From assembly GCA_965233535.1 (NCBI GenBank), contig OZ247489.1:254566-318565 (forward strand): a DNA stretch of 64,000 nt. Direction: 5' to 3'. The notes beneath the pieces are model-generated. The model was not told the DNA's origin, did no database searches, and saw only the letters and a list, made by a program, of their open reading frames with translations. Shown piece by piece: positions 1 through 64,000 of the stretch (positions are counted from its first letter, which is position 1; every line of letters starts with the position of its first letter). Source of the stretch: Rickettsiales bacterium (GTDB lineage Bacteria > Pseudomonadota > Alphaproteobacteria > CAJXXZ01 > 1604HC). The position numbers and the translations under genes are program-made.

Positions 1-1
1 T

Positions 2-1753
2 GTTAAAGAATTGATTGAAAATGCAATTGACTCAGGAGCTACTGAAATTAATATAACCGCACATGATGGTGGAAAAACTTTTATTCAAGTTGAAGATAAT
101 GGTTGCGGAATGGAGCTAGAAGACTTAAAAATTTGCTTAGATCATCACGCTACATCTAAATTAGAGGATTTATGGAGTATTTCCACTTTAGGTTTTAGAG
201 GTGAAGCACTTTACGCTATTAGTTCAGTTGCAGATATAGAGATCAAAACATCTAGAAATGAAGATAGTTATATTTTAACATCACGTAATCAAGTTCAAGA
301 TATTCAACCATCTAAGCCTCGTTTAGGCACGAGAGTAAGTGTATCTAATTTATTTCAAAACACTCCAGCAAGGTTGAAATTTTTAAGGGCAGATTATACA
401 GAGTGGAACTTGATCTTGGATTACGTTCAAAAGATTTCACTTGCTTATCCACATATAACTTGGTTCTTATATAAAGGGTCAAAAGTAGCTAAAAAATATA
501 GCGCAATTGATGTTCAATCTAGAATAGAAGATGTTTTTGGAGTTTCAGAGCAATTTTTCAAAATTGATTATAAACAAGATGGATACTCACTAGAAGGTTT
601 GTTTAGTAAGAGCCATTATCCAAATAATAATTTTGTATTATTCGTAAATAATAGATATGTAAGAGATAAGGGGATTATGGGTTGTATTAGATCTGTACTT
701 GCTGATTATATCCCTGAAAGACGTTGGCCATTAGGGATCTTGAAATTAACAGTCCCTGCAAATGAGATTGATGTTAATATCCATCCGACAAAAGAAGAAG
801 TTAGATTAGTTAAATGGAATTTAATTAGAAATATTATTGTGTCTTCGATTTACAATGCATTGAATGTAGATAGAGCCATGGCTAATCATAGTCGATTTGT
901 TCCATTATATGATTTATATAGTCCTGCTTCTGATGAAGCAAAATTAAATAAGTCAGATGAGTCAAAAGATAAAATTGAAGAAAGTGAAAATCAGTTTTCT
1001 TATGAAAAAGTGAAATTACCTATGAGTAATAACAAAGTCACTTGTGAAATTTCAACCAATAAACCTTATGAACACTCTTCGATATCTTATGACATGTCAA
1101 AAAATAACAATCCTGATGTGCTTTCTAATAATATACAAAATACACTTCTGAACAAAACAGTCTTACATAATACGGAAAAAGAAGATCCTTTGCATAATGG
1201 AGAAAAATATAGAGTTTTAGGTCAGTTTAAAAATAGTTATATTATGGTTGAAACATCAGATGGAATTTTGTTTATAGATCAGCATGCTGTGCATGAAAGA
1301 TATGTTTATGAAAGCATGAAAAAGGAAATTAATGAACATTCTGTTGAACAAAAACTTTTAATCCCTATGGATTTATATCTTACACCAAAGCAATTATCAG
1401 CTCTTAATAGTTTAGATGATAAATTAAAAAAATGGGGCTTGGTTATTGAAAATGATAAATTGATCTCAATTCCTAGTTTTTGGAGTTTGAATAAAGTGAA
1501 ATATTTACTTGATATATTTTTTACGGCTTTAGCAGATTTTGATACTGAGTGTCAGGATAGAATGTTATGGGGTAAGTTTTTAGCTGACATTGCGTGTAAA
1601 AATAGTATTAGAGCTGGGACAGCATTAAATGACCAACAGTTGGAAAATTTAGTTAAAGCTGCTTTGGAAGGCCAGGGTGTGTGTAATCATGGTAGAAAAT
1701 CTACTTATTTATTAAAATTAAAGGATATAGAAAAAATGTTTGATAGAGTTTAA
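2..1753 (+). CDS. mutL: DNA mismatch repair protein MutL (5'-partial; frame is open to the window edge)
   Basis: VKELIENAIDSG, DNGCGM, HATSKL, TLGFRGEAL and DVNIHPTKEEV motifs; endonuclease motifs DQHAVHER, ACK and CNHGR. Confidence 0.97.
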   Translation, partial: VKELIENAIDSGATEINITAHDGGKTFIQVEDNGCGMELEDLKICLDHHATSKLEDLWSISTLGFRGEALYAISSVADIEIKTSRNEDSYILTSRNQVQDIQPSKPRLGTRVSVSNLFQNTPARLKFLRADYTEWNLILDYVQKISLAYPHITWFLYKGSKVAKKYSAIDVQSRIEDVFGVSEQFFKIDYKQDGYSLEGLFSKSHYPNNNFVLFVNNRYVRDKGIMGCIRSVLADYIPERRWPLGILKLTVPANEIDVNIHPTKEEVRLVKWNLIRNIIVSSIYNALNVDRAMANHSRFVPLYDLYSPASDEAKLNKSDESKDKIEESENQFSYEKVKLPMSNNKVTCEISTNKPYEHSSISYDMSKNNNPDVLSNNIQNTLLNKTVLHNTEKEDPLHNGEKYRVLGQFKNSYIMVETSDGILFIDQHAVHERYVYESMKKEINEHSVEQKLLIPMDLYLTPKQLSALNSLDDKLKKWGLVIENDKLISIPSFWSLNKVKYLLDIFFTALADFDTECQDRMLWGKFLADIACKNSIRAGTALNDQQLENLVKAALEGQGVCNHGRKSTYLLKLKDIEKMFDRV

Positions 1754-1783
1754 TTTACCAAACATTATGTTTGATATTTTTAT

Positions 1784-3490
1784 TTATGGAAGTGGTTGTG
1801 GAAGTGGTTGTGGACCTTGATTGATAACATTTGGAACATTTAAAAATCTCTCTAAAGTTCTTAATTTATTCATTGCTAGACTATCTGTGAAAACAAGCAG
1901 TGAATTATATAAATTCAAATAATCTTGGGTAGTAAATTTATTTAATGTTTTTCCGCTTACTGACACATCGTTTTTCATCAATTTTATAAATAATATTTTG
2001 TTATTTAATATAAACTCTCCATTTTGAGCGAAGAATTCAGACAATACATTAAATTTATCACCGTTTTTCTTTGATAAGAAATGCTTGATCTCAGAGTTAA
2101 GTACTGAATTATACAGAGACATACCAAAGAATGTACTATGAGAATCAATATAATCTCTTAATAGTGTGGTTACAGTAAATGATATATTTGGATATGGAGT
2201 AGTTGGAAATATCAAATCATGTTCAAATAATTTACTTACTATCTTATTCTGCCTACTTAAATCCAATAATTTCATCTTGTTTTCTGAGTCCTGAGAATCT
2301 AAAGAGAAGTACATTGTATCAAGGTAAATTGCATTTCCAATTTCCTCAGAAAAATCAAATTCTTCAATTGAGGATTCATATCCATTTATTAACTGTGAAA
2401 TTTTAGTCTTAATATCTGCGTCTGCAATTTTTGCTACTTCATTTTTAATAGCCTGAATTGCATCTTTTATTTTCTTTGCATCGTATTTTTGCCTTTCACT
2501 GTAACCAGGTTGAAAAGAGTTATTTGTATATTGAAGTATTCCAACTATATTTTGATGTATCTTTTCTGATATTGCATCTGGAGCATCTTTATTTCCAAAA
2601 GTAGAAAATATTTTGTACTTACATTGATCTTTTAAAGAGTTGAGTGAATTCAAACTTTGAGCATATCTTTCGAAAAAACTTTTGCAGTTATTAAATGCTT
2701 TATAAGTAATATTACTTGGGTGTAGAAACTCCTTCGTAGCAAACTGACTAAATGCGTTTGCAAATCTAGTTTCATCAAATCCTATTGTTGGGTTTGTAAC
2801 ATCTATCATCTTGGTTATAAAATCATCAAATATACTATTTGCTTTAGTTATAACGCTCTTATCTTTTATAAGTTCTAAAGACAAGTTATGGAAAAATTTA
2901 TATGTATCTTGTTTCATTTTAGTTGCTTGGTTTACTTGAGTTAAAGTTTCTACAGCATTTTTATTTATCTTCTCTCTTGTTAATTGATTTTCTTTTAGAA
3001 ATTTCACATGATCAAACTCTACACCAGGATTCTTAAAAGATTCTTTTAGAATTTCTTGTCTTAATGGAGCGATTTCATAACTTGATTTTTGTGTGCTAGC
3101 ATTAATCTTATTTTTTAATTCATCATTTAATAAGTAGTAACCAACTTGTGGAATATTTTGTCTTGAAAAATCTAACAAAGCACTATTCCCGAATAAAATG
3201 TGATATGATGATGGCTTATTATCATGTAAAGATACAAGCACATCACTTCTAGTAGGAATATAAACACCATTATATATTTCAATATCACGAAGAACGAATC
3301 CTGTTAATTTAGCTTTTGGGTTATTAAGTCCACTAATTATTTGCTTTACCTCAGGTGATTTAGTTGCTTCTAATATTTTTGTAGTGATATCATGTTCAAA
3401 TCTAGCACGGTAGTTGTTCATACCAGCAGGCACATCTGCATTACAAGTAGAAACAATTGCTACTAATGCTACTTTCAAAATATTTTTCAT
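1784..3490 (-). CDS. Secreted orphan protein, tandem family A, copy 1
   Basis: Signal peptide MKNILKVALVAIVSTCNA-D; full-length homology to the next three ORFs (PLR, FDxSxE, YL, FP, SLYNS blocks). Confidence 0.85.
   Translation of the reverse strand: MKNILKVALVAIVSTCNADVPAGMNNYRARFEHDITTKILEATKSPEVKQIISGLNNPKAKLTGFVLRDIEIYNGVYIPTRSDVLVSLHDNKPSSYHILFGNSALLDFSRQNIPQVGYYLLNDELKNKINASTQKSSYEIAPLRQEILKESFKNPGVEFDHVKFLKENQLTREKINKNAVETLTQVNQATKMKQDTYKFFHNLSLELIKDKSVITKANSIFDDFITKMIDVTNPTIGFDETRFANAFSQFATKEFLHPSNITYKAFNNCKSFFERYAQSLNSLNSLKDQCKYKIFSTFGNKDAPDAISEKIHQNIVGILQYTNNSFQPGYSERQKYDAKKIKDAIQAIKNEVAKIADADIKTKISQLINGYESSIEEFDFSEEIGNAIYLDTMYFSLDSQDSENKMKLLDLSRQNKIVSKLFEHDLIFPTTPYPNISFTVTTLLRDYIDSHSTFFGMSLYNSVLNSEIKHFLSKKNGDKFNVLSEFFAQNGEFILNNKILFIKLMKNDVSVSGKTLNKFTTQDYLNLYNSLLVFTDSLAMNKLRTLERFLNVPNVINQGPQPLPQPLP
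1787..1810. repeat. 12-bp tandem duplication encoding QPLP-QPLP at the C-terminus
   Basis: tggaagtggttg x2. Confidence 0.8.
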
Positions 3491-3615
3491 AATATAAATA
3501 TAACTGAGAAATGTTGAAAATTAATTAACTGGAATAAGAAATAATTTGGTTGAGAAAATTAAAATTAACTTTTATTGAGCTTACAAATCGCAAAAATGTT
3601 TGGTATGAATTGATC

Positions 3616-3635
3616 ATCAAATATTTAAATTTGAT
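3616..3635 (-). terminator. Conserved AT-rich inverted repeat just downstream of family A copy 2 (possible terminator)
   Basis: ATCAAAT-atttaa-ATTTGAT; same element at 5466-5489. Confidence 0.4.
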
Positions 3636-3644
3636 AAAGTTGAT

Positions 3645-5330
3645 TTATGGCTGTGTAATTATTCTAATTGGAATTTGTTTTTGCTCTTGATTTGGAACAT
3701 TTAAAAATCTTTCTAAAGTAGTGAGTTGATCCATTCTCTGTTTATCTGAGAAAATGAACAGTGAGTTATATAAATTCAAATAATCTTGATTGGTAAGTTT
3801 ATTTAGTTCGTCTGTATGTACTGTTGATTTGCTAAGGATATTTTTCCATTGCTCAGTTAATATAAAACCTCCATCTTTATTGAAGAAATCAGTAATTGCT
3901 TTAAAGTAGTGTAATAGAGAGATCTTTATATAATTATTCAGTGTTGAGTTATATAAAAACATGTTAAATATATTATGATTACGCTTGTCAGATTCTCCTA
4001 GAAAAACAAACTTCATATCATAGACCGCTGATGTTGAATATGAAGTTGGAAATACCAAATCATGTTTAAATAATTTACTTACCATCTTATTCTGCCTACT
4101 TAGGTCTAATACTTTCATCTTGTTTTCTAAGTCCTGAGAATCTAAATTAAAATACATTGTATCAAGGTAAATTGCATTTCCGATTTCATCAGAGAAATCG
4201 AATTCTGCAATCGAGGATTCGTATCCATTCATTAAATGTGAAATTTTGGTCTTAATACTTACGTCTGTAATTTTTTCGATTTCAACTCTAATAGCCTTAA
4301 TTTCATCTTTTATTTTTTTTGTATCGTAATCTTTATTGTTAACTTGCGCAGAATTAGACATATGAGAAAGTATGTTGTTTATATGATTAGAGATAGAAGT
4401 AATCATTGGTTTCATGTTTATATCATTAATGTACCCAAGTGAAGAAAACGCTTTGAGCTTACATTTGTCTTCAAAACAAGGTAATGAAACGGAACTATTA
4501 GCATTGGCATATTCAACTAAAATAACTTTACAATTATCTAATGCATTATAAATAGGATCATCGAAGTTTATAGAATGGTCATGATTAAATTTATTTAATG
4601 CTGCGTTTACTTTGTTGAAATCAAATCCTGTTTTTGGATTTGCTATATCTGTCATCTTGGTTATAAAATCATCAAATATACTATTTACATTAGCTATCTG
4701 GCTCTGATCTTTTATAAATGTTTTAAATAAGTTAGTAGCAAATTTATATGTATCTTGTTTCATTTTAGTTGCTTGATTAACTTGATCTAAAGTTTCAATA
4801 GCATTCTGATTTATCTTCTCTTTTGTCACTTGATTTTCTTTTAGAAATTTCACATGATCAAAATTTACACCAGGCTGTTTAAAAGATTCTTGTAGCATTT
4901 CCTTTCTTAATGGAGAAACTGCATAATCTGATTTTTGTGTACTAGCATTAATCTTATTTTTTAGCTCATCAGTTAATAAATAATAACCAGCTTGAGGAGT
5001 ATTTTGTCTTGAAAAATCTAACAAAGCACTATTCTCGAATAAAATGTGATATGATGCTGGTTTATTATCATGTAAACTCACAAGAACATCAGCAAAATCA
5101 CTGCTTGAAGGTCCATTATGTACATGAATATCATGCAGAACAAATCCTGTTAATTTAGCATTATTCACGCTATCAATGATCTTTTTTACCTCAGGGGATT
5201 TAGTTGCTTCCAACATTTTTGTAGTGATATTGTTTTCAAAATGAGCTCTATAGTCATGTATACCAGGAGGCATATCTGCATTACAAGTAGAAACAATTAC
5301 TACTAAGGCAATTTTCAAAATGTTTTTCAT
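3645..5330 (-). CDS. Secreted orphan protein, family A, copy 2
   Basis: Closest to copy 1, with long near-identical DNA blocks; same signal peptide. Confidence 0.85.
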   Translation of the reverse strand: MKNILKIALVVIVSTCNADMPPGIHDYRAHFENNITTKMLEATKSPEVKKIIDSVNNAKLTGFVLHDIHVHNGPSSSDFADVLVSLHDNKPASYHILFENSALLDFSRQNTPQAGYYLLTDELKNKINASTQKSDYAVSPLRKEMLQESFKQPGVNFDHVKFLKENQVTKEKINQNAIETLDQVNQATKMKQDTYKFATNLFKTFIKDQSQIANVNSIFDDFITKMTDIANPKTGFDFNKVNAALNKFNHDHSINFDDPIYNALDNCKVILVEYANANSSVSLPCFEDKCKLKAFSSLGYINDINMKPMITSISNHINNILSHMSNSAQVNNKDYDTKKIKDEIKAIRVEIEKITDVSIKTKISHLMNGYESSIAEFDFSDEIGNAIYLDTMYFNLDSQDLENKMKVLDLSRQNKMVSKLFKHDLVFPTSYSTSAVYDMKFVFLGESDKRNHNIFNMFLYNSTLNNYIKISLLHYFKAITDFFNKDGGFILTEQWKNILSKSTVHTDELNKLTNQDYLNLYNSLFIFSDKQRMDQLTTLERFLNVPNQEQKQIPIRIITQP

Positions 5331-5465
5331 AATATAAATATAACTGAGAAATATTATAAATTAATTAAAGTAGATTGAAAGTTATAAATCAATATGGTTG
5401 AAAAAATTATATGGAATGTACTTTTATTAAATTTAAAAGCATAAAAAATGCTTAGTATGATTTGA

Positions 5466-5489
5466 TTATCAAATATTTAAATTTGATAA
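5466..5489 (-). terminator. Conserved inverted repeat downstream of family A copy 3
   Basis: TTATCAAAT-atttaa-ATTTGATAA. Confidence 0.4.
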
Positions 5490-5496
5490 AGTTTTT

Positions 5497-7278
5497 TTAT
5501 GGTTGAGTTTGACGATTACGTAAGTAATCTTGTAGATTTGCAAATTTCTTCATGTGCTCATAGTCTGACTTAACATATACTGCGCTATACAACTGTGTGT
5601 AATCTTCTGGAGTCAGTTCGTTGATTGCGTTTTGAGTTGTTGACTGAGTTTTCAATATATTTTTCAATCTCTCACTAAATAACATATTCTCCTTACTGTC
5701 ACGTAAGAAGGAAACTAATGCCTTAGATTCTGCATTATTACTTAGAGCTATACCAATTTGTGAGTTATATAGGGACATTCTAAATAACTTGTTCATTGCT
5801 AGAGCGTCATTCAGTAATTCTGATGTTTCCATTAATACTTCTCCACCTGGAATGATGCTAGGAAATACCATATCGTGATTCAATACATCTATTGCTGTCT
5901 TATTATATCTGCTTAAATTTAATAATCTTAGCTGTGTTGTTTTATCACTACCATTTATTGAATAAAATGATTCATTAAGGTAAATTTCATTTCCAACTTC
6001 ATCAGAAGAATCAAACTGTATGAGTTTTTCTTCATATTTAGTAACCAAATTCATCAAGCTATTTTTTACAAGAATGTTTGAAATTGAGTTAATTATACTC
6101 TTGATTTCACCTAATTCAGTAATGATTTTATTATGATTATATTCTGTATTCTGATGATCTTCACTCTCCATATTAAGCATGTTGCGATGTATTTTAGACA
6201 TTTTTATATTAATATTTGCTATTGTTGATCTTAACGCACTCTTTTCATCATTATTCATGTGTGTATTATTCGCTATAGTAAGCGTTGCAAGATCATGAGA
6301 TATTAGATTTTTACACTTTGCTTTTAAAAGCTCTATAGAGTAATCACTATGAATAGTAGGGCCATTACTTTTCACATACTTCAAAAAAATAGAATAAGAT
6401 TCATTAAATGCTCGAGTTAAAAAAGCATTATTTTTAATCTCTAAGTTTTCATTAACTTCACGTGTTAATATAGCTCTTATCTCTGGTTCCTTTTTCCCAT
6501 CGCCTGGCTTTACATGTTGTGCAATGTTTTGAACAAATGAATCAATTAAGGTGTCAAGGCCATTTACAAGATTTGCATCTGAAATTAATGATGCGTTTAA
6601 ATCAAAATTTAAATGATCAGTGTCTTGCTTTAGTTCAGTTGCAGCTTTAATTTGTGCTAAAGTGTCTGATGTACTTTCTTTCATATCTTTCTCAGTAAGT
6701 TGGCTTTCTTTTAAGAACTTTGCTTTGTCAAATTGAACTGTAGGGTGAGATAAAGCGGATTTAAATGCTTCAGCTCTTAATGGAGTGATTCCAAAACCTG
6801 GTTTGTATGCTGAGTTTGCGTTTCCATTCTCAGAAATCTTATTTTTAGCTTCATCTGTTAATACAAAGTAACCTTCACTTGGAACTTGCTCTTTGACATA
6901 TCCTGTAAGGCTTGGTGATGTTGCTTCATTATTATGATCTTTAACATGCACAATATTATAATTTAATGATCCTTCATGCATAGATACAAGAAAATCTACT
7001 TTATGAGTACCCGCCTCAAATGCAGGGACAGGAACTCCATACAATACAAAACCTTCTAATTTGACATTCTTCAAATTTTTAGTTTTAGCGTGTGCTTTAA
7101 TGTCATCCATTTTAACTTCTTTAGTAGCATTGTATAAAGCTTCTGTTACATTGCTCTCAACCATTTTTCGGTTATTATTTATCAGACCTGTTAATATACC
7201 AATTGTCCTATCTGATACGGGATCTGCATTGCAAGTAGAAATCATTGCTACTAATGCTATCTTTAAAATGTTCTTCAT
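5497..7278 (-). CDS. Secreted orphan protein, family A, copy 3
   Basis: MKNILKIALVAMISTCNAD; KLEGFVL, FLVSMH, PLR, FDSSDEVGNEIYL, HDMVFP, MSLYNS. Confidence 0.85.
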   Translation of the reverse strand: MKNILKIALVAMISTCNADPVSDRTIGILTGLINNNRKMVESNVTEALYNATKEVKMDDIKAHAKTKNLKNVKLEGFVLYGVPVPAFEAGTHKVDFLVSMHEGSLNYNIVHVKDHNNEATSPSLTGYVKEQVPSEGYFVLTDEAKNKISENGNANSAYKPGFGITPLRAEAFKSALSHPTVQFDKAKFLKESQLTEKDMKESTSDTLAQIKAATELKQDTDHLNFDLNASLISDANLVNGLDTLIDSFVQNIAQHVKPGDGKKEPEIRAILTREVNENLEIKNNAFLTRAFNESYSIFLKYVKSNGPTIHSDYSIELLKAKCKNLISHDLATLTIANNTHMNNDEKSALRSTIANINIKMSKIHRNMLNMESEDHQNTEYNHNKIITELGEIKSIINSISNILVKNSLMNLVTKYEEKLIQFDSSDEVGNEIYLNESFYSINGSDKTTQLRLLNLSRYNKTAIDVLNHDMVFPSIIPGGEVLMETSELLNDALAMNKLFRMSLYNSQIGIALSNNAESKALVSFLRDSKENMLFSERLKNILKTQSTTQNAINELTPEDYTQLYSAVYVKSDYEHMKKFANLQDYLRNRQTQP

Positions 7279-7500
7279 AATATAAATAGTACTGGCAAAA
7301 TGTTATAAAAGTATGAATTATTTTGAATTAATAAGAACAGTTATGTATAGCTGCAGTAATTTTGGATATCTGCCTGTAAAACTATATGTTTAGTATGATT
7401 TTATCTTCCTGATAAAGTGAAAATTATGAAAAAATATTTGGTATGAGTTGTTTGATAAGATATTATGAAATATCTTTATGCTATTTGTTTGTTGAAAATC

Positions 7501-9156
7501 TTATGGTTGCGGAGTTAATGATTTGTTTATTAAGGCTTGTAAATTAGGGGCTTTATTACGTAAATTTGCATAAGTAACTAATGCAGCGCATAAATTAAAA
7601 AAGTCCTTACTTTCAAGAGTGTCAAGCTTTGCTTTAGATACAGGGTTTGTTGAAAGCATTTCTTTGACCTTTTCATTGAGGGATAGAATGTTAAAATTAT
7701 TTTGTAGTGTATATATTAGATCATTTCTATCATTTCTCAACATTGCTTTTAGTGGATCTGGCATTTTTGAGTTATACAAACTAGTACCAAATAATGTTTC
7801 ATATCTTATATCAGAGTTTGTCAATGAATTTATATTAAGACTTTTACCTTCAAAGTATGAAGCGTTTGGAAATGTCCAGTCATTATCAAATAAATTAACT
7901 ACCATTTTATACTGTCCACTTATGTTTGTTGTATTGGCTTGAAATAGGGAAGTGTGATCAGCAAAATATAATTCATCCAAATACATAGCATCTGCTTCTT
8001 CTTCAGAGGAATCAAAATTATGTATTTGATACTTATTAATACGGTTAATCAAATTATCTCTAAATTGATCACTATTTGGGATTGCTTTAATTTTTTGTAT
8101 AAGATTTGCTATTGCGTTTGTTAGTGCTTGATAGTTATATATGAATTTTTCTGTGTTTTTAACATAGTGATTGGCAATTCTATCATGTATAAGGTTCATA
8201 TTATTATTAATTAAGTGAGCTGTTGAATCATTTGAATGAGTTTCTATGCTATAATTTAAAAATATAGATATTTCACATTTTTCTTTTAATGATTCTTTTG
8301 AATGATAATTTTTTGTATAATGCATAAAGTGAGGCAGAGTTGATAAGAATCCTTTGTATAGAGGTAAACTTGGATGTGAAGTGATATCTTTGGCTATTAT
8401 ATAGTGGAGATGGGCAGTGATTTGAGCTTCAGCCATATTTGATTGTGGAGGGACAACTTTTGTCATGTAATCTATGAATGCATTTATTTTCCCCTCTATA
8501 TATTGTTCAGCAGTATTATGGCCTATAGGAGAGAATAATATTTTTATTAAATCATGATGTAGTATATCTGCATCTTTCTTCATTTTAGTTGCAACATTAA
8601 CCTGTTCAAATGTTTCCTCGAAAGTTTTATTTATAAATGCTGGAGTAAGCTGTTTTTCTTTTGCAAATTTCACGTGATTGAATGTTCCAGGATTTTCCAA
8701 AGCTTCTTTAAGTGCAGCTCTTCTTAATGGAGCAACATGAAATTTAGATTTGAATTCTGACTTTTGTTCATTAGTATCAATTGAATTTTTTAATGCATCA
8801 GTAAATAAATGATAACCCTTACTTGGTTTGTCTACTAAAGATTTTAAGTCGTTTGATTTCTTGATAATGTGATATGAAACCACTTCTGTATTGTGCAAAG
8901 ATACTAAAATATCAGCTTTTTCAGTTTGCGTACCTTTCACATCAAAATCATGTAAAATCATTCCTTTTAACTTTGCTCCTTGAAGATTTTGCATTATTTG
9001 TTTGATTTGATCTGAATTTACTGCAGTAAATATATCTGTCATTGCTCTATGCTCAAAGTTCATTCTATGATCACTCATATTTTTTATGACATTCGCTGCA
9101 TCTGCACTGCAATTAGCGCTGATCGCTACTAATGCTATTTTCAAAATGTTTTTCAT
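7501..9156 (-). CDS. Secreted orphan protein, family A, copy 4
   Basis: MKNILKIALVAISANCSAD; KLKGMIL, ILVSLH, PLR, FDSSEE, GTSLYNS. Confidence 0.85.
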   Translation of the reverse strand: MKNILKIALVAISANCSADAANVIKNMSDHRMNFEHRAMTDIFTAVNSDQIKQIMQNLQGAKLKGMILHDFDVKGTQTEKADILVSLHNTEVVSYHIIKKSNDLKSLVDKPSKGYHLFTDALKNSIDTNEQKSEFKSKFHVAPLRRAALKEALENPGTFNHVKFAKEKQLTPAFINKTFEETFEQVNVATKMKKDADILHHDLIKILFSPIGHNTAEQYIEGKINAFIDYMTKVVPPQSNMAEAQITAHLHYIIAKDITSHPSLPLYKGFLSTLPHFMHYTKNYHSKESLKEKCEISIFLNYSIETHSNDSTAHLINNNMNLIHDRIANHYVKNTEKFIYNYQALTNAIANLIQKIKAIPNSDQFRDNLINRINKYQIHNFDSSEEEADAMYLDELYFADHTSLFQANTTNISGQYKMVVNLFDNDWTFPNASYFEGKSLNINSLTNSDIRYETLFGTSLYNSKMPDPLKAMLRNDRNDLIYTLQNNFNILSLNEKVKEMLSTNPVSKAKLDTLESKDFFNLCAALVTYANLRNKAPNLQALINKSLTPQP

Positions 9157-9201
9157 AAACTAGATATTACGTATATTTTGTTATTAAAAAGTAAATTATG
9201 A

Positions 9202-10032
9202 TTAGTTAAGTTGTAGAATGTTTAAGCTTTGCTCTATGATTTTATTTTTCAATGTAAGGACATCATGCCACATTTCTTTTTTCTTGCTTGGAGATCGTAA
9301 TAAGTAAGATGGGTGAAAAACAGGCATATATAATCTTCCATTACACTCAATGAAATCGCCTCGTACGCTTGTTATTGCCTTTGTTTCATTCATGACTGCT
9401 TTATAAGCTACACTTCCGATCAAAACAACTATTTTAGGGTTAATAATTTCAATATGGTTCAATATGTATGGTTGCATTAATTTAATTTCATTTGGCAGTG
9501 GAGTTCTGTTATTTGGAGGTCGCCACGGCAATATGTTTGTAATGTAATAATTTTTTCTGTATATCCCACCAGCATTTAACATTGATTCTAATAATTTTCC
9601 ACTTTCCCCGACAAATGGCTTTCCTTGTTTATCTTCTTCTTGACCTGGAGCCTCACCAATGAACATAAGTGGTGATTCTGAATCCCCATCAGAAAACACC
9701 ATAGTAGTTGCGTATTGCTTGAATGGTAGATCAAGCTTTGCTAACTCCATTCTTAGCTCAGGCAATGTATTGGATTTTACAAAATCTGGTGCTTGGAAGG
9801 AATTTTCTTCAGATTTCTTAGATTTTGATGTTACATTGACGGGTTGTTCAATTGCAATGCTTTGTTTTTTGACAGGATAAATGATACTTGAATCTTGTTG
9901 TTTAGGAGTAGAGCACGCTTCAGCATTAGATGTTGTTTGAATTTCAGTAGCTATCATTTTGCTATACAAAGGAGCAGGTGACTTTTTTTGCATATGCTTT
10001 TTCCAAAAAAGATATTCAATATTGTGATTCAT
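9202..10032 (-). CDS. udg: Uracil-DNA glycosylase, family 4
   Basis: GEAPGQEED, PFVGESG, RPPNNRTP and FHPSYLLR motifs. Confidence 0.93.
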   Translation of the reverse strand: MNHNIEYLFWKKHMQKKSPAPLYSKMIATEIQTTSNAEACSTPKQQDSSIIYPVKKQSIAIEQPVNVTSKSKKSEENSFQAPDFVKSNTLPELRMELAKLDLPFKQYATTMVFSDGDSESPLMFIGEAPGQEEDKQGKPFVGESGKLLESMLNAGGIYRKNYYITNILPWRPPNNRTPLPNEIKLMQPYILNHIEIINPKIVVLIGSVAYKAVMNETKAITSVRGDFIECNGRLYMPVFHPSYLLRSPSKKKEMWHDVLTLKNKIIEQSLNILQLN

Positions 10033-10340
10033 GCTTTAAAAGAAGTTCCACAATGACATGTTTTTTTGAAATTGTTACTTGTAATATGAAATTTTGATTC
10101 CATTAAATTATCTACAAAATCAACCGTAGCATTTTCTATTTTTGTGAAAGTGAATTTGTCTACAATAATGCCTTTATTTCCATGATTGAAGGTTAAATCA
10201 TCCTCTTTTGGGTTGCTTGGAAATGAAAAGTCATATTTAAAACCATTGCATCCTCCAAAGAATACTGCGATCTTAATCCAGCTCTTATTCATCTCTTCTA
10301 ATCTTTGAATTGCGCTATCAGACAGATAAATCATATTCAC
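10029..10340 (-). CDS. HesB/IscA-family Fe-S cluster insertion protein
   Basis: GGCNGFKY and C-terminal CHCGTSF. Confidence 0.9.
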   Translation of the reverse strand: MNMIYLSDSAIQRLEEMNKSWIKIAVFFGGCNGFKYDFSFPSNPKEDDLTFNHGNKGIIVDKFTFTKIENATVDFVDNLMESKFHITSNNFKKTCHCGTSFKA

Positions 10341-10427
10341 TATATTATCATATATTATAATGAAAAAAAGTATGCTGTAGAAAAGCTATTTTCAAGTATG
10401 AAGGATTGTTTTATAATTTAGGTAATT

Positions 10428-11129
10428 ATGGAGGTTTGCTTGAGCAACATAACAAATATTGAGGTTAAAAACTCTATCAAAGGACTAGCGCTAATCAGTG
10501 AATATAGTTTAAGTAATGATATTATTGGGTTTAAGACTGAGACTAAGGTTTATGATTTGCATGCCGATGTTCCAGCTGGATCAATAGTTACTCCTTTATA
10601 CAAAAGTGATGATGAATACATACATTTTCTTAGACATGATGCTGCACATGTGTTGGCGCAAGGTTTAACAGTTTTATTTCCAAAAGTAGAATTTGGTAAA
10701 CAGTTTTTCCAAGATGTTCATGTTTTTGGATTTGGTGTATATTTGCCAGAACATAAATTCACAAAAGATGATTTCTCATCAATTGAAAATGCTATGAAGC
10801 AAGTTATAGCTAGAAAAGATAACCTTATTAGATATGTATGGTCTAAAGCAGAAGCAAAAGAAAAGTTTGAAGGCGATAGTTTTAAGCAAGATATTATTAC
10901 AAATGCACCAGGTGATATAATGGCTTATGAGCATGGAGATTACATAGATATTTGTGGTGGACCACGTGGTTTGAATAATGATCATATTGAGCATTTTGTA
11001 CTTCTGGATATTAAAGATACAGCATGGATGTATGATTCAAATAAAAAAATGCAAACAATTATTGGTGCATGCTTTAGATCTAAAGCAGAAATGGACAAAT
11101 TTATGAATTCATATTCAGGTTCTATATGA
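10428..11129 (+). CDS. Stand-alone ThrRS N-terminal (TGS-like plus editing/SAD) domain protein
   Basis: LRHDAAHVLAQ, DICGGPR, AWMYDSNKKMQTIIG; homologous to the first ~230 aa of the adjacent ThrS; ATGA overlap with thrS. Confidence 0.85.
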   Translation: MEVCLSNITNIEVKNSIKGLALISEYSLSNDIIGFKTETKVYDLHADVPAGSIVTPLYKSDDEYIHFLRHDAAHVLAQGLTVLFPKVEFGKQFFQDVHVFGFGVYLPEHKFTKDDFSSIENAMKQVIARKDNLIRYVWSKAEAKEKFEGDSFKQDIITNAPGDIMAYEHGDYIDICGGPRGLNNDHIEHFVLLDIKDTAWMYDSNKKMQTIIGACFRSKAEMDKFMNSYSGSI

Positions 11130-13006
11130 TAGAAGTAAAGTTAGATAACTCTGTAGAGCAATTTGGATCTGGTGTCCCGGCATTTTCCATAATCGAAGAA
11201 TTAGGTCTAAAAGCTAAGAATTTTATAGGTTTTAAATGTGATAAAACTGGCAAAATATATGACCTTCATAGCTATATTAGAGGGCCAATTACTGTTTCTC
11301 CAATTAAAACAAAAACTCTAGAACATTTACAAATGATTAGACATGACTCTGCAAATATTTTAGCAAGTTCTTTATGTGAATTATATGGAAGTAAAATTGT
11401 AGATATTAAAGTTACAGAAAATGGATTTTATGTAGATTTCTATAATAAATCACAGTTGTCTGAGAAGAATTTTACTGAAACAGAAAAAGCAATGAAATCT
11501 AAAGTAGCTAAATCTACAAAATTTGAACTAAACTCTTTAAACAAAGAGGAAGCTTTAGAATTATTTAATGATTTAGGAAATGAATTTATAGTTAAAACAA
11601 TTGAAAAAAGTGCTTCTGAGTGTTTTATGGTACATGGACATGGGTCTTATAGAATATTATCTGATGGGCCAAGAAGTTTGAGTTCTAGTTCTGCAAACCA
11701 TTTTAAACTGTTAACAATTTCAGGATCTTCTTGGGATCATGGAGATGAAAAATTACAACGAATTCATGGAACATGTTGGTATAGTAAGGAATTATTAGAG
11801 AGCCACTTGGTAGAATTAGAAGAAAATTTAAAGTGGGATCATCGTGTTCTTGGGCAAAAAATGTCTCTATTTCACATTGACCCTGAAATCTCAAGTGGAA
11901 TGGTGTTTTGGTTACCAAATGGTATAAAAATATTGAACAAAGTGAAGCAATATTTACAATCTATTTTGTTGAAACATGATTACAATGAAATTTCTACACC
12001 AATAGTTATGAATGCTAATTTATGGGAAAAGTCTGGTCACACAGAAATGTTCAAAGAAAACATGATGTTTATGAAGTTGCATGACGAAGAATATGCGCTT
12101 AAGCCTATGAGTTGTCCTGGTCATATCAGTGTTTTCAAATTAGGTAATAAAAGTTATAGAGATTTACCTTATAAATTATCTGAATTTGGTATATGTCATA
12201 GATATGAACCATCTGGTGCCTTGCATGGATTAATGAGAGCTAGAAGTTTTACGCAAGACGATGCTCATGTTTTCTGTTCACAAGAGCAAATTGAAGAAGT
12301 TATTATAACTTTCTGTGCAATGTTGAAAGAAATATACAAAAAGTTTGGATTTGAAGATGTTTTAGTATGTTTAGCTACACGCCCTGAAAAGTATATTGGA
12401 GAACTTTCTTCTTGGGATGATGCTGAAGCTGCTTTGCTTGAAGCTGCGAAAAAATCTAACCTTACTTGTACAATCAATCAAGGAGAAGGGGCTTTTTATG
12501 GTCCTAAATTAGAATTCTCTATTAAAGATAAAAGAGGGCATGTTTGGCAGTGTGGAACCATTCAGGTTGATTTTTCATTAGCAAAAAGACTTGACGCTAC
12601 TTATGCAAATGAGAACTCTGAGCAAAAAACTCCTGTTGTGGTTCACCATGCTGTATTAGGTTCTTTGGAGAGATTCTTAGGTATATTGTTGGAAAACACA
12701 ACTGGACTTTTGCCTGTATGGATGCATCCATATCCTGTTGTTATTGTGCCAATTAAAGAAGAGCAAAGTGAATATGCAAAGCAAGTTCAGGCTCAAATTA
12801 ATTCCATTAATGTGAATTCATGCATAGATAACACAAATCAGAGTTTGGGTTATAAAATAAGACATTGGTCTGAAAAGAGAGCACATTTTTTTGTTATATT
12901 AGGTAAAAAAGAAGAAAATTCTCAAAAAGTGACACTAAGATCACTAGATGGGAAAGAAGAAAGCTTGACTTTAGTAGAGCTTTTGTCCAAAATCGGTAGT
13001 TGCTAA
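11126..13006 (+). CDS. thrS: Threonine--tRNA ligase
   Basis: DHRVLG, LKPMSCPGH, HRYEPSGALHGLMR, FTQDDAH, GEGAFYGPK, WQCGTIQ, GSLERF. Confidence 0.97.
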   Translation: MIEVKLDNSVEQFGSGVPAFSIIEELGLKAKNFIGFKCDKTGKIYDLHSYIRGPITVSPIKTKTLEHLQMIRHDSANILASSLCELYGSKIVDIKVTENGFYVDFYNKSQLSEKNFTETEKAMKSKVAKSTKFELNSLNKEEALELFNDLGNEFIVKTIEKSASECFMVHGHGSYRILSDGPRSLSSSSANHFKLLTISGSSWDHGDEKLQRIHGTCWYSKELLESHLVELEENLKWDHRVLGQKMSLFHIDPEISSGMVFWLPNGIKILNKVKQYLQSILLKHDYNEISTPIVMNANLWEKSGHTEMFKENMMFMKLHDEEYALKPMSCPGHISVFKLGNKSYRDLPYKLSEFGICHRYEPSGALHGLMRARSFTQDDAHVFCSQEQIEEVIITFCAMLKEIYKKFGFEDVLVCLATRPEKYIGELSSWDDAEAALLEAAKKSNLTCTINQGEGAFYGPKLEFSIKDKRGHVWQCGTIQVDFSLAKRLDATYANENSEQKTPVVVHHAVLGSLERFLGILLENTTGLLPVWMHPYPVVIVPIKEEQSEYAKQVQAQINSINVNSCIDNTNQSLGYKIRHWSEKRAHFFVILGKKEENSQKVTLRSLDGKEESLTLVELLSKIGSC

Positions 13007-13533
13007 TGAATAAAAATAAAAACAAAAATAAAAGAGTATTAATTAATGAGAAAATCTTAAGTAATCAAGTCTCTGTTATTAAAGATAAAGAAAATCTTGG
13101 TGTGATGTCTACACATGTTGCATTGGATATGGCTTATGATCAAGGTTTAGACCTTGTTCAAGTGCTTGATGGTCAAATTCCAACATGTAAGCTGACTGAT
13201 CATAAAAAAGATTTATATGTGCTAGATAAGAAAAATGCAAAAATCAAAAGAAATGCTAAAAGCACTGTATTAAAAGAAATTCAAATTAGACCTAAAATAG
13301 GGGACCATGATTTTGAAACAAAATTACAACGTGCTAGGAAATTTATTGCAGCAGGAAACAAAGTAAAAGTTGTTTTGCGATTGCGTGGAAGAGAAAAAGC
13401 TCATGTTGATCTAAATATTGGAAATATTTTGGATAAATTTACTGAAGCATTAGTTGATGTAGCTAAAGTAGAGAAAAACCCAGCAGCTGAAGATAAAAAC
13501 AGAATTCATATGACTCTAAAACCAAATTCATGA
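13006..13533 (+). CDS. infC: Translation initiation factor IF-3 (start uncertain)
   Basis: INEKI, GLDLV, KEIQIRPKIGDHDF, KVKV.LRLRGRE; follows thrS. Confidence 0.95.
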   Translation: MNKNKNKNKRVLINEKILSNQVSVIKDKENLGVMSTHVALDMAYDQGLDLVQVLDGQIPTCKLTDHKKDLYVLDKKNAKIKRNAKSTVLKEIQIRPKIGDHDFETKLQRARKFIAAGNKVKVVLRLRGREKAHVDLNIGNILDKFTEALVDVAKVEKNPAAEDKNRIHMTLKPNS

Positions 13534-15308
13534 TATTTTCATATATTATACAATTAGTTTGGGGATTCATATGCTTCAACTTTGTTGCATTGCTTTTATT
13601 CTCATTTAATTCTTTGAATCAGAAAAAAATTTCATTTTTAAAATATAATATCCCATTTGCTTCTGTAAGATTACAAAGTGATAGTATTGATATAAATAAA
13701 ATGAAATATGCATCAATTAAGCTTGAAAGATTAAATTTTAATTTAATAAATCGAAGTGCTGATATACATAATTTGAAAATTTTCAATATATTATTTAATT
13801 TTAATATAAAACATTCCAAAGGGCTGATTATTCGTGGTGATTTATGTAATAATAAAGTTCAATTTAATTATAGTTTAATTAAAAACAGAGTGAAATTTGA
13901 CTGTAATGGAATCACAGATTTGATTGCAGAGGGAACTTATTATGATCAAAAGGCTTTGTTAAAATTCACTAATACAGAAGGTTATTTTAATTTACTAAAA
14001 GATAACTTATATATCAGAATTAATCATGCAGATTATTTTTTAAATTTAAAGGCAAATATCAAAGATTTTAAAGTAGATAAAGCGCAGTTTAATTTAAAAA
14101 AGAACTCTCAGAATAAGATGATTAATTTAACAGTTGGTAAAGATGTGCTGTTTGAGTCAAAAAACAAAACTATGCACTTAAAACTTAACCTTAATAAAAG
14201 TTTAAATGGGTTTGGATCATTAGATATATATAATAAGTTTGGTATTTTTGATTCTAATCTTAATTTTAAACTTGATATGTCAAAAAAAGGATTGTTTGCA
14301 CATAATTTTGGAAAACAAAGACTGCGTATTTCAGAGTTTGGATTTGATTCTAATAAGGTAAATTGGGTTTTAAATATTGACCCTATGGTTCAATCATTTG
14401 TTTTAGACAGCAAAGACCTTAAATTAAATGCTAAGTTTATTCAAGATTATATTAAATTTACTTTAGGTTTTTATTCTAAAAAAGTAGATATAAATGCAAA
14501 AGGAACTATCGATTATAAAGAAAATATTGTAATTGATAGTACTGGAAATTATATTTCTTTACTTGATATGAAGCCACTATTTGGGAAAAAAAGTGAAAAC
14601 ACTATTAAAGGAAAGTTCAAATGGAAAAAGGCAAAATGGATTGAAGGTTTGTTTTTAGAAGACATGGAAATAAAGGTATATAAAAGCAAAGAAGGGCTTA
14701 AGTCTTGTACAATAAAATCTCATTTTGAGAATAATAAAGTTAAGTTATGGAAAAATTCTCTTGAATCTCCACTTCATTTTAAAGTATGGAATTTTGCACG
14801 TGCTTTTGAGCTTATGTATGGAGATCAAATTTTTAAATCAACAGGAATCTTGAATGGAGAAATTTTTATACAAAAAGATGGAATGCCTTGGAGTTTTATG
14901 TTGCATGAGTTTGAAAGTATCAATTATTTGACTGCGATTTACCTTCAATTGTTTTCTTTGAGATTTTGGACATCTATGATTAAGCGAGGTCAAAAAAAAT
15001 GGGATTATCTTTATGGTTTTGGAAATTTCACTAATACAAAATATAACATTGAAGGCTTTATTATGGAAAATGATTATTTTAGGGTAGATGGGGCTGGGTT
15101 TATACATAGATATGAAGATTTACTTTCTATTGATGGTTACCTGTTATCTAAATCCATTACTAGCGATCTGAAAGATTTATTAAAACAGAAACAAAATAAA
15201 ATTCCATTTCAAATGAATGGTAGTATTAAGGATCCAAAAATTACACATCAAACTAGTTTTAAAAAGCTTATATCTCCTATTTTGCCTTTTGCATTTTTTC
15301 TACTATAG
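13530..15308 (+). CDS. Divergent AsmA-like beta-rich envelope protein
   Basis: N-terminal TM helix, beta-strand periodicity, C-terminal FQMNGSIKDPKI resembling AsmA-family tails. Confidence 0.5.
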   Translation: MIFSYIIQLVWGFICFNFVALLLFSFNSLNQKKISFLKYNIPFASVRLQSDSIDINKMKYASIKLERLNFNLINRSADIHNLKIFNILFNFNIKHSKGLIIRGDLCNNKVQFNYSLIKNRVKFDCNGITDLIAEGTYYDQKALLKFTNTEGYFNLLKDNLYIRINHADYFLNLKANIKDFKVDKAQFNLKKNSQNKMINLTVGKDVLFESKNKTMHLKLNLNKSLNGFGSLDIYNKFGIFDSNLNFKLDMSKKGLFAHNFGKQRLRISEFGFDSNKVNWVLNIDPMVQSFVLDSKDLKLNAKFIQDYIKFTLGFYSKKVDINAKGTIDYKENIVIDSTGNYISLLDMKPLFGKKSENTIKGKFKWKKAKWIEGLFLEDMEIKVYKSKEGLKSCTIKSHFENNKVKLWKNSLESPLHFKVWNFARAFELMYGDQIFKSTGILNGEIFIQKDGMPWSFMLHEFESINYLTAIYLQLFSLRFWTSMIKRGQKKWDYLYGFGNFTNTKYNIEGFIMENDYFRVDGAGFIHRYEDLLSIDGYLLSKSITSDLKDLLKQKQNKIPFQMNGSIKDPKITHQTSFKKLISPILPFAFFLL

Positions 15309-15735
15309 TATATATTGATTTTAAATAATTTATATAATCATGCAGATTATAGGTATCATATATGTATAAGACCCTTTATTTGCTTGCATCTGATAAAAAA
15401 TTCATATAAATGTCTTTTATTAATACTGTGAAAGAATGTTTGTAATTCAAACTTATTATTGTAAATTATCAACTGTATATTCACATAATTATATTTTGAT
15501 AAACATTGCCTTTTTTGCTGTAATAATCTGAAAAATGATGATCTATATTTGTTACAATCATTAGTTTCATCATATAAAGTGAATTTATTTCTATGCGTGT
15601 TTTTGTTTTAAAAGATAAATACAGTATTTATGATAACACTACTATTATTGCATATAAACTCAGATTCCATTCCATTGATTTTTCATTGCAATAAGCTTAA
15701 TTATTTTGAAATTTGATTTATAAATTAAAAGCAAA

Positions 15736-15777
15736 AAAACTTTCATGCCATAAATAAAATTTATAACAGAAAGTTTT
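15736..15777 (-). terminator. Possible tuf terminator hairpin
   Basis: aaactttc...gaaagttt inverted repeat ~30 bp past the tuf stop. Confidence 0.3.
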
Positions 15778-15808
15778 ATCATGTATATGTTGTAATTATT
15801 TTGGTGAA

Positions 15809-17005
15809 TTATTTAACAATAGCAGTTACAACACCTGCTCCTACTGTTCTTCCACCTTCTCTAATTGCAAAACGTAATTCTTTTTCCATCGCAATTGGAG
15901 AGTTTAATGTAACAGAGATTCTATCTATGCTATCACCAGGCTTAACCATGTCTACACCTTCAGGCAATGTAATTTCACCTGTTACGTCAGTAGTTCTGAA
16001 GTAGAATTGTGGTCTGTATTTTGTCATGAAAGGTGTTGTTCTTCCACCTTCTTCACTCTTTAATACGTAAACTGTACATTCAAACTTATCATGAGGTGTT
16101 ATTGTTTTAGGTTTCGCGATAACTTGACCTCTTTGAATATCATCTCTCTTAACTCCTCTAAGCAATACACCAACATTGTCACCAGCTTCAGCATGTTGCA
16201 TAGACTTTCTAAACATTTCTACACCAGTTACAGTTGTTGTTTGAGTTTCTCTAATTCCAACTATTTCAATAGTGTCTCCAACTTTAACTTGACCTGTTTC
16301 AATACGTCCAGTTGCAACTGTTCCTCTTCCTTCAATTGAAAATACATCTTCAACAGACATAAGGAAGTCTTTATCAATAGGTCTTTTTGGCAATGGAACA
16401 TATGTGTCCAATGCTTCCATTAAGTCTAAAATAGCTTTTTTACCTAATGTGTCTGAATCTTTACCTTCTAGACCGCTAAGAGCAGAACCTTTAATGATTG
16501 GAGTGTTGTCTTTCAAAAATCCTTGTTCATCCAATAATTCTTTGATTTCCTCTTCAACTAATTCAATCATATCTGGATCATCAACAAGATCTACCTTGTT
16601 AATAAATACAAGTAAGTAAGGAACATTAACCTGTTTAGCTAATAGAATATGCTCTCTAGTTTGAGGCATGGCACCATCAGTAGCAGATACAACTAAAATA
16701 CCTGCATCCATTTGAGCTGCTCCAGTAATCATGTTTTTCACATAATCAGCGTGACCAGGACAGTCAACGTGAGCATAATGTCTGTTTGCTGTCTCATATT
16801 CAACGTGAGCAGTGGTAATAGTAATACCTCTTGCCTTTTCTTCTGGTGCTGAGTCAATGGCATTATAACCTTTAAACTCCGCGTTTCCAGATTCAGAAAG
16901 AACCTTTGTAATTGCCGCTGTTAAAGTTGTTTTACCATGATCAACGTGACCAATGGTACCTACATTCATATGCGGCTTATTTCGTTTAAATTCTTCTCTA
17001 GCCAT
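15809..17005 (-). CDS. tuf: Elongation factor Tu
   Basis: [37 protein letters not shown]; ATG at 17005 after a GGGGG SD-like run. Confidence 0.99.
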
Positions 17006-17048
17006 TCTAAAACCCCCTAGTAAAAAAAAGTACTCTAGCAAAAAAATG

Positions 17049-17120
17049 AGCGGGCGATGGGAGTCGAACCCACGTCCCCAGCTTGGAAGGCTGGTGCTCT
17101 AGCCATTGAGCTACGCCCGC
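17049..17120 (-). tRNA. tRNA-Gly(TCC)
   Basis: GCGGGCG acceptor stem, TCC anticodon, GTTCGA T-loop; no encoded CCA. Confidence 0.95.
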
Positions 17121-17127
17121 GTAAAAA

Positions 17128-17212
17128 TGAAGGGAGTAGGATTCGAACCTACGTAGACGACACCGTCGGCAGGTTTACAGCCTGCTGCCTTTAACCACTC
17201 GACCATCCCTCC
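17128..17212 (-). tRNA. tRNA-Tyr(GTA)
   Basis: GGAGGGA acceptor stem, GTA anticodon, long variable arm; classic Tyr-Gly-tuf order. Confidence 0.95.
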
Positions 17213-17379
17213 GTCAAGCTTAGAGTTACTGTACTAATTTCTACTTTTTTATACATTTTGTCAAGTGACATTTGTTTGAAAATATATTGTTTATATGGAA
17301 AAGCAAAATAAAATAAATAAATCATTTGTAGTGAAAATTTATAATGGAAAAATCATCCTTAAAGTGTTATGTTTTTTAT

Positions 17380-18285
17380 CTAATTACAAGAAAATGTTTT
17401 ATGATACGTTTGCAATTCATAAATCACTCTTGCAAGGTTATCTAAATATGTTCTATTAAACACTTCATCTGAAGATTTTCCACCAACACCGATGATAGAG
17501 TTTATTTTAATTGAGTTTATGGCAACCATTTTCTGATATTCTATGAAAGGAGTAGAGGAAATAATTAATATTTTTTCTTTTCCTGAAAGTTTGTTTTTTT
17601 CTTTCCAATATGAAAGGGTGTCTTTTGAAGTATGTCTCTTCCCATCTTTTGGAACATTATCTGGACCTTCAAATATTACGTTCATATTTTGTAAAATTTC
17701 TGCAACTAAGATTTGTGCAATATTCTTTTCTGTTTTGTAGTGAATGTAATTTCCATCTAAATCTTCTCTGGCATCTCTATGTCCATATAGCATAAATATG
17801 CTTTTGCATTTCAATCCATTTTTTAGCAATCTATTTACATAATTTAGCCTGTTTATCATGTTTTTAGCTCCAGCTCCAAGAATTAATACATAGTCATATT
17901 CTATATCATAATCAGGGTGTTGTTCTTTATTTAAATGCATTGGAATAATTTGAGAATGTGTAGATTTTAATTTGATTTCTGGCCTTTCAGTTCCGGCTTT
18001 TCTTAACCATTCCATTTGTGTAATATTCACAAGCTCATCAAGTGTTTTAAAATTGGTTATGTCAGACTGCTCTAACACTTCAATTATTACTATAGGATCA
18101 TATAATTTTTCACCCATAATTGATGTGCATAGTTTAATAACAATATTACGCTGATTTTCATTTAATTGTTTTGTGAAAGTTTTAGCAATATTAGGTTGTT
18201 GAGTTTCATTCAGTTGTTTTGCTAAAGATTCTTTGAAAGAAAATAACAACACGGATATAAATAAATGTTTTGTAAAATGATTCAT
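17380..18285 (-). CDS. Secreted protein, probable YdcF/ElyC (DUF218)-like Rossmann fold
   Basis: Signal peptide ending SLA; YDYVLILGA, RL, TE, HTSKDT, LIISSTPF..YQ, LDNLAR pattern. Confidence 0.5.
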   Translation of the reverse strand: MNHFTKHLFISVLLFSFKESLAKQLNETQQPNIAKTFTKQLNENQRNIVIKLCTSIMGEKLYDPIVIIEVLEQSDITNFKTLDELVNITQMEWLRKAGTERPEIKLKSTHSQIIPMHLNKEQHPDYDIEYDYVLILGAGAKNMINRLNYVNRLLKNGLKCKSIFMLYGHRDAREDLDGNYIHYKTEKNIAQILVAEILQNMNVIFEGPDNVPKDGKRHTSKDTLSYWKEKNKLSGKEKILIISSTPFIEYQKMVAINSIKINSIIGVGGKSSDEVFNRTYLDNLARVIYELQTYHKTFSCN

Positions 18286-18326
18286 TGATAGCTACTATAC
18301 TCATATTAATTATAGTTGGCAATAAG

Positions 18327-19742
18327 TTATAATGTGAAATTATTTAAGTAATTTAATACTTCTTCTTGTGTAATTGATGGATTTGCTTTTCCTTTTGATG
18401 CCTTCATTATCTGTCCTACAAAAAACTGTTTTAAATTCTCATTTCCAGATTTATAAGATTCAATTTCTTTCATAAATTTAGGAAGTGTTGCTTCTATAAT
18501 TTTAACAATTTCTTCTCGTGAATTTATTTGTGCTAGTCCTTTTTTCTTTACTATTTCAATTGGATCTATATTATTTTCAATAAACTCAATCAATACATCT
18601 TTAGCAACTTTACCAGAAATATTTCCTTTGCTTATTTCGACAATTAGATTTTTTAAGAATTGAGGGTTGATTTCTGAATCAGGATGTTTCTTTAAGTATG
18701 AAATTACATCTCCAGTTATCCATTTAAATAAATTAAGCTTACTCTCTTCAGAAAGTTCATTAGAAGCTTCATTAAATAATTTTGTTAATCTTTCATCTTC
18801 AGCAATAATCCATGCATCTTGGAAATTCACACCAATCTTAGCAATGTCTTGGCAGACTTGATAAGGCAGGGCAGGTAGCTCTTGTTTGGCAATTTGCTGA
18901 TCATTTAAAATCAATACAGGAATGTCTGGGTCTGGCATATACCTATAATCTGCTGCATCTTCTTTGTTTCTCATATGTATTGTTTCACCAGTAGTGTCAT
19001 TAAACAACCTGGTTTCTTGAACAATTGTTCCGCCTTCATCTAATATTTGAGACTGTCTAGCATATTCGTACATAATTGCTTTTTTCATAAAATTCACAGA
19101 GTTTAAGTTTTTGATTTCAACCCTTGTTCCAAGTGGGTCTCCAGCTTTTCGTAGAGAAATATTTACATCAGCTCTTATTTGACCTTTTTCCATATTTCCA
19201 TCACATGTTCCAACTCTTCTTAAAGTGCTTTGCAAAACTCTGAAAAATGTTGCTGTTTCTTCTTCACTACATAAATCTGGCTCTGTGACTATCTCCATTA
19301 AAGGAATTCCACATCTATTTAAATCTATGTATGTACTTCCATCTTTATGAATACTTTTTCCTGCATCTGTTTCCATATGAATTCTATTAATTCTTATGTT
19401 TTTTATTTCACCATCAACCCAAATAGGCATCAGTCCATTTTCAGAAATTGGATGGTAAAACTGCGTAATTTGATATCCAAGAGGTAAGTCTGGGTAGAAA
19501 TAGTGTTTTCTATCAAATTGAGACTTTTTATTTACTTTTAGATTCAATGCAAAAGAGGAGGTGATTGCTTTGTTGACACATTCCTCATTAAGCACGGGAA
19601 GCGCTCCAGGCAATCCAAGATCTACATAATCAATACATGTGTTTGGTGCTTCTCCTTGAGTGGAAGCTCTAGAAAACATTTTTGCTTTTGTAGAAATTTG
19701 AGCGTGAACTTCAAGCCCTATAACCATTTCCCATTTTTTCAT
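18327..19742 (-). CDS. gatB: Asp/Glu-tRNA amidotransferase subunit B
   Basis: IGLEVHAQ, FDRKHYFYPDLP, DYRYMPDPD; ATGA overlap with the gatA stop. Confidence 0.97.
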   Translation of the reverse strand: MKKWEMVIGLEVHAQISTKAKMFSRASTQGEAPNTCIDYVDLGLPGALPVLNEECVNKAITSSFALNLKVNKKSQFDRKHYFYPDLPLGYQITQFYHPISENGLMPIWVDGEIKNIRINRIHMETDAGKSIHKDGSTYIDLNRCGIPLMEIVTEPDLCSEEETATFFRVLQSTLRRVGTCDGNMEKGQIRADVNISLRKAGDPLGTRVEIKNLNSVNFMKKAIMYEYARQSQILDEGGTIVQETRLFNDTTGETIHMRNKEDAADYRYMPDPDIPVLILNDQQIAKQELPALPYQVCQDIAKIGVNFQDAWIIAEDERLTKLFNEASNELSEESKLNLFKWITGDVISYLKKHPDSEINPQFLKNLIVEISKGNISGKVAKDVLIEFIENNIDPIEIVKKKGLAQINSREEIVKIIEATLPKFMKEIESYKSGNENLKQFFVGQIMKASKGKANPSITQEEVLNYLNNFTL

Positions 19743-21190
19743 TTTGAATTCCTTTCTGTCCAATTTGTGAACCCAGCATTTTCCTCAATTTTTTTAGCAG
19801 CTGAAATTAAGATTTCTTCATTGAATGGCTTACTCATTAAGTGTATTCCTAATGGTAAGTTTTGCTTTCCATATCCTATTGGAACTGATATTGCAGGTGA
19901 TCCTATTAAGTTAGCTAATACCGTAAACACATCTTCATGATATGCTTCTGATGGATTTTGAAATACACTATCTACTTCAAATGCTTCTCTTGGAGAGCAT
20001 GGGTAAACTATTAAATCTACATCTTGGAATATGCTTAAAAATTGCTCTTTTAAGTATTTTCTTGTTTTTAGTCCTAAATCATAACCTTGTGTATAATTTT
20101 CTGCAGATAAATTATGAACTCCCATAAATATACGTCTTCTTACTTCTTCTCCAAAAAGTGCGAAAGTTTTATTATAATTTTTATCAGTATTTGCTCTCTC
20201 ACCGTAACAAACTCCAGAATATCTAGCTAAGTTTGATGCTGCTTCTGATGAAGTCAATAAATAATAAGTAGATAAATATGAATCAAAATCTAATAAAGAA
20301 ATAGGTTTGACAATAGCTCCTAAATCTCTAAAAATATCTAATGCTTTTTCCCAATTTTGAATAACATGCTTATCTAAGCCTTCCATCCAATTTTGTGGAT
20401 ATCCAATAATTTTGCCCTTTAAAGATTGGTTGGCGGTTTCTAATGTAGGGATATCTTCAGTACTGGACATTGAATCTTTTGGATCATTACCCATCATATT
20501 ATCCATCATAATTGCTGCGTCTTTTACGCATCTTGCAAAAATACCTGCTTGATCAAATGATGATGCATATCCTACCATTCCTTGCCTAGAGCATCGGCCA
20601 TAAGAAGGTTTGAACCCTACAATTCCACAAAAAGAAGCTGGCTGTCTGACAGATCCTCCTGTATCACTTCCTAATGCCGCAAAACATGTTTCTGCTGCTA
20701 CTGCAGATGCACTTCCACCAGAAGATCCACCAGGAACTAAATCTTTTCCATTGCTCCATGGGTTAATAGAAGGTCCAAAACAACTTGTCCTATTAGATGA
20801 ACCCATTGCAAATTCGTCCATATTTAACTTTCCTAAACAAATTGCACCTTCATTCCAAAGTTTTTTAGTAACATGTGATTCAAATGGAGCAACAAAATTC
20901 TCAAGCACTTTTGAACAAGCTGTCATTCTTTCGCCTTTAACGCAGTACAAATCTTTAACCCCAATTGGAATTCCTTCTAAGTTTCTTGCATTCCCAGATT
21001 TGATTCTTTTCCAACTCTCTTCTGCTTGTTTGAAAGCTAAATCTTTGGTTAATGTGATAAAGTTATTTAATTTTGCATGCTTTTCGATTTGATCATATGC
21101 TTCACTAACTAACGTAAGAGGTGATATTTCTCCCTTTTTCAATAAATCCTTAATTTCATGTAACTTTAAATGGTTCGGGTTATTTGTCAT
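19739..21190 (-). CDS. gatA: Asp/Glu-tRNA amidotransferase subunit A
   Basis: KLNMDEFAMGSS, PGGSSGGSA, GSDTGGSVRQPA amidase signature; GGAG upstream of ATG at 21190. Confidence 0.97.
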   Translation of the reverse strand: MTNNPNHLKLHEIKDLLKKGEISPLTLVSEAYDQIEKHAKLNNFITLTKDLAFKQAEESWKRIKSGNARNLEGIPIGVKDLYCVKGERMTACSKVLENFVAPFESHVTKKLWNEGAICLGKLNMDEFAMGSSNRTSCFGPSINPWSNGKDLVPGGSSGGSASAVAAETCFAALGSDTGGSVRQPASFCGIVGFKPSYGRCSRQGMVGYASSFDQAGIFARCVKDAAIMMDNMMGNDPKDSMSSTEDIPTLETANQSLKGKIIGYPQNWMEGLDKHVIQNWEKALDIFRDLGAIVKPISLLDFDSYLSTYYLLTSSEAASNLARYSGVCYGERANTDKNYNKTFALFGEEVRRRIFMGVHNLSAENYTQGYDLGLKTRKYLKEQFLSIFQDVDLIVYPCSPREAFEVDSVFQNPSEAYHEDVFTVLANLIGSPAISVPIGYGKQNLPLGIHLMSKPFNEEILISAAKKIEENAGFTNWTERNSK

Positions 21191-21458
21191 CGATAACTCC
21201 ATCTACTACAAACATATTATCCTGATGTGACTTTGCATTAAGCATAGGATTAAATCCTTTTTCTATCATATTAACAGAAATGTCTTTTCTAAGTTCCGAC
21301 ATATTATATTTATATAGCTCTCCATCTGTTTGACCAATTTTTTGCATTTTCCCTATTAGCGCCATTATGTTTTCTAAATCCGCTGAAAGTTGGTTGAATT
21401 GGTTCTCATCTACTTTGATTTTTAAGATGTCTGATATTTTTTTAATTTGACATGGCAT
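21180..21458 (-). CDS. gatC: Amidotransferase subunit C (divergent)
   Basis: Size, position before gatA, LRKD and C-terminal FVVDGVI. Confidence 0.8.
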   Translation of the reverse strand: MPCQIKKISDILKIKVDENQFNQLSADLENIMALIGKMQKIGQTDGELYKYNMSELRKDISVNMIEKGFNPMLNAKSHQDNMFVVDGVIDDK

Positions 21459-21773
21459 AAAAGTAAAATACAATTTTTATGTGATTTAAACAATCTATTG
21501 TGAAAAACACACTGTATTCTGTTAATTGAAAATTAATATATGAAACATATTTCGTAGTGATGTTTTTTGTTGAATTTATAAGGCGATGATTTTTTTGAAG
21601 TCATGTTTGAGTAATGTTGAAGTGTAGATTAGTCATGCTTGGTCGAAGATGCAAAAGTGCTTCAAAAGTTATTGTCATAAAAAGCGTAATCAGATTGATT
21701 TTCTGTTTTTTTTAAAATAGAATTAAAGTATTCGCTATTAGCGTGAAATACAATATAGAGAGGTATTATTAAT

Positions 21774-22721
21774 ATGTACAAAAAAATATTAGTAGCTGCA
21801 AGTGCTTTGCTTTTAAATAACATTCAATCATCAAGTTTGAAGTTTGCTGTTGCTGCTGGTCCAGTGGCTAGATTTGGAAATTATAAAATCAAAGGTTTTG
21901 ATACAAAACATGATGGAGATTTTCAATTAGCTGGAAAAACAATTGGAAGTTCAAAAGATAAAGAGCAAGATTTTACGCTAAAAAGTAAAACAGGTTACTT
22001 TGCAGGTAGATTCTCTGCTCACGTTGGTGCATTAAGTGTTGCTGGTGCAGATGTTTTTGCTAGAGTATTTGCTGATTTTGGAAATCACAAATCTTATCTT
22101 AATGATAAACATACATTAATAAAAGGTAGTGGCGGTAGTGGTAATTCAACTGGTAATGCTGGTGGAGGTGTAACTCCTGTAATTGACAATAGTGGCAACA
22201 ATGGCGGTGGAAATGGTGGCAACAATGATGATGCAATTAAAGCTGCTGCTATGGTTAGTGGAAAAGAAGGGGAAAAACCTACTAATGTTGGTTCTGACAC
22301 ACATAAAGCTTCATCAATTCTAGAGCGTCAAAACATATGGCGCGTGGGTTTTGGTCCAGAAGCTACTTTCTGTGTTTCAGATTCTATGAACTTGTCAGTA
22401 TCTGCTGGTCCTTTGTTTGCAAACTTAAAGCAAACTTTGACAACTGAGGCTTCATCATACAGCAAAAGCTGTGTTCAATACGGTGGTTTTGTTTCTGTAA
22501 TCGGACGTATGTTCTTTGGTGAAGAAAATAACTTCTTTGCATATGGAGAAGCAATGGGAACTTTTCTTGCTTCAAAAGATCTAAAATCTGAGAAAGTCAC
22601 TTTGTCAGGAGCTATATCAGGAGGTAGTGCTCACTCAGAAACTACAGACATTACATTTAAACATGCTAAATCATTCGGCGGTAATGTATCTGTTGGTGTA
22701 GGTTACTATCACCACGCTTAA
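21774..22721 (+). CDS. Probable outer-membrane beta-barrel surface protein with a Gly/Asn-rich loop
   Basis: Signal peptide, alternating beta-strand pattern, C-terminal VSVGVGYY, SD GAGG. Confidence 0.65.
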   Translation: MYKKILVAASALLLNNIQSSSLKFAVAAGPVARFGNYKIKGFDTKHDGDFQLAGKTIGSSKDKEQDFTLKSKTGYFAGRFSAHVGALSVAGADVFARVFADFGNHKSYLNDKHTLIKGSGGSGNSTGNAGGGVTPVIDNSGNNGGGNGGNNDDAIKAAAMVSGKEGEKPTNVGSDTHKASSILERQNIWRVGFGPEATFCVSDSMNLSVSAGPLFANLKQTLTTEASSYSKSCVQYGGFVSVIGRMFFGEENNFFAYGEAMGTFLASKDLKSEKVTLSGAISGGSAHSETTDITFKHAKSFGGNVSVGVGYYHHA

Positions 22722-23056
22722 TTTCATTTACTGAAATTTTCACAAATTTATATTGATTACTAATATTTTCAATATCCCCTTTCTTTTAAGTTTTCCTCTT
22801 AGTGGGTCAATTTATTATTTTATTAAACTAAGTAATTATTTAATTTTAAAACTCGTTTTATATTTTATTTACATTAAATCAAATACTATATAAATTAGTT
22901 TGATAGAATGTATAAATATATGTTTTTACACTGTTCGATATGTATTAGATTATATATTGTAAAGTAATAAGCAAAACTATTAAAGCTTAATCACTGTTAA
23001 TAAAAAGCATTTGTTTTTATAGGGAAGTTATGTTTCTTAAAAGTATTTAGTTGGAT

Positions 23057-23695
23057 TTAAAATTGATCAGAAGTGTGATCTTTTGACAAAGGTTTAATGC
23101 TTTTAAAATAATTAACAACTTCTTGGATTCCTTTTTTACTTTTAGAGGATACTTGAAAAACACTCTTAATTTCTTTAGCATCTCTTTTATCTATTTTAGT
23201 AGCTATAACCTTAAATAATATATTTTGCTTAATGACATAATTAATGACTTCTTTATCAATATCCATAATGCCTCTTCTAGCATCAATTAAAATATACAAT
23301 TCATCTACTCTGTTTTTTTCAAAATACAAGCTAACCATTGTTGAAATTAAACCTTGTTGTTTTTTACTTAAATTTGCATACCCGTATCCAGGCAAGTCAA
23401 TCAAAGTTAAATTATGAAAAGGGTACCATCCAATCCATTTTGTACAGCCAGGGCTTTTTGAAACTCTAGATGTTTTATTGCCGAAAATTGCGTTTAAAAG
23501 TGAAGATTTACCAACATTAGATCGCCCTATAAATGCAATTTCATACTTTGTTTTAGTTGGCAATTGATCAACAAAATATGTTTTAAAAGTATCATTTTTC
23601 ATCTCCTTTTTAAAAGGTGTTGTTTTTACTTCAGTGTCCATATTATCTTCAGTGTTATATCTATTATTTGAAGTTGTGTTTGTTTTTATGTTCAT
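23057..23695 (-). CDS. engB: Ribosome biogenesis GTPase EngB/YsxC
   Basis: GRSNVGKSS, DLPGYGY, TKID. Confidence 0.93.
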   Translation of the reverse strand: MNIKTNTTSNNRYNTEDNMDTEVKTTPFKKEMKNDTFKTYFVDQLPTKTKYEIAFIGRSNVGKSSLLNAIFGNKTSRVSKSPGCTKWIGWYPFHNLTLIDLPGYGYANLSKKQQGLISTMVSLYFEKNRVDELYILIDARRGIMDIDKEVINYVIKQNILFKVIATKIDKRDAKEIKSVFQVSSKSKKGIQEVVNYFKSIKPLSKDHTSDQF

Positions 23696-26043
23696 ATTGT
23701 CTTTCGTATTATATCTATAATTTGCTTAAAGTCGAACTCATTAATACTGCCTTGTGCAATATTATTTCTACCACCACCTTGAGCTCCAAGTTTGGATAGT
23801 ATGTTTTGGGCTGTTCCAACTTGAGGAATCAAGTTATCTTTGACTCTTAAAAAAACAGAATTCTTTTTAGCTATATTAACCAAAATAACTATATCGTGCT
23901 CTTGAATATAAGTATCACTTTTGCTTAATAAATACTTTGTGTCTGCATTGTTATACTCTTGAAGTAAAATGTTATAAGAAGATTGCTTGATATTCTCACT
24001 TGCAATACAAATTGGTTTCTTTGCACTTTTTTGAATTTTTTTAGTTTCTACGCTTTTGTTAGTATGATTTTTAGCAGCTAAACCACAAATAGCTTCAATT
24101 CTTTTTACACCGGCAGCAACACTTTTATGACTCTTAATAAAAAACTGTCCAATTTCTGAAGTGTTTTTCACATGTGTTCCACAGCATAATTCTGTTGAAA
24201 TATCACCAATCTGAAGTACTCTGACTTTTTGAGGATAATTTTTTTCTGTGAGTAATGCTCCAGTTTTTAAAGCATCTTCATAACTCATAAGTGTAGTTGT
24301 AACTGCTAATTTGCTTTGAATTGCTTTATTAACCTGAGACTCGATTTCATCAAGTGTTTTTTTATCTATTAAATTTTGCATTGAAAAATCAAATCGCAAA
24401 GAATCTTCTTTTACACTTGACCCTTTTTGCAACACAGAATCTCCGAATTTTTGACGTAATATTGCAAGTAAAATATGAGTTGCGCTATGATGTTGTTTTA
24501 ATCCTTTACGCTTTTCAGAGTTGATAGTTGCACTTCCTTTTCCAATTGAAATAAATCCTTTAATACATTTTCCTATATGCCATATTTCATTGTTTTCTTT
24601 TTGAATATCCTCTACTTCAAAGGTGCCATTTTCAGTGGTAATGAACCCTGTATCATTTTTTTGCCCACCAGCTTCAACATAAAATGGAGTCTTATCTAAC
24701 AACATAAACCCAGATTCTTGTTCTTTAATGATGCTGTTTTGACATTCAAGAATTTCACATTCTGCAGACTCATATTCATATCCAACAAATTCTGTATTTC
24801 TATTAGAAGATTGAATATGATGTTTTTTCAACTTTGAAATATTTTTTTGCTTTAACATGCATTGTGTGAATTTATCAAAATCATATTTTATTTTATGCTC
24901 ACGTAGAATTTCAAATGCAATATCATATGGGAACCCATGAGTGTCATATAATTCAAAAATTTTGGTTTCAGTAATTATGTTTTTGGCAATCATATGATTT
25001 AATCTTTCGAGTCCATTGTGATATACAGTCAGAAACTGCTGTTTCTCTTCAGAAAATATGTTCAAGATTTTTTCTTTGTTTTCAGATAGAGTAGGGTAGC
25101 TCTCTGACATATTAGTTATTATGTAATCAATGCATAATTCCACAGAATTGTTGTTTACAGACCTTCTGACTGCTCTTCGGATTATTTTTCTCAATATATA
25201 TCCAACTCCGTCTGCACTAGGTGTGACGCCATCATCTATCATAAAAGTTATTGCTCTACTATGATCAGCTATAACTCGATTGTTAATATTGCTTGTATCA
25301 TTTTTACTGATTATATTGATCATGTTTTTGAAAAATGGAGCTTCATAATTATCATTTGTACCACTTATCAAAGCTTCTAGTCTTTCAAGTCCCATTCCAG
25401 CATCTACACATGGTTTAGCAAGTGGTCTTTTGATTCCATTCTCTACGGTATCTGTCATGAATACTATATTCCATATTTCTACAAACCTATCTCCAGTATG
25501 GAAGTCACCCTCTATATGCTTTCCATGGTCATAGAAAATTTCTGTACATACTCCACAAGGACCTTCTTCGCCAGAGCTCCATATGTTTTCAGTTTCATTA
25601 ATTATGTTTTCTTCCAAAATACCTATTGAGAGCCATATTTTCTTAGATTCTTGATCAGAAGGGTGGATAGTAATGTATAGCTTGTCTTTTGGGATATTTA
25701 GGCCATTAGTAAGGAAATCCCAAGCCATGTTAATCGCTTCTTCTTTGAAATAATCTCCAAAAGAAAAGTTTCCTAACATTTCAAAAAAAGTATGATGTCG
25801 CTTTGTATATCCCACTTCATCTAAATCATTATGTTTTCCACCCGCTCTAATGCATTTTTGCGCATTAGCTATTCTGCTGTGAGGAGGTTCCATAGTCCCT
25901 AAAAACATTCTTTTCATAGGTGCCATTCCTGCATTAATTAAAAGAAGAGATGGATCATTTTGTGGAATCAATGAATAAGATGGAATTATTAAATGATTAT
26001 GTGATTTGAAATGATTTAAAAATTGTTTTTTTACGAAGCTCAT
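23692..26043 (-). CDS. alaS: Alanine--tRNA ligase
   Basis: NAGM, RHHTFFEMLGNFSFGDYFK, GMGLER; editing residues HHSATH and ELCCGTH. Confidence 0.97.
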   Translation of the reverse strand: MSFVKKQFLNHFKSHNHLIIPSYSLIPQNDPSLLLINAGMAPMKRMFLGTMEPPHSRIANAQKCIRAGGKHNDLDEVGYTKRHHTFFEMLGNFSFGDYFKEEAINMAWDFLTNGLNIPKDKLYITIHPSDQESKKIWLSIGILEENIINETENIWSSGEEGPCGVCTEIFYDHGKHIEGDFHTGDRFVEIWNIVFMTDTVENGIKRPLAKPCVDAGMGLERLEALISGTNDNYEAPFFKNMINIISKNDTSNINNRVIADHSRAITFMIDDGVTPSADGVGYILRKIIRRAVRRSVNNNSVELCIDYIITNMSESYPTLSENKEKILNIFSEEKQQFLTVYHNGLERLNHMIAKNIITETKIFELYDTHGFPYDIAFEILREHKIKYDFDKFTQCMLKQKNISKLKKHHIQSSNRNTEFVGYEYESAECEILECQNSIIKEQESGFMLLDKTPFYVEAGGQKNDTGFITTENGTFEVEDIQKENNEIWHIGKCIKGFISIGKGSATINSEKRKGLKQHHSATHILLAILRQKFGDSVLQKGSSVKEDSLRFDFSMQNLIDKKTLDEIESQVNKAIQSKLAVTTTLMSYEDALKTGALLTEKNYPQKVRVLQIGDISTELCCGTHVKNTSEIGQFFIKSHKSVAAGVKRIEAICGLAAKNHTNKSVETKKIQKSAKKPICIASENIKQSSYNILLQEYNNADTKYLLSKSDTYIQEHDIVILVNIAKKNSVFLRVKDNLIPQVGTAQNILSKLGAQGGGRNNIAQGSINEFDFKQIIDIIRKTI

Positions 26044-26102
26044 TGAGCTTATTTTATACAAAAATCAAGTAAAAATATATAATGTCTAATTTATTAACTA
26101 TG

Positions 26103-26720
26103 TTATTGAGATGAAATGACTTTGGCAACCATCAATACACCGTCAATCATGAATTGAGATCCAAGTGCTAATAAGATAGTTCCGAAGAAGATACTAAGCA
26201 TTCTAATATATGTGCTATTTAACTTACTTCCAAATCTGTTTCCTATGTTTAACATTATGTAAGTAGCATATATTCCTAATCCAATTCCAATAACTGTGTA
26301 TAGCAATTGGCAAGGGCTTTTCAAACTTTTAAACATGAATAATACAGTAGTAAACACTCCTGGTCCTGCTATAATTGGAACTCCGATTGGAAAGAAATGT
26401 AAATCAGCTTTCTCTGATTTAGTGTTGTCTATAGAGTGTCCTACAATCATTTCATATGCAGATGGGCAAACTAATAATGCTCCAGTAATTTTCATTGCAG
26501 CCATCGTTACATTCAAACCGCTTAATATAAATTGCCCAACCACTGCAAAAACAACTATTGCAGCAGTAGCCACAAATATGGATTTTTTAATTGTGATTTT
26601 CCTTTGTTTGTATGTCATATGTGGGGTAAAGGAAATTACAATCCACATGTTCATTAATGAATTCAACATAAAAAATATGGAAATAAATGAATCTAAAATA
26701 ATTTTAAAATTACATATCAT
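26103..26720 (-). CDS. MarC-family membrane protein
   Basis: Six TM segments; FFPIGVPIIAGPG motif. Confidence 0.85.
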   Translation of the reverse strand: MICNFKIILDSFISIFFMLNSLMNMWIVISFTPHMTYKQRKITIKKSIFVATAAIVVFAVVGQFILSGLNVTMAAMKITGALLVCPSAYEMIVGHSIDNTKSEKADLHFFPIGVPIIAGPGVFTTVLFMFKSLKSPCQLLYTVIGIGLGIYATYIMLNIGNRFGSKLNSTYIRMLSIFFGTILLALGSQFMIDGVLMVAKVISSQ

Positions 26721-26788
26721 AATGGTCCATGCTACCAGGTTGATGAGAGAAGGTCAAATTAACAAGGTATTTTGAATGCTCAAATTGT

Positions 26789-27616
26789 TTATAATTTGCT
26801 TATTTTTGTTCTGTAATTTTCTTCTGAATATTCAGAATCTTTAATGTTTTTATCTACAACTTTTCTTCTAAATGGATCTTCTTTATTCAGTTTGTTTTGA
26901 ACATCATCATGATTTTCTTCAGACTTATTTCTCAAAACTAACTTGTATCCTCTTCCCCATACAGTTTCTATTTCAGGAATGTTTTCTTCATCACCTTGTA
27001 ATGCAGCTTTGATTTTAGATCTTAATTTGCATATGAAAACATCAACAATTTTTTTAGTTGGTTCATCACAATCTGAATCATATAAATGATCTAGGAATGC
27101 ATCTTTGTTTAGAACTGCACCCTTTCTTCTAGCTAACAATTCAAGCATGTTATATTCTTTTTTGGTTAAGCTCAAATAATTATTATCTACAGATGCGGTT
27201 TTTTGTTGTAGATTAATTGACAATCTGCCAATTTTCAAAACAGACGATGAATATCCATTAGATCTCCTGATTACTGCATTTACTCTTGCTAATAATTCTT
27301 GTTTATCAAATGGTTTTGCAATGTAGTCATCAGCTCCAGTACTTAGTGCTTTGATTTTGTAGTTAGGGTCAGACATGCAAGATAATATTAATACAGGAGT
27401 TTTGATATCACATGCACGCAATCTACTTAATAGCTCAGCTCCAGAAAAATCTGGCAATATCATATCAAGAATAATTGCATCATATTCACATAATCTTGCA
27501 GCTTCAAATCCATCATTACCATTGATTTCATGTTCACAGATAATTCCTTGTGATTTCAACATTGTGCTAATAACTGCTGCTACAGCCTTATCATCCTCTA
27601 TAAGCAGAATTTTCAT
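26789..27616 (-). CDS. ctrA: Cell-cycle response regulator CtrA
   Basis: MKILLIEDD..MLKS.G, LDMILPD, GADDY, LTKKEY.MLELL, KIVDVFICKLR, IETVWGRGY; SD AGGAG. Confidence 0.9.
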   Translation of the reverse strand: MKILLIEDDKAVAAVISTMLKSQGIICEHEINGNDGFEAARLCEYDAIILDMILPDFSGAELLSRLRACDIKTPVLILSCMSDPNYKIKALSTGADDYIAKPFDKQELLARVNAVIRRSNGYSSSVLKIGRLSINLQQKTASVDNNYLSLTKKEYNMLELLARRKGAVLNKDAFLDHLYDSDCDEPTKKIVDVFICKLRSKIKAALQGDEENIPEIETVWGRGYKLVLRNKSEENHDDVQNKLNKEDPFRRKVVDKNIKDSEYSEENYRTKISKL

Positions 27617-27769
27617 AGAATTGTTCTCCTGTCATTCATTAATATAGAATATCTTTAGATAAAAAAGTAAAGAATCTATCAATAATCTCTAAATATTTTG
27701 AATTATATTATTTTTTTTCAAAATAGTCAGCCTTGTGTTTTTATATTTTATGTGGGTCAATCTAATTAA

Positions 27770-27841
27770 GCCGTTGTAGCTCAGTGGTAGAGCGTTCCCT
27801 TGGTAAGGGAGAGGTCGAGAGTCCGATTCTCTTCAACGGCA
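27770..27841 (+). tRNA. tRNA-Thr(GGT)
   Basis: GCCGTTG/CAACGGC acceptor stem, GGT anticodon, T-loop variant GTCCGAT. Confidence 0.93.
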
Positions 27842-28269
27842 TTAGATTTTTCTATTATACTTTCTACTTAATATAATGAATAGTATTGATTTAACAAACA
27901 TGAATTCCACATTCTGTTATTGATTATTAATTGATTGCTTAATATGCTCTGAAAATTACTTTCAAAGTGTAGGTGAGTTTGTTTTGTTTCTATGATTTTC
28001 CACAAAAATTTAAATAATAATAAAAATATTATTCTGGCTGTTTTTTTACTTTGAATTCAAAAATATTATTCAAATTATAAAATTTATTAAGCTTTTTTGC
28101 TTGTATAATTAAAAATTATTAATATAAATGTAGATTTTTCTGAGCTTGTTAATTGAATTGATAGCTTTATGTTGACTTGAAAGTTAGACCCAACATGTAG
28201 TAAAATTTAACTCTAAATATTGAGTGGCACGTGAGGGTTTTGTTTTTTTATAAATATGCATATGTTGCT

Positions 28270-29166
28270 TTATACACGAATGCATATGCTGTTTCCCCTA
28301 AATCCAGCTCCAAATGCACTTAATAGAACCGTGTCTCCAGGTTTTAGCTTGTTATAAGAAGCGTGCAGGGCGATCGGAATAGAGGCTGCTGATGTATTTC
28401 CATATTGTGTTCCATTATAAAATAAAATTTCATTGCTTAAGTTTGTGTTTTTCAAAACTTTCTCTATGATTCTTATATTAGCTTGATGAGGAACAAACCA
28501 ATCTACATTTCCAACATGCTTTATTACATTGTTGATGTCTTCTGTGAAGCTTGTTACCGCTTGTTTAAAGACCTCTGATCCAATCATATTAATACTGTTG
28601 TTATTTGTATTCAAGCACTCACTCTTTCCAATGCTTTTTGATGAGCTAAATAGCTTTTCTCCATATTGATTAGTAAGCAACATCGCTCCAGCTCCATCTC
28701 CAAATAAAACTGCTGTAGATCGATCTTCCCAATTAATTAATTTGCTCATTGTTTCTGATCCAATGACTAATGCTTCAGTTGGCTCGTCAAAATCTTTTAA
28801 ATACTGAAGTGCTATGTCTGTTGCCTGCACAAACCCATTACATGCATCATGAATGTCAAAACACATTACATTAGATGGTAATCCTAATTTTTCATGTACA
28901 TATGATGCGCATGATGGAAATGCAATGTCAGGAGTAGAGGTTGCAACTATAATAATTCGTAGATTTGTGAATTTCATATTTTTAACAGCGTCATACGCCA
29001 TAGAATAAGTTGTTTCACCTTCAGCAATGTGGCGCTTTTCTATACCTGTTCTTGTGTGAATCCATTCATGAGTAGTGTCAAGTTTTTTTTCTAAATCATG
29101 ATTATGTACAGACTTAGCTGGAATTTTAATTCCTGTATCGCATATCATCATATTTTTCATATTCAT
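28270..29166 (-). CDS. fabH: 3-oxoacyl-ACP synthase III
   Basis: WIHTRTGI, ACNGF, LFGDGAGA, PHQANIR, GNTSAASIP. Confidence 0.96.
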   Translation of the reverse strand: MNMKNMMICDTGIKIPAKSVHNHDLEKKLDTTHEWIHTRTGIEKRHIAEGETTYSMAYDAVKNMKFTNLRIIIVATSTPDIAFPSCASYVHEKLGLPSNVMCFDIHDACNGFVQATDIALQYLKDFDEPTEALVIGSETMSKLINWEDRSTAVLFGDGAGAMLLTNQYGEKLFSSSKSIGKSECLNTNNNSINMIGSEVFKQAVTSFTEDINNVIKHVGNVDWFVPHQANIRIIEKVLKNTNLSNEILFYNGTQYGNTSAASIPIALHASYNKLKPGDTVLLSAFGAGFRGNSICIRV

Positions 29167-29169
29167 TTA

Positions 29170-29390
29170 TTATAATTCATTTGTGAAAAAGTCAGTAGAC
29201 TTAAGTTTGGTTTTTAGATAATGACGATTTTTAACTGAATTGTATGCGGTGCACAGAATACAACATGGTATTTTGATACATCTGCTGGTTAAATTCATTC
29301 ATGAGTAGTATCAAGTTTTTTTAATCGCTTATATGTAAATTTAAATTAAATCTTATTGTTGAATCACATATGACCATTTTTGAAGTGGTT
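29170..29390 (-). pseudogene. Decayed duplicate fragments: plsX 3' end (29170-29209) and fabH 5' end (~29275-29382)
   Basis: Direct nucleotide similarity to 29393-29432 and to 29040-29160. Confidence 0.7.
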
Positions 29391-29392
29391 TT

Positions 29393-30364
29393 TTATGATT
29401 CGTTTGTAGAAAAATCAGTTGATTCAAGCTTGCTTCTTAAATCATTGTATTTTAAAGAAAACTTATATGTTGTTGTTAGCGCATTGATTAAAGAATACAT
29501 ATTAGATGATCCATGTGCTTTTATAGACAATCCTTTTGTTCCTAATAAAACAGCTCCATTATATCTATCTGCATTATATGAAAACAGTGCAATAATTTTT
29601 CTTAATAACCAATTTTTTGTCAATTTTTTCATGATAAATCTTGATGTTCCTTCGCATGCTTTTGCAATGCAATTTCCACTAAATCCATCTGTAACAATTA
29701 CATCTGCTTTGCATGTGAAAATTTGATCCGCATCAATAAAACCTTTAAAATTTGTTTTCTCATTTTGCTTGAACAATTTTGCTGCATCTTTAAGTGTAGT
29801 TGTTCCTTTTGTTTCCTCATGTCCAACATTCACTAAGCTTATTCCTGCATCTTCTATTCCTAGCATGCAAGTTGCAAATTCTTTCCCTAACAATCCAAAT
29901 TGATATAAGTCTTCAGAAGAGCATTCTAAATTTGCACCAATATCAGTCAAAACATTATATCCACTATTTGATGGAACTAGAACAGCAAGAGGCAACCTGC
30001 TTAAACCAGGAAATGACCCAAGAATCTTTTTTGACAATAAAAAGTATGGGGCAGTATGACCAACAGTAAACACTGCATCACTTTCTCCACTAGCTGCAGA
30101 TTCCAAAGCCAAAGCCATGCTTGAAGCTTTATAGTTCTTTAAAGTAGCTAAAATAGATTTCTCTGCTTTAATATGATGATCGCATTTTCTAACTTCAACT
30201 CTATCCGCAAACTTAGTGAAAAGTGTATTCTCTAAGTTTACATCTTTTTGTACAAAAAATATTAAATGTAAATCTGGGAATCTGCATAAAACTTTACATG
30301 CTGCATCAAACAACACTTCAGGTCCATGATCTCCACCCATGCAATCAATTGCAAATTTCTTCAT
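29393..30364 (-). CDS. plsX: Phosphate acyltransferase PlsX
   Basis: AIDCMGGDHGP, DIGAN, NVGHEETKG, DVIVTDGFSGN, KAHGSS. Confidence 0.95.
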   Translation of the reverse strand: MKKFAIDCMGGDHGPEVLFDAACKVLCRFPDLHLIFFVQKDVNLENTLFTKFADRVEVRKCDHHIKAEKSILATLKNYKASSMALALESAASGESDAVFTVGHTAPYFLLSKKILGSFPGLSRLPLAVLVPSNSGYNVLTDIGANLECSSEDLYQFGLLGKEFATCMLGIEDAGISLVNVGHEETKGTTTLKDAAKLFKQNEKTNFKGFIDADQIFTCKADVIVTDGFSGNCIAKACEGTSRFIMKKLTKNWLLRKIIALFSYNADRYNGAVLLGTKGLSIKAHGSSNMYSLINALTTTYKFSLKYNDLRSKLESTDFSTNES

Positions 30365-30365
30365 A

Positions 30366-30548
30366 TTAGTCTTTTGATTTGATTTCTAGAACTTGTCTAC
30401 CTCTGTACATTCCACAATACTTACATACGTGGTGTGGAAGTCTGTATTTTCCACATGTACATAAAGACAAGCTAGGAACTTTAGTCCTACTGTTTGAATG
30501 TCTTAATCTTCTCTTATTTATCGATACTCGTTTTTTAGGAACTGCCAT
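30366..30548 (-). CDS. rpmF: 50S ribosomal protein L32
   Basis: MAVPKKR, PHHVC..CG.YRG; SD GGAGG. Confidence 0.96.
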   Translation of the reverse strand: MAVPKKRVSINKRRLRHSNSRTKVPSLSLCTCGKYRLPHHVCKYCGMYRGRQVLEIKSKD

Positions 30549-30607
30549 GTTACCCTCCAGTTCATTATAATTTTACCTAGTAAATATACTATTTTATTAA
30601 TGATTTT

Positions 30608-32511
30608 TCAATCACCTAACATATCAGCTTCGCGCTCATCCTCTATTTCTATTTGAACTTCTTCTTTTGGTTGAGGATTAGGCTTTCTTTCTAAGATAGT
30701 TGAGTGAATGAAAATTGCTGAATCTTTGCCTCGTAACTCAAACATTGTATACTTAATAGCCTTTCTAATAACGCTAGAAAGCTTCTTTTGTATTTTTCTA
30801 TCTTCTGTGCTTAATGCAATAATAGCTGCTCTAATTTTCTCTTTTACCTTATCTCTTAATATGTCATCTTGCTCACAAATTCCTGAGAAAGTTGTAATTA
30901 ATCTGAAATATCCTTTTCCTCCAATTAATATGCTTACAAAAATACATCCATTTTCAAGCCATAATCTTTCGCTTATTGTCTTTCCATCATAAGGAACAAT
31001 TGCTTTTCCATCTAATACAGACTTAGAAACAGGAATGCTGCTTACAACTTTCATTTTAGAATTATCAATATGAAGAATATCTCCATTTTTAATAACTGAT
31101 GCTTTTACTCCCAATTCTTCAGCTAGTTCAGCGTGTGCATTTTGTTGCAATCTTTCTCCATGTACAGGGATTGTAAATCTTGGTTTCAGTAATTTGTACA
31201 ATTCTTTCAAATCGCCTCTTCCTGGGTGACCAGATGCATGAATAGGGCTTTCTTCTGAGTAAGTAATGACTTTAATGTTGTTTCTTGCGAAACTGTTAAG
31301 CATTTTTGAAACTTCTTTTTCTCTACCAATGATAGTTTTAGCAGCAACAAGAACTGTATCATTTGGATCTAATTTAATTCTTGGGTGATCATGCTCTGAC
31401 ATTCTTTGCAAACCAGAATTTGGCTCTCCTTGAGATCCAGTGCAAATGAATAATACTTTGTCTTTATCTGCCTTACTTCCTTCTTCTTCAGTCAGAAATT
31501 CTGGCAAATTGGCAAAATATCCATGTTCAAATGCAGCTTCTTTGATCTTGTGAATTGATCTTCCAACCAAAGCAACTTTTCTACCATGTTTTTGTGCTAA
31601 TCTTGCACATGAATCAATTCTTGATACGTTTGATGAAAAACATCCAATAACAATACGATTTCCTTTAATAGTTGATAAAATCTTACTAATAGATTCTTTA
31701 ACAGCTTCTTCAGACACAGTTTCTGCATTTGTCATTGCGTTTGTAGAGTCACAAACTGTTGCCAATATTCCGTCATTTGCAGCAGATTCAAGAGATTTGT
31801 AATCAGTTGGATCTCCAGTTACAGGTGTTTTGTCAAACTTCCAATCTCCTGTATGCATAATATTACCTAGAGGAGTTTTGATATAAACCATTGAGCTCTC
31901 AGGAATAGAGTGAGTAACGTTAATTAACTTGATTTTAAATGGATCAAGATTGAATGTTTCACCAATTTTTACAGTTTTGATAGTTCCTTTTACATTGTTA
32001 TCTACTAATTTCTTTTTGATTAAAGTAGATGTGAAAGGTCTGCGTAAACTGGAATGTTCAACTTTTCAATTAGGTAAGGAATAGCTCCGATATGATCTTC
32101 ATGTCCATGAGTGATCACAAGTCCCAACACGTCTTTTTTGTCTAACTGTTGAATGAATTTGATGTCTGGCAATGTTATGTTTGTACCAGGCAAATCTTCA
32201 AAGCTCATTCCTAAATCAACTAAAATCCATTTTCCATTGCAATGGTATAGGTTTAAGTTTAATCCGAATTCTCCTGCTCCACCTAAAGGTAGAAAGTATA
32301 GAGATTTTCTATCCATATTTAATGGAATATCCTCAATGTTTAGAGGTTTTTCAATTTTTTTAACAAACCTTCTGTTATGTTGAGGCCTGTTATTAGATCT
32401 CGGCCTATCGTTTGATTTTGATCTATCATTTGATCGTGGTCTATCATTTGATTTGTTATTAGGTCCACTTGTGTTAGGTCCTTTGTTTTTGTCAATGTTA
32501 ACTCTGTTCAT
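30608..32511 (-). pseudogene. rnj: Ribonuclease J split by a single-base deletion near 32040 (or an assembly error)
   Basis: 5' part has PLGG.GE.GLN and THGHEDHIG; 3' part has THSIPE, HTGDWK, GSQGEP, HASGH, PVHGE; adding one base restores PVYA-R-PFT. Confidence 0.85.
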
Positions 32512-32512
32512 G

Positions 32513-33829
32513 TTAACTCCTTTTCTCTTTCATAAGATTTATATCAACGTTTAATAACCTTAATCTTTCGACGATATTTTCATACCCTCTCTGAATTAAA
32601 TTGATATTTCCAATTTTGGAAGTTCCTTTAGATATGCATGCTGCAATAAGATATGTGATTCCAGATCTTAAATTTTCTGCTTTAATAATTTCTTTTGGAG
32701 CAGTTAACTTAGTTTTCCCACAAATAAATGCACTATGATAATGATTTTTGTCTGAAAATTGACATGGATTACCAACACATTCTCTTGCAACATCGCTTTT
32801 TACACCAAACGCAGTAAGAGATTTTAAATGTGATAATCGATCTTCAAACAAAGTCTCATGAATTGAACTGATACCAGTTGCTTGTGACATCATAAGAGAT
32901 AACATTGGTTGATAGTCAGTTGAAAATGCAGGGTAGGGGCCAGATTCTACTGTGATGCTTTGTAGTTCTGTTTTTTTGAAAAACTTTACTCCATCATCTG
33001 TAGCTTCAAAACCTCCACCCATTCTTTGAAATGCTCCTAAGAACGTGCTCATTTGCTTTAAATCTACATCTTCAAGATGTATTAAACCATCACTGCATGC
33101 AGCGAGAACAGCCCAAGAAGCAGCTTCAATTCGATCATTAGTTATCCGAAATCGTGTTCCGGATAATTTCTCAACACCTTCAACTAAAACCTTATCTTGG
33201 CCAATCCATTGTATTTTTGCTCCCATTTGCTGAAGCATTAATATTAGAGAGGTGATCTCTGGTTCAATTGCAATGTTTTCTAAAAACGACATTCCATCAG
33301 CTAAAACAGAAAGCAATAATGCAAACTCTGTCGCGCCTACTGACGGAAACGGAAGTTGAATCTTTTGCCCTTTGATTTTGCATGATTTGCTCGCTATATA
33401 GTGATCTTTTTCTTGCTCAATCTTTATGCCAAACTGCTTCAATATTTCATGATGAAAATTAGTTGATCTTGGTCCAAATTGACATCCATCTAAAGTTGGT
33501 ACAGAAACATGGTCACTTCGGTGAATAAGTACTGCTAGCAAAAGAATTGGAATTCTCCCATATGTAGAATTTCCTTCTTGCTTAATAGTAAAATTATTTA
33601 CTGTAGGTGTAATTGTTAATGTATTCTTTTCTGCATGTAATTTAGCGCCAACACTTTCTAAAAGCGATTTCGACACTTCTACATCCCCAATGTTAGGGAC
33701 ATTATCTAAAATAGAAACTTCATCAGATAGTAAAGCAGCAATCATTACTTTAGTAGACAGATTCTTTGCGCCTCCGCACTTTATCTTGCCTGTAAAATTA
33801 TAACCGCCCTTTACTTGATAAAAATCCAC
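32513..33829 (-). CDS. murA: UDP-N-acetylglucosamine 1-carboxyvinyltransferase (divergent type)
   Basis: GAKN, GCQFGPR (catalytic Cys), PSVGAT, EPEI, DRIEA, PAFSTD, RGYE. Confidence 0.9.
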   Translation of the reverse strand: MDFYQVKGGYNFTGKIKCGGAKNLSTKVMIAALLSDEVSILDNVPNIGDVEVSKSLLESVGAKLHAEKNTLTITPTVNNFTIKQEGNSTYGRIPILLLAVLIHRSDHVSVPTLDGCQFGPRSTNFHHEILKQFGIKIEQEKDHYIASKSCKIKGQKIQLPFPSVGATEFALLLSVLADGMSFLENIAIEPEITSLILMLQQMGAKIQWIGQDKVLVEGVEKLSGTRFRITNDRIEAASWAVLAACSDGLIHLEDVDLKQMSTFLGAFQRMGGGFEATDDGVKFFKKTELQSITVESGPYPAFSTDYQPMLSLMMSQATGISSIHETLFEDRLSHLKSLTAFGVKSDVARECVGNPCQFSDKNHYHSAFICGKTKLTAPKEIIKAENLRSGITYLIAACISKGTSKIGNINLIQRGYENIVERLRLLNVDINLMKEKRS

Positions 33830-33875
33830 GCACTATCGTACTACAAAATTAAACTTTTTAGTATAAGATATAGGT

Positions 33876-34403
33876 ATGTTTTGCAAAATTAGAAAACTTT
33901 TTATAACATTTATTATAATTAGCTTGATTGGATTTGTTTTTTATCAAAAAAACTCTGTTCATACTTTGAGTAATGGAGATAGCGAAATATCTACGACAAT
34001 TAGCAAGCCCAGTATTTTATTGTTTGTTGATATTTCTAAATCAGGATCAGTTCTTTCTCAAGAAACAATGGTAGCATTTTATTATGTAGCAAAAGCGAAT
34101 GAAATGTTTAAAAATTATGGTGTTTATTCTGCTATAGTAGCAAATGCAGCAACAGACGCGAATGCAGAAGAAGTTGTTAAAAATTTGAATTATTTGAAAC
34201 GTCATTATAAAATTGAAATTGATGTGTTTGTAGATAAAAATAATAAATTTGCTAAAAAAATTAGCACAAAAGGTGTGAATAGCGTTGTTTTGATGAAAAA
34301 TAACAAAGTCACTTATGATACCAATGATCTGAAAATAAGATGGTTTGATATAGATGGGATGAAACTTGTTTCAAAATATTTAGGAATATCGATTGGTTTA
34401 TAG
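33876..34403 (+). CDS. Membrane-anchored thioredoxin-like (TlpA/ResA-like) protein lacking CxxC
   Basis: N-terminal TM; KPSILLF...; VFVDKNNKFAKKI...GVNSVVLM pattern. Confidence 0.45.
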   Translation: MFCKIRKLFITFIIISLIGFVFYQKNSVHTLSNGDSEISTTISKPSILLFVDISKSGSVLSQETMVAFYYVAKANEMFKNYGVYSAIVANAATDANAEEVVKNLNYLKRHYKIEIDVFVDKNNKFAKKISTKGVNSVVLMKNNKVTYDTNDLKIRWFDIDGMKLVSKYLGISIGL

Positions 34404-35099
34404 GTGAAAAAAATAGCTCATGAAATATCTTCTCGTGGATTTTGCAGTAGACGTGATGCTGAGAAAATTGTTTTACAACGAAGAGTAAAAGTTGATGGAC
34501 TCACAGTGTTATCTTGCGCAGAACGTGTGGATGCTGATTCATCTATTATAATTGATGGAAAAAGTATAAATGCTGTATCTCCAAAAATATTTTTATTACA
34601 TAAACCTGTGAAATACCTTACAAGTCATAAATCACAAAAAGGATATAAAACTGTTTTTGATCTTATAAAGTTTGATGAACATCTTACATATATTGGAAGA
34701 CTTGATTACATGTCAGAAGGCTTAGTAATTTTAACAAATACACCTTCTTTGGTTTCTAAATTATCTGAATCAAATTTTAAGCGTAGATATGAAGTTCAAG
34801 TGGATAGAATTGAAGACAGCTTTGTAGAAGAGCTTGAAAATCCAGTTTTGTTTGACTGTGATCTCTTACCTATCAAATTAATATCTGCATACAGAATCGA
34901 AGATGGTTTTCAAATGACATTAGAGTTAAGTGAGGGTAAAAATAGAGAAATCAGAAGGCTATGTGATAAACATTATATGTCAGTTTTGCAATTGAAAAAA
35001 ATACAACATGGGCCATTTAAACTTTTAAATTTACGTCCTAAATGCATTAGAGAAGTAGATTGGGATGGTGATCTTGAAAGTTTGTATAAATCAATATAG
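34404..35099 (+). CDS. RsuA/RluB-family pseudouridine synthase
   Basis: S4 domain CSRRDAE, HKP, GRLDYMSEGL, EGKNREIRR. Confidence 0.93.
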   Translation: MKKIAHEISSRGFCSRRDAEKIVLQRRVKVDGLTVLSCAERVDADSSIIIDGKSINAVSPKIFLLHKPVKYLTSHKSQKGYKTVFDLIKFDEHLTYIGRLDYMSEGLVILTNTPSLVSKLSESNFKRRYEVQVDRIEDSFVEELENPVLFDCDLLPIKLISAYRIEDGFQMTLELSEGKNREIRRLCDKHYMSVLQLKKIQHGPFKLLNLRPKCIREVDWDGDLESLYKSI

Positions 35100-35151
35100 C
35101 AATGCTTAGCTTTGACTTAGGCATATACTTTAATATGAAGGTTAGGTAAAA

Positions 35152-35631
35152 ATGAACAAAAACATTTTTTATATTTTTATATGCGTTGCTTTGATGAATA
35201 GCACTGAGTCTGTAGGCGATGCAATAATATTAGAGAGCGAAACATTGCTTGAAATCGCTGATGAAAAAGTAGCAGAACAAGAAATGATGGCTTTGAAAGT
35301 GCAATTTGAATCTGACTTTGAAAAAGCACAAACAGAAGGTTTTGCAGAATTTAAAGAAAGTATAGAACATTTCAAAGTAGGCAGTGATATAAAAGAATTT
35401 ACAGATAAAGTTAACGAATTTGGGAAAAATATCGAAAAATCACTGGAAGATAGACTTAATGAATTTAGTGAAGTACTTGAGTCAGCAGGTAAGAAATTTT
35501 ACGCAAATAAAGCAAAAGCTTGGAGAGAAGAAGCAAAAAGTTTAGAAGAGAAGCTAAAACAGTCTCAGCTTAAGTGCGAGTATATTCAAGGATATCATGA
35601 TTCTTTAGCACGTTTGATCAATCAAGCCTAG
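35152..35631 (+). CDS. Secreted helical orphan protein, family B, copy 1
   Basis: Signal MNKNIFYIFICVALMNSTES shared with the next gene; acidic amphipathic helices. Confidence 0.75.
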   Translation: MNKNIFYIFICVALMNSTESVGDAIILESETLLEIADEKVAEQEMMALKVQFESDFEKAQTEGFAEFKESIEHFKVGSDIKEFTDKVNEFGKNIEKSLEDRLNEFSEVLESAGKKFYANKAKAWREEAKSLEEKLKQSQLKCEYIQGYHDSLARLINQA

Positions 35632-35760
35632 GAGAAAACAATTAGGCTTGTTTCACAAATCAAAATTTAGACTTAGAGATTTGAATAAAACAAAACTTAA
35701 TTTCATTTTATTTTTACTTAAAGTTAATTCTCAAAGTATAAGATTGCTTTAGGAGGATAA

Positions 35761-37563
35761 ATGAATAAAAACATTTTTCTTATTTTTATATGTACAGTTT
35801 TAATGAACAAGACTGAATCTAAAATAATCAGACCATCAGGATCAAGTAGTGGAAACAATTCTAGCAGTAGTTCTGATTCTGATAGATTAGCAAGGGAGCG
35901 TGCTGAACAAGCAAGGTTAGCTCAAGAGAGAGCAGCTAGGTTAGCAAGAGAAGCAAGAGAAAAAGTTCAAAGAGAACAAGCAGAAGCTGATGCAGCAAAA
36001 GAAAGAGCTCAAAGAGAACAAGTTGAAGCTGATAGAGCGAAATTAGCTCAAGCGGAAGTTGATAGAGTAGCAAAAGAGCAAGCGGAAGCAAGGAAGCAAG
36101 CTGTCGCAAAAGAACAAGCAGAAGCTGATGCAGCAAAAGAAAAAGCTCAAAGAGAACAAGCTGAAGCTGATAGAGCGAAATTAGCTCAAGCTCATGCTGA
36201 TAGAGTTGCAAGGGAGCAAGCGGAAGCAAGGAAGCAAGCTGTCGCAAAAGAACAAGCAGAAGCTGATGCAGCAAGAGAGCAAGCTTTAAGAGAGCAAGCG
36301 GAAGCTGATAGGGTAAAAGAGCAAGCTAGAAAAGCACAAATCGAAGCTGACAAAGTATATAATGAAAAGAGAGAGAAAGCTTTGCAAGAACAAGCAGAGG
36401 CAGACAGAGCAAAAGAGAAAGCTAGAAAAGAGCAAATTGAAGCTGAACAAGCAAAATTAGCTCAAATTCGTGCAGATAACTTAGCAAGAGAGCGTGCTGA
36501 GCAAGCTGAACAACTTAGATTAGACAATATGCGAAGTCAAGAAGAGCGTATAGCACGATACAAGATTGAATTAGAAATGCAAGCAAAAGTGAGGCAAGAA
36601 GAACAAGCAAGAGCAGATAAATTAGCAGCTGAGCAAGCAGCAGCACAAGCTAAAAAAGATAATAGTTGGTCAGGTATGTTTAAGTCTGGAGCTCAAAAAG
36701 CTTACGCACTTGCTACTTCACCCGAAGGTAAAGCAGCTTATGCATACGCAAACTCACCAGAAGGTAGAGAAAATATAAGTACAGCAGCTGGATATGCAAA
36801 AGCAGGTGCAGGACATGCTGCAAGTGCTGCCAAGACTGGTGCTGGATATACTTCAAGCGCAGTAAAAGCAGGAGCTGGATATGTTAAAGGAAGTAGTAGT
36901 TCCTCTAAACAATCAGGCAGTAATTCATCTTACTCTAATGTTTCCCAATCTGATTCAGATGATGGATGGGTTAATGTAACAAATAAAAAACCACTAACAA
37001 AGGGTAATTTAGACTTATTGCAAGATGATATTTCTAATGATCACAGATCATCACGCTCATCATCAGGAGTTTATGTTTCAAGACCTGCATCATCAAGTTC
37101 AAGATCAGTTGCTGCACCTAAGGCAAAATCAATAGCCTCCTCTTCAGGTTTTAAGTCATTTCCAGAGTCTGTAAAATCAATGCAATCAGTAAAATCAACT
37201 GTTTCAGCAGCATCAACTGCTTCTACACCATCTAGAGCAGCATCAGCGGCATCAGCAGGTTCAGGTGTGTCTACAACAAAGTCAAAAGGAATGCTTTCAG
37301 CAGACATAATAAAAATGGCTGATAGAATGTATCCTGGTACTAAATCAAAATATACTGCATCAACATCATCATCAGGAGTTAATGTAGTAAAGAAAGCAGT
37401 ATCTGAGAAGCCTAATGCATCAAAAGTTGCACAACCGAAATCTGCATCAGATCTTGTTCATGTGAGCAAGCAAGGAGAGGCAAGTCAATCAAATAGTGGT
37501 ATGTTTAATTCAGCTAAAAATGCAGCTACAAATATGTTTAGTGGAATTAAGAAATTTTGGTAA
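35761..37563 (+). CDS. Secreted coiled-coil/Ser-rich orphan protein, family B, copy 2
   Basis: Signal MNKNIFLIFICTVLMNKTES, SD AGGAGG; EQAEA helical repeats, then a Ser/Ala-rich tail. Confidence 0.85.
   Translation: MNKNIFLIFICTVLMNKTESKIIRPSGSSSGNNSSSSSDSDRLARERAEQARLAQERAARLAREAREKVQREQAEADAAKERAQREQVEADRAKLAQAEVDRVAKEQAEARKQAVAKEQAEADAAKEKAQREQAEADRAKLAQAHADRVAREQAEARKQAVAKEQAEADAAREQALREQAEADRVKEQARKAQIEADKVYNEKREKALQEQAEADRAKEKARKEQIEAEQAKLAQIRADNLARERAEQAEQLRLDNMRSQEERIARYKIELEMQAKVRQEEQARADKLAAEQAAAQAKKDNSWSGMFKSGAQKAYALATSPEGKAAYAYANSPEGRENISTAAGYAKAGAGHAASAAKTGAGYTSSAVKAGAGYVKGSSSSSKQSGSNSSYSNVSQSDSDDGWVNVTNKKPLTKGNLDLLQDDISNDHRSSRSSSGVYVSRPASSSSRSVAAPKAKSIASSSGFKSFPESVKSMQSVKSTVSAASTASTPSRAASAASAGSGVSTTKSKGMLSADIIKMADRMYPGTKSKYTASTSSSGVNVVKKAVSEKPNASKVAQPKSASDLVHVSKQGEASQSNSGMFNSAKNAATNMFSGIKKFW
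35974..36273 (+). repeat. 138-bp (46-aa) intragenic tandem repeat, ~2.2 copies
   Basis: gaacaagcagaagctgatgcagca starts at 35974, 36112 and 36250. Confidence 0.9.
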
Positions 37564-37704
37564 TAAAGCAAAATTGAAAAACATTGAATTGTAAAATATA
37601 TTAATTAACTCATAACTCAAAAGATCAATTCATTTAAAAGCAAAAACAATCAAAATAAATGTCACACTAAAAATACCTATAATAAAAAAACAAGAAATGT
37701 AATA

Positions 37705-38772
37705 TTAATCATTAAATTCATATTTTACTTCTCGTGAGAATTGAGCTTCTTTAGAAGCAAGAAAGATTCCAGAGATAGTCCAGAATGAAATCATCAGAGA
37801 GGTTCCACCGTGACTAATAAAAGGTAGGGTGATTCCTTTAGTTGGGATAATCCATAATGCAGAAGCAATATTAATCCATGCTTGAATTAAGATCATGCTC
37901 ATGCAACTTATATTTATGTAATAAGCTAATTGATTTTGAAGTTTATGGTTGTTTTTGAAAGACTTATATCCCATAAAAATGAATATCAAAATAAGGTATA
38001 CAGATCCTATTAATCCAAGCTCTTCTCCAATAACTGAAAAAATGAAATCAGAATATGCATCTGGAAGGTAGTTTTTTACTACTCCTTTTCCGATTCCCAA
38101 TCCAAACATTCCACCAGACTTAATTGTTTGTACTGATGTAAATCCTTGATATCCTCCTTCTAAGATTGATTGATTCCCAGTGATAAAGTTGAAAATTCTT
38201 GACCTTACATGAGGTAAAAATTTAATTGCAAATACAGCAAATATCATTGAAATTACACCTAATAAAATCAATCCTCTTAATCTCGTGTTAGAAATAAATA
38301 GTTGTATCATCATTATAGAAAGCAAAAGAAGGATTGAACCAAAGTCAGGTTGTTTAATTAAAAGTAATATATCCACAAGGTATATAAGAAAAAATATGAG
38401 GTAATTTTCTTTGTATATATAATATGAAGTCAAGATGATTGATGAGCTTTTAAGCAATTCTGATGGTTGTAATGACATTCCAAAAATTAAAATCCAGCGT
38501 CTTGATCCTTTAATAGCTCCACTTTTTATATATGTAGCGATAATTAGTGCAATTGCTATCACAAATAATATTTTAGAAATTTTAAGAAACACATCATAAT
38601 TTTGAGAGTGCATATATATTATTAATGCAATCCCGAAAAACCATATAAAAATATGTCGAAAAATAGATGCAGGAACATATGCCGCCATGCAAAATGAGCT
38701 AATTAGGAAAAAACTACCTAAGCAAAATAATAAAGTTTTATCTATATATGTAAGTGATCTACTAATATACAT
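37705..38772 (-). CDS. ftsW: SEDS peptidoglycan polymerase, probably FtsW
   Basis: GSRRWI, LQPSE, QPDFG, LPDAYSDFIF, PTKGITLPFISHGGTS. Confidence 0.88.
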   Translation of the reverse strand: MYISRSLTYIDKTLLFCLGSFFLISSFCMAAYVPASIFRHIFIWFFGIALIIYMHSQNYDVFLKISKILFVIAIALIIATYIKSGAIKGSRRWILIFGMSLQPSELLKSSSIILTSYYIYKENYLIFFLIYLVDILLLIKQPDFGSILLLLSIMMIQLFISNTRLRGLILLGVISMIFAVFAIKFLPHVRSRIFNFITGNQSILEGGYQGFTSVQTIKSGGMFGLGIGKGVVKNYLPDAYSDFIFSVIGEELGLIGSVYLILIFIFMGYKSFKNNHKLQNQLAYYINISCMSMILIQAWINIASALWIIPTKGITLPFISHGGTSLMISFWTISGIFLASKEAQFSREVKYEFND

Positions 38773-38868
38773 TGAATTATTCTAATATTTTTGTTGCTAA
38801 TCTACAAACACGAAATTCAGAAAGAAAACATTTGATTACTGTAATTCATCTTTTGTACAATTAGATGT

Positions 38869-40119
38869 ATGAGCGTTTCGCAAGAATTATTAAAACAAAT
38901 ATATATATCAGGGACACAGTTACTGAAAAAAAAGTTAAGTAAGTATGATTGGGATGTTAATTCACGTGATTCTCAAAAAATCCCTCAATGGGATTGGAGA
39001 ATTTGGCTTTTATTAGCGGGTAGAGGTTTTGGGAAAACTAGAACAGGTTCAGAAGCTATTAGATCTTTTGTAGATCAAGGGTATAAAAACATTTGCTTGC
39101 TTGGAAAAAATAAAGAAGAAGTTAGAAAAATCATGATAGAAGGGGAAAGTGGAATTCTTAGTGTTTATCCAGAACATGAAAAGCCACAATTTTACCCATC
39201 TCAAAATGTTTTAAAATGGAAAAATGGAGCTATAGCTCAAATACATAGTGCTGACTCTTATGAAAGCTTACGTGGTCCTCAATTTGATTTGGCTTGGGTT
39301 GATGAGTTAGCAAAGTTTAGTAATTTAAATGAAACTTGGGATCAACTTATGATGACTATGCGTCTTGGTATTCCGAAAATAATTGTTACTACAACTCCTA
39401 AGCCAATTCAAAAGCTGCATAATCTTATGTCTCGAAAAGATACCCACTGTACTAGAGGCAGTACGATGGAAAATGAAAAAAATCTTGCAAAAGAGTATGT
39501 GGATTATATCAATAATGAATATGCTCATACAGAATTTGGAAAGCAAGAAATATATGGAGAATTGCTTGATAAAGTTAGCATGTGGTCTCATAAAAACATT
39601 TCATATAAACAAATTGAATTAAGTAAATTATCTCAAATTATTATTGCAATAGATCCAGCTGTAACTAGTCATGAAAAAAGTGATGAGACTGGAATTATAG
39701 TATTGGGGAAAGCAGATAATGAAATTTTTATTTTAGAAGATAGAAGTGGTAAGTGGAAAATGTCTGATTTTTCTCGAATTTGTGTTGAATTGTGTAATAA
39801 ATATAAAACTAAAGAAGTTGTTGCAGAAATCAATCAAGGTGGAGATATGGTAGAGCAAATGATCAAAATGGAAGACTCAACGATACAATTTCATCCTGTT
39901 AGGTCTATGAACAATAAAGTTGTTCGAGCGCAGTCTGTTGTATGTTTTTACGATCAGAAGAAAGTATTTCATTACGAGAAGTTTGATATTTTGGAAGAGC
40001 AAATGAGTGCTTTTCCTTGTGTTGCTAAATCTCCAGATAGAGTTGATGCATTGGTTATTGGAGTGAATTACTTAAATAAACGTAAGAATGAAGTTGCTGG
40101 GTGGTTCTTAAATTTATAA
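38869..40119 (+). CDS. Terminase large subunit, gene-transfer-agent type
   Basis: Walker A AGRGFGKTR, LRGPQFD.AW.DELAK, RLG, TTTP; nuclease IDPAV/DETGI, E.NQGG, SPDRVDAL. Confidence 0.9.
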   Translation: MSVSQELLKQIYISGTQLLKKKLSKYDWDVNSRDSQKIPQWDWRIWLLLAGRGFGKTRTGSEAIRSFVDQGYKNICLLGKNKEEVRKIMIEGESGILSVYPEHEKPQFYPSQNVLKWKNGAIAQIHSADSYESLRGPQFDLAWVDELAKFSNLNETWDQLMMTMRLGIPKIIVTTTPKPIQKLHNLMSRKDTHCTRGSTMENEKNLAKEYVDYINNEYAHTEFGKQEIYGELLDKVSMWSHKNISYKQIELSKLSQIIIAIDPAVTSHEKSDETGIIVLGKADNEIFILEDRSGKWKMSDFSRICVELCNKYKTKEVVAEINQGGDMVEQMIKMEDSTIQFHPVRSMNNKVVRAQSVVCFYDQKKVFHYEKFDILEEQMSAFPCVAKSPDRVDALVIGVNYLNKRKNEVAGWFLNL

Positions 40120-40304
40120 GAAGTGAAAAAACAAATTAGAATTACAAATTACTGAAAGTAAAAATCATCCTAAAAAAGAAATAAGAAATTTGTTATTACA
40201 GTAAGTTATAATAAGCATGCAGTTGTATGATTGTAATGACATTATAGTCAAATTTTATTTACAGCGTTAATTGTGTTGTTATTTTTCTTATGTTAGAATC
40301 CGCC

Positions 40305-40760
40305 ATGGTAAAGTCTGTAAACATGGTTGTAATCATTGGAAATCTAGGTAAAGACCCTGAGATTAAAGATGCGCAACACGGTAAGATCGCGAAGTTTTCT
40401 GTAGCAACATCAGAAGAGTGGATGAATAAGGAGTCTGGCAAAAAGTTTTCAAGAACTGACTGGCATAGAGTAGCTGTTTTTAATCCTCAATTAGTGAAAA
40501 TAGTAGAGCAATACCTTAAAACAGGTAGTTTGGTGTACATCAGAGGACGTTTGCGCCCAACTTCTTGGACAGATGATATGGGTCAAAAAAGAACAACTGT
40601 TGAAGTTGAAATGATTGATTTAAAAATGTTTAGTCGTGGTGGTGAAAGCTCTGGAGAAGAAAGTTTTGGACCTACACAAGCGTCTTCATTTGAATCCTCA
40701 CAAGCATCTTCATTTGAGTCTTCAAGTGATGATGAAACAAACAACAATATCCCATTTTAA
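40305..40760 (+). CDS. ssb: Single-stranded DNA-binding protein
   Basis: SVN.V.IIGNLGKDPE, TDWHRV, C-terminal IPF. Confidence 0.96.
   Translation: MVKSVNMVVIIGNLGKDPEIKDAQHGKIAKFSVATSEEWMNKESGKKFSRTDWHRVAVFNPQLVKIVEQYLKTGSLVYIRGRLRPTSWTDDMGQKRTTVEVEMIDLKMFSRGGESSGEESFGPTQASSFESSQASSFESSSDDETNNNIPF
40675..40722 (+). repeat. 24-bp tandem duplication in the SSB linker (QASSFESS x2)
   Basis: cacaagcgtcttcatttgaatcct / cacaagcatcttcatttgagtctt. Confidence 0.85.
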
Positions 40761-40804
40761 ATTTAAATAAAATCATTTGAATGAATTAAGCAATTTTTTT
40801 ATAT

Positions 40805-40892
40805 TGCTTTATAAGGTTCACACAGAGTGAAGGGATAATATAATTTCTTCCTGTGATGCTTTTAAGGCTCACATAGACATAAATGGATAATA
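40805..40892 (+). repeat. Imperfect ~36-bp direct repeat upstream of gyrA
   Basis: tgctttataaggttcacacagagtgaagggataata vs tgcttttaaggctcacatagacataaatggataata. Confidence 0.65.
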
Positions 40893-40910
40893 AGAATATA
40901 ATTTACGTAT

Positions 40911-43472
40911 ATGAATCAACAAAAATCAACAGTTTTTGAAAGTGAATTGCAATCTTCTTATTTAGATTATGCTATGAGCGTTATAACAAGTAGGGCAGTT
41001 CCTAATGCGTATGATGGGTTAAAACCTGTACAACGTAGAATATTATATTCAATGATTGAAACAAATTGTATTCCAGAGAACCCACATAGAAAATCTGCAC
41101 GTATTATTGGTGATGTGCTTGGTAAGTATCACCCTCATGGTGAAACTGCGATTTATGATGCCATGGCAAGAATGGCACAAAATTTTTCTATTTATACTCC
41201 GCTAATTGATGGGCAAGGTAACTTTGGTTCTATCGATGGTGATAAGCCAGCTTCAATGCGTTATACAGAGGCTCGTTTATCTAAAATTGCGAAATTTTTA
41301 TTAGAAGATTATGACAAAGATACAGTTGATATGTACCCTAACTATGATGGAACATTGGAAATTCCCGATGTTTTGCCAGCAAGATTTCCTAATTTGTTAG
41401 TGAATGGTGCAAGTGGAATTGCTGTTGGTATGGCTACATTTATCCCTACACATAACTTATCTGAAGTTATTAATGCTACATGTGCTTTAATTGATGATCG
41501 CGATCTTTCATCAGTTGATTTGATGGAATATTTACCTGCTCCAGATTTCCCAATGGGTGGAATTATCTTTAAAGGTAAGGGTTTGATCGACATGTACACG
41601 ACAGGTAAAGGAAGCTTTACTGCGAGAGGTCAAATTCATGAAGAGGAAGTTAATGGTAGAAGTGCTTTAGTTATTACATCTATTCCATATCAAGTTAATA
41701 AAGAAAATTTGATGGATAAAGTTGCAGATTTAATGCAAGGAGAAATTCTGGCTCAAGTACACACTTTTAGGGATGAGTCTAATAAAGATGGAATGAGAGT
41801 TGTTCTTGAATTGAAAAAAGATGCTGAACCTGGCTTGATCATGAACAGAATTTATAAATTCACTCAAATGCAAGTTGCTATGCATGTTAATATGTTGGCG
41901 TTGCATCGTGGAAAACCCCTAGTTCTTAGCTTGAAAGCTTCTTTAAATATATTCCTTGATTATAGAGAAGAAGTTTTAATTCGTAGGACAAAGTTCTTCT
42001 TACGAAACGATAGAGTAAAAGCGCATGTTCTTTGGGGTCTATCATTAGCTGTAAAAAAATTAGATGAAGTAGTACATTGTATTAAAAGTTCGAAAGATTC
42101 TCAAGAAGCTCAAATTCGTTTGCAAGAAATGGAATGGTCTTGGGATGATATTAAAGGGTACTTAGAGTGTATTAATGAGGATACAACTCCCGTTGATAAG
42201 TACTTTTTCTCTGAAGAGCAAGTCAAAGCGATTTTAAACTTAAGATTAAGTAGATTAACAGGTTTAGAGCGTGATAAACTTTGGGAGCAATTGCAAGTAT
42301 TGGGTGAAAATATTAGAAATTATCTATATATATTAAACAATAAAGGTGAAAGATTTAAAATTATAAAGGAAGATTTAAATTTAATTAATGAATCTTTTGG
42401 AACGGCCCGTCGTACTGACTTGGAAGTTAACCTTGGTGAGGAAACTGATGAGTCTTATATTAAATCAGAAGATATGGTTGTGACTGTAAGTAGTAAGGGA
42501 TATGTAAAAAGCATGCCTATTTCTTCATACAGATTACAAAAACGTGGTGGAAAAGGTAAAATCGGTATGGATTCTGATGACCCTGTAGAGCATATGTTTG
42601 TTGCTAATACGCACCAAGAAGTGATTTTCTTTAGTAGTTTTGGTTATTCATATTCTATGAAAGTGTATAGATTGCCTATTGTAAGTTCAGGTCAAAAGAA
42701 GGGGCGTGCGCTAGTAAACTTATTCCCATTAGATGTTGGTGAAAAAATTATGGGTTCATTAGCACTTCCATTGCAAAGAGATGATAAAAATACAATTATT
42801 TTTGTTACTTCTAAGGGATATGTGCGAAGAAACTCTATAAGTGATTTTGAAGGTATTAGATCTAACGGAAAAATTGCTATGAAATTACTGGATGATGAGA
42901 GATTAGTTTCTGCAATGATTTGTAATGAAGAAGATGATATTTTGCTAACTTCTTCTTATGGTAAAGTTGTAAGATTTTCTGTACAAGATGTAAGAGTTTT
43001 CAATAGTAGATCATCTCATGGTGTTATTGGAATGGTCTTGCCTGAAGAAGATAATGAGATAGTTTCCGCTACTTTATTGAATAAAGATGATAATTCTATG
43101 ATTTTGACAGTTAGTGAAAATGGTTATGGAAAACGTAGTAAAAAAGATAATTACAGAAAATCTAAACGAGGAGCTAAAGGTGTTTCTGCATTAGATGTAA
43201 CTAAGAAAACTGGTAAAGTTGTAGGAGCATATAGGATTGACCTAGAAAGTGAAATATTGATCATGACTGAAAAAGGGCAAATTATTAGATGTGATTCAGA
43301 TGATATTAGAGTTGCTGGGCGTAAGACACAAGGTGTTAGGTTAGCAAGATTAGATGATGATAAATTAATGAAAGCTGTTCCAATGAATGATGTAATAGAT
43401 GATATTGACGAAGAATCAGAAGATAACACAGCAAATGATGTTGATCAAACTCCAAAACCAGAAGATAAATAA
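40911..43472 (+). CDS. gyrA: DNA gyrase subunit A
   Basis: DGLKPVQRR, KYHPHG, MRYTE (catalytic Tyr), GyrA-box QKRGGKG. Confidence 0.98.
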   Translation: MNQQKSTVFESELQSSYLDYAMSVITSRAVPNAYDGLKPVQRRILYSMIETNCIPENPHRKSARIIGDVLGKYHPHGETAIYDAMARMAQNFSIYTPLIDGQGNFGSIDGDKPASMRYTEARLSKIAKFLLEDYDKDTVDMYPNYDGTLEIPDVLPARFPNLLVNGASGIAVGMATFIPTHNLSEVINATCALIDDRDLSSVDLMEYLPAPDFPMGGIIFKGKGLIDMYTTGKGSFTARGQIHEEEVNGRSALVITSIPYQVNKENLMDKVADLMQGEILAQVHTFRDESNKDGMRVVLELKKDAEPGLIMNRIYKFTQMQVAMHVNMLALHRGKPLVLSLKASLNIFLDYREEVLIRRTKFFLRNDRVKAHVLWGLSLAVKKLDEVVHCIKSSKDSQEAQIRLQEMEWSWDDIKGYLECINEDTTPVDKYFFSEEQVKAILNLRLSRLTGLERDKLWEQLQVLGENIRNYLYILNNKGERFKIIKEDLNLINESFGTARRTDLEVNLGEETDESYIKSEDMVVTVSSKGYVKSMPISSYRLQKRGGKGKIGMDSDDPVEHMFVANTHQEVIFFSSFGYSYSMKVYRLPIVSSGQKKGRALVNLFPLDVGEKIMGSLALPLQRDDKNTIIFVTSKGYVRRNSISDFEGIRSNGKIAMKLLDDERLVSAMICNEEDDILLTSSYGKVVRFSVQDVRVFNSRSSHGVIGMVLPEEDNEIVSATLLNKDDNSMILTVSENGYGKRSKKDNYRKSKRGAKGVSALDVTKKTGKVVGAYRIDLESEILIMTEKGQIIRCDSDDIRVAGRKTQGVRLARLDDDKLMKAVPMNDVIDDIDEESEDNTANDVDQTPKPEDK

Positions 43473-43938
43473 CATTTTTGTGCTCTATGCTCACAATTAA
43501 ATTGCATAATATACCAATATTAATAAGCATTTTGCTTATATAAATATCACTTAAAATTATTTCCTAAATTAAATTAATGCTTGATCAATTAAATTATGAT
43601 TTAAAAGAGTGTGTATTAATTATAAAATAAAAAAAAGGTAATTAATAAAGTTTAATGAAAGTGATAATTATGAAAATAAATCAAGAATTGAATTTCAAAA
43701 TAACAAATGTATTGTTAAATATAAAATCAAAAGAACTCAACTATAGAAAAGTAAAAAGAGAGATTAATCAGGTTACAAACATTTATAAAGCAGTAAAAAA
43801 AAGTGTAATATGAAAATTGCCAAAACACAGCATGTTCTGAATATGTGCTTCACAATGCTTTTTATATTGTTAAAAACAGTTCAACATTACTTAAGAAATG
43901 TTTTTTGGAAAAATTGTATTAATATGTTATGGTGTCTC

Positions 43939-46599
43939 ATGAGTAAAGTTAACGTTTCTTTATTATCTTTGTGTAGTGCATTGATTTTACAATTAAGTGT
44001 TGAATGTAACGTAGATAAATTCGATGATGAGTGTATAAATACGATTGCTCGATCTATTGTAAAGCATAATGATGAATGCCATTCATCGGTTGCAGAATAT
44101 AATAAAATACAAAATACAAAACATTCCTTAGTTGGATATGTAGTTAATGGCATGTTAGCTACTAAAGCTGGTATTTATAATACTGCAAATCAAAGTCAAT
44201 CATATAATATAGAGGAAATCATATTACCAAATGGAAAAAGAGTATATTTGCTCAAAAATAGCCAATCTATAGATTTTGTACGTCAATGTGTATCTTATTC
44301 TCAATTTATAAACAATGCGATCAGTAATAATATTGATTCTAATGAATTTAGGAGATCGTGCAATAATCTTAAAAATGCTCTTCATGCATCCGCAATAGAA
44401 AAATTAAATCAAAGTGAATGCGAAGCAAGAGAGGCAATTGTTAATGAATTCGACAAACCATATAAAAGTGAACATATTGAATATGCTAATGTAGAAGAAA
44501 AGTTAAGGTGCTCACAGTTAAAATATATTATATTTGTAGAGAACACACAAAACACATCAGATATAGAAAAAATATCTAGATTTGCATTTGGTACAGAAGA
44601 AGCAGAGGTAAGACAAACTATTGCAACTACAAGACAAGAGGAGATGTCAAATTTGATGGGTTTGTTTAAATTCACTAGAAATGATATTGCGGAAAAAGAA
44701 ACAAGGGAAGCAATTTTAATCGAAGAGAGAGACGAAATAAAGAGAATATTCGCTAAATTTAAATTTAATGTAAAAGAAATAGAGGCAAGGAAAGCAATTT
44801 CAAGTGAAGAGAAAAAAACAAGAAGCATAATGTCAAAAACATTGGACTTGATTATTGAAAAAGCAAAAGCAGCACAGGCTATTTTAACTGAGGAGCAAAA
44901 GGAGCAAGCAAGTATATTTAATGATTATGAAAACAACTTATTGGTATTGAAACTTAATGCGGTGCTAGCTGAAGAACACATAGCAAGAATGGGAATACAT
45001 GTAGAGTTAGAAAGGCAAATCGTTTCAAATCAAGAGCAAAAGGCAAGAGAAAGAATGTTCAATGAGTTTAAACTGATTGTTAAAAAAATAGAAGCAAGGA
45101 AAGCAATTTTAATTGAAGAGGAAAATAAAAGAGTAAGTGATGGTGTGAAATTCGCTGCAGAGCAAGATGAAATGTTAGCTGTGCACAAAGCAGAAGAACT
45201 TAAGATTTTAGCTGCAGAGCGTAATCGTGAAGATGAAATACGTAAGCACAATAAAGAGAAACAGCGATTATTTGTAAAAAATGAAATTGAAAAAAGAGTA
45301 ACATTAGGAAAGATTGAAGAAATTACAAAATATAAATTATTAGAAGAACTTGATAAAAAAATATTAGAAACTGAAGAATCAGACGCAAAAAACAAATTAA
45401 AAATAAAGGCAATGGAAAGAGAAATCGCATTGCATGATAGTGAAATCATAACATTTTATGAAGGCAACGAATCTGTTCTTGATGAGCTTGTAAATAATTT
45501 GACAAAAGCTCAGGATAAATTGCAGTTATACTTGAATATGAATAGAGGTTTTGTTAATGAAGAAAGAAAATCAGAACTTATAGAAAGTATTAATATTAAG
45601 AAGTTAACTACAGAATTATATAAAAAGAATGAATTAGTGACTAATTGGTTGAAAGATGAAGAAAATACATTGAAAAGCAAAAAAGATTCTTTATCTGACA
45701 AAGAATTTTTATCAGAGTTAGTTGAAATAATTAATAGTAAAAATTTACATTTAGCAGAGTTTAATATGTTTGCTGAAGCAATATCAGAGTATGTGAAAAA
45801 AATGAAAAAACAAGAAGAGATTCGTAAAAAAGCTGAGTCTGAACAAAAAACAGTATTGGAAGATAATATATTGCAAATGGTGACAAAAGAAGCAATGGAG
45901 AGAGAAAATTTACAGAGTGAAATAAATCAACAATATAATATAGAAATGGAAGCTATAAAGGAAAAATTTCATACAAATAAAGATCATATAGAATATATCA
46001 ATTCTAATTATCAAAGTAATGATTTAGATAAATTAGTATCAGCGCAAGTTCATATAAATGAGTTAATAAGCCCAATTGAAGTAAGTGGATTACAAATGAA
46101 AGGTTATGACAGTTTAAGTCAAAAGAGTGAAATTATTAATGATAGAATAACTTTGATACAGAAAAGAAATTCAAAAAAAGAAGCTAGAAGAAAAGTAATT
46201 AATGAAGAAAAAGAGTTGCGAAAAGAAATCAAAAAGGAGATATGTGAGGGTTTTAATCAATTGCAAGAAAATCAAACTATACAACTTAAAGAATTGAAAG
46301 AAAGAATGCGTATAAAAGATTTGATACCTGAAGTATGGGATGTTGCATACAATGAAGGAAATAGCATAGATGCAATAAGTGGAGCATTAGTGCGGTTAGA
46401 TGAAGCGCATAAAAAAGATTTGTTGAATGCTGAAACAAGAGATGAATTGCGTGTATTATTAAAGATGCAATTAGAGCAGCATGACATTAAAGCAGATCAT
46501 GAAAATAATAGATGTGTGGAGGATAAGGTAAAAGAGGATGATTCTAGCAATTTTAGGAAGAGAGATTTAACAAAAAAAGTTTATCGTAGAAAATATTGA
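43939..46599 (+). CDS. Secreted long coiled-coil orphan protein, family C, copy 1
   Basis: Start moved to MSKVNVSLLSLC by homology with the next gene and a shared upstream tatgttatg(g/a)t; repeated EARxAIxxEE. Confidence 0.8.
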   Translation: MSKVNVSLLSLCSALILQLSVECNVDKFDDECINTIARSIVKHNDECHSSVAEYNKIQNTKHSLVGYVVNGMLATKAGIYNTANQSQSYNIEEIILPNGKRVYLLKNSQSIDFVRQCVSYSQFINNAISNNIDSNEFRRSCNNLKNALHASAIEKLNQSECEAREAIVNEFDKPYKSEHIEYANVEEKLRCSQLKYIIFVENTQNTSDIEKISRFAFGTEEAEVRQTIATTRQEEMSNLMGLFKFTRNDIAEKETREAILIEERDEIKRIFAKFKFNVKEIEARKAISSEEKKTRSIMSKTLDLIIEKAKAAQAILTEEQKEQASIFNDYENNLLVLKLNAVLAEEHIARMGIHVELERQIVSNQEQKARERMFNEFKLIVKKIEARKAILIEEENKRVSDGVKFAAEQDEMLAVHKAEELKILAAERNREDEIRKHNKEKQRLFVKNEIEKRVTLGKIEEITKYKLLEELDKKILETEESDAKNKLKIKAMEREIALHDSEIITFYEGNESVLDELVNNLTKAQDKLQLYLNMNRGFVNEERKSELIESINIKKLTTELYKKNELVTNWLKDEENTLKSKKDSLSDKEFLSELVEIINSKNLHLAEFNMFAEAISEYVKKMKKQEEIRKKAESEQKTVLEDNILQMVTKEAMERENLQSEINQQYNIEMEAIKEKFHTNKDHIEYINSNYQSNDLDKLVSAQVHINELISPIEVSGLQMKGYDSLSQKSEIINDRITLIQKRNSKKEARRKVINEEKELRKEIKKEICEGFNQLQENQTIQLKELKERMRIKDLIPEVWDVAYNEGNSIDAISGALVRLDEAHKKDLLNAETRDELRVLLKMQLEQHDIKADHENNRCVEDKVKEDDSSNFRKRDLTKKVYRRKY

Positions 46600-46704
46600 G
46601 TATTATTTAATGATTACTGTTTTTAACTAAATGTTTGCTTATTTGGGATCGATATTTCTTGTTCTGAAATTTGGAAAATTACTATACGTATGTTATGATT
46701 AAAT

Positions 46705-49023
46705 ATGAATCAAGCAATTATTTCTTTGTTGTCTTTGTGTCCTGTATTTCAACTTTATGCAGGTAATTTAGAGTTAATAAACATTCCCAAACATGATGTT
46801 ATAAAATCTATTTCTAAAAATAATATTGATTGTCATTTGGCGTTAGAGAAGTTTAACAAAACAACAGACAAGAAGAATTCTTTAATTGGTTATATAATTG
46901 GTGATTTATTAGTTAAAGAAGAGGGAATTTTAAATATTTCAGATATTGCTTTTGATGATTTTTTTGACTCGCACACTGTAGATGGTCGTAATGTTGTTGT
47001 ATTAAAAGATCATAAAGTTGTGGATTTACTAAAAATGAATTTTGATCAAGATAGTCATTGCGCCCAACTTGCTAGTCATGCGATTAGAAATAGGAAAAAT
47101 TTTGATTTACAATATGATTCAGTTTGTAACGAATATTGTTCTTTAAATAGTGATGCATTGAAGAATTTTTTTCACAATCAATATGATTCTACTCAAAGTG
47201 TAAATAATAATTCATCATTTCAATATAATGAGAATAGTCGCACATTTAATTTTCAATATGTGCAAACTTCTGGTGCAGGGGCCTTATGCTCTTTTGCGTC
47301 AATATTAAATTATGTGAAAGATATGAATGATAATAGAATCGAATTTAAAAGTGATTTTGCTAAAGAAGTAAATCAGTTAGCAGAAAAACACCAATACCAA
47401 ACTGATGGAGAAGCGCAAGAAGAGTTGCGTAGTTTGATTTCTAATAAAATAGAAACATTTAACTTTGGTGAAAATCAAACTAAAGCAAGCGAGATAGTTT
47501 TCAAGTATTTAACTTCAATATTAACCGATGACATTCGCGATAATATAATAGAAGATTTAGAAAATAGAACTATAAATGATAATCAGGAATTTCTTATTTC
47601 TATATTGCGTAATATTAAAGCAGGGGACTATGAGGCATTTGATAAAGAGTTATTAAAACTGAACACTTTTATATGCTCTGAATGTCTTCCTTATATTACA
47701 TATAATGATCCATATATGATTCAACTAGTAGCTTTGATGATGAATGTTCCCTGTAATGTTTTTCAGATTGATAGGAATATAGAATATGCAAATTCGAAAA
47801 ATATGTTTAATTTGAGAAAAATACGTAGTGATCAATTTAGTGATGATGAAAAAGCTTTGAATGTTTTGTTAGATGATCATCATTTTACATATTTGAAGGC
47901 AGTGGATTTCTTATGTCTAGAAGCCAAAGTGCATACTGAGCAATTGCAAGGTGGAGCAGGCGTTGAAGTGATCAATGAAAATCAGCGAATGAATAATCGT
48001 AATCTGCAAGCAGCAATTCAAGCAAGTTCAGAAGAAGAGAAAGATAGAGCAAAAAGACTTAAGAAAGAAGAGAATGATTTAGAAGAGGCAAAGCGCAAAA
48101 GTTTAGAAGAGTCAAGTTATATGCAAGGTGGTGTAAAAAACAATACAGTTATTAAAGTGAATGCATGTTCCACATTTAAACTAGAAAATGGAGCCTCCAC
48201 ATTCACTCATGCAAATACTCCAGATATAGGTAATTTATGTTCCTTTGCAATATTGTCAGATTATATGAGAGATATGAATAATCAAAAGGCTGTCTTTGAA
48301 AATGAGTTTGCTAAAAAAGTTATGAACTTAGCAAAAAGTCATAAATTCAACACAAGAACTGAGACAAATAAAGAAAAAGATGGAAAATTACAAAAAGCAT
48401 TACGTAGTTTGATTGCTGATGAAATTAAAGATGCAAGTCTTGGTACAAAAGGAATCATATTAGCCAATGAATATATAAAAGATCTTTTGGATGATGCAGA
48501 CAGACCTTCAAAAGGTATGTATGCAAAACTTCATAAAGTGATCGAAAAATTGGAAAGCAATATAAAAGTATTGGAAGAACGTTTCAAAAAACATTCTGAA
48601 GAAGAAAAAGAATTACCAATAGGGAAGCGTACACAATCAATTGAAACATTGGAAAAACTGCAAAGTGATAGGAAAATATTGGAAAAAATTCAGAAAATTG
48701 CTACTGATGGATATGAGGATAGCAATAATATTGATGTTAATTATTTTCAATTAATTTCTGTTTTATTGCCTTATACAACAATGAATAATTCGCATATAAT
48801 TCGCATAGTCGCATTGATGATGGATGTTGAGTGCAATGTTTTTATGTCTGACAAAAGTAGCAGAGGTGAGGGTAATGAATTTGATATGAAGTTAAGTGAT
48901 TATGATCATGAATTTAATGAAATAATGCATACTGATCCAAACACTTTAAACATTTTGCTTTATAATGAACTGGATTATAAAGAAACTCCAAATCACTATA
49001 CATATTTAAAACCAATAAAATGA
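46705..49023 (+). CDS. Secreted protein, family C, copy 2: two OTU-like cysteine protease domains separated by two UIM-like motifs (putative deubiquitinase effector)
   Basis: Internal duplication G.LCSF...LRSLI...VALMM.V.CNVF...LN(V/I)LL...H(F/Y)TYL; LQAAIQAS and EENDLEEAKRKSLEE between the copies. Confidence 0.7.
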   Translation: MNQAIISLLSLCPVFQLYAGNLELINIPKHDVIKSISKNNIDCHLALEKFNKTTDKKNSLIGYIIGDLLVKEEGILNISDIAFDDFFDSHTVDGRNVVVLKDHKVVDLLKMNFDQDSHCAQLASHAIRNRKNFDLQYDSVCNEYCSLNSDALKNFFHNQYDSTQSVNNNSSFQYNENSRTFNFQYVQTSGAGALCSFASILNYVKDMNDNRIEFKSDFAKEVNQLAEKHQYQTDGEAQEELRSLISNKIETFNFGENQTKASEIVFKYLTSILTDDIRDNIIEDLENRTINDNQEFLISILRNIKAGDYEAFDKELLKLNTFICSECLPYITYNDPYMIQLVALMMNVPCNVFQIDRNIEYANSKNMFNLRKIRSDQFSDDEKALNVLLDDHHFTYLKAVDFLCLEAKVHTEQLQGGAGVEVINENQRMNNRNLQAAIQASSEEEKDRAKRLKKEENDLEEAKRKSLEESSYMQGGVKNNTVIKVNACSTFKLENGASTFTHANTPDIGNLCSFAILSDYMRDMNNQKAVFENEFAKKVMNLAKSHKFNTRTETNKEKDGKLQKALRSLIADEIKDASLGTKGIILANEYIKDLLDDADRPSKGMYAKLHKVIEKLESNIKVLEERFKKHSEEEKELPIGKRTQSIETLEKLQSDRKILEKIQKIATDGYEDSNNIDVNYFQLISVLLPYTTMNNSHIIRIVALMMDVECNVFMSDKSSRGEGNEFDMKLSDYDHEFNEIMHTDPNTLNILLYNELDYKETPNHYTYLKPIK

Positions 49024-49259
49024 ATTCACAAATAAGATAATCTACATTAAAAAATTTATAAGGAGCTAAAATAATAATCTAATTATTATCACTATTTAGA
49101 ATTGTATGTGATTTATAGCTTAGTTATTTTTTCTCGTAAATTATGTATTGAACTTAGAATCTAAATCATTTTTATATATTTGACACTGAATTGAGAGTTT
49201 TTTATTTATTTCTTCTCTGAGTCATTGAAAATTAAGTAAAAATATTCATATAAATAAGT

Positions 49260-50357
49260 ATGTCGTTTCACATAAAAGTTAAGAGAACAGAATTAATGGA
49301 GGCTTTGAGGTGTCAGCAGTCTGTTATAGACAGAAAGGCAACTCAGCCTATTTTTTCTCATGTTAAACTTGTAGCTGAAAATAATCAATTAAGTATAGAG
49401 GGTTCAGATGGAAATTTGATCTTGAATTATACTATTACTAGCAAAGTGGAGTTAGAAGGGGTTGTGACTCTGCCTGCACAGATTTTTTATAATTTAGTTA
49501 GAAAAGCAAATAGCGAATTTCTAGTTTTAATACAAAAAGATGATTTAGTAATTATTGAATATAGTTCAGGTACGTTTAAGCTTAACATTTTAGATGCGAC
49601 TACCTTTCCGAAAATGCCTGAAGTAGCTGATAATTTAATTTTTTCAATCAATGCTTTAGAATTTCTGGAATATATTAAGATGATTAAAATTGCTATGGCT
49701 ACTGATGATATACGTGCATATTTCAATGGTATATATATGGAAAGTGATGAAAATGAAATGAGATTTGTTGCTACAGATGCTCATAAATTAGCTATGTATT
49801 CTAAAAAGGTTAAATTAGCTAAATTTGATATGATTTTATCTAGAAAAAGCGTAGAAACACTATCATCTTTGCTAACAAAAGAAGAAACTTTAGAGTGTTA
49901 TAAGCATGAGCATCATGTGAAATTTGTTGCGAAGAATTTTTCATTTGTATGTAGGTTGATAAATGGTGCATTTCCAGCAAATTATATGGGTTTGATTCCA
50001 AATTCTATTGAAGGTACATTTGAAGATACTATTGATAATTTAAAAGAATCTCTTGATAGAATTTCTATTTTATCATCTCAATTATCTAAAGTAGCAAAGG
50101 TGCAACTTGGAAAAGAATCAGTAATTAAGTGTGAAAATGTTGCTTATGGATCTGGAGAAGAAAAGTTATCTGGACAATATGAAGGTCCTGATTTTACTTT
50201 TGGTATTGATTGTAATATTTGGCTAGATTTTTTGCGATTATTTGAACAAGGTAATATGAAATTAGAATATCATGGTACAAATAAACCTATAGTAATGAGA
50301 CATGAAAATTATAATAATTTTGTGTATATTGCAATGCCAATTGCCCTTAATAGCTAA
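49260..50357 (+). CDS. dnaN: DNA polymerase III beta clamp
   Basis: PIFSHV, FP, DDIRAYFNG, VATDAHKLA, LINGAFP, C-terminal MP. Confidence 0.95.
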   Translation: MSFHIKVKRTELMEALRCQQSVIDRKATQPIFSHVKLVAENNQLSIEGSDGNLILNYTITSKVELEGVVTLPAQIFYNLVRKANSEFLVLIQKDDLVIIEYSSGTFKLNILDATTFPKMPEVADNLIFSINALEFLEYIKMIKIAMATDDIRAYFNGIYMESDENEMRFVATDAHKLAMYSKKVKLAKFDMILSRKSVETLSSLLTKEETLECYKHEHHVKFVAKNFSFVCRLINGAFPANYMGLIPNSIEGTFEDTIDNLKESLDRISILSSQLSKVAKVQLGKESVIKCENVAYGSGEEKLSGQYEGPDFTFGIDCNIWLDFLRLFEQGNMKLEYHGTNKPIVMRHENYNNFVYIAMPIALNS

Positions 50358-50561
50358 TTGTTTTTGTTAAATATTAATTAAAACACTTGCTTCCATTAAA
50401 AAAAATCTTATTTCCTATTTCAAAGTTTTTTTTGATTAGTGAAAATATTGCTAGTTAAAATAAAATATAAATTCCATGCATACTTTGATTTTTATATATT
50501 AATTATTTAATTTAAGAAAATACATGCTTTAAATATATTTTGTTTATAAATTTTGAAGAAA

Positions 50562-50634
50562 TGCCGAATATCGGAGTCGAACCAATGACCTACTGATTAC
50601 AAATCAGCCGCTCTACCAACTGAGCTAATTCGGC
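50562..50634 (-). tRNA. tRNA-Thr(TGT)
   Basis: GCCGAAT acceptor stem, TGT anticodon, GTTCGA T-loop. Confidence 0.95.
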
Positions 50635-50821
50635 AACCCTAAAATTATACCTTCAATTTAATATTTCCTCAAGTTTGAAATTATATATATTGAGAATTTT
50701 TAATCACCTGGTGTATTATAATAAATTTTGTTACTGAAATGCGAATAATCTTTTATTAATTATGAAAACTAATTTAATATATGAACCTGATTGTTATATT
50801 TTTTATAAGTTAAGGAAAGTG

Positions 50822-51913
50822 TCATAATTTTTGATATAGCTTTGAATTTATAATTGTTGCTTGCTTATGATAAAAAATATTTTCTACTATTCCAATGCAT
50901 GTCCATAAAGCTAATAAAGATGATCCTCCGTAAGATATGAATGGAAGGGCAATTCCTACTACAGGGCAAAATCCCACTGTCATTGCTATATTTATGTAAG
51001 CTTGAAAAAATATATAATTTGCTACTCCAAAACATACTAACCTATAAAATTTAATATCTATTTGTGAGATTAAATAAATAATATAAATTGTTGTATAAGT
51101 AAATAAAAATATGACCAACATAATACCCCAAAATCCAAATTCTTCACCTATATGTGCTAAAATAAAATCTGTATGTTTTTCTGGGAGAAATCCGAAATTA
51201 CTTTGAGTACCTTGCCCAATTCCTTTGCCATATAAGCCTCCTGACCCTATGCTGATCAATGATTGCTGAGCGTGATATCCAATTCCTTTTATATAAAGCG
51301 ATGGGTTCAAAAAAGCTATAATTCTATTTTTCTGATATTGATGTAGAAATTTCCATACAAATGGTAATGTAGATAACCCTGCTAATGTTGTATATGAAAA
51401 CCACTTAATATTATGAAAAAATATCATTGTGATTCCTATTGCGCATATTAAAATTGCAGTTCCTAAATCTGGTTGCTTTAATATTATTAATGTGGGAATG
51501 CAAATAATCATAATAGCCTTGCAGTAATTTATAAAAGAGCTGTTTGATGAGTGTAAAAATTTAGAAAGAAAAAGTATTAAAGAAATTTTCATGCAATCAG
51601 ATACTTGAATTTTCATAAAAAATAGATTTAACCAACGATATGTACCTGCATGTTTAGCTGATAATATGAATGTTGAAATAAGTAATAATAGTGAAACTAT
51701 ATATAGTATAGTGCTTATTTCGAATAATGTTTTAGTTCTGATTTTTTTAGTATATAAACTAATAGTCATGAATAAAAACATCCTACATATATGAAGTATT
51801 GCACGTTTGTTTTCATTCATTGAAATCATTGCAATAAATCCTATAAGTGAAAAAAGTATTCCTAATATTGGTAATTGAGTTTGAAAAATAGTGTTGCGTG
51901 TTTTCAAATGCAT
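50822..51913 (-). CDS. rodA: SEDS protein, probably RodA
   Basis: QPDLGTA, YQKNRI, GYHAQQS.I.IGSGG, LPEKHTDFI, PVVGIALPFISYGGSS. Confidence 0.88.
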   Translation of the reverse strand: MHLKTRNTIFQTQLPILGILFSLIGFIAMISMNENKRAILHICRMFLFMTISLYTKKIRTKTLFEISTILYIVSLLLLISTFILSAKHAGTYRWLNLFFMKIQVSDCMKISLILFLSKFLHSSNSSFINYCKAIMIICIPTLIILKQPDLGTAILICAIGITMIFFHNIKWFSYTTLAGLSTLPFVWKFLHQYQKNRIIAFLNPSLYIKGIGYHAQQSLISIGSGGLYGKGIGQGTQSNFGFLPEKHTDFILAHIGEEFGFWGIMLVIFLFTYTTIYIIYLISQIDIKFYRLVCFGVANYIFFQAYINIAMTVGFCPVVGIALPFISYGGSSLLALWTCIGIVENIFYHKQATIINSKLYQKL

Positions 51914-51920
51914 TTATGCA

Positions 51921-53651
51921 TTATCCATTCAGTTGAATTTCATATAATTTTTTGTATAAATCATCAACTTTAACTAATTCTTCATGAGTTCCTTGCTGTA
52001 TGATTCTTCCATTATGAAATACTAATATTATATCTGCATTTTTGATTGTATATATTCTATGAGCAATAATGAATTTTGTTTTTGATGAATCTATATCTTT
52101 AATTGCATTTAATATATCTTTTTCAGTGATCGTATCTAATGCTGATGTTGACTCATCAAAAATAAAGATTTTTGCATCTCTAAGCAATCCTCTAGCAATC
52201 ATTAACCTTTGTCTTTGCCCTCCAGATAAAGAAGTGTTTTCTATAGTTGTTTCATATTGATTTGGCAGTGTTTCAATAAATTCATGTATTTGCGCTTTTT
52301 TAGCTGCAGCAATAACTTCCTCTTTTATAGCATCAAATGACCCATATCTAATGTTATTTAGAACTGTATCAACAAACAATTTAGGATCTTGAGGGATCAA
52401 TGCAAAGTTATCTCTTAATGAATGTGGGTTCATATGTTGTATGCTATTTTGACCTAATGTGATTTGACCTTGTTGTGGACTTATTAATCCAAGCATTAAC
52501 TTAATAAATGTTGTTTTTCCACTTCCAGATGAACCAACAAGAGCGACAGTTTTTCCTTGCTCTATTTTTAATTCTCCATCATGTGAAAAAATTTCCTTAT
52601 CTCCATACGCAAATGCAATATTTTGAGCTTTTACATCATAATTCTTAAAATTAATTTTTTGAATATCAGAGTTAATTTTATTAGGTTTCTCTCTTGTCTT
52701 ACACATATCTAGACTTTGTCTGATTCGTCCAATATCTGTCATTAACCAAGATAAATCTTGTGAAAATTCCCATAATTGAGAACTAATTGCATGAATTGTT
52801 TCAGCAACTAAAACAAAGTCTCCAGGTGTTACAAGGCCAACTTTAAACAAAGAAAGCATATAAAAAAATATTGCACTACTTATAATTAACACAACAAAAC
52901 TTTGTGTTGACATGATTTTGAGTAAAAATGTAGCTAACTTTTTCTCTTGAGTCATCACTTCGAATGAGTGTGTTTGATTTTTTTCTAGTTCTTTTTTTGC
53001 TCCATTATAAACAAATACAGATTCTATATTGTCAAATGTATTTGTCCACCTTGAAGATAATGAGCTTCTTAAGTCTGCAAGCTTATATGACATTTTATTT
53101 GTTTTGACTGCCAAAATGAAGCATAAAATGTTCCATACAAGAATCCATATGATCGCAAAATATCCTAAGTTTGTATTAACGCTAAATAGCAAAATACATG
53201 AAAACAGCAAACTACATGCCATTTTAAGAAAATCTGCAGCATAATCTATAAAAATATCTGCAGTAGAATCAGAAGATTGAAATACTGAATATACAAATTT
53301 AGTTGGAGTAAATCCTTGAAAATATTCATACATGTAAGATAATGTATTACCACAAAGCATATCTATTATGTGTTTCCTTAATTTAGGAATCATTTGCAAT
53401 TGTAAGTAATCTCTTGCTCTTCCAGAAAAATCATAAAGAAAAACTGTGGCAATCAAGAAAAACACACATTTATATGCTAAGCCAATCTTTGACATATCTA
53501 CAAATGCCATAGAAAGAGCATCCACTACATGCTTTGTTATAAGGTGAAATAAAGATATCGCAGCAGCATTTGCGCATACGCATATAGCTATCCCTACTAA
53601 AATAAGCTTGAAAGGCTTAATCACATTTTTGAAAAAATTTAACATATTCAC
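51921..53651 (-). CDS. ABC exporter, fused permease plus ATPase (MsbA-like)
   Basis: Six TMs; GSSGSGKT, LSGGQRQR, FDESTSALD, IAHR. Confidence 0.92.
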   Translation of the reverse strand: MNMLNFFKNVIKPFKLILVGIAICVCANAAAISLFHLITKHVVDALSMAFVDMSKIGLAYKCVFFLIATVFLYDFSGRARDYLQLQMIPKLRKHIIDMLCGNTLSYMYEYFQGFTPTKFVYSVFQSSDSTADIFIDYAADFLKMACSLLFSCILLFSVNTNLGYFAIIWILVWNILCFILAVKTNKMSYKLADLRSSLSSRWTNTFDNIESVFVYNGAKKELEKNQTHSFEVMTQEKKLATFLLKIMSTQSFVVLIISSAIFFYMLSLFKVGLVTPGDFVLVAETIHAISSQLWEFSQDLSWLMTDIGRIRQSLDMCKTREKPNKINSDIQKINFKNYDVKAQNIAFAYGDKEIFSHDGELKIEQGKTVALVGSSGSGKTTFIKLMLGLISPQQGQITLGQNSIQHMNPHSLRDNFALIPQDPKLFVDTVLNNIRYGSFDAIKEEVIAAAKKAQIHEFIETLPNQYETTIENTSLSGGQRQRLMIARGLLRDAKIFIFDESTSALDTITEKDILNAIKDIDSSKTKFIIAHRIYTIKNADIILVFHNGRIIQQGTHEELVKVDDLYKKLYEIQLNG

Positions 53652-54349
53652 TATTTATTACCTCTTAAAATATACATTCCTAAGGCAGCTGCAACTGATG
53701 CGTTTAAAACAGGAAAAGATGGATCAGTATCTATTCCAATAAACCCGTCACATTCGGATTTTACTCTTTTGCGGATCCCCTTGCCCTCACTGCCTATTAC
53801 GAGTACAAATCCACCGATTAGGTCATTAGAACATTTCTTTCCATCTTCTTCAAGTCCGAAGCACCAAAAACCTTTCTTTTTTAAATATATTAATCCATCT
53901 GCAAGGTTGGTAACTTTTGATACGTGTATTTGTTCAAGAGCTCCGCATGCATTCTTTGCAACTGTTCCATCTAAAGATGGAGAATGATCTTTTGTCATCA
54001 ACAAATGTTTAAATCCTAAAGCAGCCATAGATCTTATAATTGCTCCAACATTATGTGGATCCTGCACTTGATCTAATGCAACTATGCAATCATTAGGTTG
54101 AATGTGTGTACATAATGATAATTTACAACAAGATAATGAAGAGCACGTTAATACAATTCCTTGATGCTGAACATCTGGAAACTTTTTGTTTAAAAATTTC
54201 CTTTCTACTACCTCAATATTCAAGCCAGGTCTGATTTCTGCAACTTCATCTCTAACACTACCGATGCACTGTATTTTAAAAATTTTTCTACTTCTACTTT
54301 TCAAAGCAGCAAATACAGCATGCTTTCCCCATAAATTTACGTATCCCAT
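53651..54349 (-). CDS. rlmB: 23S rRNA G2251 2'-O-methyltransferase (SpoU family)
   Basis: HQGI, LDQVQDPHNVGAIIRS, GSEGKGIR, LNASVA. Confidence 0.9.
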   Translation of the reverse strand: MGYVNLWGKHAVFAALKSRSRKIFKIQCIGSVRDEVAEIRPGLNIEVVERKFLNKKFPDVQHQGIVLTCSSLSCCKLSLCTHIQPNDCIVALDQVQDPHNVGAIIRSMAALGFKHLLMTKDHSPSLDGTVAKNACGALEQIHVSKVTNLADGLIYLKKKGFWCFGLEEDGKKCSNDLIGGFVLVIGSEGKGIRKRVKSECDGFIGIDTDPSFPVLNASVAAALGMYILRGNK

Positions 54350-54426
54350 ATTTGTTGATAGTAACATTTTGTGTTTTATCTATAAAGTTATTCAAATTAT
54401 CTTGTATAAATTATAAGATCAAAGTA

Positions 54427-55410
54427 ATGAGTATTATTTTAACCGGAGATAGACCAACAGGAAAATTGCATTTAGGTCATTATGCAGGTTCTTTAAAATC
54501 AAGATTAGATTTACAAAATCAGCATGAGCAATATGTTATGATAGCTGACTTACAAGCTTTAACTGATCACAATTCTGATGTTGTATCAAATAATATTTTT
54601 GAAGTTATGAAAGATTATATTTCTGTAGGATTGGATCCAGCAAAAACAACTTTCCTTTTACAATCAGCAATACCAGAATTAGCGGAACTTACATTTCACT
54701 ACATGAATCTTGTGACTTTAGGGCGTTTAGAGAGAAACCCTACAGTAAAAGCTGAAATCAAACAAAAACGTTATGAAAATTCTATTCCCGCAGGATTTTT
54801 ATGTTATCCAGTTAGTCAAGCTGCAGACATCACTGCATTTCAAGCTGATTTGGTTCCAGTAGGAAATGATCAAATTCCAATGATAGAGCAAACAAATGAA
54901 ATTGTACGTAAATTCACTTCACTGCATGGTTCTGGAGTTTTGAAAGAAGTAAAAGCAATTTTAAGCAAAACTGCTCGCTTGTCTGGAATAGATGGAAAAG
55001 CAAAAGCAAGTAAATCTTTAGGAAATGCAATTATGCTTTCTGAAAGCTCAGAAGAGATTAGAAGTAAAGTTTTCGAAATGTATACAGATCCAGATCATAT
55101 ACATGTTTCTGATCCTGGAAAAGTAGAAGGTAATGTTGTATTTGAATACTTAGATGAATTTTACAATGACACTCAACATTTAGAAGAATTAAAAGAAAAT
55201 TATAGAAAGGGTGGTCTTGGTGATGTGAAATTGAAAAAATTGCTTAATGAGTCTTTGCAAGATTTTATAGCTCCAATTAGAGAAAAGCGAGCTTCATTAA
55301 ATAATGATGATATGAAGCAAATTTTAATTCAAGGAACTGCTAAAGCGAGAAAAATTGCCCAGAAAACACTTCATAATGTTAGAAAAGCAATTGGCGTGAT
55401 TGATTTTTAG
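54427..55410 (+). CDS. trpS: Tryptophan--tRNA ligase
   Basis: TGDRPTGKLHLGH, YPVSQAADI, VPVGNDQ, KASKS. Confidence 0.96.
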   Translation: MSIILTGDRPTGKLHLGHYAGSLKSRLDLQNQHEQYVMIADLQALTDHNSDVVSNNIFEVMKDYISVGLDPAKTTFLLQSAIPELAELTFHYMNLVTLGRLERNPTVKAEIKQKRYENSIPAGFLCYPVSQAADITAFQADLVPVGNDQIPMIEQTNEIVRKFTSLHGSGVLKEVKAILSKTARLSGIDGKAKASKSLGNAIMLSESSEEIRSKVFEMYTDPDHIHVSDPGKVEGNVVFEYLDEFYNDTQHLEELKENYRKGGLGDVKLKKLLNESLQDFIAPIREKRASLNNDDMKQILIQGTAKARKIAQKTLHNVRKAIGVIDF

Positions 55411-55416
55411 GTTACT

Positions 55417-55962
55417 ATGAATAAAATAAGATTTATGTCATTACCCAATATGATCACTATGTTTCGTGTAATTAGCGCTCCAATAATATGTATTTTCATT
55501 ATCTATGGATTAAAATTTGAAGCTGCAAGTTTGTTTTTATTATCATGTTTTTCTGATTTTTTGGATGGATATGTAGCTCGTATGTATAGTATGACATCGA
55601 AATTTGGACAACACTTTGATTCATTTGCAGATAAAATGCTGATCACATTAGTATTGTTAACATTGCTGCAAAAACATATTATTTCAGGGTTTCATGTTAT
55701 TCCAGTATACGTGATTATAATGCGTAATTTAGTTATATATTTTATTCGTAATTACATTAATGAAATAAAACAAAAAAATATTGCTGTGCACACGTTGGGC
55801 AAAATCACAACATGTATCCAAATGTGTAGCATGACTTTATTGATTTTTGATTTTTCATGTATAGGGAATGCTTTGCTCTGGATTGCTATGACTTTATCAG
55901 TGATTAGTTTGATAAATTATTTATTTTCAGCTTTTTGTAATAAACATTATATTATTGATTAG
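55417..55962 (+). CDS. pgsA: CDP-diacylglycerol--glycerol-3-phosphate phosphatidyltransferase
   Basis: LPNMIT.FR, D.LDGYVAR...S.FG..D..ADK. Confidence 0.9.
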   Translation: MNKIRFMSLPNMITMFRVISAPIICIFIIYGLKFEAASLFLLSCFSDFLDGYVARMYSMTSKFGQHFDSFADKMLITLVLLTLLQKHIISGFHVIPVYVIIMRNLVIYFIRNYINEIKQKNIAVHTLGKITTCIQMCSMTLLIFDFSCIGNALLWIAMTLSVISLINYLFSAFCNKHYIID

Positions 55963-56031
55963 TAGTTTTGTTTAGATTTAGATTTTAATTTTAGGGTATG
56001 AGTTTTAATAACTCCAGGTTAATATCGATAT

Positions 56032-56457
56032 ATGAATATAAAAGTACAATTATTAGATGAAAAATGCATGCCTACTAAAGCAACAGAAGGAAGTGCTGGA
56101 TTTGATTTAGTTGCTAAGCTTGATACTCCTGTAACTTTAGCTCCAATGGAAAGAAAATTGATTCCAGCTGGTTTCTGTATGGAATTGCCACCAATGTATG
56201 AAGCCCAAATTAGATCTAGATCAGGTTTGTCAATTAAGCATGGGGTATGTGTTTTAAATGCCCCAGGAACAATTGACTCAGATTATAGAGATGAAGTAAA
56301 AATTATTATTATAAATTTTGGGAATGAGGACTATACAGTTCAGCCATATATAAGAATTGCACAAATGGTTATATGTAAATTAGATGAATGTGAATTGCAT
56401 GCTGCTGAAATTAGTAAAAACAGTCGTGGAGGATTTGGATCCACAGGAGTCTTTTAA
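56032..56457 (+). CDS. dut: dUTPase
   Basis: AGFDL, RSGL, GTIDSDYR, RIAQ, RGGFGSTG. Confidence 0.96.
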   Translation: MNIKVQLLDEKCMPTKATEGSAGFDLVAKLDTPVTLAPMERKLIPAGFCMELPPMYEAQIRSRSGLSIKHGVCVLNAPGTIDSDYRDEVKIIIINFGNEDYTVQPYIRIAQMVICKLDECELHAAEISKNSRGGFGSTGVF

Positions 56458-56504
56458 CTGCACTTTGCTTCAAAATTACTTTGTATTTTGTTTCATATAG
56501 ATAT

Positions 56505-56533
56505 TTGCTTTTGTATTAATAGTTTGTTAACAT
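56505..56533 (+). promoter_or_regulatory. Sigma70-like promoter (TTGCTT-17-TAACAT) overlapped by a CtrA box TTAA-N7-TTAAC (56516-56531)
   Basis: Read directly; -10 ends 6 nt before the ATG at 56540. Confidence 0.6.
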
Positions 56534-56539
56534 GCTCGC

Positions 56540-58183
56540 ATGAATAATAAAAAATTAATTAGTTTTGTGATGTCTGTATTTATGATTAGCTCAGTTAGAT
56601 CTGATGCTGAGTTTGATAGAAATTTAATTACAAAGTGTGATCATGCAGCATTGAATCATATGAAAACTGCTGACAATATTAAAGCTTCTATAGGTTCCAA
56701 CTCTACTTTGTTTTTTATGGACAATAAAGCAATACTTCATGCTAATAAAGATTTGAGTGATATTGGTGGAGAAGGTCTTCATGGTAAATATTTGATTTTT
56801 GATGAAGAAAAAGCTAAAGAGATTGCAGATTTAGTAGCAAATAACACAGCAGCTAGCGGACTGATTATATTAGCTTTAGATAAAATTATGAAGATTTATA
56901 ATGGTCAAGAAATCAAAAATGAATACACACATGAGGATGATCATGATAAAGTATTTTCAAATATAGCGTATAGTTTGTTTAATTCTGGAAGCATATTATC
57001 ATCTGAAGATAAATCTAAAGCATTAGAAGCTTTCTTAAGGGATCCTGAAACATATATCAAGATTAATATTAATACTTTAGAGGATGCAGATATTAAAGAA
57101 TTATTTGATTTTGTTAAAACTACATTTTATTTAGATCGTGACGATTCAGATAATGAATCTACAAAAAATAATTATGTCACAAAGCGTGATGCATTGCTTA
57201 ATGGTTTTGAAAGTTCAGACAGTGTTGATAGTTTTCAAGTTTTTGCACTTTATGTATTAGACAGGCTAAATAGCACGTGTCAAAAAAGTGTAACTGATAT
57301 GACTGAGCAAGATACATGGGCTTCTGATAACATTAAAGGCTCTATCAATGCAGCTACAGAAATGGTTGCAAAAAGAATTAAAGAAGCAGAAGAAGTGTTA
57401 GCAGCAGAAGCAGAAAAAGAAGAAGCTGATGCTAGTCCATCACCAGTAGCACCTGTGACTCCAACATCACCAGCAGGTTCAAATTCAAGCTTCAGTAGCG
57501 CATCTGGTTCAAATCCAGCTCCAGAAGCATCTGTGGCTCCAACATCACCAGCAGCAGAAGTTCAAGTAGCGCCATCAGCAGGTGAAGACCAAGGTAATAA
57601 AGAAACTAAAAGTGAAAAAAGTGATTCAAATCCAAAAGACACATTGCTGGAAATTGCACCTAAAAATGATGAAAGCCCAAAAGCGGCATCTGAAGTTGGT
57701 GAAACTAAATTAGCTCCAAAAGCAAAGCAAGCAGCAAAATCTCAAGTTTCAACATCACCTACTCATTCAGCAAATGATGAAGGAACAACGGAAACAAAAA
57801 AAGCATCAGAAGCAATGGTAAATGAAAGTTCACCAGCGGTAGAAGAAGATGGTTCAGACGCTCCAGCAAAAGATGTTGCAGATACTTCTGCTTCAACATC
57901 ATCTGCAACAGGCGTTGATTCAAAGCCAGAAACAGAAGAAGTTCAAGTAGCGCCAGTATCTCCAGTTAAGAAAAATTCAATACAACCTCTGTCACAAGAA
58001 GAAAAAAAGATGGAGAGTCAATTAAGAACAGGATTGAGTAAGTATCATAGCTCTTCTAAGAAAGGTCCAGAGAAGCAAAAGAACAAAGAAGCATTACAAA
58101 AAATAATAAGAAAAGCAAAAGCAATGAATTCTGATGCAATGACAGCAATCTTAAACAAACAAGAATATGCATTTTTTTATTAA
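56540..58183 (+). CDS. Secreted orphan protein, family D, copy 1 (Ser/Pro/Ala-rich tail)
   Basis: Signal peptide; N-terminal ~240 aa homologous to the next gene. Confidence 0.85.
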   Translation: MNNKKLISFVMSVFMISSVRSDAEFDRNLITKCDHAALNHMKTADNIKASIGSNSTLFFMDNKAILHANKDLSDIGGEGLHGKYLIFDEEKAKEIADLVANNTAASGLIILALDKIMKIYNGQEIKNEYTHEDDHDKVFSNIAYSLFNSGSILSSEDKSKALEAFLRDPETYIKININTLEDADIKELFDFVKTTFYLDRDDSDNESTKNNYVTKRDALLNGFESSDSVDSFQVFALYVLDRLNSTCQKSVTDMTEQDTWASDNIKGSINAATEMVAKRIKEAEEVLAAEAEKEEADASPSPVAPVTPTSPAGSNSSFSSASGSNPAPEASVAPTSPAAEVQVAPSAGEDQGNKETKSEKSDSNPKDTLLEIAPKNDESPKAASEVGETKLAPKAKQAAKSQVSTSPTHSANDEGTTETKKASEAMVNESSPAVEEDGSDAPAKDVADTSASTSSATGVDSKPETEEVQVAPVSPVKKNSIQPLSQEEKKMESQLRTGLSKYHSSSKKGPEKQKNKEALQKIIRKAKAMNSDAMTAILNKQEYAFFY

Positions 58184-58347
58184 ATAATTAAATAGAAATT
58201 ACTCCTCACAATATATGTTTAATATTTACATAAACAAATATTAAAAAATTTGCCTATAAAATAAACATATAAGTTAATCAAATCACAATCATTACTTTTC
58301 TATAAATGAATTGATGAAAATTATACATGATTGTATTTGATGAATTC

Positions 58348-58376
58348 TTGATTTTTTATTAATTTCCTGTTAATCT
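58348..58376 (+). promoter_or_regulatory. Sigma70-like promoter (TTGATT-17-TAATCT) overlapped by a CtrA box TTAA-N7-TTAA (58359-58373)
   Basis: Same geometry as 56505-56533; -10 ends 6 nt before the GTG at 58383. Confidence 0.55.
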
Positions 58377-58382
58377 TGTCGC

Positions 58383-61300
58383 GTGAATAATAGAAAATTA
58401 ATTAGCTTGGTAGTATCTGTTTTAGCATCTAATGGTGTAAATGCTAAAAGTCAAGCTCTTGTTACCCGTTGTGATAAAGCAGCATCAGATTACATATCTG
58501 TGCAAGAAAATGCTGAAATTGCTAAAGGGTCAAATTCTATTTTATATTTTGATAATCAAAGTATAGTATTTCGTGCTAATAAGGAATTAAATTCTGATAA
58601 GCATAAATTAAGTAGTGGAGATTGTTTGATTTTTAATGATGAGCAAGCACAAAAAATTAAATTATTAATAGGTGAGATTAATATTAATAAACTTATTAAA
58701 TTAGCTTTAGATGAAATTATGAGCATTGCTAATTTTGAAACATTTAATGACCAAAGTATGCAAGGTGGGGCTGTTACTTTTGCATTTAATAATGCTGATG
58801 CTTTTGCTATTTCTAAATCTGAAGCTTTAAATCGATTGCTTAGTGCTGAAAATGGTATCAAAATGAGTAAAAACTTGTATGGTAAAGAATTGAAAACCAT
58901 GATTGAATTTATTAAAGATACATTTGATTTAGAAGGTGTAGATTTAACCAAATATAATATTCAAGAAAACACATTACAATTATTTATTGTGAAAAATGTA
59001 GAATTTATTTTAAGAGCACGCTCTACTGATGAAATAATTAATCAAATTGAAAGCAGCCAAAAACAAGAAGAAGCTGCAATTCAAATTCAAAGATTTTGGA
59101 GAAATAATTATCCAGTAAAATCAGAAGGTTTGACTTCTCGTTCTGATACAAATTTAAGCTCTCAATCAAGTGATATAGTTAAAGAATTAATTTCAGCAGG
59201 AACATCTACTGATGATATGGGGAGTGATCAAAATGATAGTCAAAGTGAAATTTATAAACACTTAATTCAAGAAGAAGACATAGAATACATGATGCGAAAA
59301 ATGATTGAGCGATTAGAAGAAGCTGAAGAAAAAGCAAAAATTGAAGCAGAAGCAAAAGTAGATCTAGAAGTTAAATTAGCATCTAATGCAGCAAAAGCAA
59401 AAGCAAGTTCAGAGAAATTATTAGAAGCGAAAGCTATCTCAGATGCAGAAATCAAAAGAATAACAGAAGAAAATTCAAAAGAGGCAGCAGATAGATTAGC
59501 AGAAGCTGAAAGAGCGAAAGCAGAAGCAGAATTATCACAAATAGCAAATAAAGAAATTCAAAAACAACTAGATACAGTTAAGAAATTAAATGAAGAGAAA
59601 GGTGAATTAGTAAAAGACAATGCAGAGATTCAAAAGCAATTGAAAGCTCAAGTGAATCTAGCAAATGCAGAGATTCAAAAGCAAGCAGTAGGTTTTGAAA
59701 AGCAATTAGCAGTGTTAGAAAAAACAAAAGAAGCGGCTGAAGCAAATGCAAGAAAATTAGAAGAAGCAGTAAGATTAGCTGAAAATGAAAAAGCAGAAAG
59801 TGCAAGACAATTTGAAGTTAAATTAGCATCTAATATGAAAAAAGCTGAAAAAGCAAATGCAGAGATAGAAAAGCAACAAGGTGTAGTTAAAAAATCAAAT
59901 CAAGAGAAAGATGAATTAAGTGAGCAATTAGGAGTGTCAAATAAAGAAAAAGAAGGATTAGCAAAGCAGTTACAAGCTAAATCAGAAGACGCTGAAGAGT
60001 TGAAAAATAATCATGCAATTCAAGTTGCAAAATATGAAGAGGATGCAACTAAAGCTAGAGAGCAATTAAAAGAAGCAAATGCTGAAAGTCAAAAAGCAAA
60101 GGCAAAATTGGAAGAAAAAGCTGAGGCATTGCAAGCTCAAGCAGCAGATGCAGCAAGATTAGCTGAAGAATCAAAAGCTAAAGCAGCAGTAGCTGAAATA
60201 GCGAAATCTAGTGCAGATGCAGAAATTCAAAAGCAACTGAAAGGTTTACAAGCGAAATTAGAAGCGTCAAAAAAAGAGGCTAAGCACAGTGCAGAGCAAG
60301 AAAAAAAAGAGAGAGAAAACATCGAGATAAGCACAAAGAACATGATGGCTGATTTTAAAAAAGAGATTAAAGAATTAGAGGCTAAAAATCAAAAACAAGC
60401 AAAAGAATTAGCAGCTGTAAAAGCAAATGCTGAATCAGAAGCAAAAGCAAGTTCAGAGAAGTTAGCTGCGGCAAATGCAGCTCATGACGCAGAAGTTGAA
60501 GCAGTTGAAGAAAATGCAAGAAAATTAGAAATGCAGTTATCAGTGTCAGAAAAAGCAAATGCTCAGACAGCAGAAGCAGCAAGGTTGGCTGAAGCAAATG
60601 CAAAGTTGGAACAGTCAAATCAAGAGAAAGATGAATTAGTAAAAGACAATGCAGAAAGTCAAAAACAACTGAAAGATTTACAAGCTAAATCAGCAGCGGA
60701 TGAAGAAAAGTTCAATCTAGTAAAGGTTGAAAATCAGAAAATTCAGACCGCAAAGGAAAATGCAAAAACATCTCATGATCTATATTTGAAAACAAAAGAA
60801 TCTGTAGAAAGTGATAGCGCTTATGCAGAAATCTCAGTTGAAGTGAAAGGGAATATTGATCAATATGTAGGAAATTTACAAAATGAAGCAGATGTTAGAT
60901 ACGAAACAAATAAATGTTTGAGAGATGCATTGACGGAAAAGGATATTTTGGCAATATTAATGAAGGAAACGAAAATGAAGCTTCAAAACGCAAAGACTTT
61001 TGAAGATATTGATGCTATTTTTGATGCTTCTGAAATAAGTAAGTTGTTGGGCAAAGTTAATTATAAGGAAAAAAAATTTTCCAACATTAAAAAGCAATTA
61101 ATTGAAAAGTTTAATGGAAAAACAGCAGAACAATGTAAAAACAATATGCCTAAGAGCGTTGGAATACAAGATGAAGGATATTGTAGCAAATTCTTTGAGC
61201 AACAAGTGAGTGGTATATCACAGTTAGCGTTTGAAAAATTGACTTATATGCAAGGTCAAGACATTCCTCAAGAAGAGTGGGAAAGTGAATTACAGTGTGG

Positions 61301-61634
61301 TATAATTACAAATAAATATCCCAAATTAGATAAAGAATTAGCTAGAAAAATATCAGTTGATATGTTGAAAATTGCCTTGATCAAAGAAAAAGATATGAAA
61401 AAAACAATATTCAAAGCATTAAAAAGTGTTGAAAATTCAGCAGATATAAAAAGCAAAGTAAAAGAATTGTTTGCAAATGCAAAAAATGCATTTAAATGCA
61501 AAAGTGAATTAGAATTGGCTAAAGATGAGCTTACCAGAAAATGGCATATTATTGCTGAAAAAACTACAATGCAAAAGGCAAATGAACAGTTGCAGAAAGC
61601 AAAGCAAGAAGCTCAAGAGAGATCCGAAGGCTAA
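58383..61634 (+). CDS. Secreted orphan protein, family D, copy 2 (IQ-like motif plus long coiled coil)
   Basis: MNNRKLIS signal; CD.AA, GSNS.L.F, ANK.L, LIF, LALD.IM shared with copy 1; AAIQIQRFWR. Confidence 0.85.
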   Translation: MNNRKLISLVVSVLASNGVNAKSQALVTRCDKAASDYISVQENAEIAKGSNSILYFDNQSIVFRANKELNSDKHKLSSGDCLIFNDEQAQKIKLLIGEININKLIKLALDEIMSIANFETFNDQSMQGGAVTFAFNNADAFAISKSEALNRLLSAENGIKMSKNLYGKELKTMIEFIKDTFDLEGVDLTKYNIQENTLQLFIVKNVEFILRARSTDEIINQIESSQKQEEAAIQIQRFWRNNYPVKSEGLTSRSDTNLSSQSSDIVKELISAGTSTDDMGSDQNDSQSEIYKHLIQEEDIEYMMRKMIERLEEAEEKAKIEAEAKVDLEVKLASNAAKAKASSEKLLEAKAISDAEIKRITEENSKEAADRLAEAERAKAEAELSQIANKEIQKQLDTVKKLNEEKGELVKDNAEIQKQLKAQVNLANAEIQKQAVGFEKQLAVLEKTKEAAEANARKLEEAVRLAENEKAESARQFEVKLASNMKKAEKANAEIEKQQGVVKKSNQEKDELSEQLGVSNKEKEGLAKQLQAKSEDAEELKNNHAIQVAKYEEDATKAREQLKEANAESQKAKAKLEEKAEALQAQAADAARLAEESKAKAAVAEIAKSSADAEIQKQLKGLQAKLEASKKEAKHSAEQEKKERENIEISTKNMMADFKKEIKELEAKNQKQAKELAAVKANAESEAKASSEKLAAANAAHDAEVEAVEENARKLEMQLSVSEKANAQTAEAARLAEANAKLEQSNQEKDELVKDNAESQKQLKDLQAKSAADEEKFNLVKVENQKIQTAKENAKTSHDLYLKTKESVESDSAYAEISVEVKGNIDQYVGNLQNEADVRYETNKCLRDALTEKDILAILMKETKMKLQNAKTFEDIDAIFDASEISKLLGKVNYKEKKFSNIKKQLIEKFNGKTAEQCKNNMPKSVGIQDEGYCSKFFEQQVSGISQLAFEKLTYMQGQDIPQEEWESELQCGIITNKYPKLDKELARKISVDMLKIALIKEKDMKKTIFKALKSVENSADIKSKVKELFANAKNAFKCKSELELAKDELTRKWHIIAEKTTMQKANEQLQKAKQEAQERSEG

Positions 61635-62077
61635 GAAAGTTGTTATTCAAACCCCTCCACAAAACAACTAATAAATTTTGAGTTTGTAATAAATATATTG
61701 AATATTATAATTCTTAGTTATCAATTGTTCAGTAGAAATTATATGAAAAGTGAAATGACTCAATGCTCATAAAATTTTGTGTATTTCAATTTATGTTGTT
61801 AAGTAATATTATATTTGTATTTTATAGATTTGTATTCAGATAAAAAAGGTTTAATGATTTTTGTTTTCTTTAGTTTGTATATGCTAACTGATATAAATAA
61901 TTTTTTCACAAAACATATATATATCACTTATTATATTTATAATTTACTTATTAATATTGCTTATATTTATCTTTTTATATTAATTTACTTTGTCATCAAT
62001 TAATTTAATAAAAATATGAAAATACTATTAGTCAAGTCTTTAGATTATTATGATTTTTATGTATCATGAAAACATAA

Positions 62078-64000
62078 ATGAATTATACGATCAATGATAG
62101 AAACAATAAGAAAGTACCTGTTGAAATTAGAGGGAAATTTAAAAAAGTTTTGAGAGATACGGAAAAAGGTACTGATACTTTGTCTAGTCAGGAAAAAGAT
62201 GCAAGAGGTTCTGCTTTTCAAAAACACTTTAGTGGAAATTTGAATGATAAATACAACAAGCCTGCTCCTAGAACTCCTTACAAAGATTATAAGAGTGTTA
62301 GAGTTGAAAGAGTAAGAAAAACTTCTGAAGCACATAGTGAGAGAAATGATGCTAAAAGAGAGCTTTTAAGTCAAACTATATCTGGAAACAAGTTAAATCC
62401 TTTGAATAAAATTTTACGTAATGATGAAGATGGAAAGTCCAAGATTTTTAAGACTTATACTCCTAAAGAAACTGCTGATAGAGACAGGCCATTTCAAAGA
62501 AGATTTGATGGTAGAGATGGACCAAGGCCTGGTGGATTTAGATCAGGTCCAGGAGGGTTTGCGGGATCAAGAGGTGATTCTTCAAGACCAGGATTTAGCC
62601 CAAGGCCTGGTGGTTTTAATAGGTCAGGTTCTGGAGAAGGTGGATTTAGATCAGGTCCAGGAGGATTTGCGGGATCAAGAGGTGATTCTTCAAGACCAGG
62701 ATTTAGCCCAAGGCCTGGTGGTTTTAATAGGTCAGGTTCTGGAGAAGGTGGATTTAGATCAGGTCCAGGAGGATTTGCGGGATCAAGAGGTGATTCTTCA
62801 AGACCAGGGTTTAGCCCAAGGCCAGGTGGTTTTAACAGATCAAATTCTGGAGAAGGTGGATTTAGCCCAAGACCTGGAGGATTCGGATCAAGGCCTGGTG
62901 GATTTAGTCCAAGACCCGGAGGTTTTAACAGATCAAATTCTGGAGAAGGTGGTTTTAGTCCAAGATCAGGAGGATTTGGATCAAGGCCGGGTGGATTTAG
63001 TCCAAGACCTGGTGGTTTTAACAGATCAAACGAAGGTGGATTTAGCCCAAGACCTGGAGGATTCGGATCAAGGCCGGGTGGATTTAGTCCAAGACCTGGC
63101 GGATTTGGTGGATCAAGCGGTGGGTCAAGAGGTGAATTTGTCTCAAGATCATCTAATGGATTCGGTAGATCAAGCTTTGGAGAAGGTGGATTTGGATCAA
63201 GAACACCTAATAGTGGATTTGGAGCTAAATCATTTCAAAAACCAGCAAATGGAAGGAAATTTTCTAAGCCAGAGCATGGAGCAGATAGGCGTAATAGTAG
63301 ATTTAGAAATGAATTTAATCACTCAGATGAGAGATTTTCACATCAATTATTAGGAAAAATAAATTCTGCAGATGATGTGGAGTTGGAGTCTGGTTCATAT
63401 TACAAAAGACCAAGAGTCGCTAGAAAATCTAGAGATGAAGTTATAAGAAATGTTTTGATTCCATTTGAAGGTATAGAACCATCTGATTTAGCTAATAAAA
63501 TGGCTGTAAAAATAAATATTTTACAGTCAAAATTAAAAGATTTAGAGATTTCACACACTTCGTTAATTGATTCTCAAATTGCATTAGCTTTAGTTGAAGA
63601 AATGGGTCATACAGGTCAAATTGCTCAGCAAGAAATGAATATTATTGCTGATGAAGGTAATGCAGATGATTACGAATCAAGATGTCCAGTTGTGACTGTG
63701 GTTGGTCATGTTGATCATGGAAAAACATCCTTACTTGATGCGTTAAGAAAATCAGACACAGTATCAGGAGAATCTGGTGGAATTACTCAATCAATTGGTG
63801 CATCTCAAGTGTTCTTAGATAGCAAAAAAGATAGTAAGAAGTTTGTTACTTTTGTAGATACACCTGGTCATGAAGCATTTACTTCTATGAGAATTAGAGG
63901 TGTGAAAATTACTGATATAGTTATTTTGGTTATTGCATCAGATGATGGAATTAAAGATCAAACTATTGAAGCTATTCAACATATAAAAGCTTCTGAAGTT
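62078..64000 (+). CDS. infB: Translation initiation factor IF-2 (3'-partial; absent from the ORF track because it has no stop in the window)
   Basis: ATG at 62078 is in frame with [42 protein letters not shown]. Confidence 0.95.
62531..63110 (+). repeat. Coding tandem repeats in the IF-2 N-terminus: 3 x 108 bp, then shorter [14 protein letters not shown] units
   Basis: ggtggatttagatcaggtcc at 62531, 62639 and 62747. Confidence 0.92.

Follow-up and report, generated by a model that had tools for sequence, protein, structure and literature searches.

The analyzed window, a stretch of 64,000 nucleotides from the genome of a Rickettsiales bacterium, contains a gene for a 772-amino-acid (aa) protein that is flanked by gyrA and one paralog on one side and by dnaN on the other (Table 1). 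The source genome (G000) is a single contig of 619,361 bases with 30.4% GC, in an order whose genomes span 0.4 to 0.8 Mb. The DNA of the locus is identical in contigs of runs X1 (where it lies in one piece and which may be the source) and X4. An assembly artifact was ruled out as the origin of the tandem domains because the copies are only 37% identical and the X1 and X4 contigs agree. A promoter scan returned 37 candidates compared with 40.6 expected.

Table 1. Features of the locus; positions are those of the 64,000-nucleotide window
Feature	Positions	Strand	Description
Upstream paralog	43810..46599	+	Same N-module, followed by an extended charged region that is likely a coiled coil
Whole gene, 772 aa	46705..49023	+	Order: signal-like N-terminus, N-module, OTU-fold domain 1, linker with two UIM-like motifs, OTU-fold domain 2
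Likely Sec signal peptide (hydrophobic N-terminus)	46705..46761	+	Residues about 1-19; called from hydropathy alone
N-module	46762..47184	+	About residues 20-160; common to the upstream gene and both G002 homologs
OTU-fold domain 1	47239..47910	+	Residues 179-402; from AlphaFold model and fold search
Cys195, predicted catalytic	47287..47289	+	Start of the first helix of domain 1
His393-Phe394-Thr395	47881..47889	+	Predicted general base (His), aromatic gatekeeper (Phe), and non-acidic residue at the third position (Thr)
UIM-like motif 1	48001..48039	+	L434, A437, I438, S441, E444
UIM-like motif 2	48067..48111	+	E455, E456, D458, L459, A462, S466, E469; 25 residues past motif 1
OTU-fold domain 2	48193..49020	+	Residues 497-772; from AlphaFold model and fold search
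Cys512, predicted catalytic	48238..48240	+	Domain 2; from model and conservation
Long helical hairpin	48520..48708	+	About residues 606-668; inserted in domain 2 only
His764-Tyr765-Thr766	48994..49002	+	Predicted general base, gatekeeper and third position of domain 2

The original prediction described a secreted protein with a signal peptide. The hydrophobic N-terminus is present, and similar N-termini are found in the upstream paralog and in both homologs from the congeneric genome G002; the signal-peptide part of the claim stays a call from hydropathy. The N-module matches the upstream gene (E = 8e-11), the true start of which is likely the Met of codon 44. The paralog lacks the OTU-like domain: a search of the genome with profile A1 yielded no further open reading frame (ORF) at E < 0.089, and the same search ruled out the possibility that the paralog is a degenerate OTU.

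The two domains of the protein are homologous, as originally predicted: residues 176 to 400 and 491 to 772 align with 79/279 identities (28% over 279 columns; E = 2e-22). C195, H393, C512, H764, and every quoted motif were found at the positions first assigned to them, with the UIM-like (ubiquitin-interacting motif) stretches starting at 48001 and 48067. Searches of Pfam, NCBIfam, and the PDB with the protein, the domains, a profile of the four domain copies from the two genomes, and a profile of the Cys loop yielded nothing relevant, and the Pfam OTU profile (PF02338) stayed below the cut-off for the protein and for the domains. This profile also called no protein in any of the 13 genomes of the order, a count that does not imply absence, given that it was silent in every control as well. 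LotA is described as having likewise been missed by a profile search (PMC7396840).

The fold assignment comes from structural models, which were built with AlphaFold2 on a four-row alignment and compared against 48,161 chains in a VIA structure search. For domain 1 (pLDDT 80.2, pTM 0.81), every match from rank 1 to rank 32 was an OTU-family protease aligned along the entire model, with Z scores from 9.7 to 5.0 (best match, rmsd 3.0 Å over 128 aligned residues), and the first unrelated row followed at Z 4.9. These matches comprise nairovirus OTUs, SnOTU, wMelOTU, Otu2, Lot proteins, otubains, and the A20 group; the model includes a helical insertion, and LotC/Ceg23 align with it over 168 to 172 residues at an rmsd of 4.5 to 4.6 Å. 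For domain 2 (pLDDT 65.3), ranks 1 to 10 were OTUs (best Z 8.9, rmsd 3.0 Å, 129 residues aligned), and OTUs accounted for 14 of the best 50 rows, the other 36 being unrelated proteins that match its inserted helices. Because Z scores of 9 to 10 are only modestly above the 7 to 8 that the tool gives as typical in the absence of a clear match, the case for the OTU fold rests on the consistency of the family and the full coverage of the model. Comparison with OTU structures by Foldseek, the check originally proposed, bore the prediction out in part: the top-ranking rows were OTUs, but no match reached E = 0.001 (best 0.038, 0.010, and 0.0053). All 37 PDB rows among the matches listed for domain 1 are OTU-family deubiquitinases (DUBs), including a few generically titled ones that we take to belong to this family, and in the viral library giant-virus OTUs rank first and third. 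The first match in the ESM Atlas was a cluster that is 34% OTU (score 0.87, a lead only, within the range of shuffled proteins). The models, the fold searches, and conservation support the predicted tandem OTU fold, together with the Cys and His residues assigned to it; both domains very probably adopt it, and the protein is filed, on its models, as a divergent OTU-fold protease outside Pfam OTU. A horizontal origin in giant viruses or nairoviruses was considered and dropped, the fold scores being tied within 1 Z and uninformative on origin.

Relatives of the domain are few. A search with domain 1 against 1.84 billion representatives of all lengths matched only itself and one G002 protein, and the four-domain profile, run against a 5.8-billion set at lengths other than that of a single domain, gave three matches, namely, the 772-aa protein and the G002 pair. 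No homologs were found in metagenome contigs (0 of 284 pattern matches) or in viral contigs (0 of 62). Within the order, the domain is present in 2 of the 13 genomes, G000 and G002. In the same gyrA-dnaN slot, G002 carries two neighboring genes, each encoding a hydrophobic N-terminus, the N-module, and a single domain copy. Neither the domain nor the N-module occurs in the region preceding dnaN in G001, G003, G004, and G006. Of the four domain copies, domains 1 and 2 resemble each other most (37% identity compared with 23 to 32% for the other pairs; the two G002 copies are 29% identical to each other), and the N-modules are likewise more similar within each genome (E = 8e-14 and 8e-20) than across genomes (8e-5 to 0.012). 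These similarities suggest separate duplications in the two lineages, within a single gene in G000 and yielding a pair of genes in G002; gene conversion may be an alternative.

Duplicated domains could have acquired different jobs, with distinct linkage preferences as in LotA (PMC13720258) or with one domain active and the other confined to binding. Compared with domain 1, domain 2 has a longer His loop, a different Cys loop, and an additional 60-residue helical hairpin, and the retention of two divergent copies in G002 would also fit such a division. However, the residues give no sign of linkage choice, and the Cys, the His, and the aromatic gatekeeper are kept in both domains; moreover, a division of this kind is compatible with our preferred explanation, in which both domains cut ubiquitin chains, rather than exclusive of it. 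We consider it unlikely, though a serious contender. The specific suggestion of two linkage specificities in the original prediction found no support: the two copies stem from an internal duplication and are 37% identical, and the 25-residue period of the linker between them fits a single, shared K63 ruler.

This linker contains two cores, L434-A437-S441-E444 and L459-A462-S466-E469, both of which fit the pattern hydrophobe-x-x-Ala-x-x-x-Ser-x-x-acid, which follows the published UIM consensus (PMC5361193) but was applied after the motifs had been seen. The register of Leu, Ala at +3, and Ser at +7 is that described for the ataxin-3 UIMs (PMC2951365). A single [LIMV]xxAxxxSxx[DE] core occurs in 24 of the 730 ORFs of the genome, which is the noise level, and two cores occur in the 772-aa protein alone (1/730), with 0.08 ORFs carrying a core pair 17 to 40 residues apart expected per shuffled proteome (200 shuffles). 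When the linker itself was shuffled, a core pair arose in 6 of 100,000 cases. Motif 1 lacks the N-terminal acids, and its Ile438 meets the requirement for a hydrophobe after Ala; motif 2 has the leading acids E455, E456, and D458, and Lys463 replaces the hydrophobe. The Pfam UIM profile (PF02809) called neither motif, hence the label UIM-like, and it gave no match in scans of one and of five genomes. As a query, the UIM-like region alone recovered only itself among 49 candidates. The top two ESM Atlas clusters for the linker were UIM (0.77) and RAP80-UIM (0.76), scores that are a lead only and lie within the range of shuffled proteins. The two internal UIMs originally proposed are plausible: both cores match and these clusters come first, albeit at low score, but Pfam is silent and each motif lacks one consensus element. 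Both G002 homologs are devoid of any UIM core, so that conservation lends the motifs nothing.

The spacing of the two motifs is what is new here: on the sequence, the 25-residue alanine period equals that of RAP80, whose key alanines are Ala88 and Ala113 (PMC12118340). On an ideal helix, the 25 residues from A437 to A462 would span 37.5 Å with a rotation of 340 degrees, and residues 424 to 474 contain no Pro or Gly; the single-alpha-helix charge pattern of the linker is not above chance (4,345/20,000 shuffles). The binding centers of RAP80 are 37.5 Å apart, a distance that suits K63 chains and excludes K48 chains (PMC2735176). The effect of such spacing on a protease is described for USP25, in which the 9-residue spacer favors K48 and shortening it from nine to seven residues shifts both binding and cleavage toward K63 (PMC5361193). 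With the same period as RAP80, avid binding of K63 chains is predicted, if the motifs bind ubiquitin.

Alternatively, the protein might be an active tandem OTU DUB in which the charged, helical linker acts as a simple spacer, or in which only one motif binds ubiquitin; chain preference would then reside in the OTU domains and the helices inserted into them. The silence of Pfam UIM, the imperfection of each motif, the motif-free G002 homologs, and the noise-level frequency of single cores all agree with this reading, as does the description of Lot-class OTUs, delivered by the Dot/Icm type IV system, as binding ubiquitin through inserted helical domains (an A-UBD of about 100 residues in variable region 1; 10.1101/2022.05.11.491541). 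Nevertheless, the rarity of the core pair among linker shuffles, its location inside an OTU-fold protein, the RAP80 period, and the UIM clusters at the top of the ESM matches speak against it, and we consider this alternative unlikely.

The predicted active sites retain part of the canonical OTU apparatus. Across the four domains, there is exactly one invariant Cys column (195/512) and one invariant His column (393/764); in both models, the Cys lies at the beginning of a helix and the His, which comes later in the sequence, at the beginning of the last core strand. The residue that follows the His, at the gatekeeper position, is aromatic (Phe or Tyr) in all four domains. The consensus of the OTU Cys loop is of the D-G-N-C type, and the loop here, G-[N/A]-L-C, is one residue out of step with it. 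The His+2 residue is Thr or Ser in 4/4 domains, so the typical Asp or Asn third residue of the triad is missing, and the four domains share no conserved acid upstream of the Cys. By sequence register, the column that may correspond to the basic residue supporting the Cys loop (R242/R567) is Arg or Lys in all four. An aromatic residue adjoining the His has been used as a DUB hallmark (PMC10643670). Most OTUs are described as having an acid at His+2, and A20-type OTUs depart from the typical third residue (PMC7396840). Since SnOTU is active with Leu at this position (PMC10643670), Thr or Ser is compatible with activity.

Two further positions bear on the substrate. The conserved Trp that holds the Gly-Gly of ubiquitin appears to be replaced by Tyr (Y333) in domain 1 and by Met in the other three domains, and the Glu that binds Arg74 of ubiquitin appears to be replaced by a hydrophobic residue, both as judged by register. 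These replacements leave room for a ubiquitin-like (UBL) substrate: the protein would then be an OTU-fold protease acting on NEDD8, SUMO, ATG8, UFM1, or another host protein, and the UIM-like pair would merely localize it to ubiquitin-marked sites. The shifted Cys loop and the non-acidic His+2 point the same way, and nairovirus OTUs with structures determined in complex with ISG15 are among the nearest folds. Conversely, the gatekeeper is aromatic in 4/4 domains, although this suits any Gly-Gly tail, ubiquitin included, and ubiquitin is the target of the bacterial OTUs described so far (PMC13720258), so that we judge a non-ubiquitin substrate improbable. An OTU fold in a bacterial protein does not always come with activity; ChlaOTU and wPipOTU are described as lacking DUB activity in vitro (PMC7396840).

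The genome provides a setting for a host-directed protein. G000 encodes two secretin matches, a T2SS/T4P ATPase, T6SS TssC, three ATP/ADP translocases, and numerous families of orphan proteins that are arranged in tandem and have hydrophobic, signal-like N-termini. A gene set of this kind is described for Holosporaceae endosymbionts of protists (10.1101/719211), and from this match we infer that the bacterium is a symbiont of that type. Described members of the lineage live in the host cytoplasm (PMC11909080), a compartment in which ubiquitin tagging leads to autophagy (PMC13720258). At another site, G000 encodes a candidate ubiquitin/UBL protease of the CE clan (sub-threshold match to Pfam C48, E = 0.0065; His199-Trp200, Asp214, Cys254); like the OTU-fold protein, it was found only in G000 and G002 among the 13 genomes. 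It is very improbable that the 772-aa protein is a periplasmic or surface OTU-like cysteine protease with no role in the host, or a decaying orphan, as its Sec-type N-terminus and patchy distribution (2/13 genomes) might suggest, given that the frames are intact, the Cys and His are invariant across four divergent copies, no ubiquitin gene was found in G000, and motifs resembling ubiquitin readers make sense only in a host.

Our best overall explanation, to which we give about an even chance, is an exported double OTU-fold protease, the motif pair of which grips K63 chains while both domains cut them. A Sec signal by itself reaches the periplasm only; Sec export would probably be followed by a type II-like step into the host cytosol. 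There, at least one of the domains is likely to cleave ubiquitin isopeptides with a Cys195/His393 or Cys512/His764 dyad that has no acidic third residue. That the linker binds ubiquitin seems, on balance, the better supposition. Its form as one continuous helix, with two binding faces 37.5 Å apart on the same side that hold neighboring ubiquitins of a K63 chain and bias both domains toward this linkage, is proposed more tentatively. The likely purpose would be to strip the K63-linked ubiquitin by which intracellular bacteria are directed to autophagy. In the boldest version of this explanation, which we regard as unlikely to hold in full, a 619-kb endosymbiont would have built a RAP80-style K63 ruler recently and from scratch between two profile-invisible OTU copies that act as a Cys-His dyad, yielding a bacterial reader and double eraser and the first deubiquitinase of its lineage.

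Bacterial OTUs, two of them in LotA, are established (PMC13720258), and tandem UIMs that steer a DUB in cis are already known in eukaryotes. The claim that no such bacterial architecture had been described stood up: no bacterial effector with tandem UIMs was found in the literature, in a search that reached few subscription papers, and the term "UIM" does not occur in the main text of PMC7396840, PMC13720258, PMC12501173, PMC10643670, or the LotA preprint (10.1101/2022.05.11.491541). Neither was a deubiquitinase from this lineage found in the literature; "ubiquit" does not occur in 10.1101/719211 or PMC11909080, and the supplementary annotation table of the former could bear on this point. The targets of secreted proteins in reduced protist symbionts are described there as unknown (10.1101/719211), and the present protein supplies a named host pathway along with tests at residue level. 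If the preferred explanation is true, a 0.6-Mb genome spends genes on editing host ubiquitin, which would imply a ubiquitin-based antibacterial defense in the host. For the ubiquitin field, the protein would represent an OTU subfamily that is missed by profiles and apparently works with a dyad, and it may hold the first chain ruler of tandem UIMs in a bacterium; bacterial DUBs with a linkage bias are also useful as reagents.

Among known systems, LotA (Lem21) of Legionella, one of the fold matches, is similar in having two OTU-fold domains in one protein and helical insertions in the OTU core. It shows no sequence similarity to the 772-aa protein in PDB searches, and it is described as having domains that differ in linkage choice, inserted A-UBDs, and a PI3P-binding C-terminus (10.1101/2022.05.11.491541), whereas the protein here combines duplicated domains of 37% identity with a Sec-type N-terminus and with UIM-like motifs between the domains. 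The best fold matches, SnOTU, wMelOTU, the nairovirus vOTU, and the giant-virus OTUs (Z 8.5 to 9.7), share the Cys-before-His order, and SnOTU, like the domains here, has no polar third residue (PMC10643670). In contrast to these single-domain OTUs, to which they are 9 to 14% identical in structural alignments, the domains described here have the G-[N/A]-L-C loop, Thr or Ser at His+2, a larger helical insertion, and a tandem arrangement. The tandem UIM of RAP80 has the same two L-xx-A-xxx-S-xx-E cores, with alanines 25 residues apart and no helix breakers between them, although the linker has no sequence match to RAP80 in the PDB or Pfam. In eukaryotes, RAP80 works as an adaptor for a separate DUB, whereas in the bacterial protein the pair lies in cis between two predicted catalytic domains, each motif being off-consensus once. 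USP25 and ataxin-3 also have tandem UIMs in cis, which there steer the chain preference of the DUB (PMC5361193), but these proteins have a USP or Josephin fold with one catalytic domain, a period of 20 in ataxin-3, and a 9-residue spacer (K48) in USP25. Finally, Coxiella EmcB and Orientia OtDUB similarly combine a catalytic domain with an accessory ubiquitin-binding module, although they have one catalytic domain each and their modules are described as folded helical domains rather than UIM helices (PMC12501173).

Outside the window, the same genome (G000) encodes a 312-aa orphan protein with His-Trp, Asp and Gln...Cys motifs arranged in the order typical of the CE clan, which, judged from its sequence, we regard as a candidate second ubiquitin/UBL protease. 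Pfam Peptidase_C48 matched it weakly, under the cut-off (E = 0.0065), and among the 13 genomes examined, a homologue (40% identity) was found in the congeneric genome G002 only.

Features discussed in this section; L-numbers denote DNA stretches outside the window
Feature	Position	Strand
312-aa orphan, hydrophobic N-terminus, CE-clan motif order	L025:1075-2010 (G000:C1:114574-115509)	-
Paralogue with N-module of 772-aa protein	window 43810-46599	+
Tandem orphan family	window 1784-9156	-
Tandem orphan family	window 35152-37563	+
Tandem orphan family	window 56540-61634	+
315-aa orphan, one UIM-like core (residue 155)	window 21774-22721	+
Lone phage-terminase-like gene adjoining ssb and gyrA	window 38869-40119	+
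939-aa protein, slot before dnaN, G003	L022:2960-5779	-
Ubiquitin-close domain	L017:1495-1716	
Ubiquitin-close domain gene	L018:126-1331	-
Ubiquitin-close domain gene	L019:1187-2488	+
Ubiquitin-close domain gene	L020:1489-1707	-

In place of the predicted OTU domains of the 772-aa protein, its paralogue has a long charged region bearing three repeated E-[AT]-R-x-A-I-x-x-E-E units (pattern count). Three further families of orphans, each arranged in tandem, also lie in the window; their proteins begin with a hydrophobic stretch and match nothing in Pfam or NCBIfam, and the 1083-aa member contains one UIM-like core (residue 346). In the 315-aa orphan, which had no Pfam match, two acidic residues precede the core.

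The slot before dnaN is occupied by unrelated secreted-type genes from relative to relative; the protein of G003, from the same order, consists mostly of Glu/Pro/Ala/Lys repeats with a five-residue unit. The phage-terminase-like gene, syntenic in G002, is likely a gene-transfer-agent relic.

Finally, a domain that very closely resembles eukaryotic ubiquitin but lacks the Gly-Gly end is encoded in 4 of the 401 genomes of the class. It is preceded by a signal-like N-terminus in L017, L018 and L019; after it, in the latter two, comes a putative autotransporter-type barrel, judged by visual inspection.
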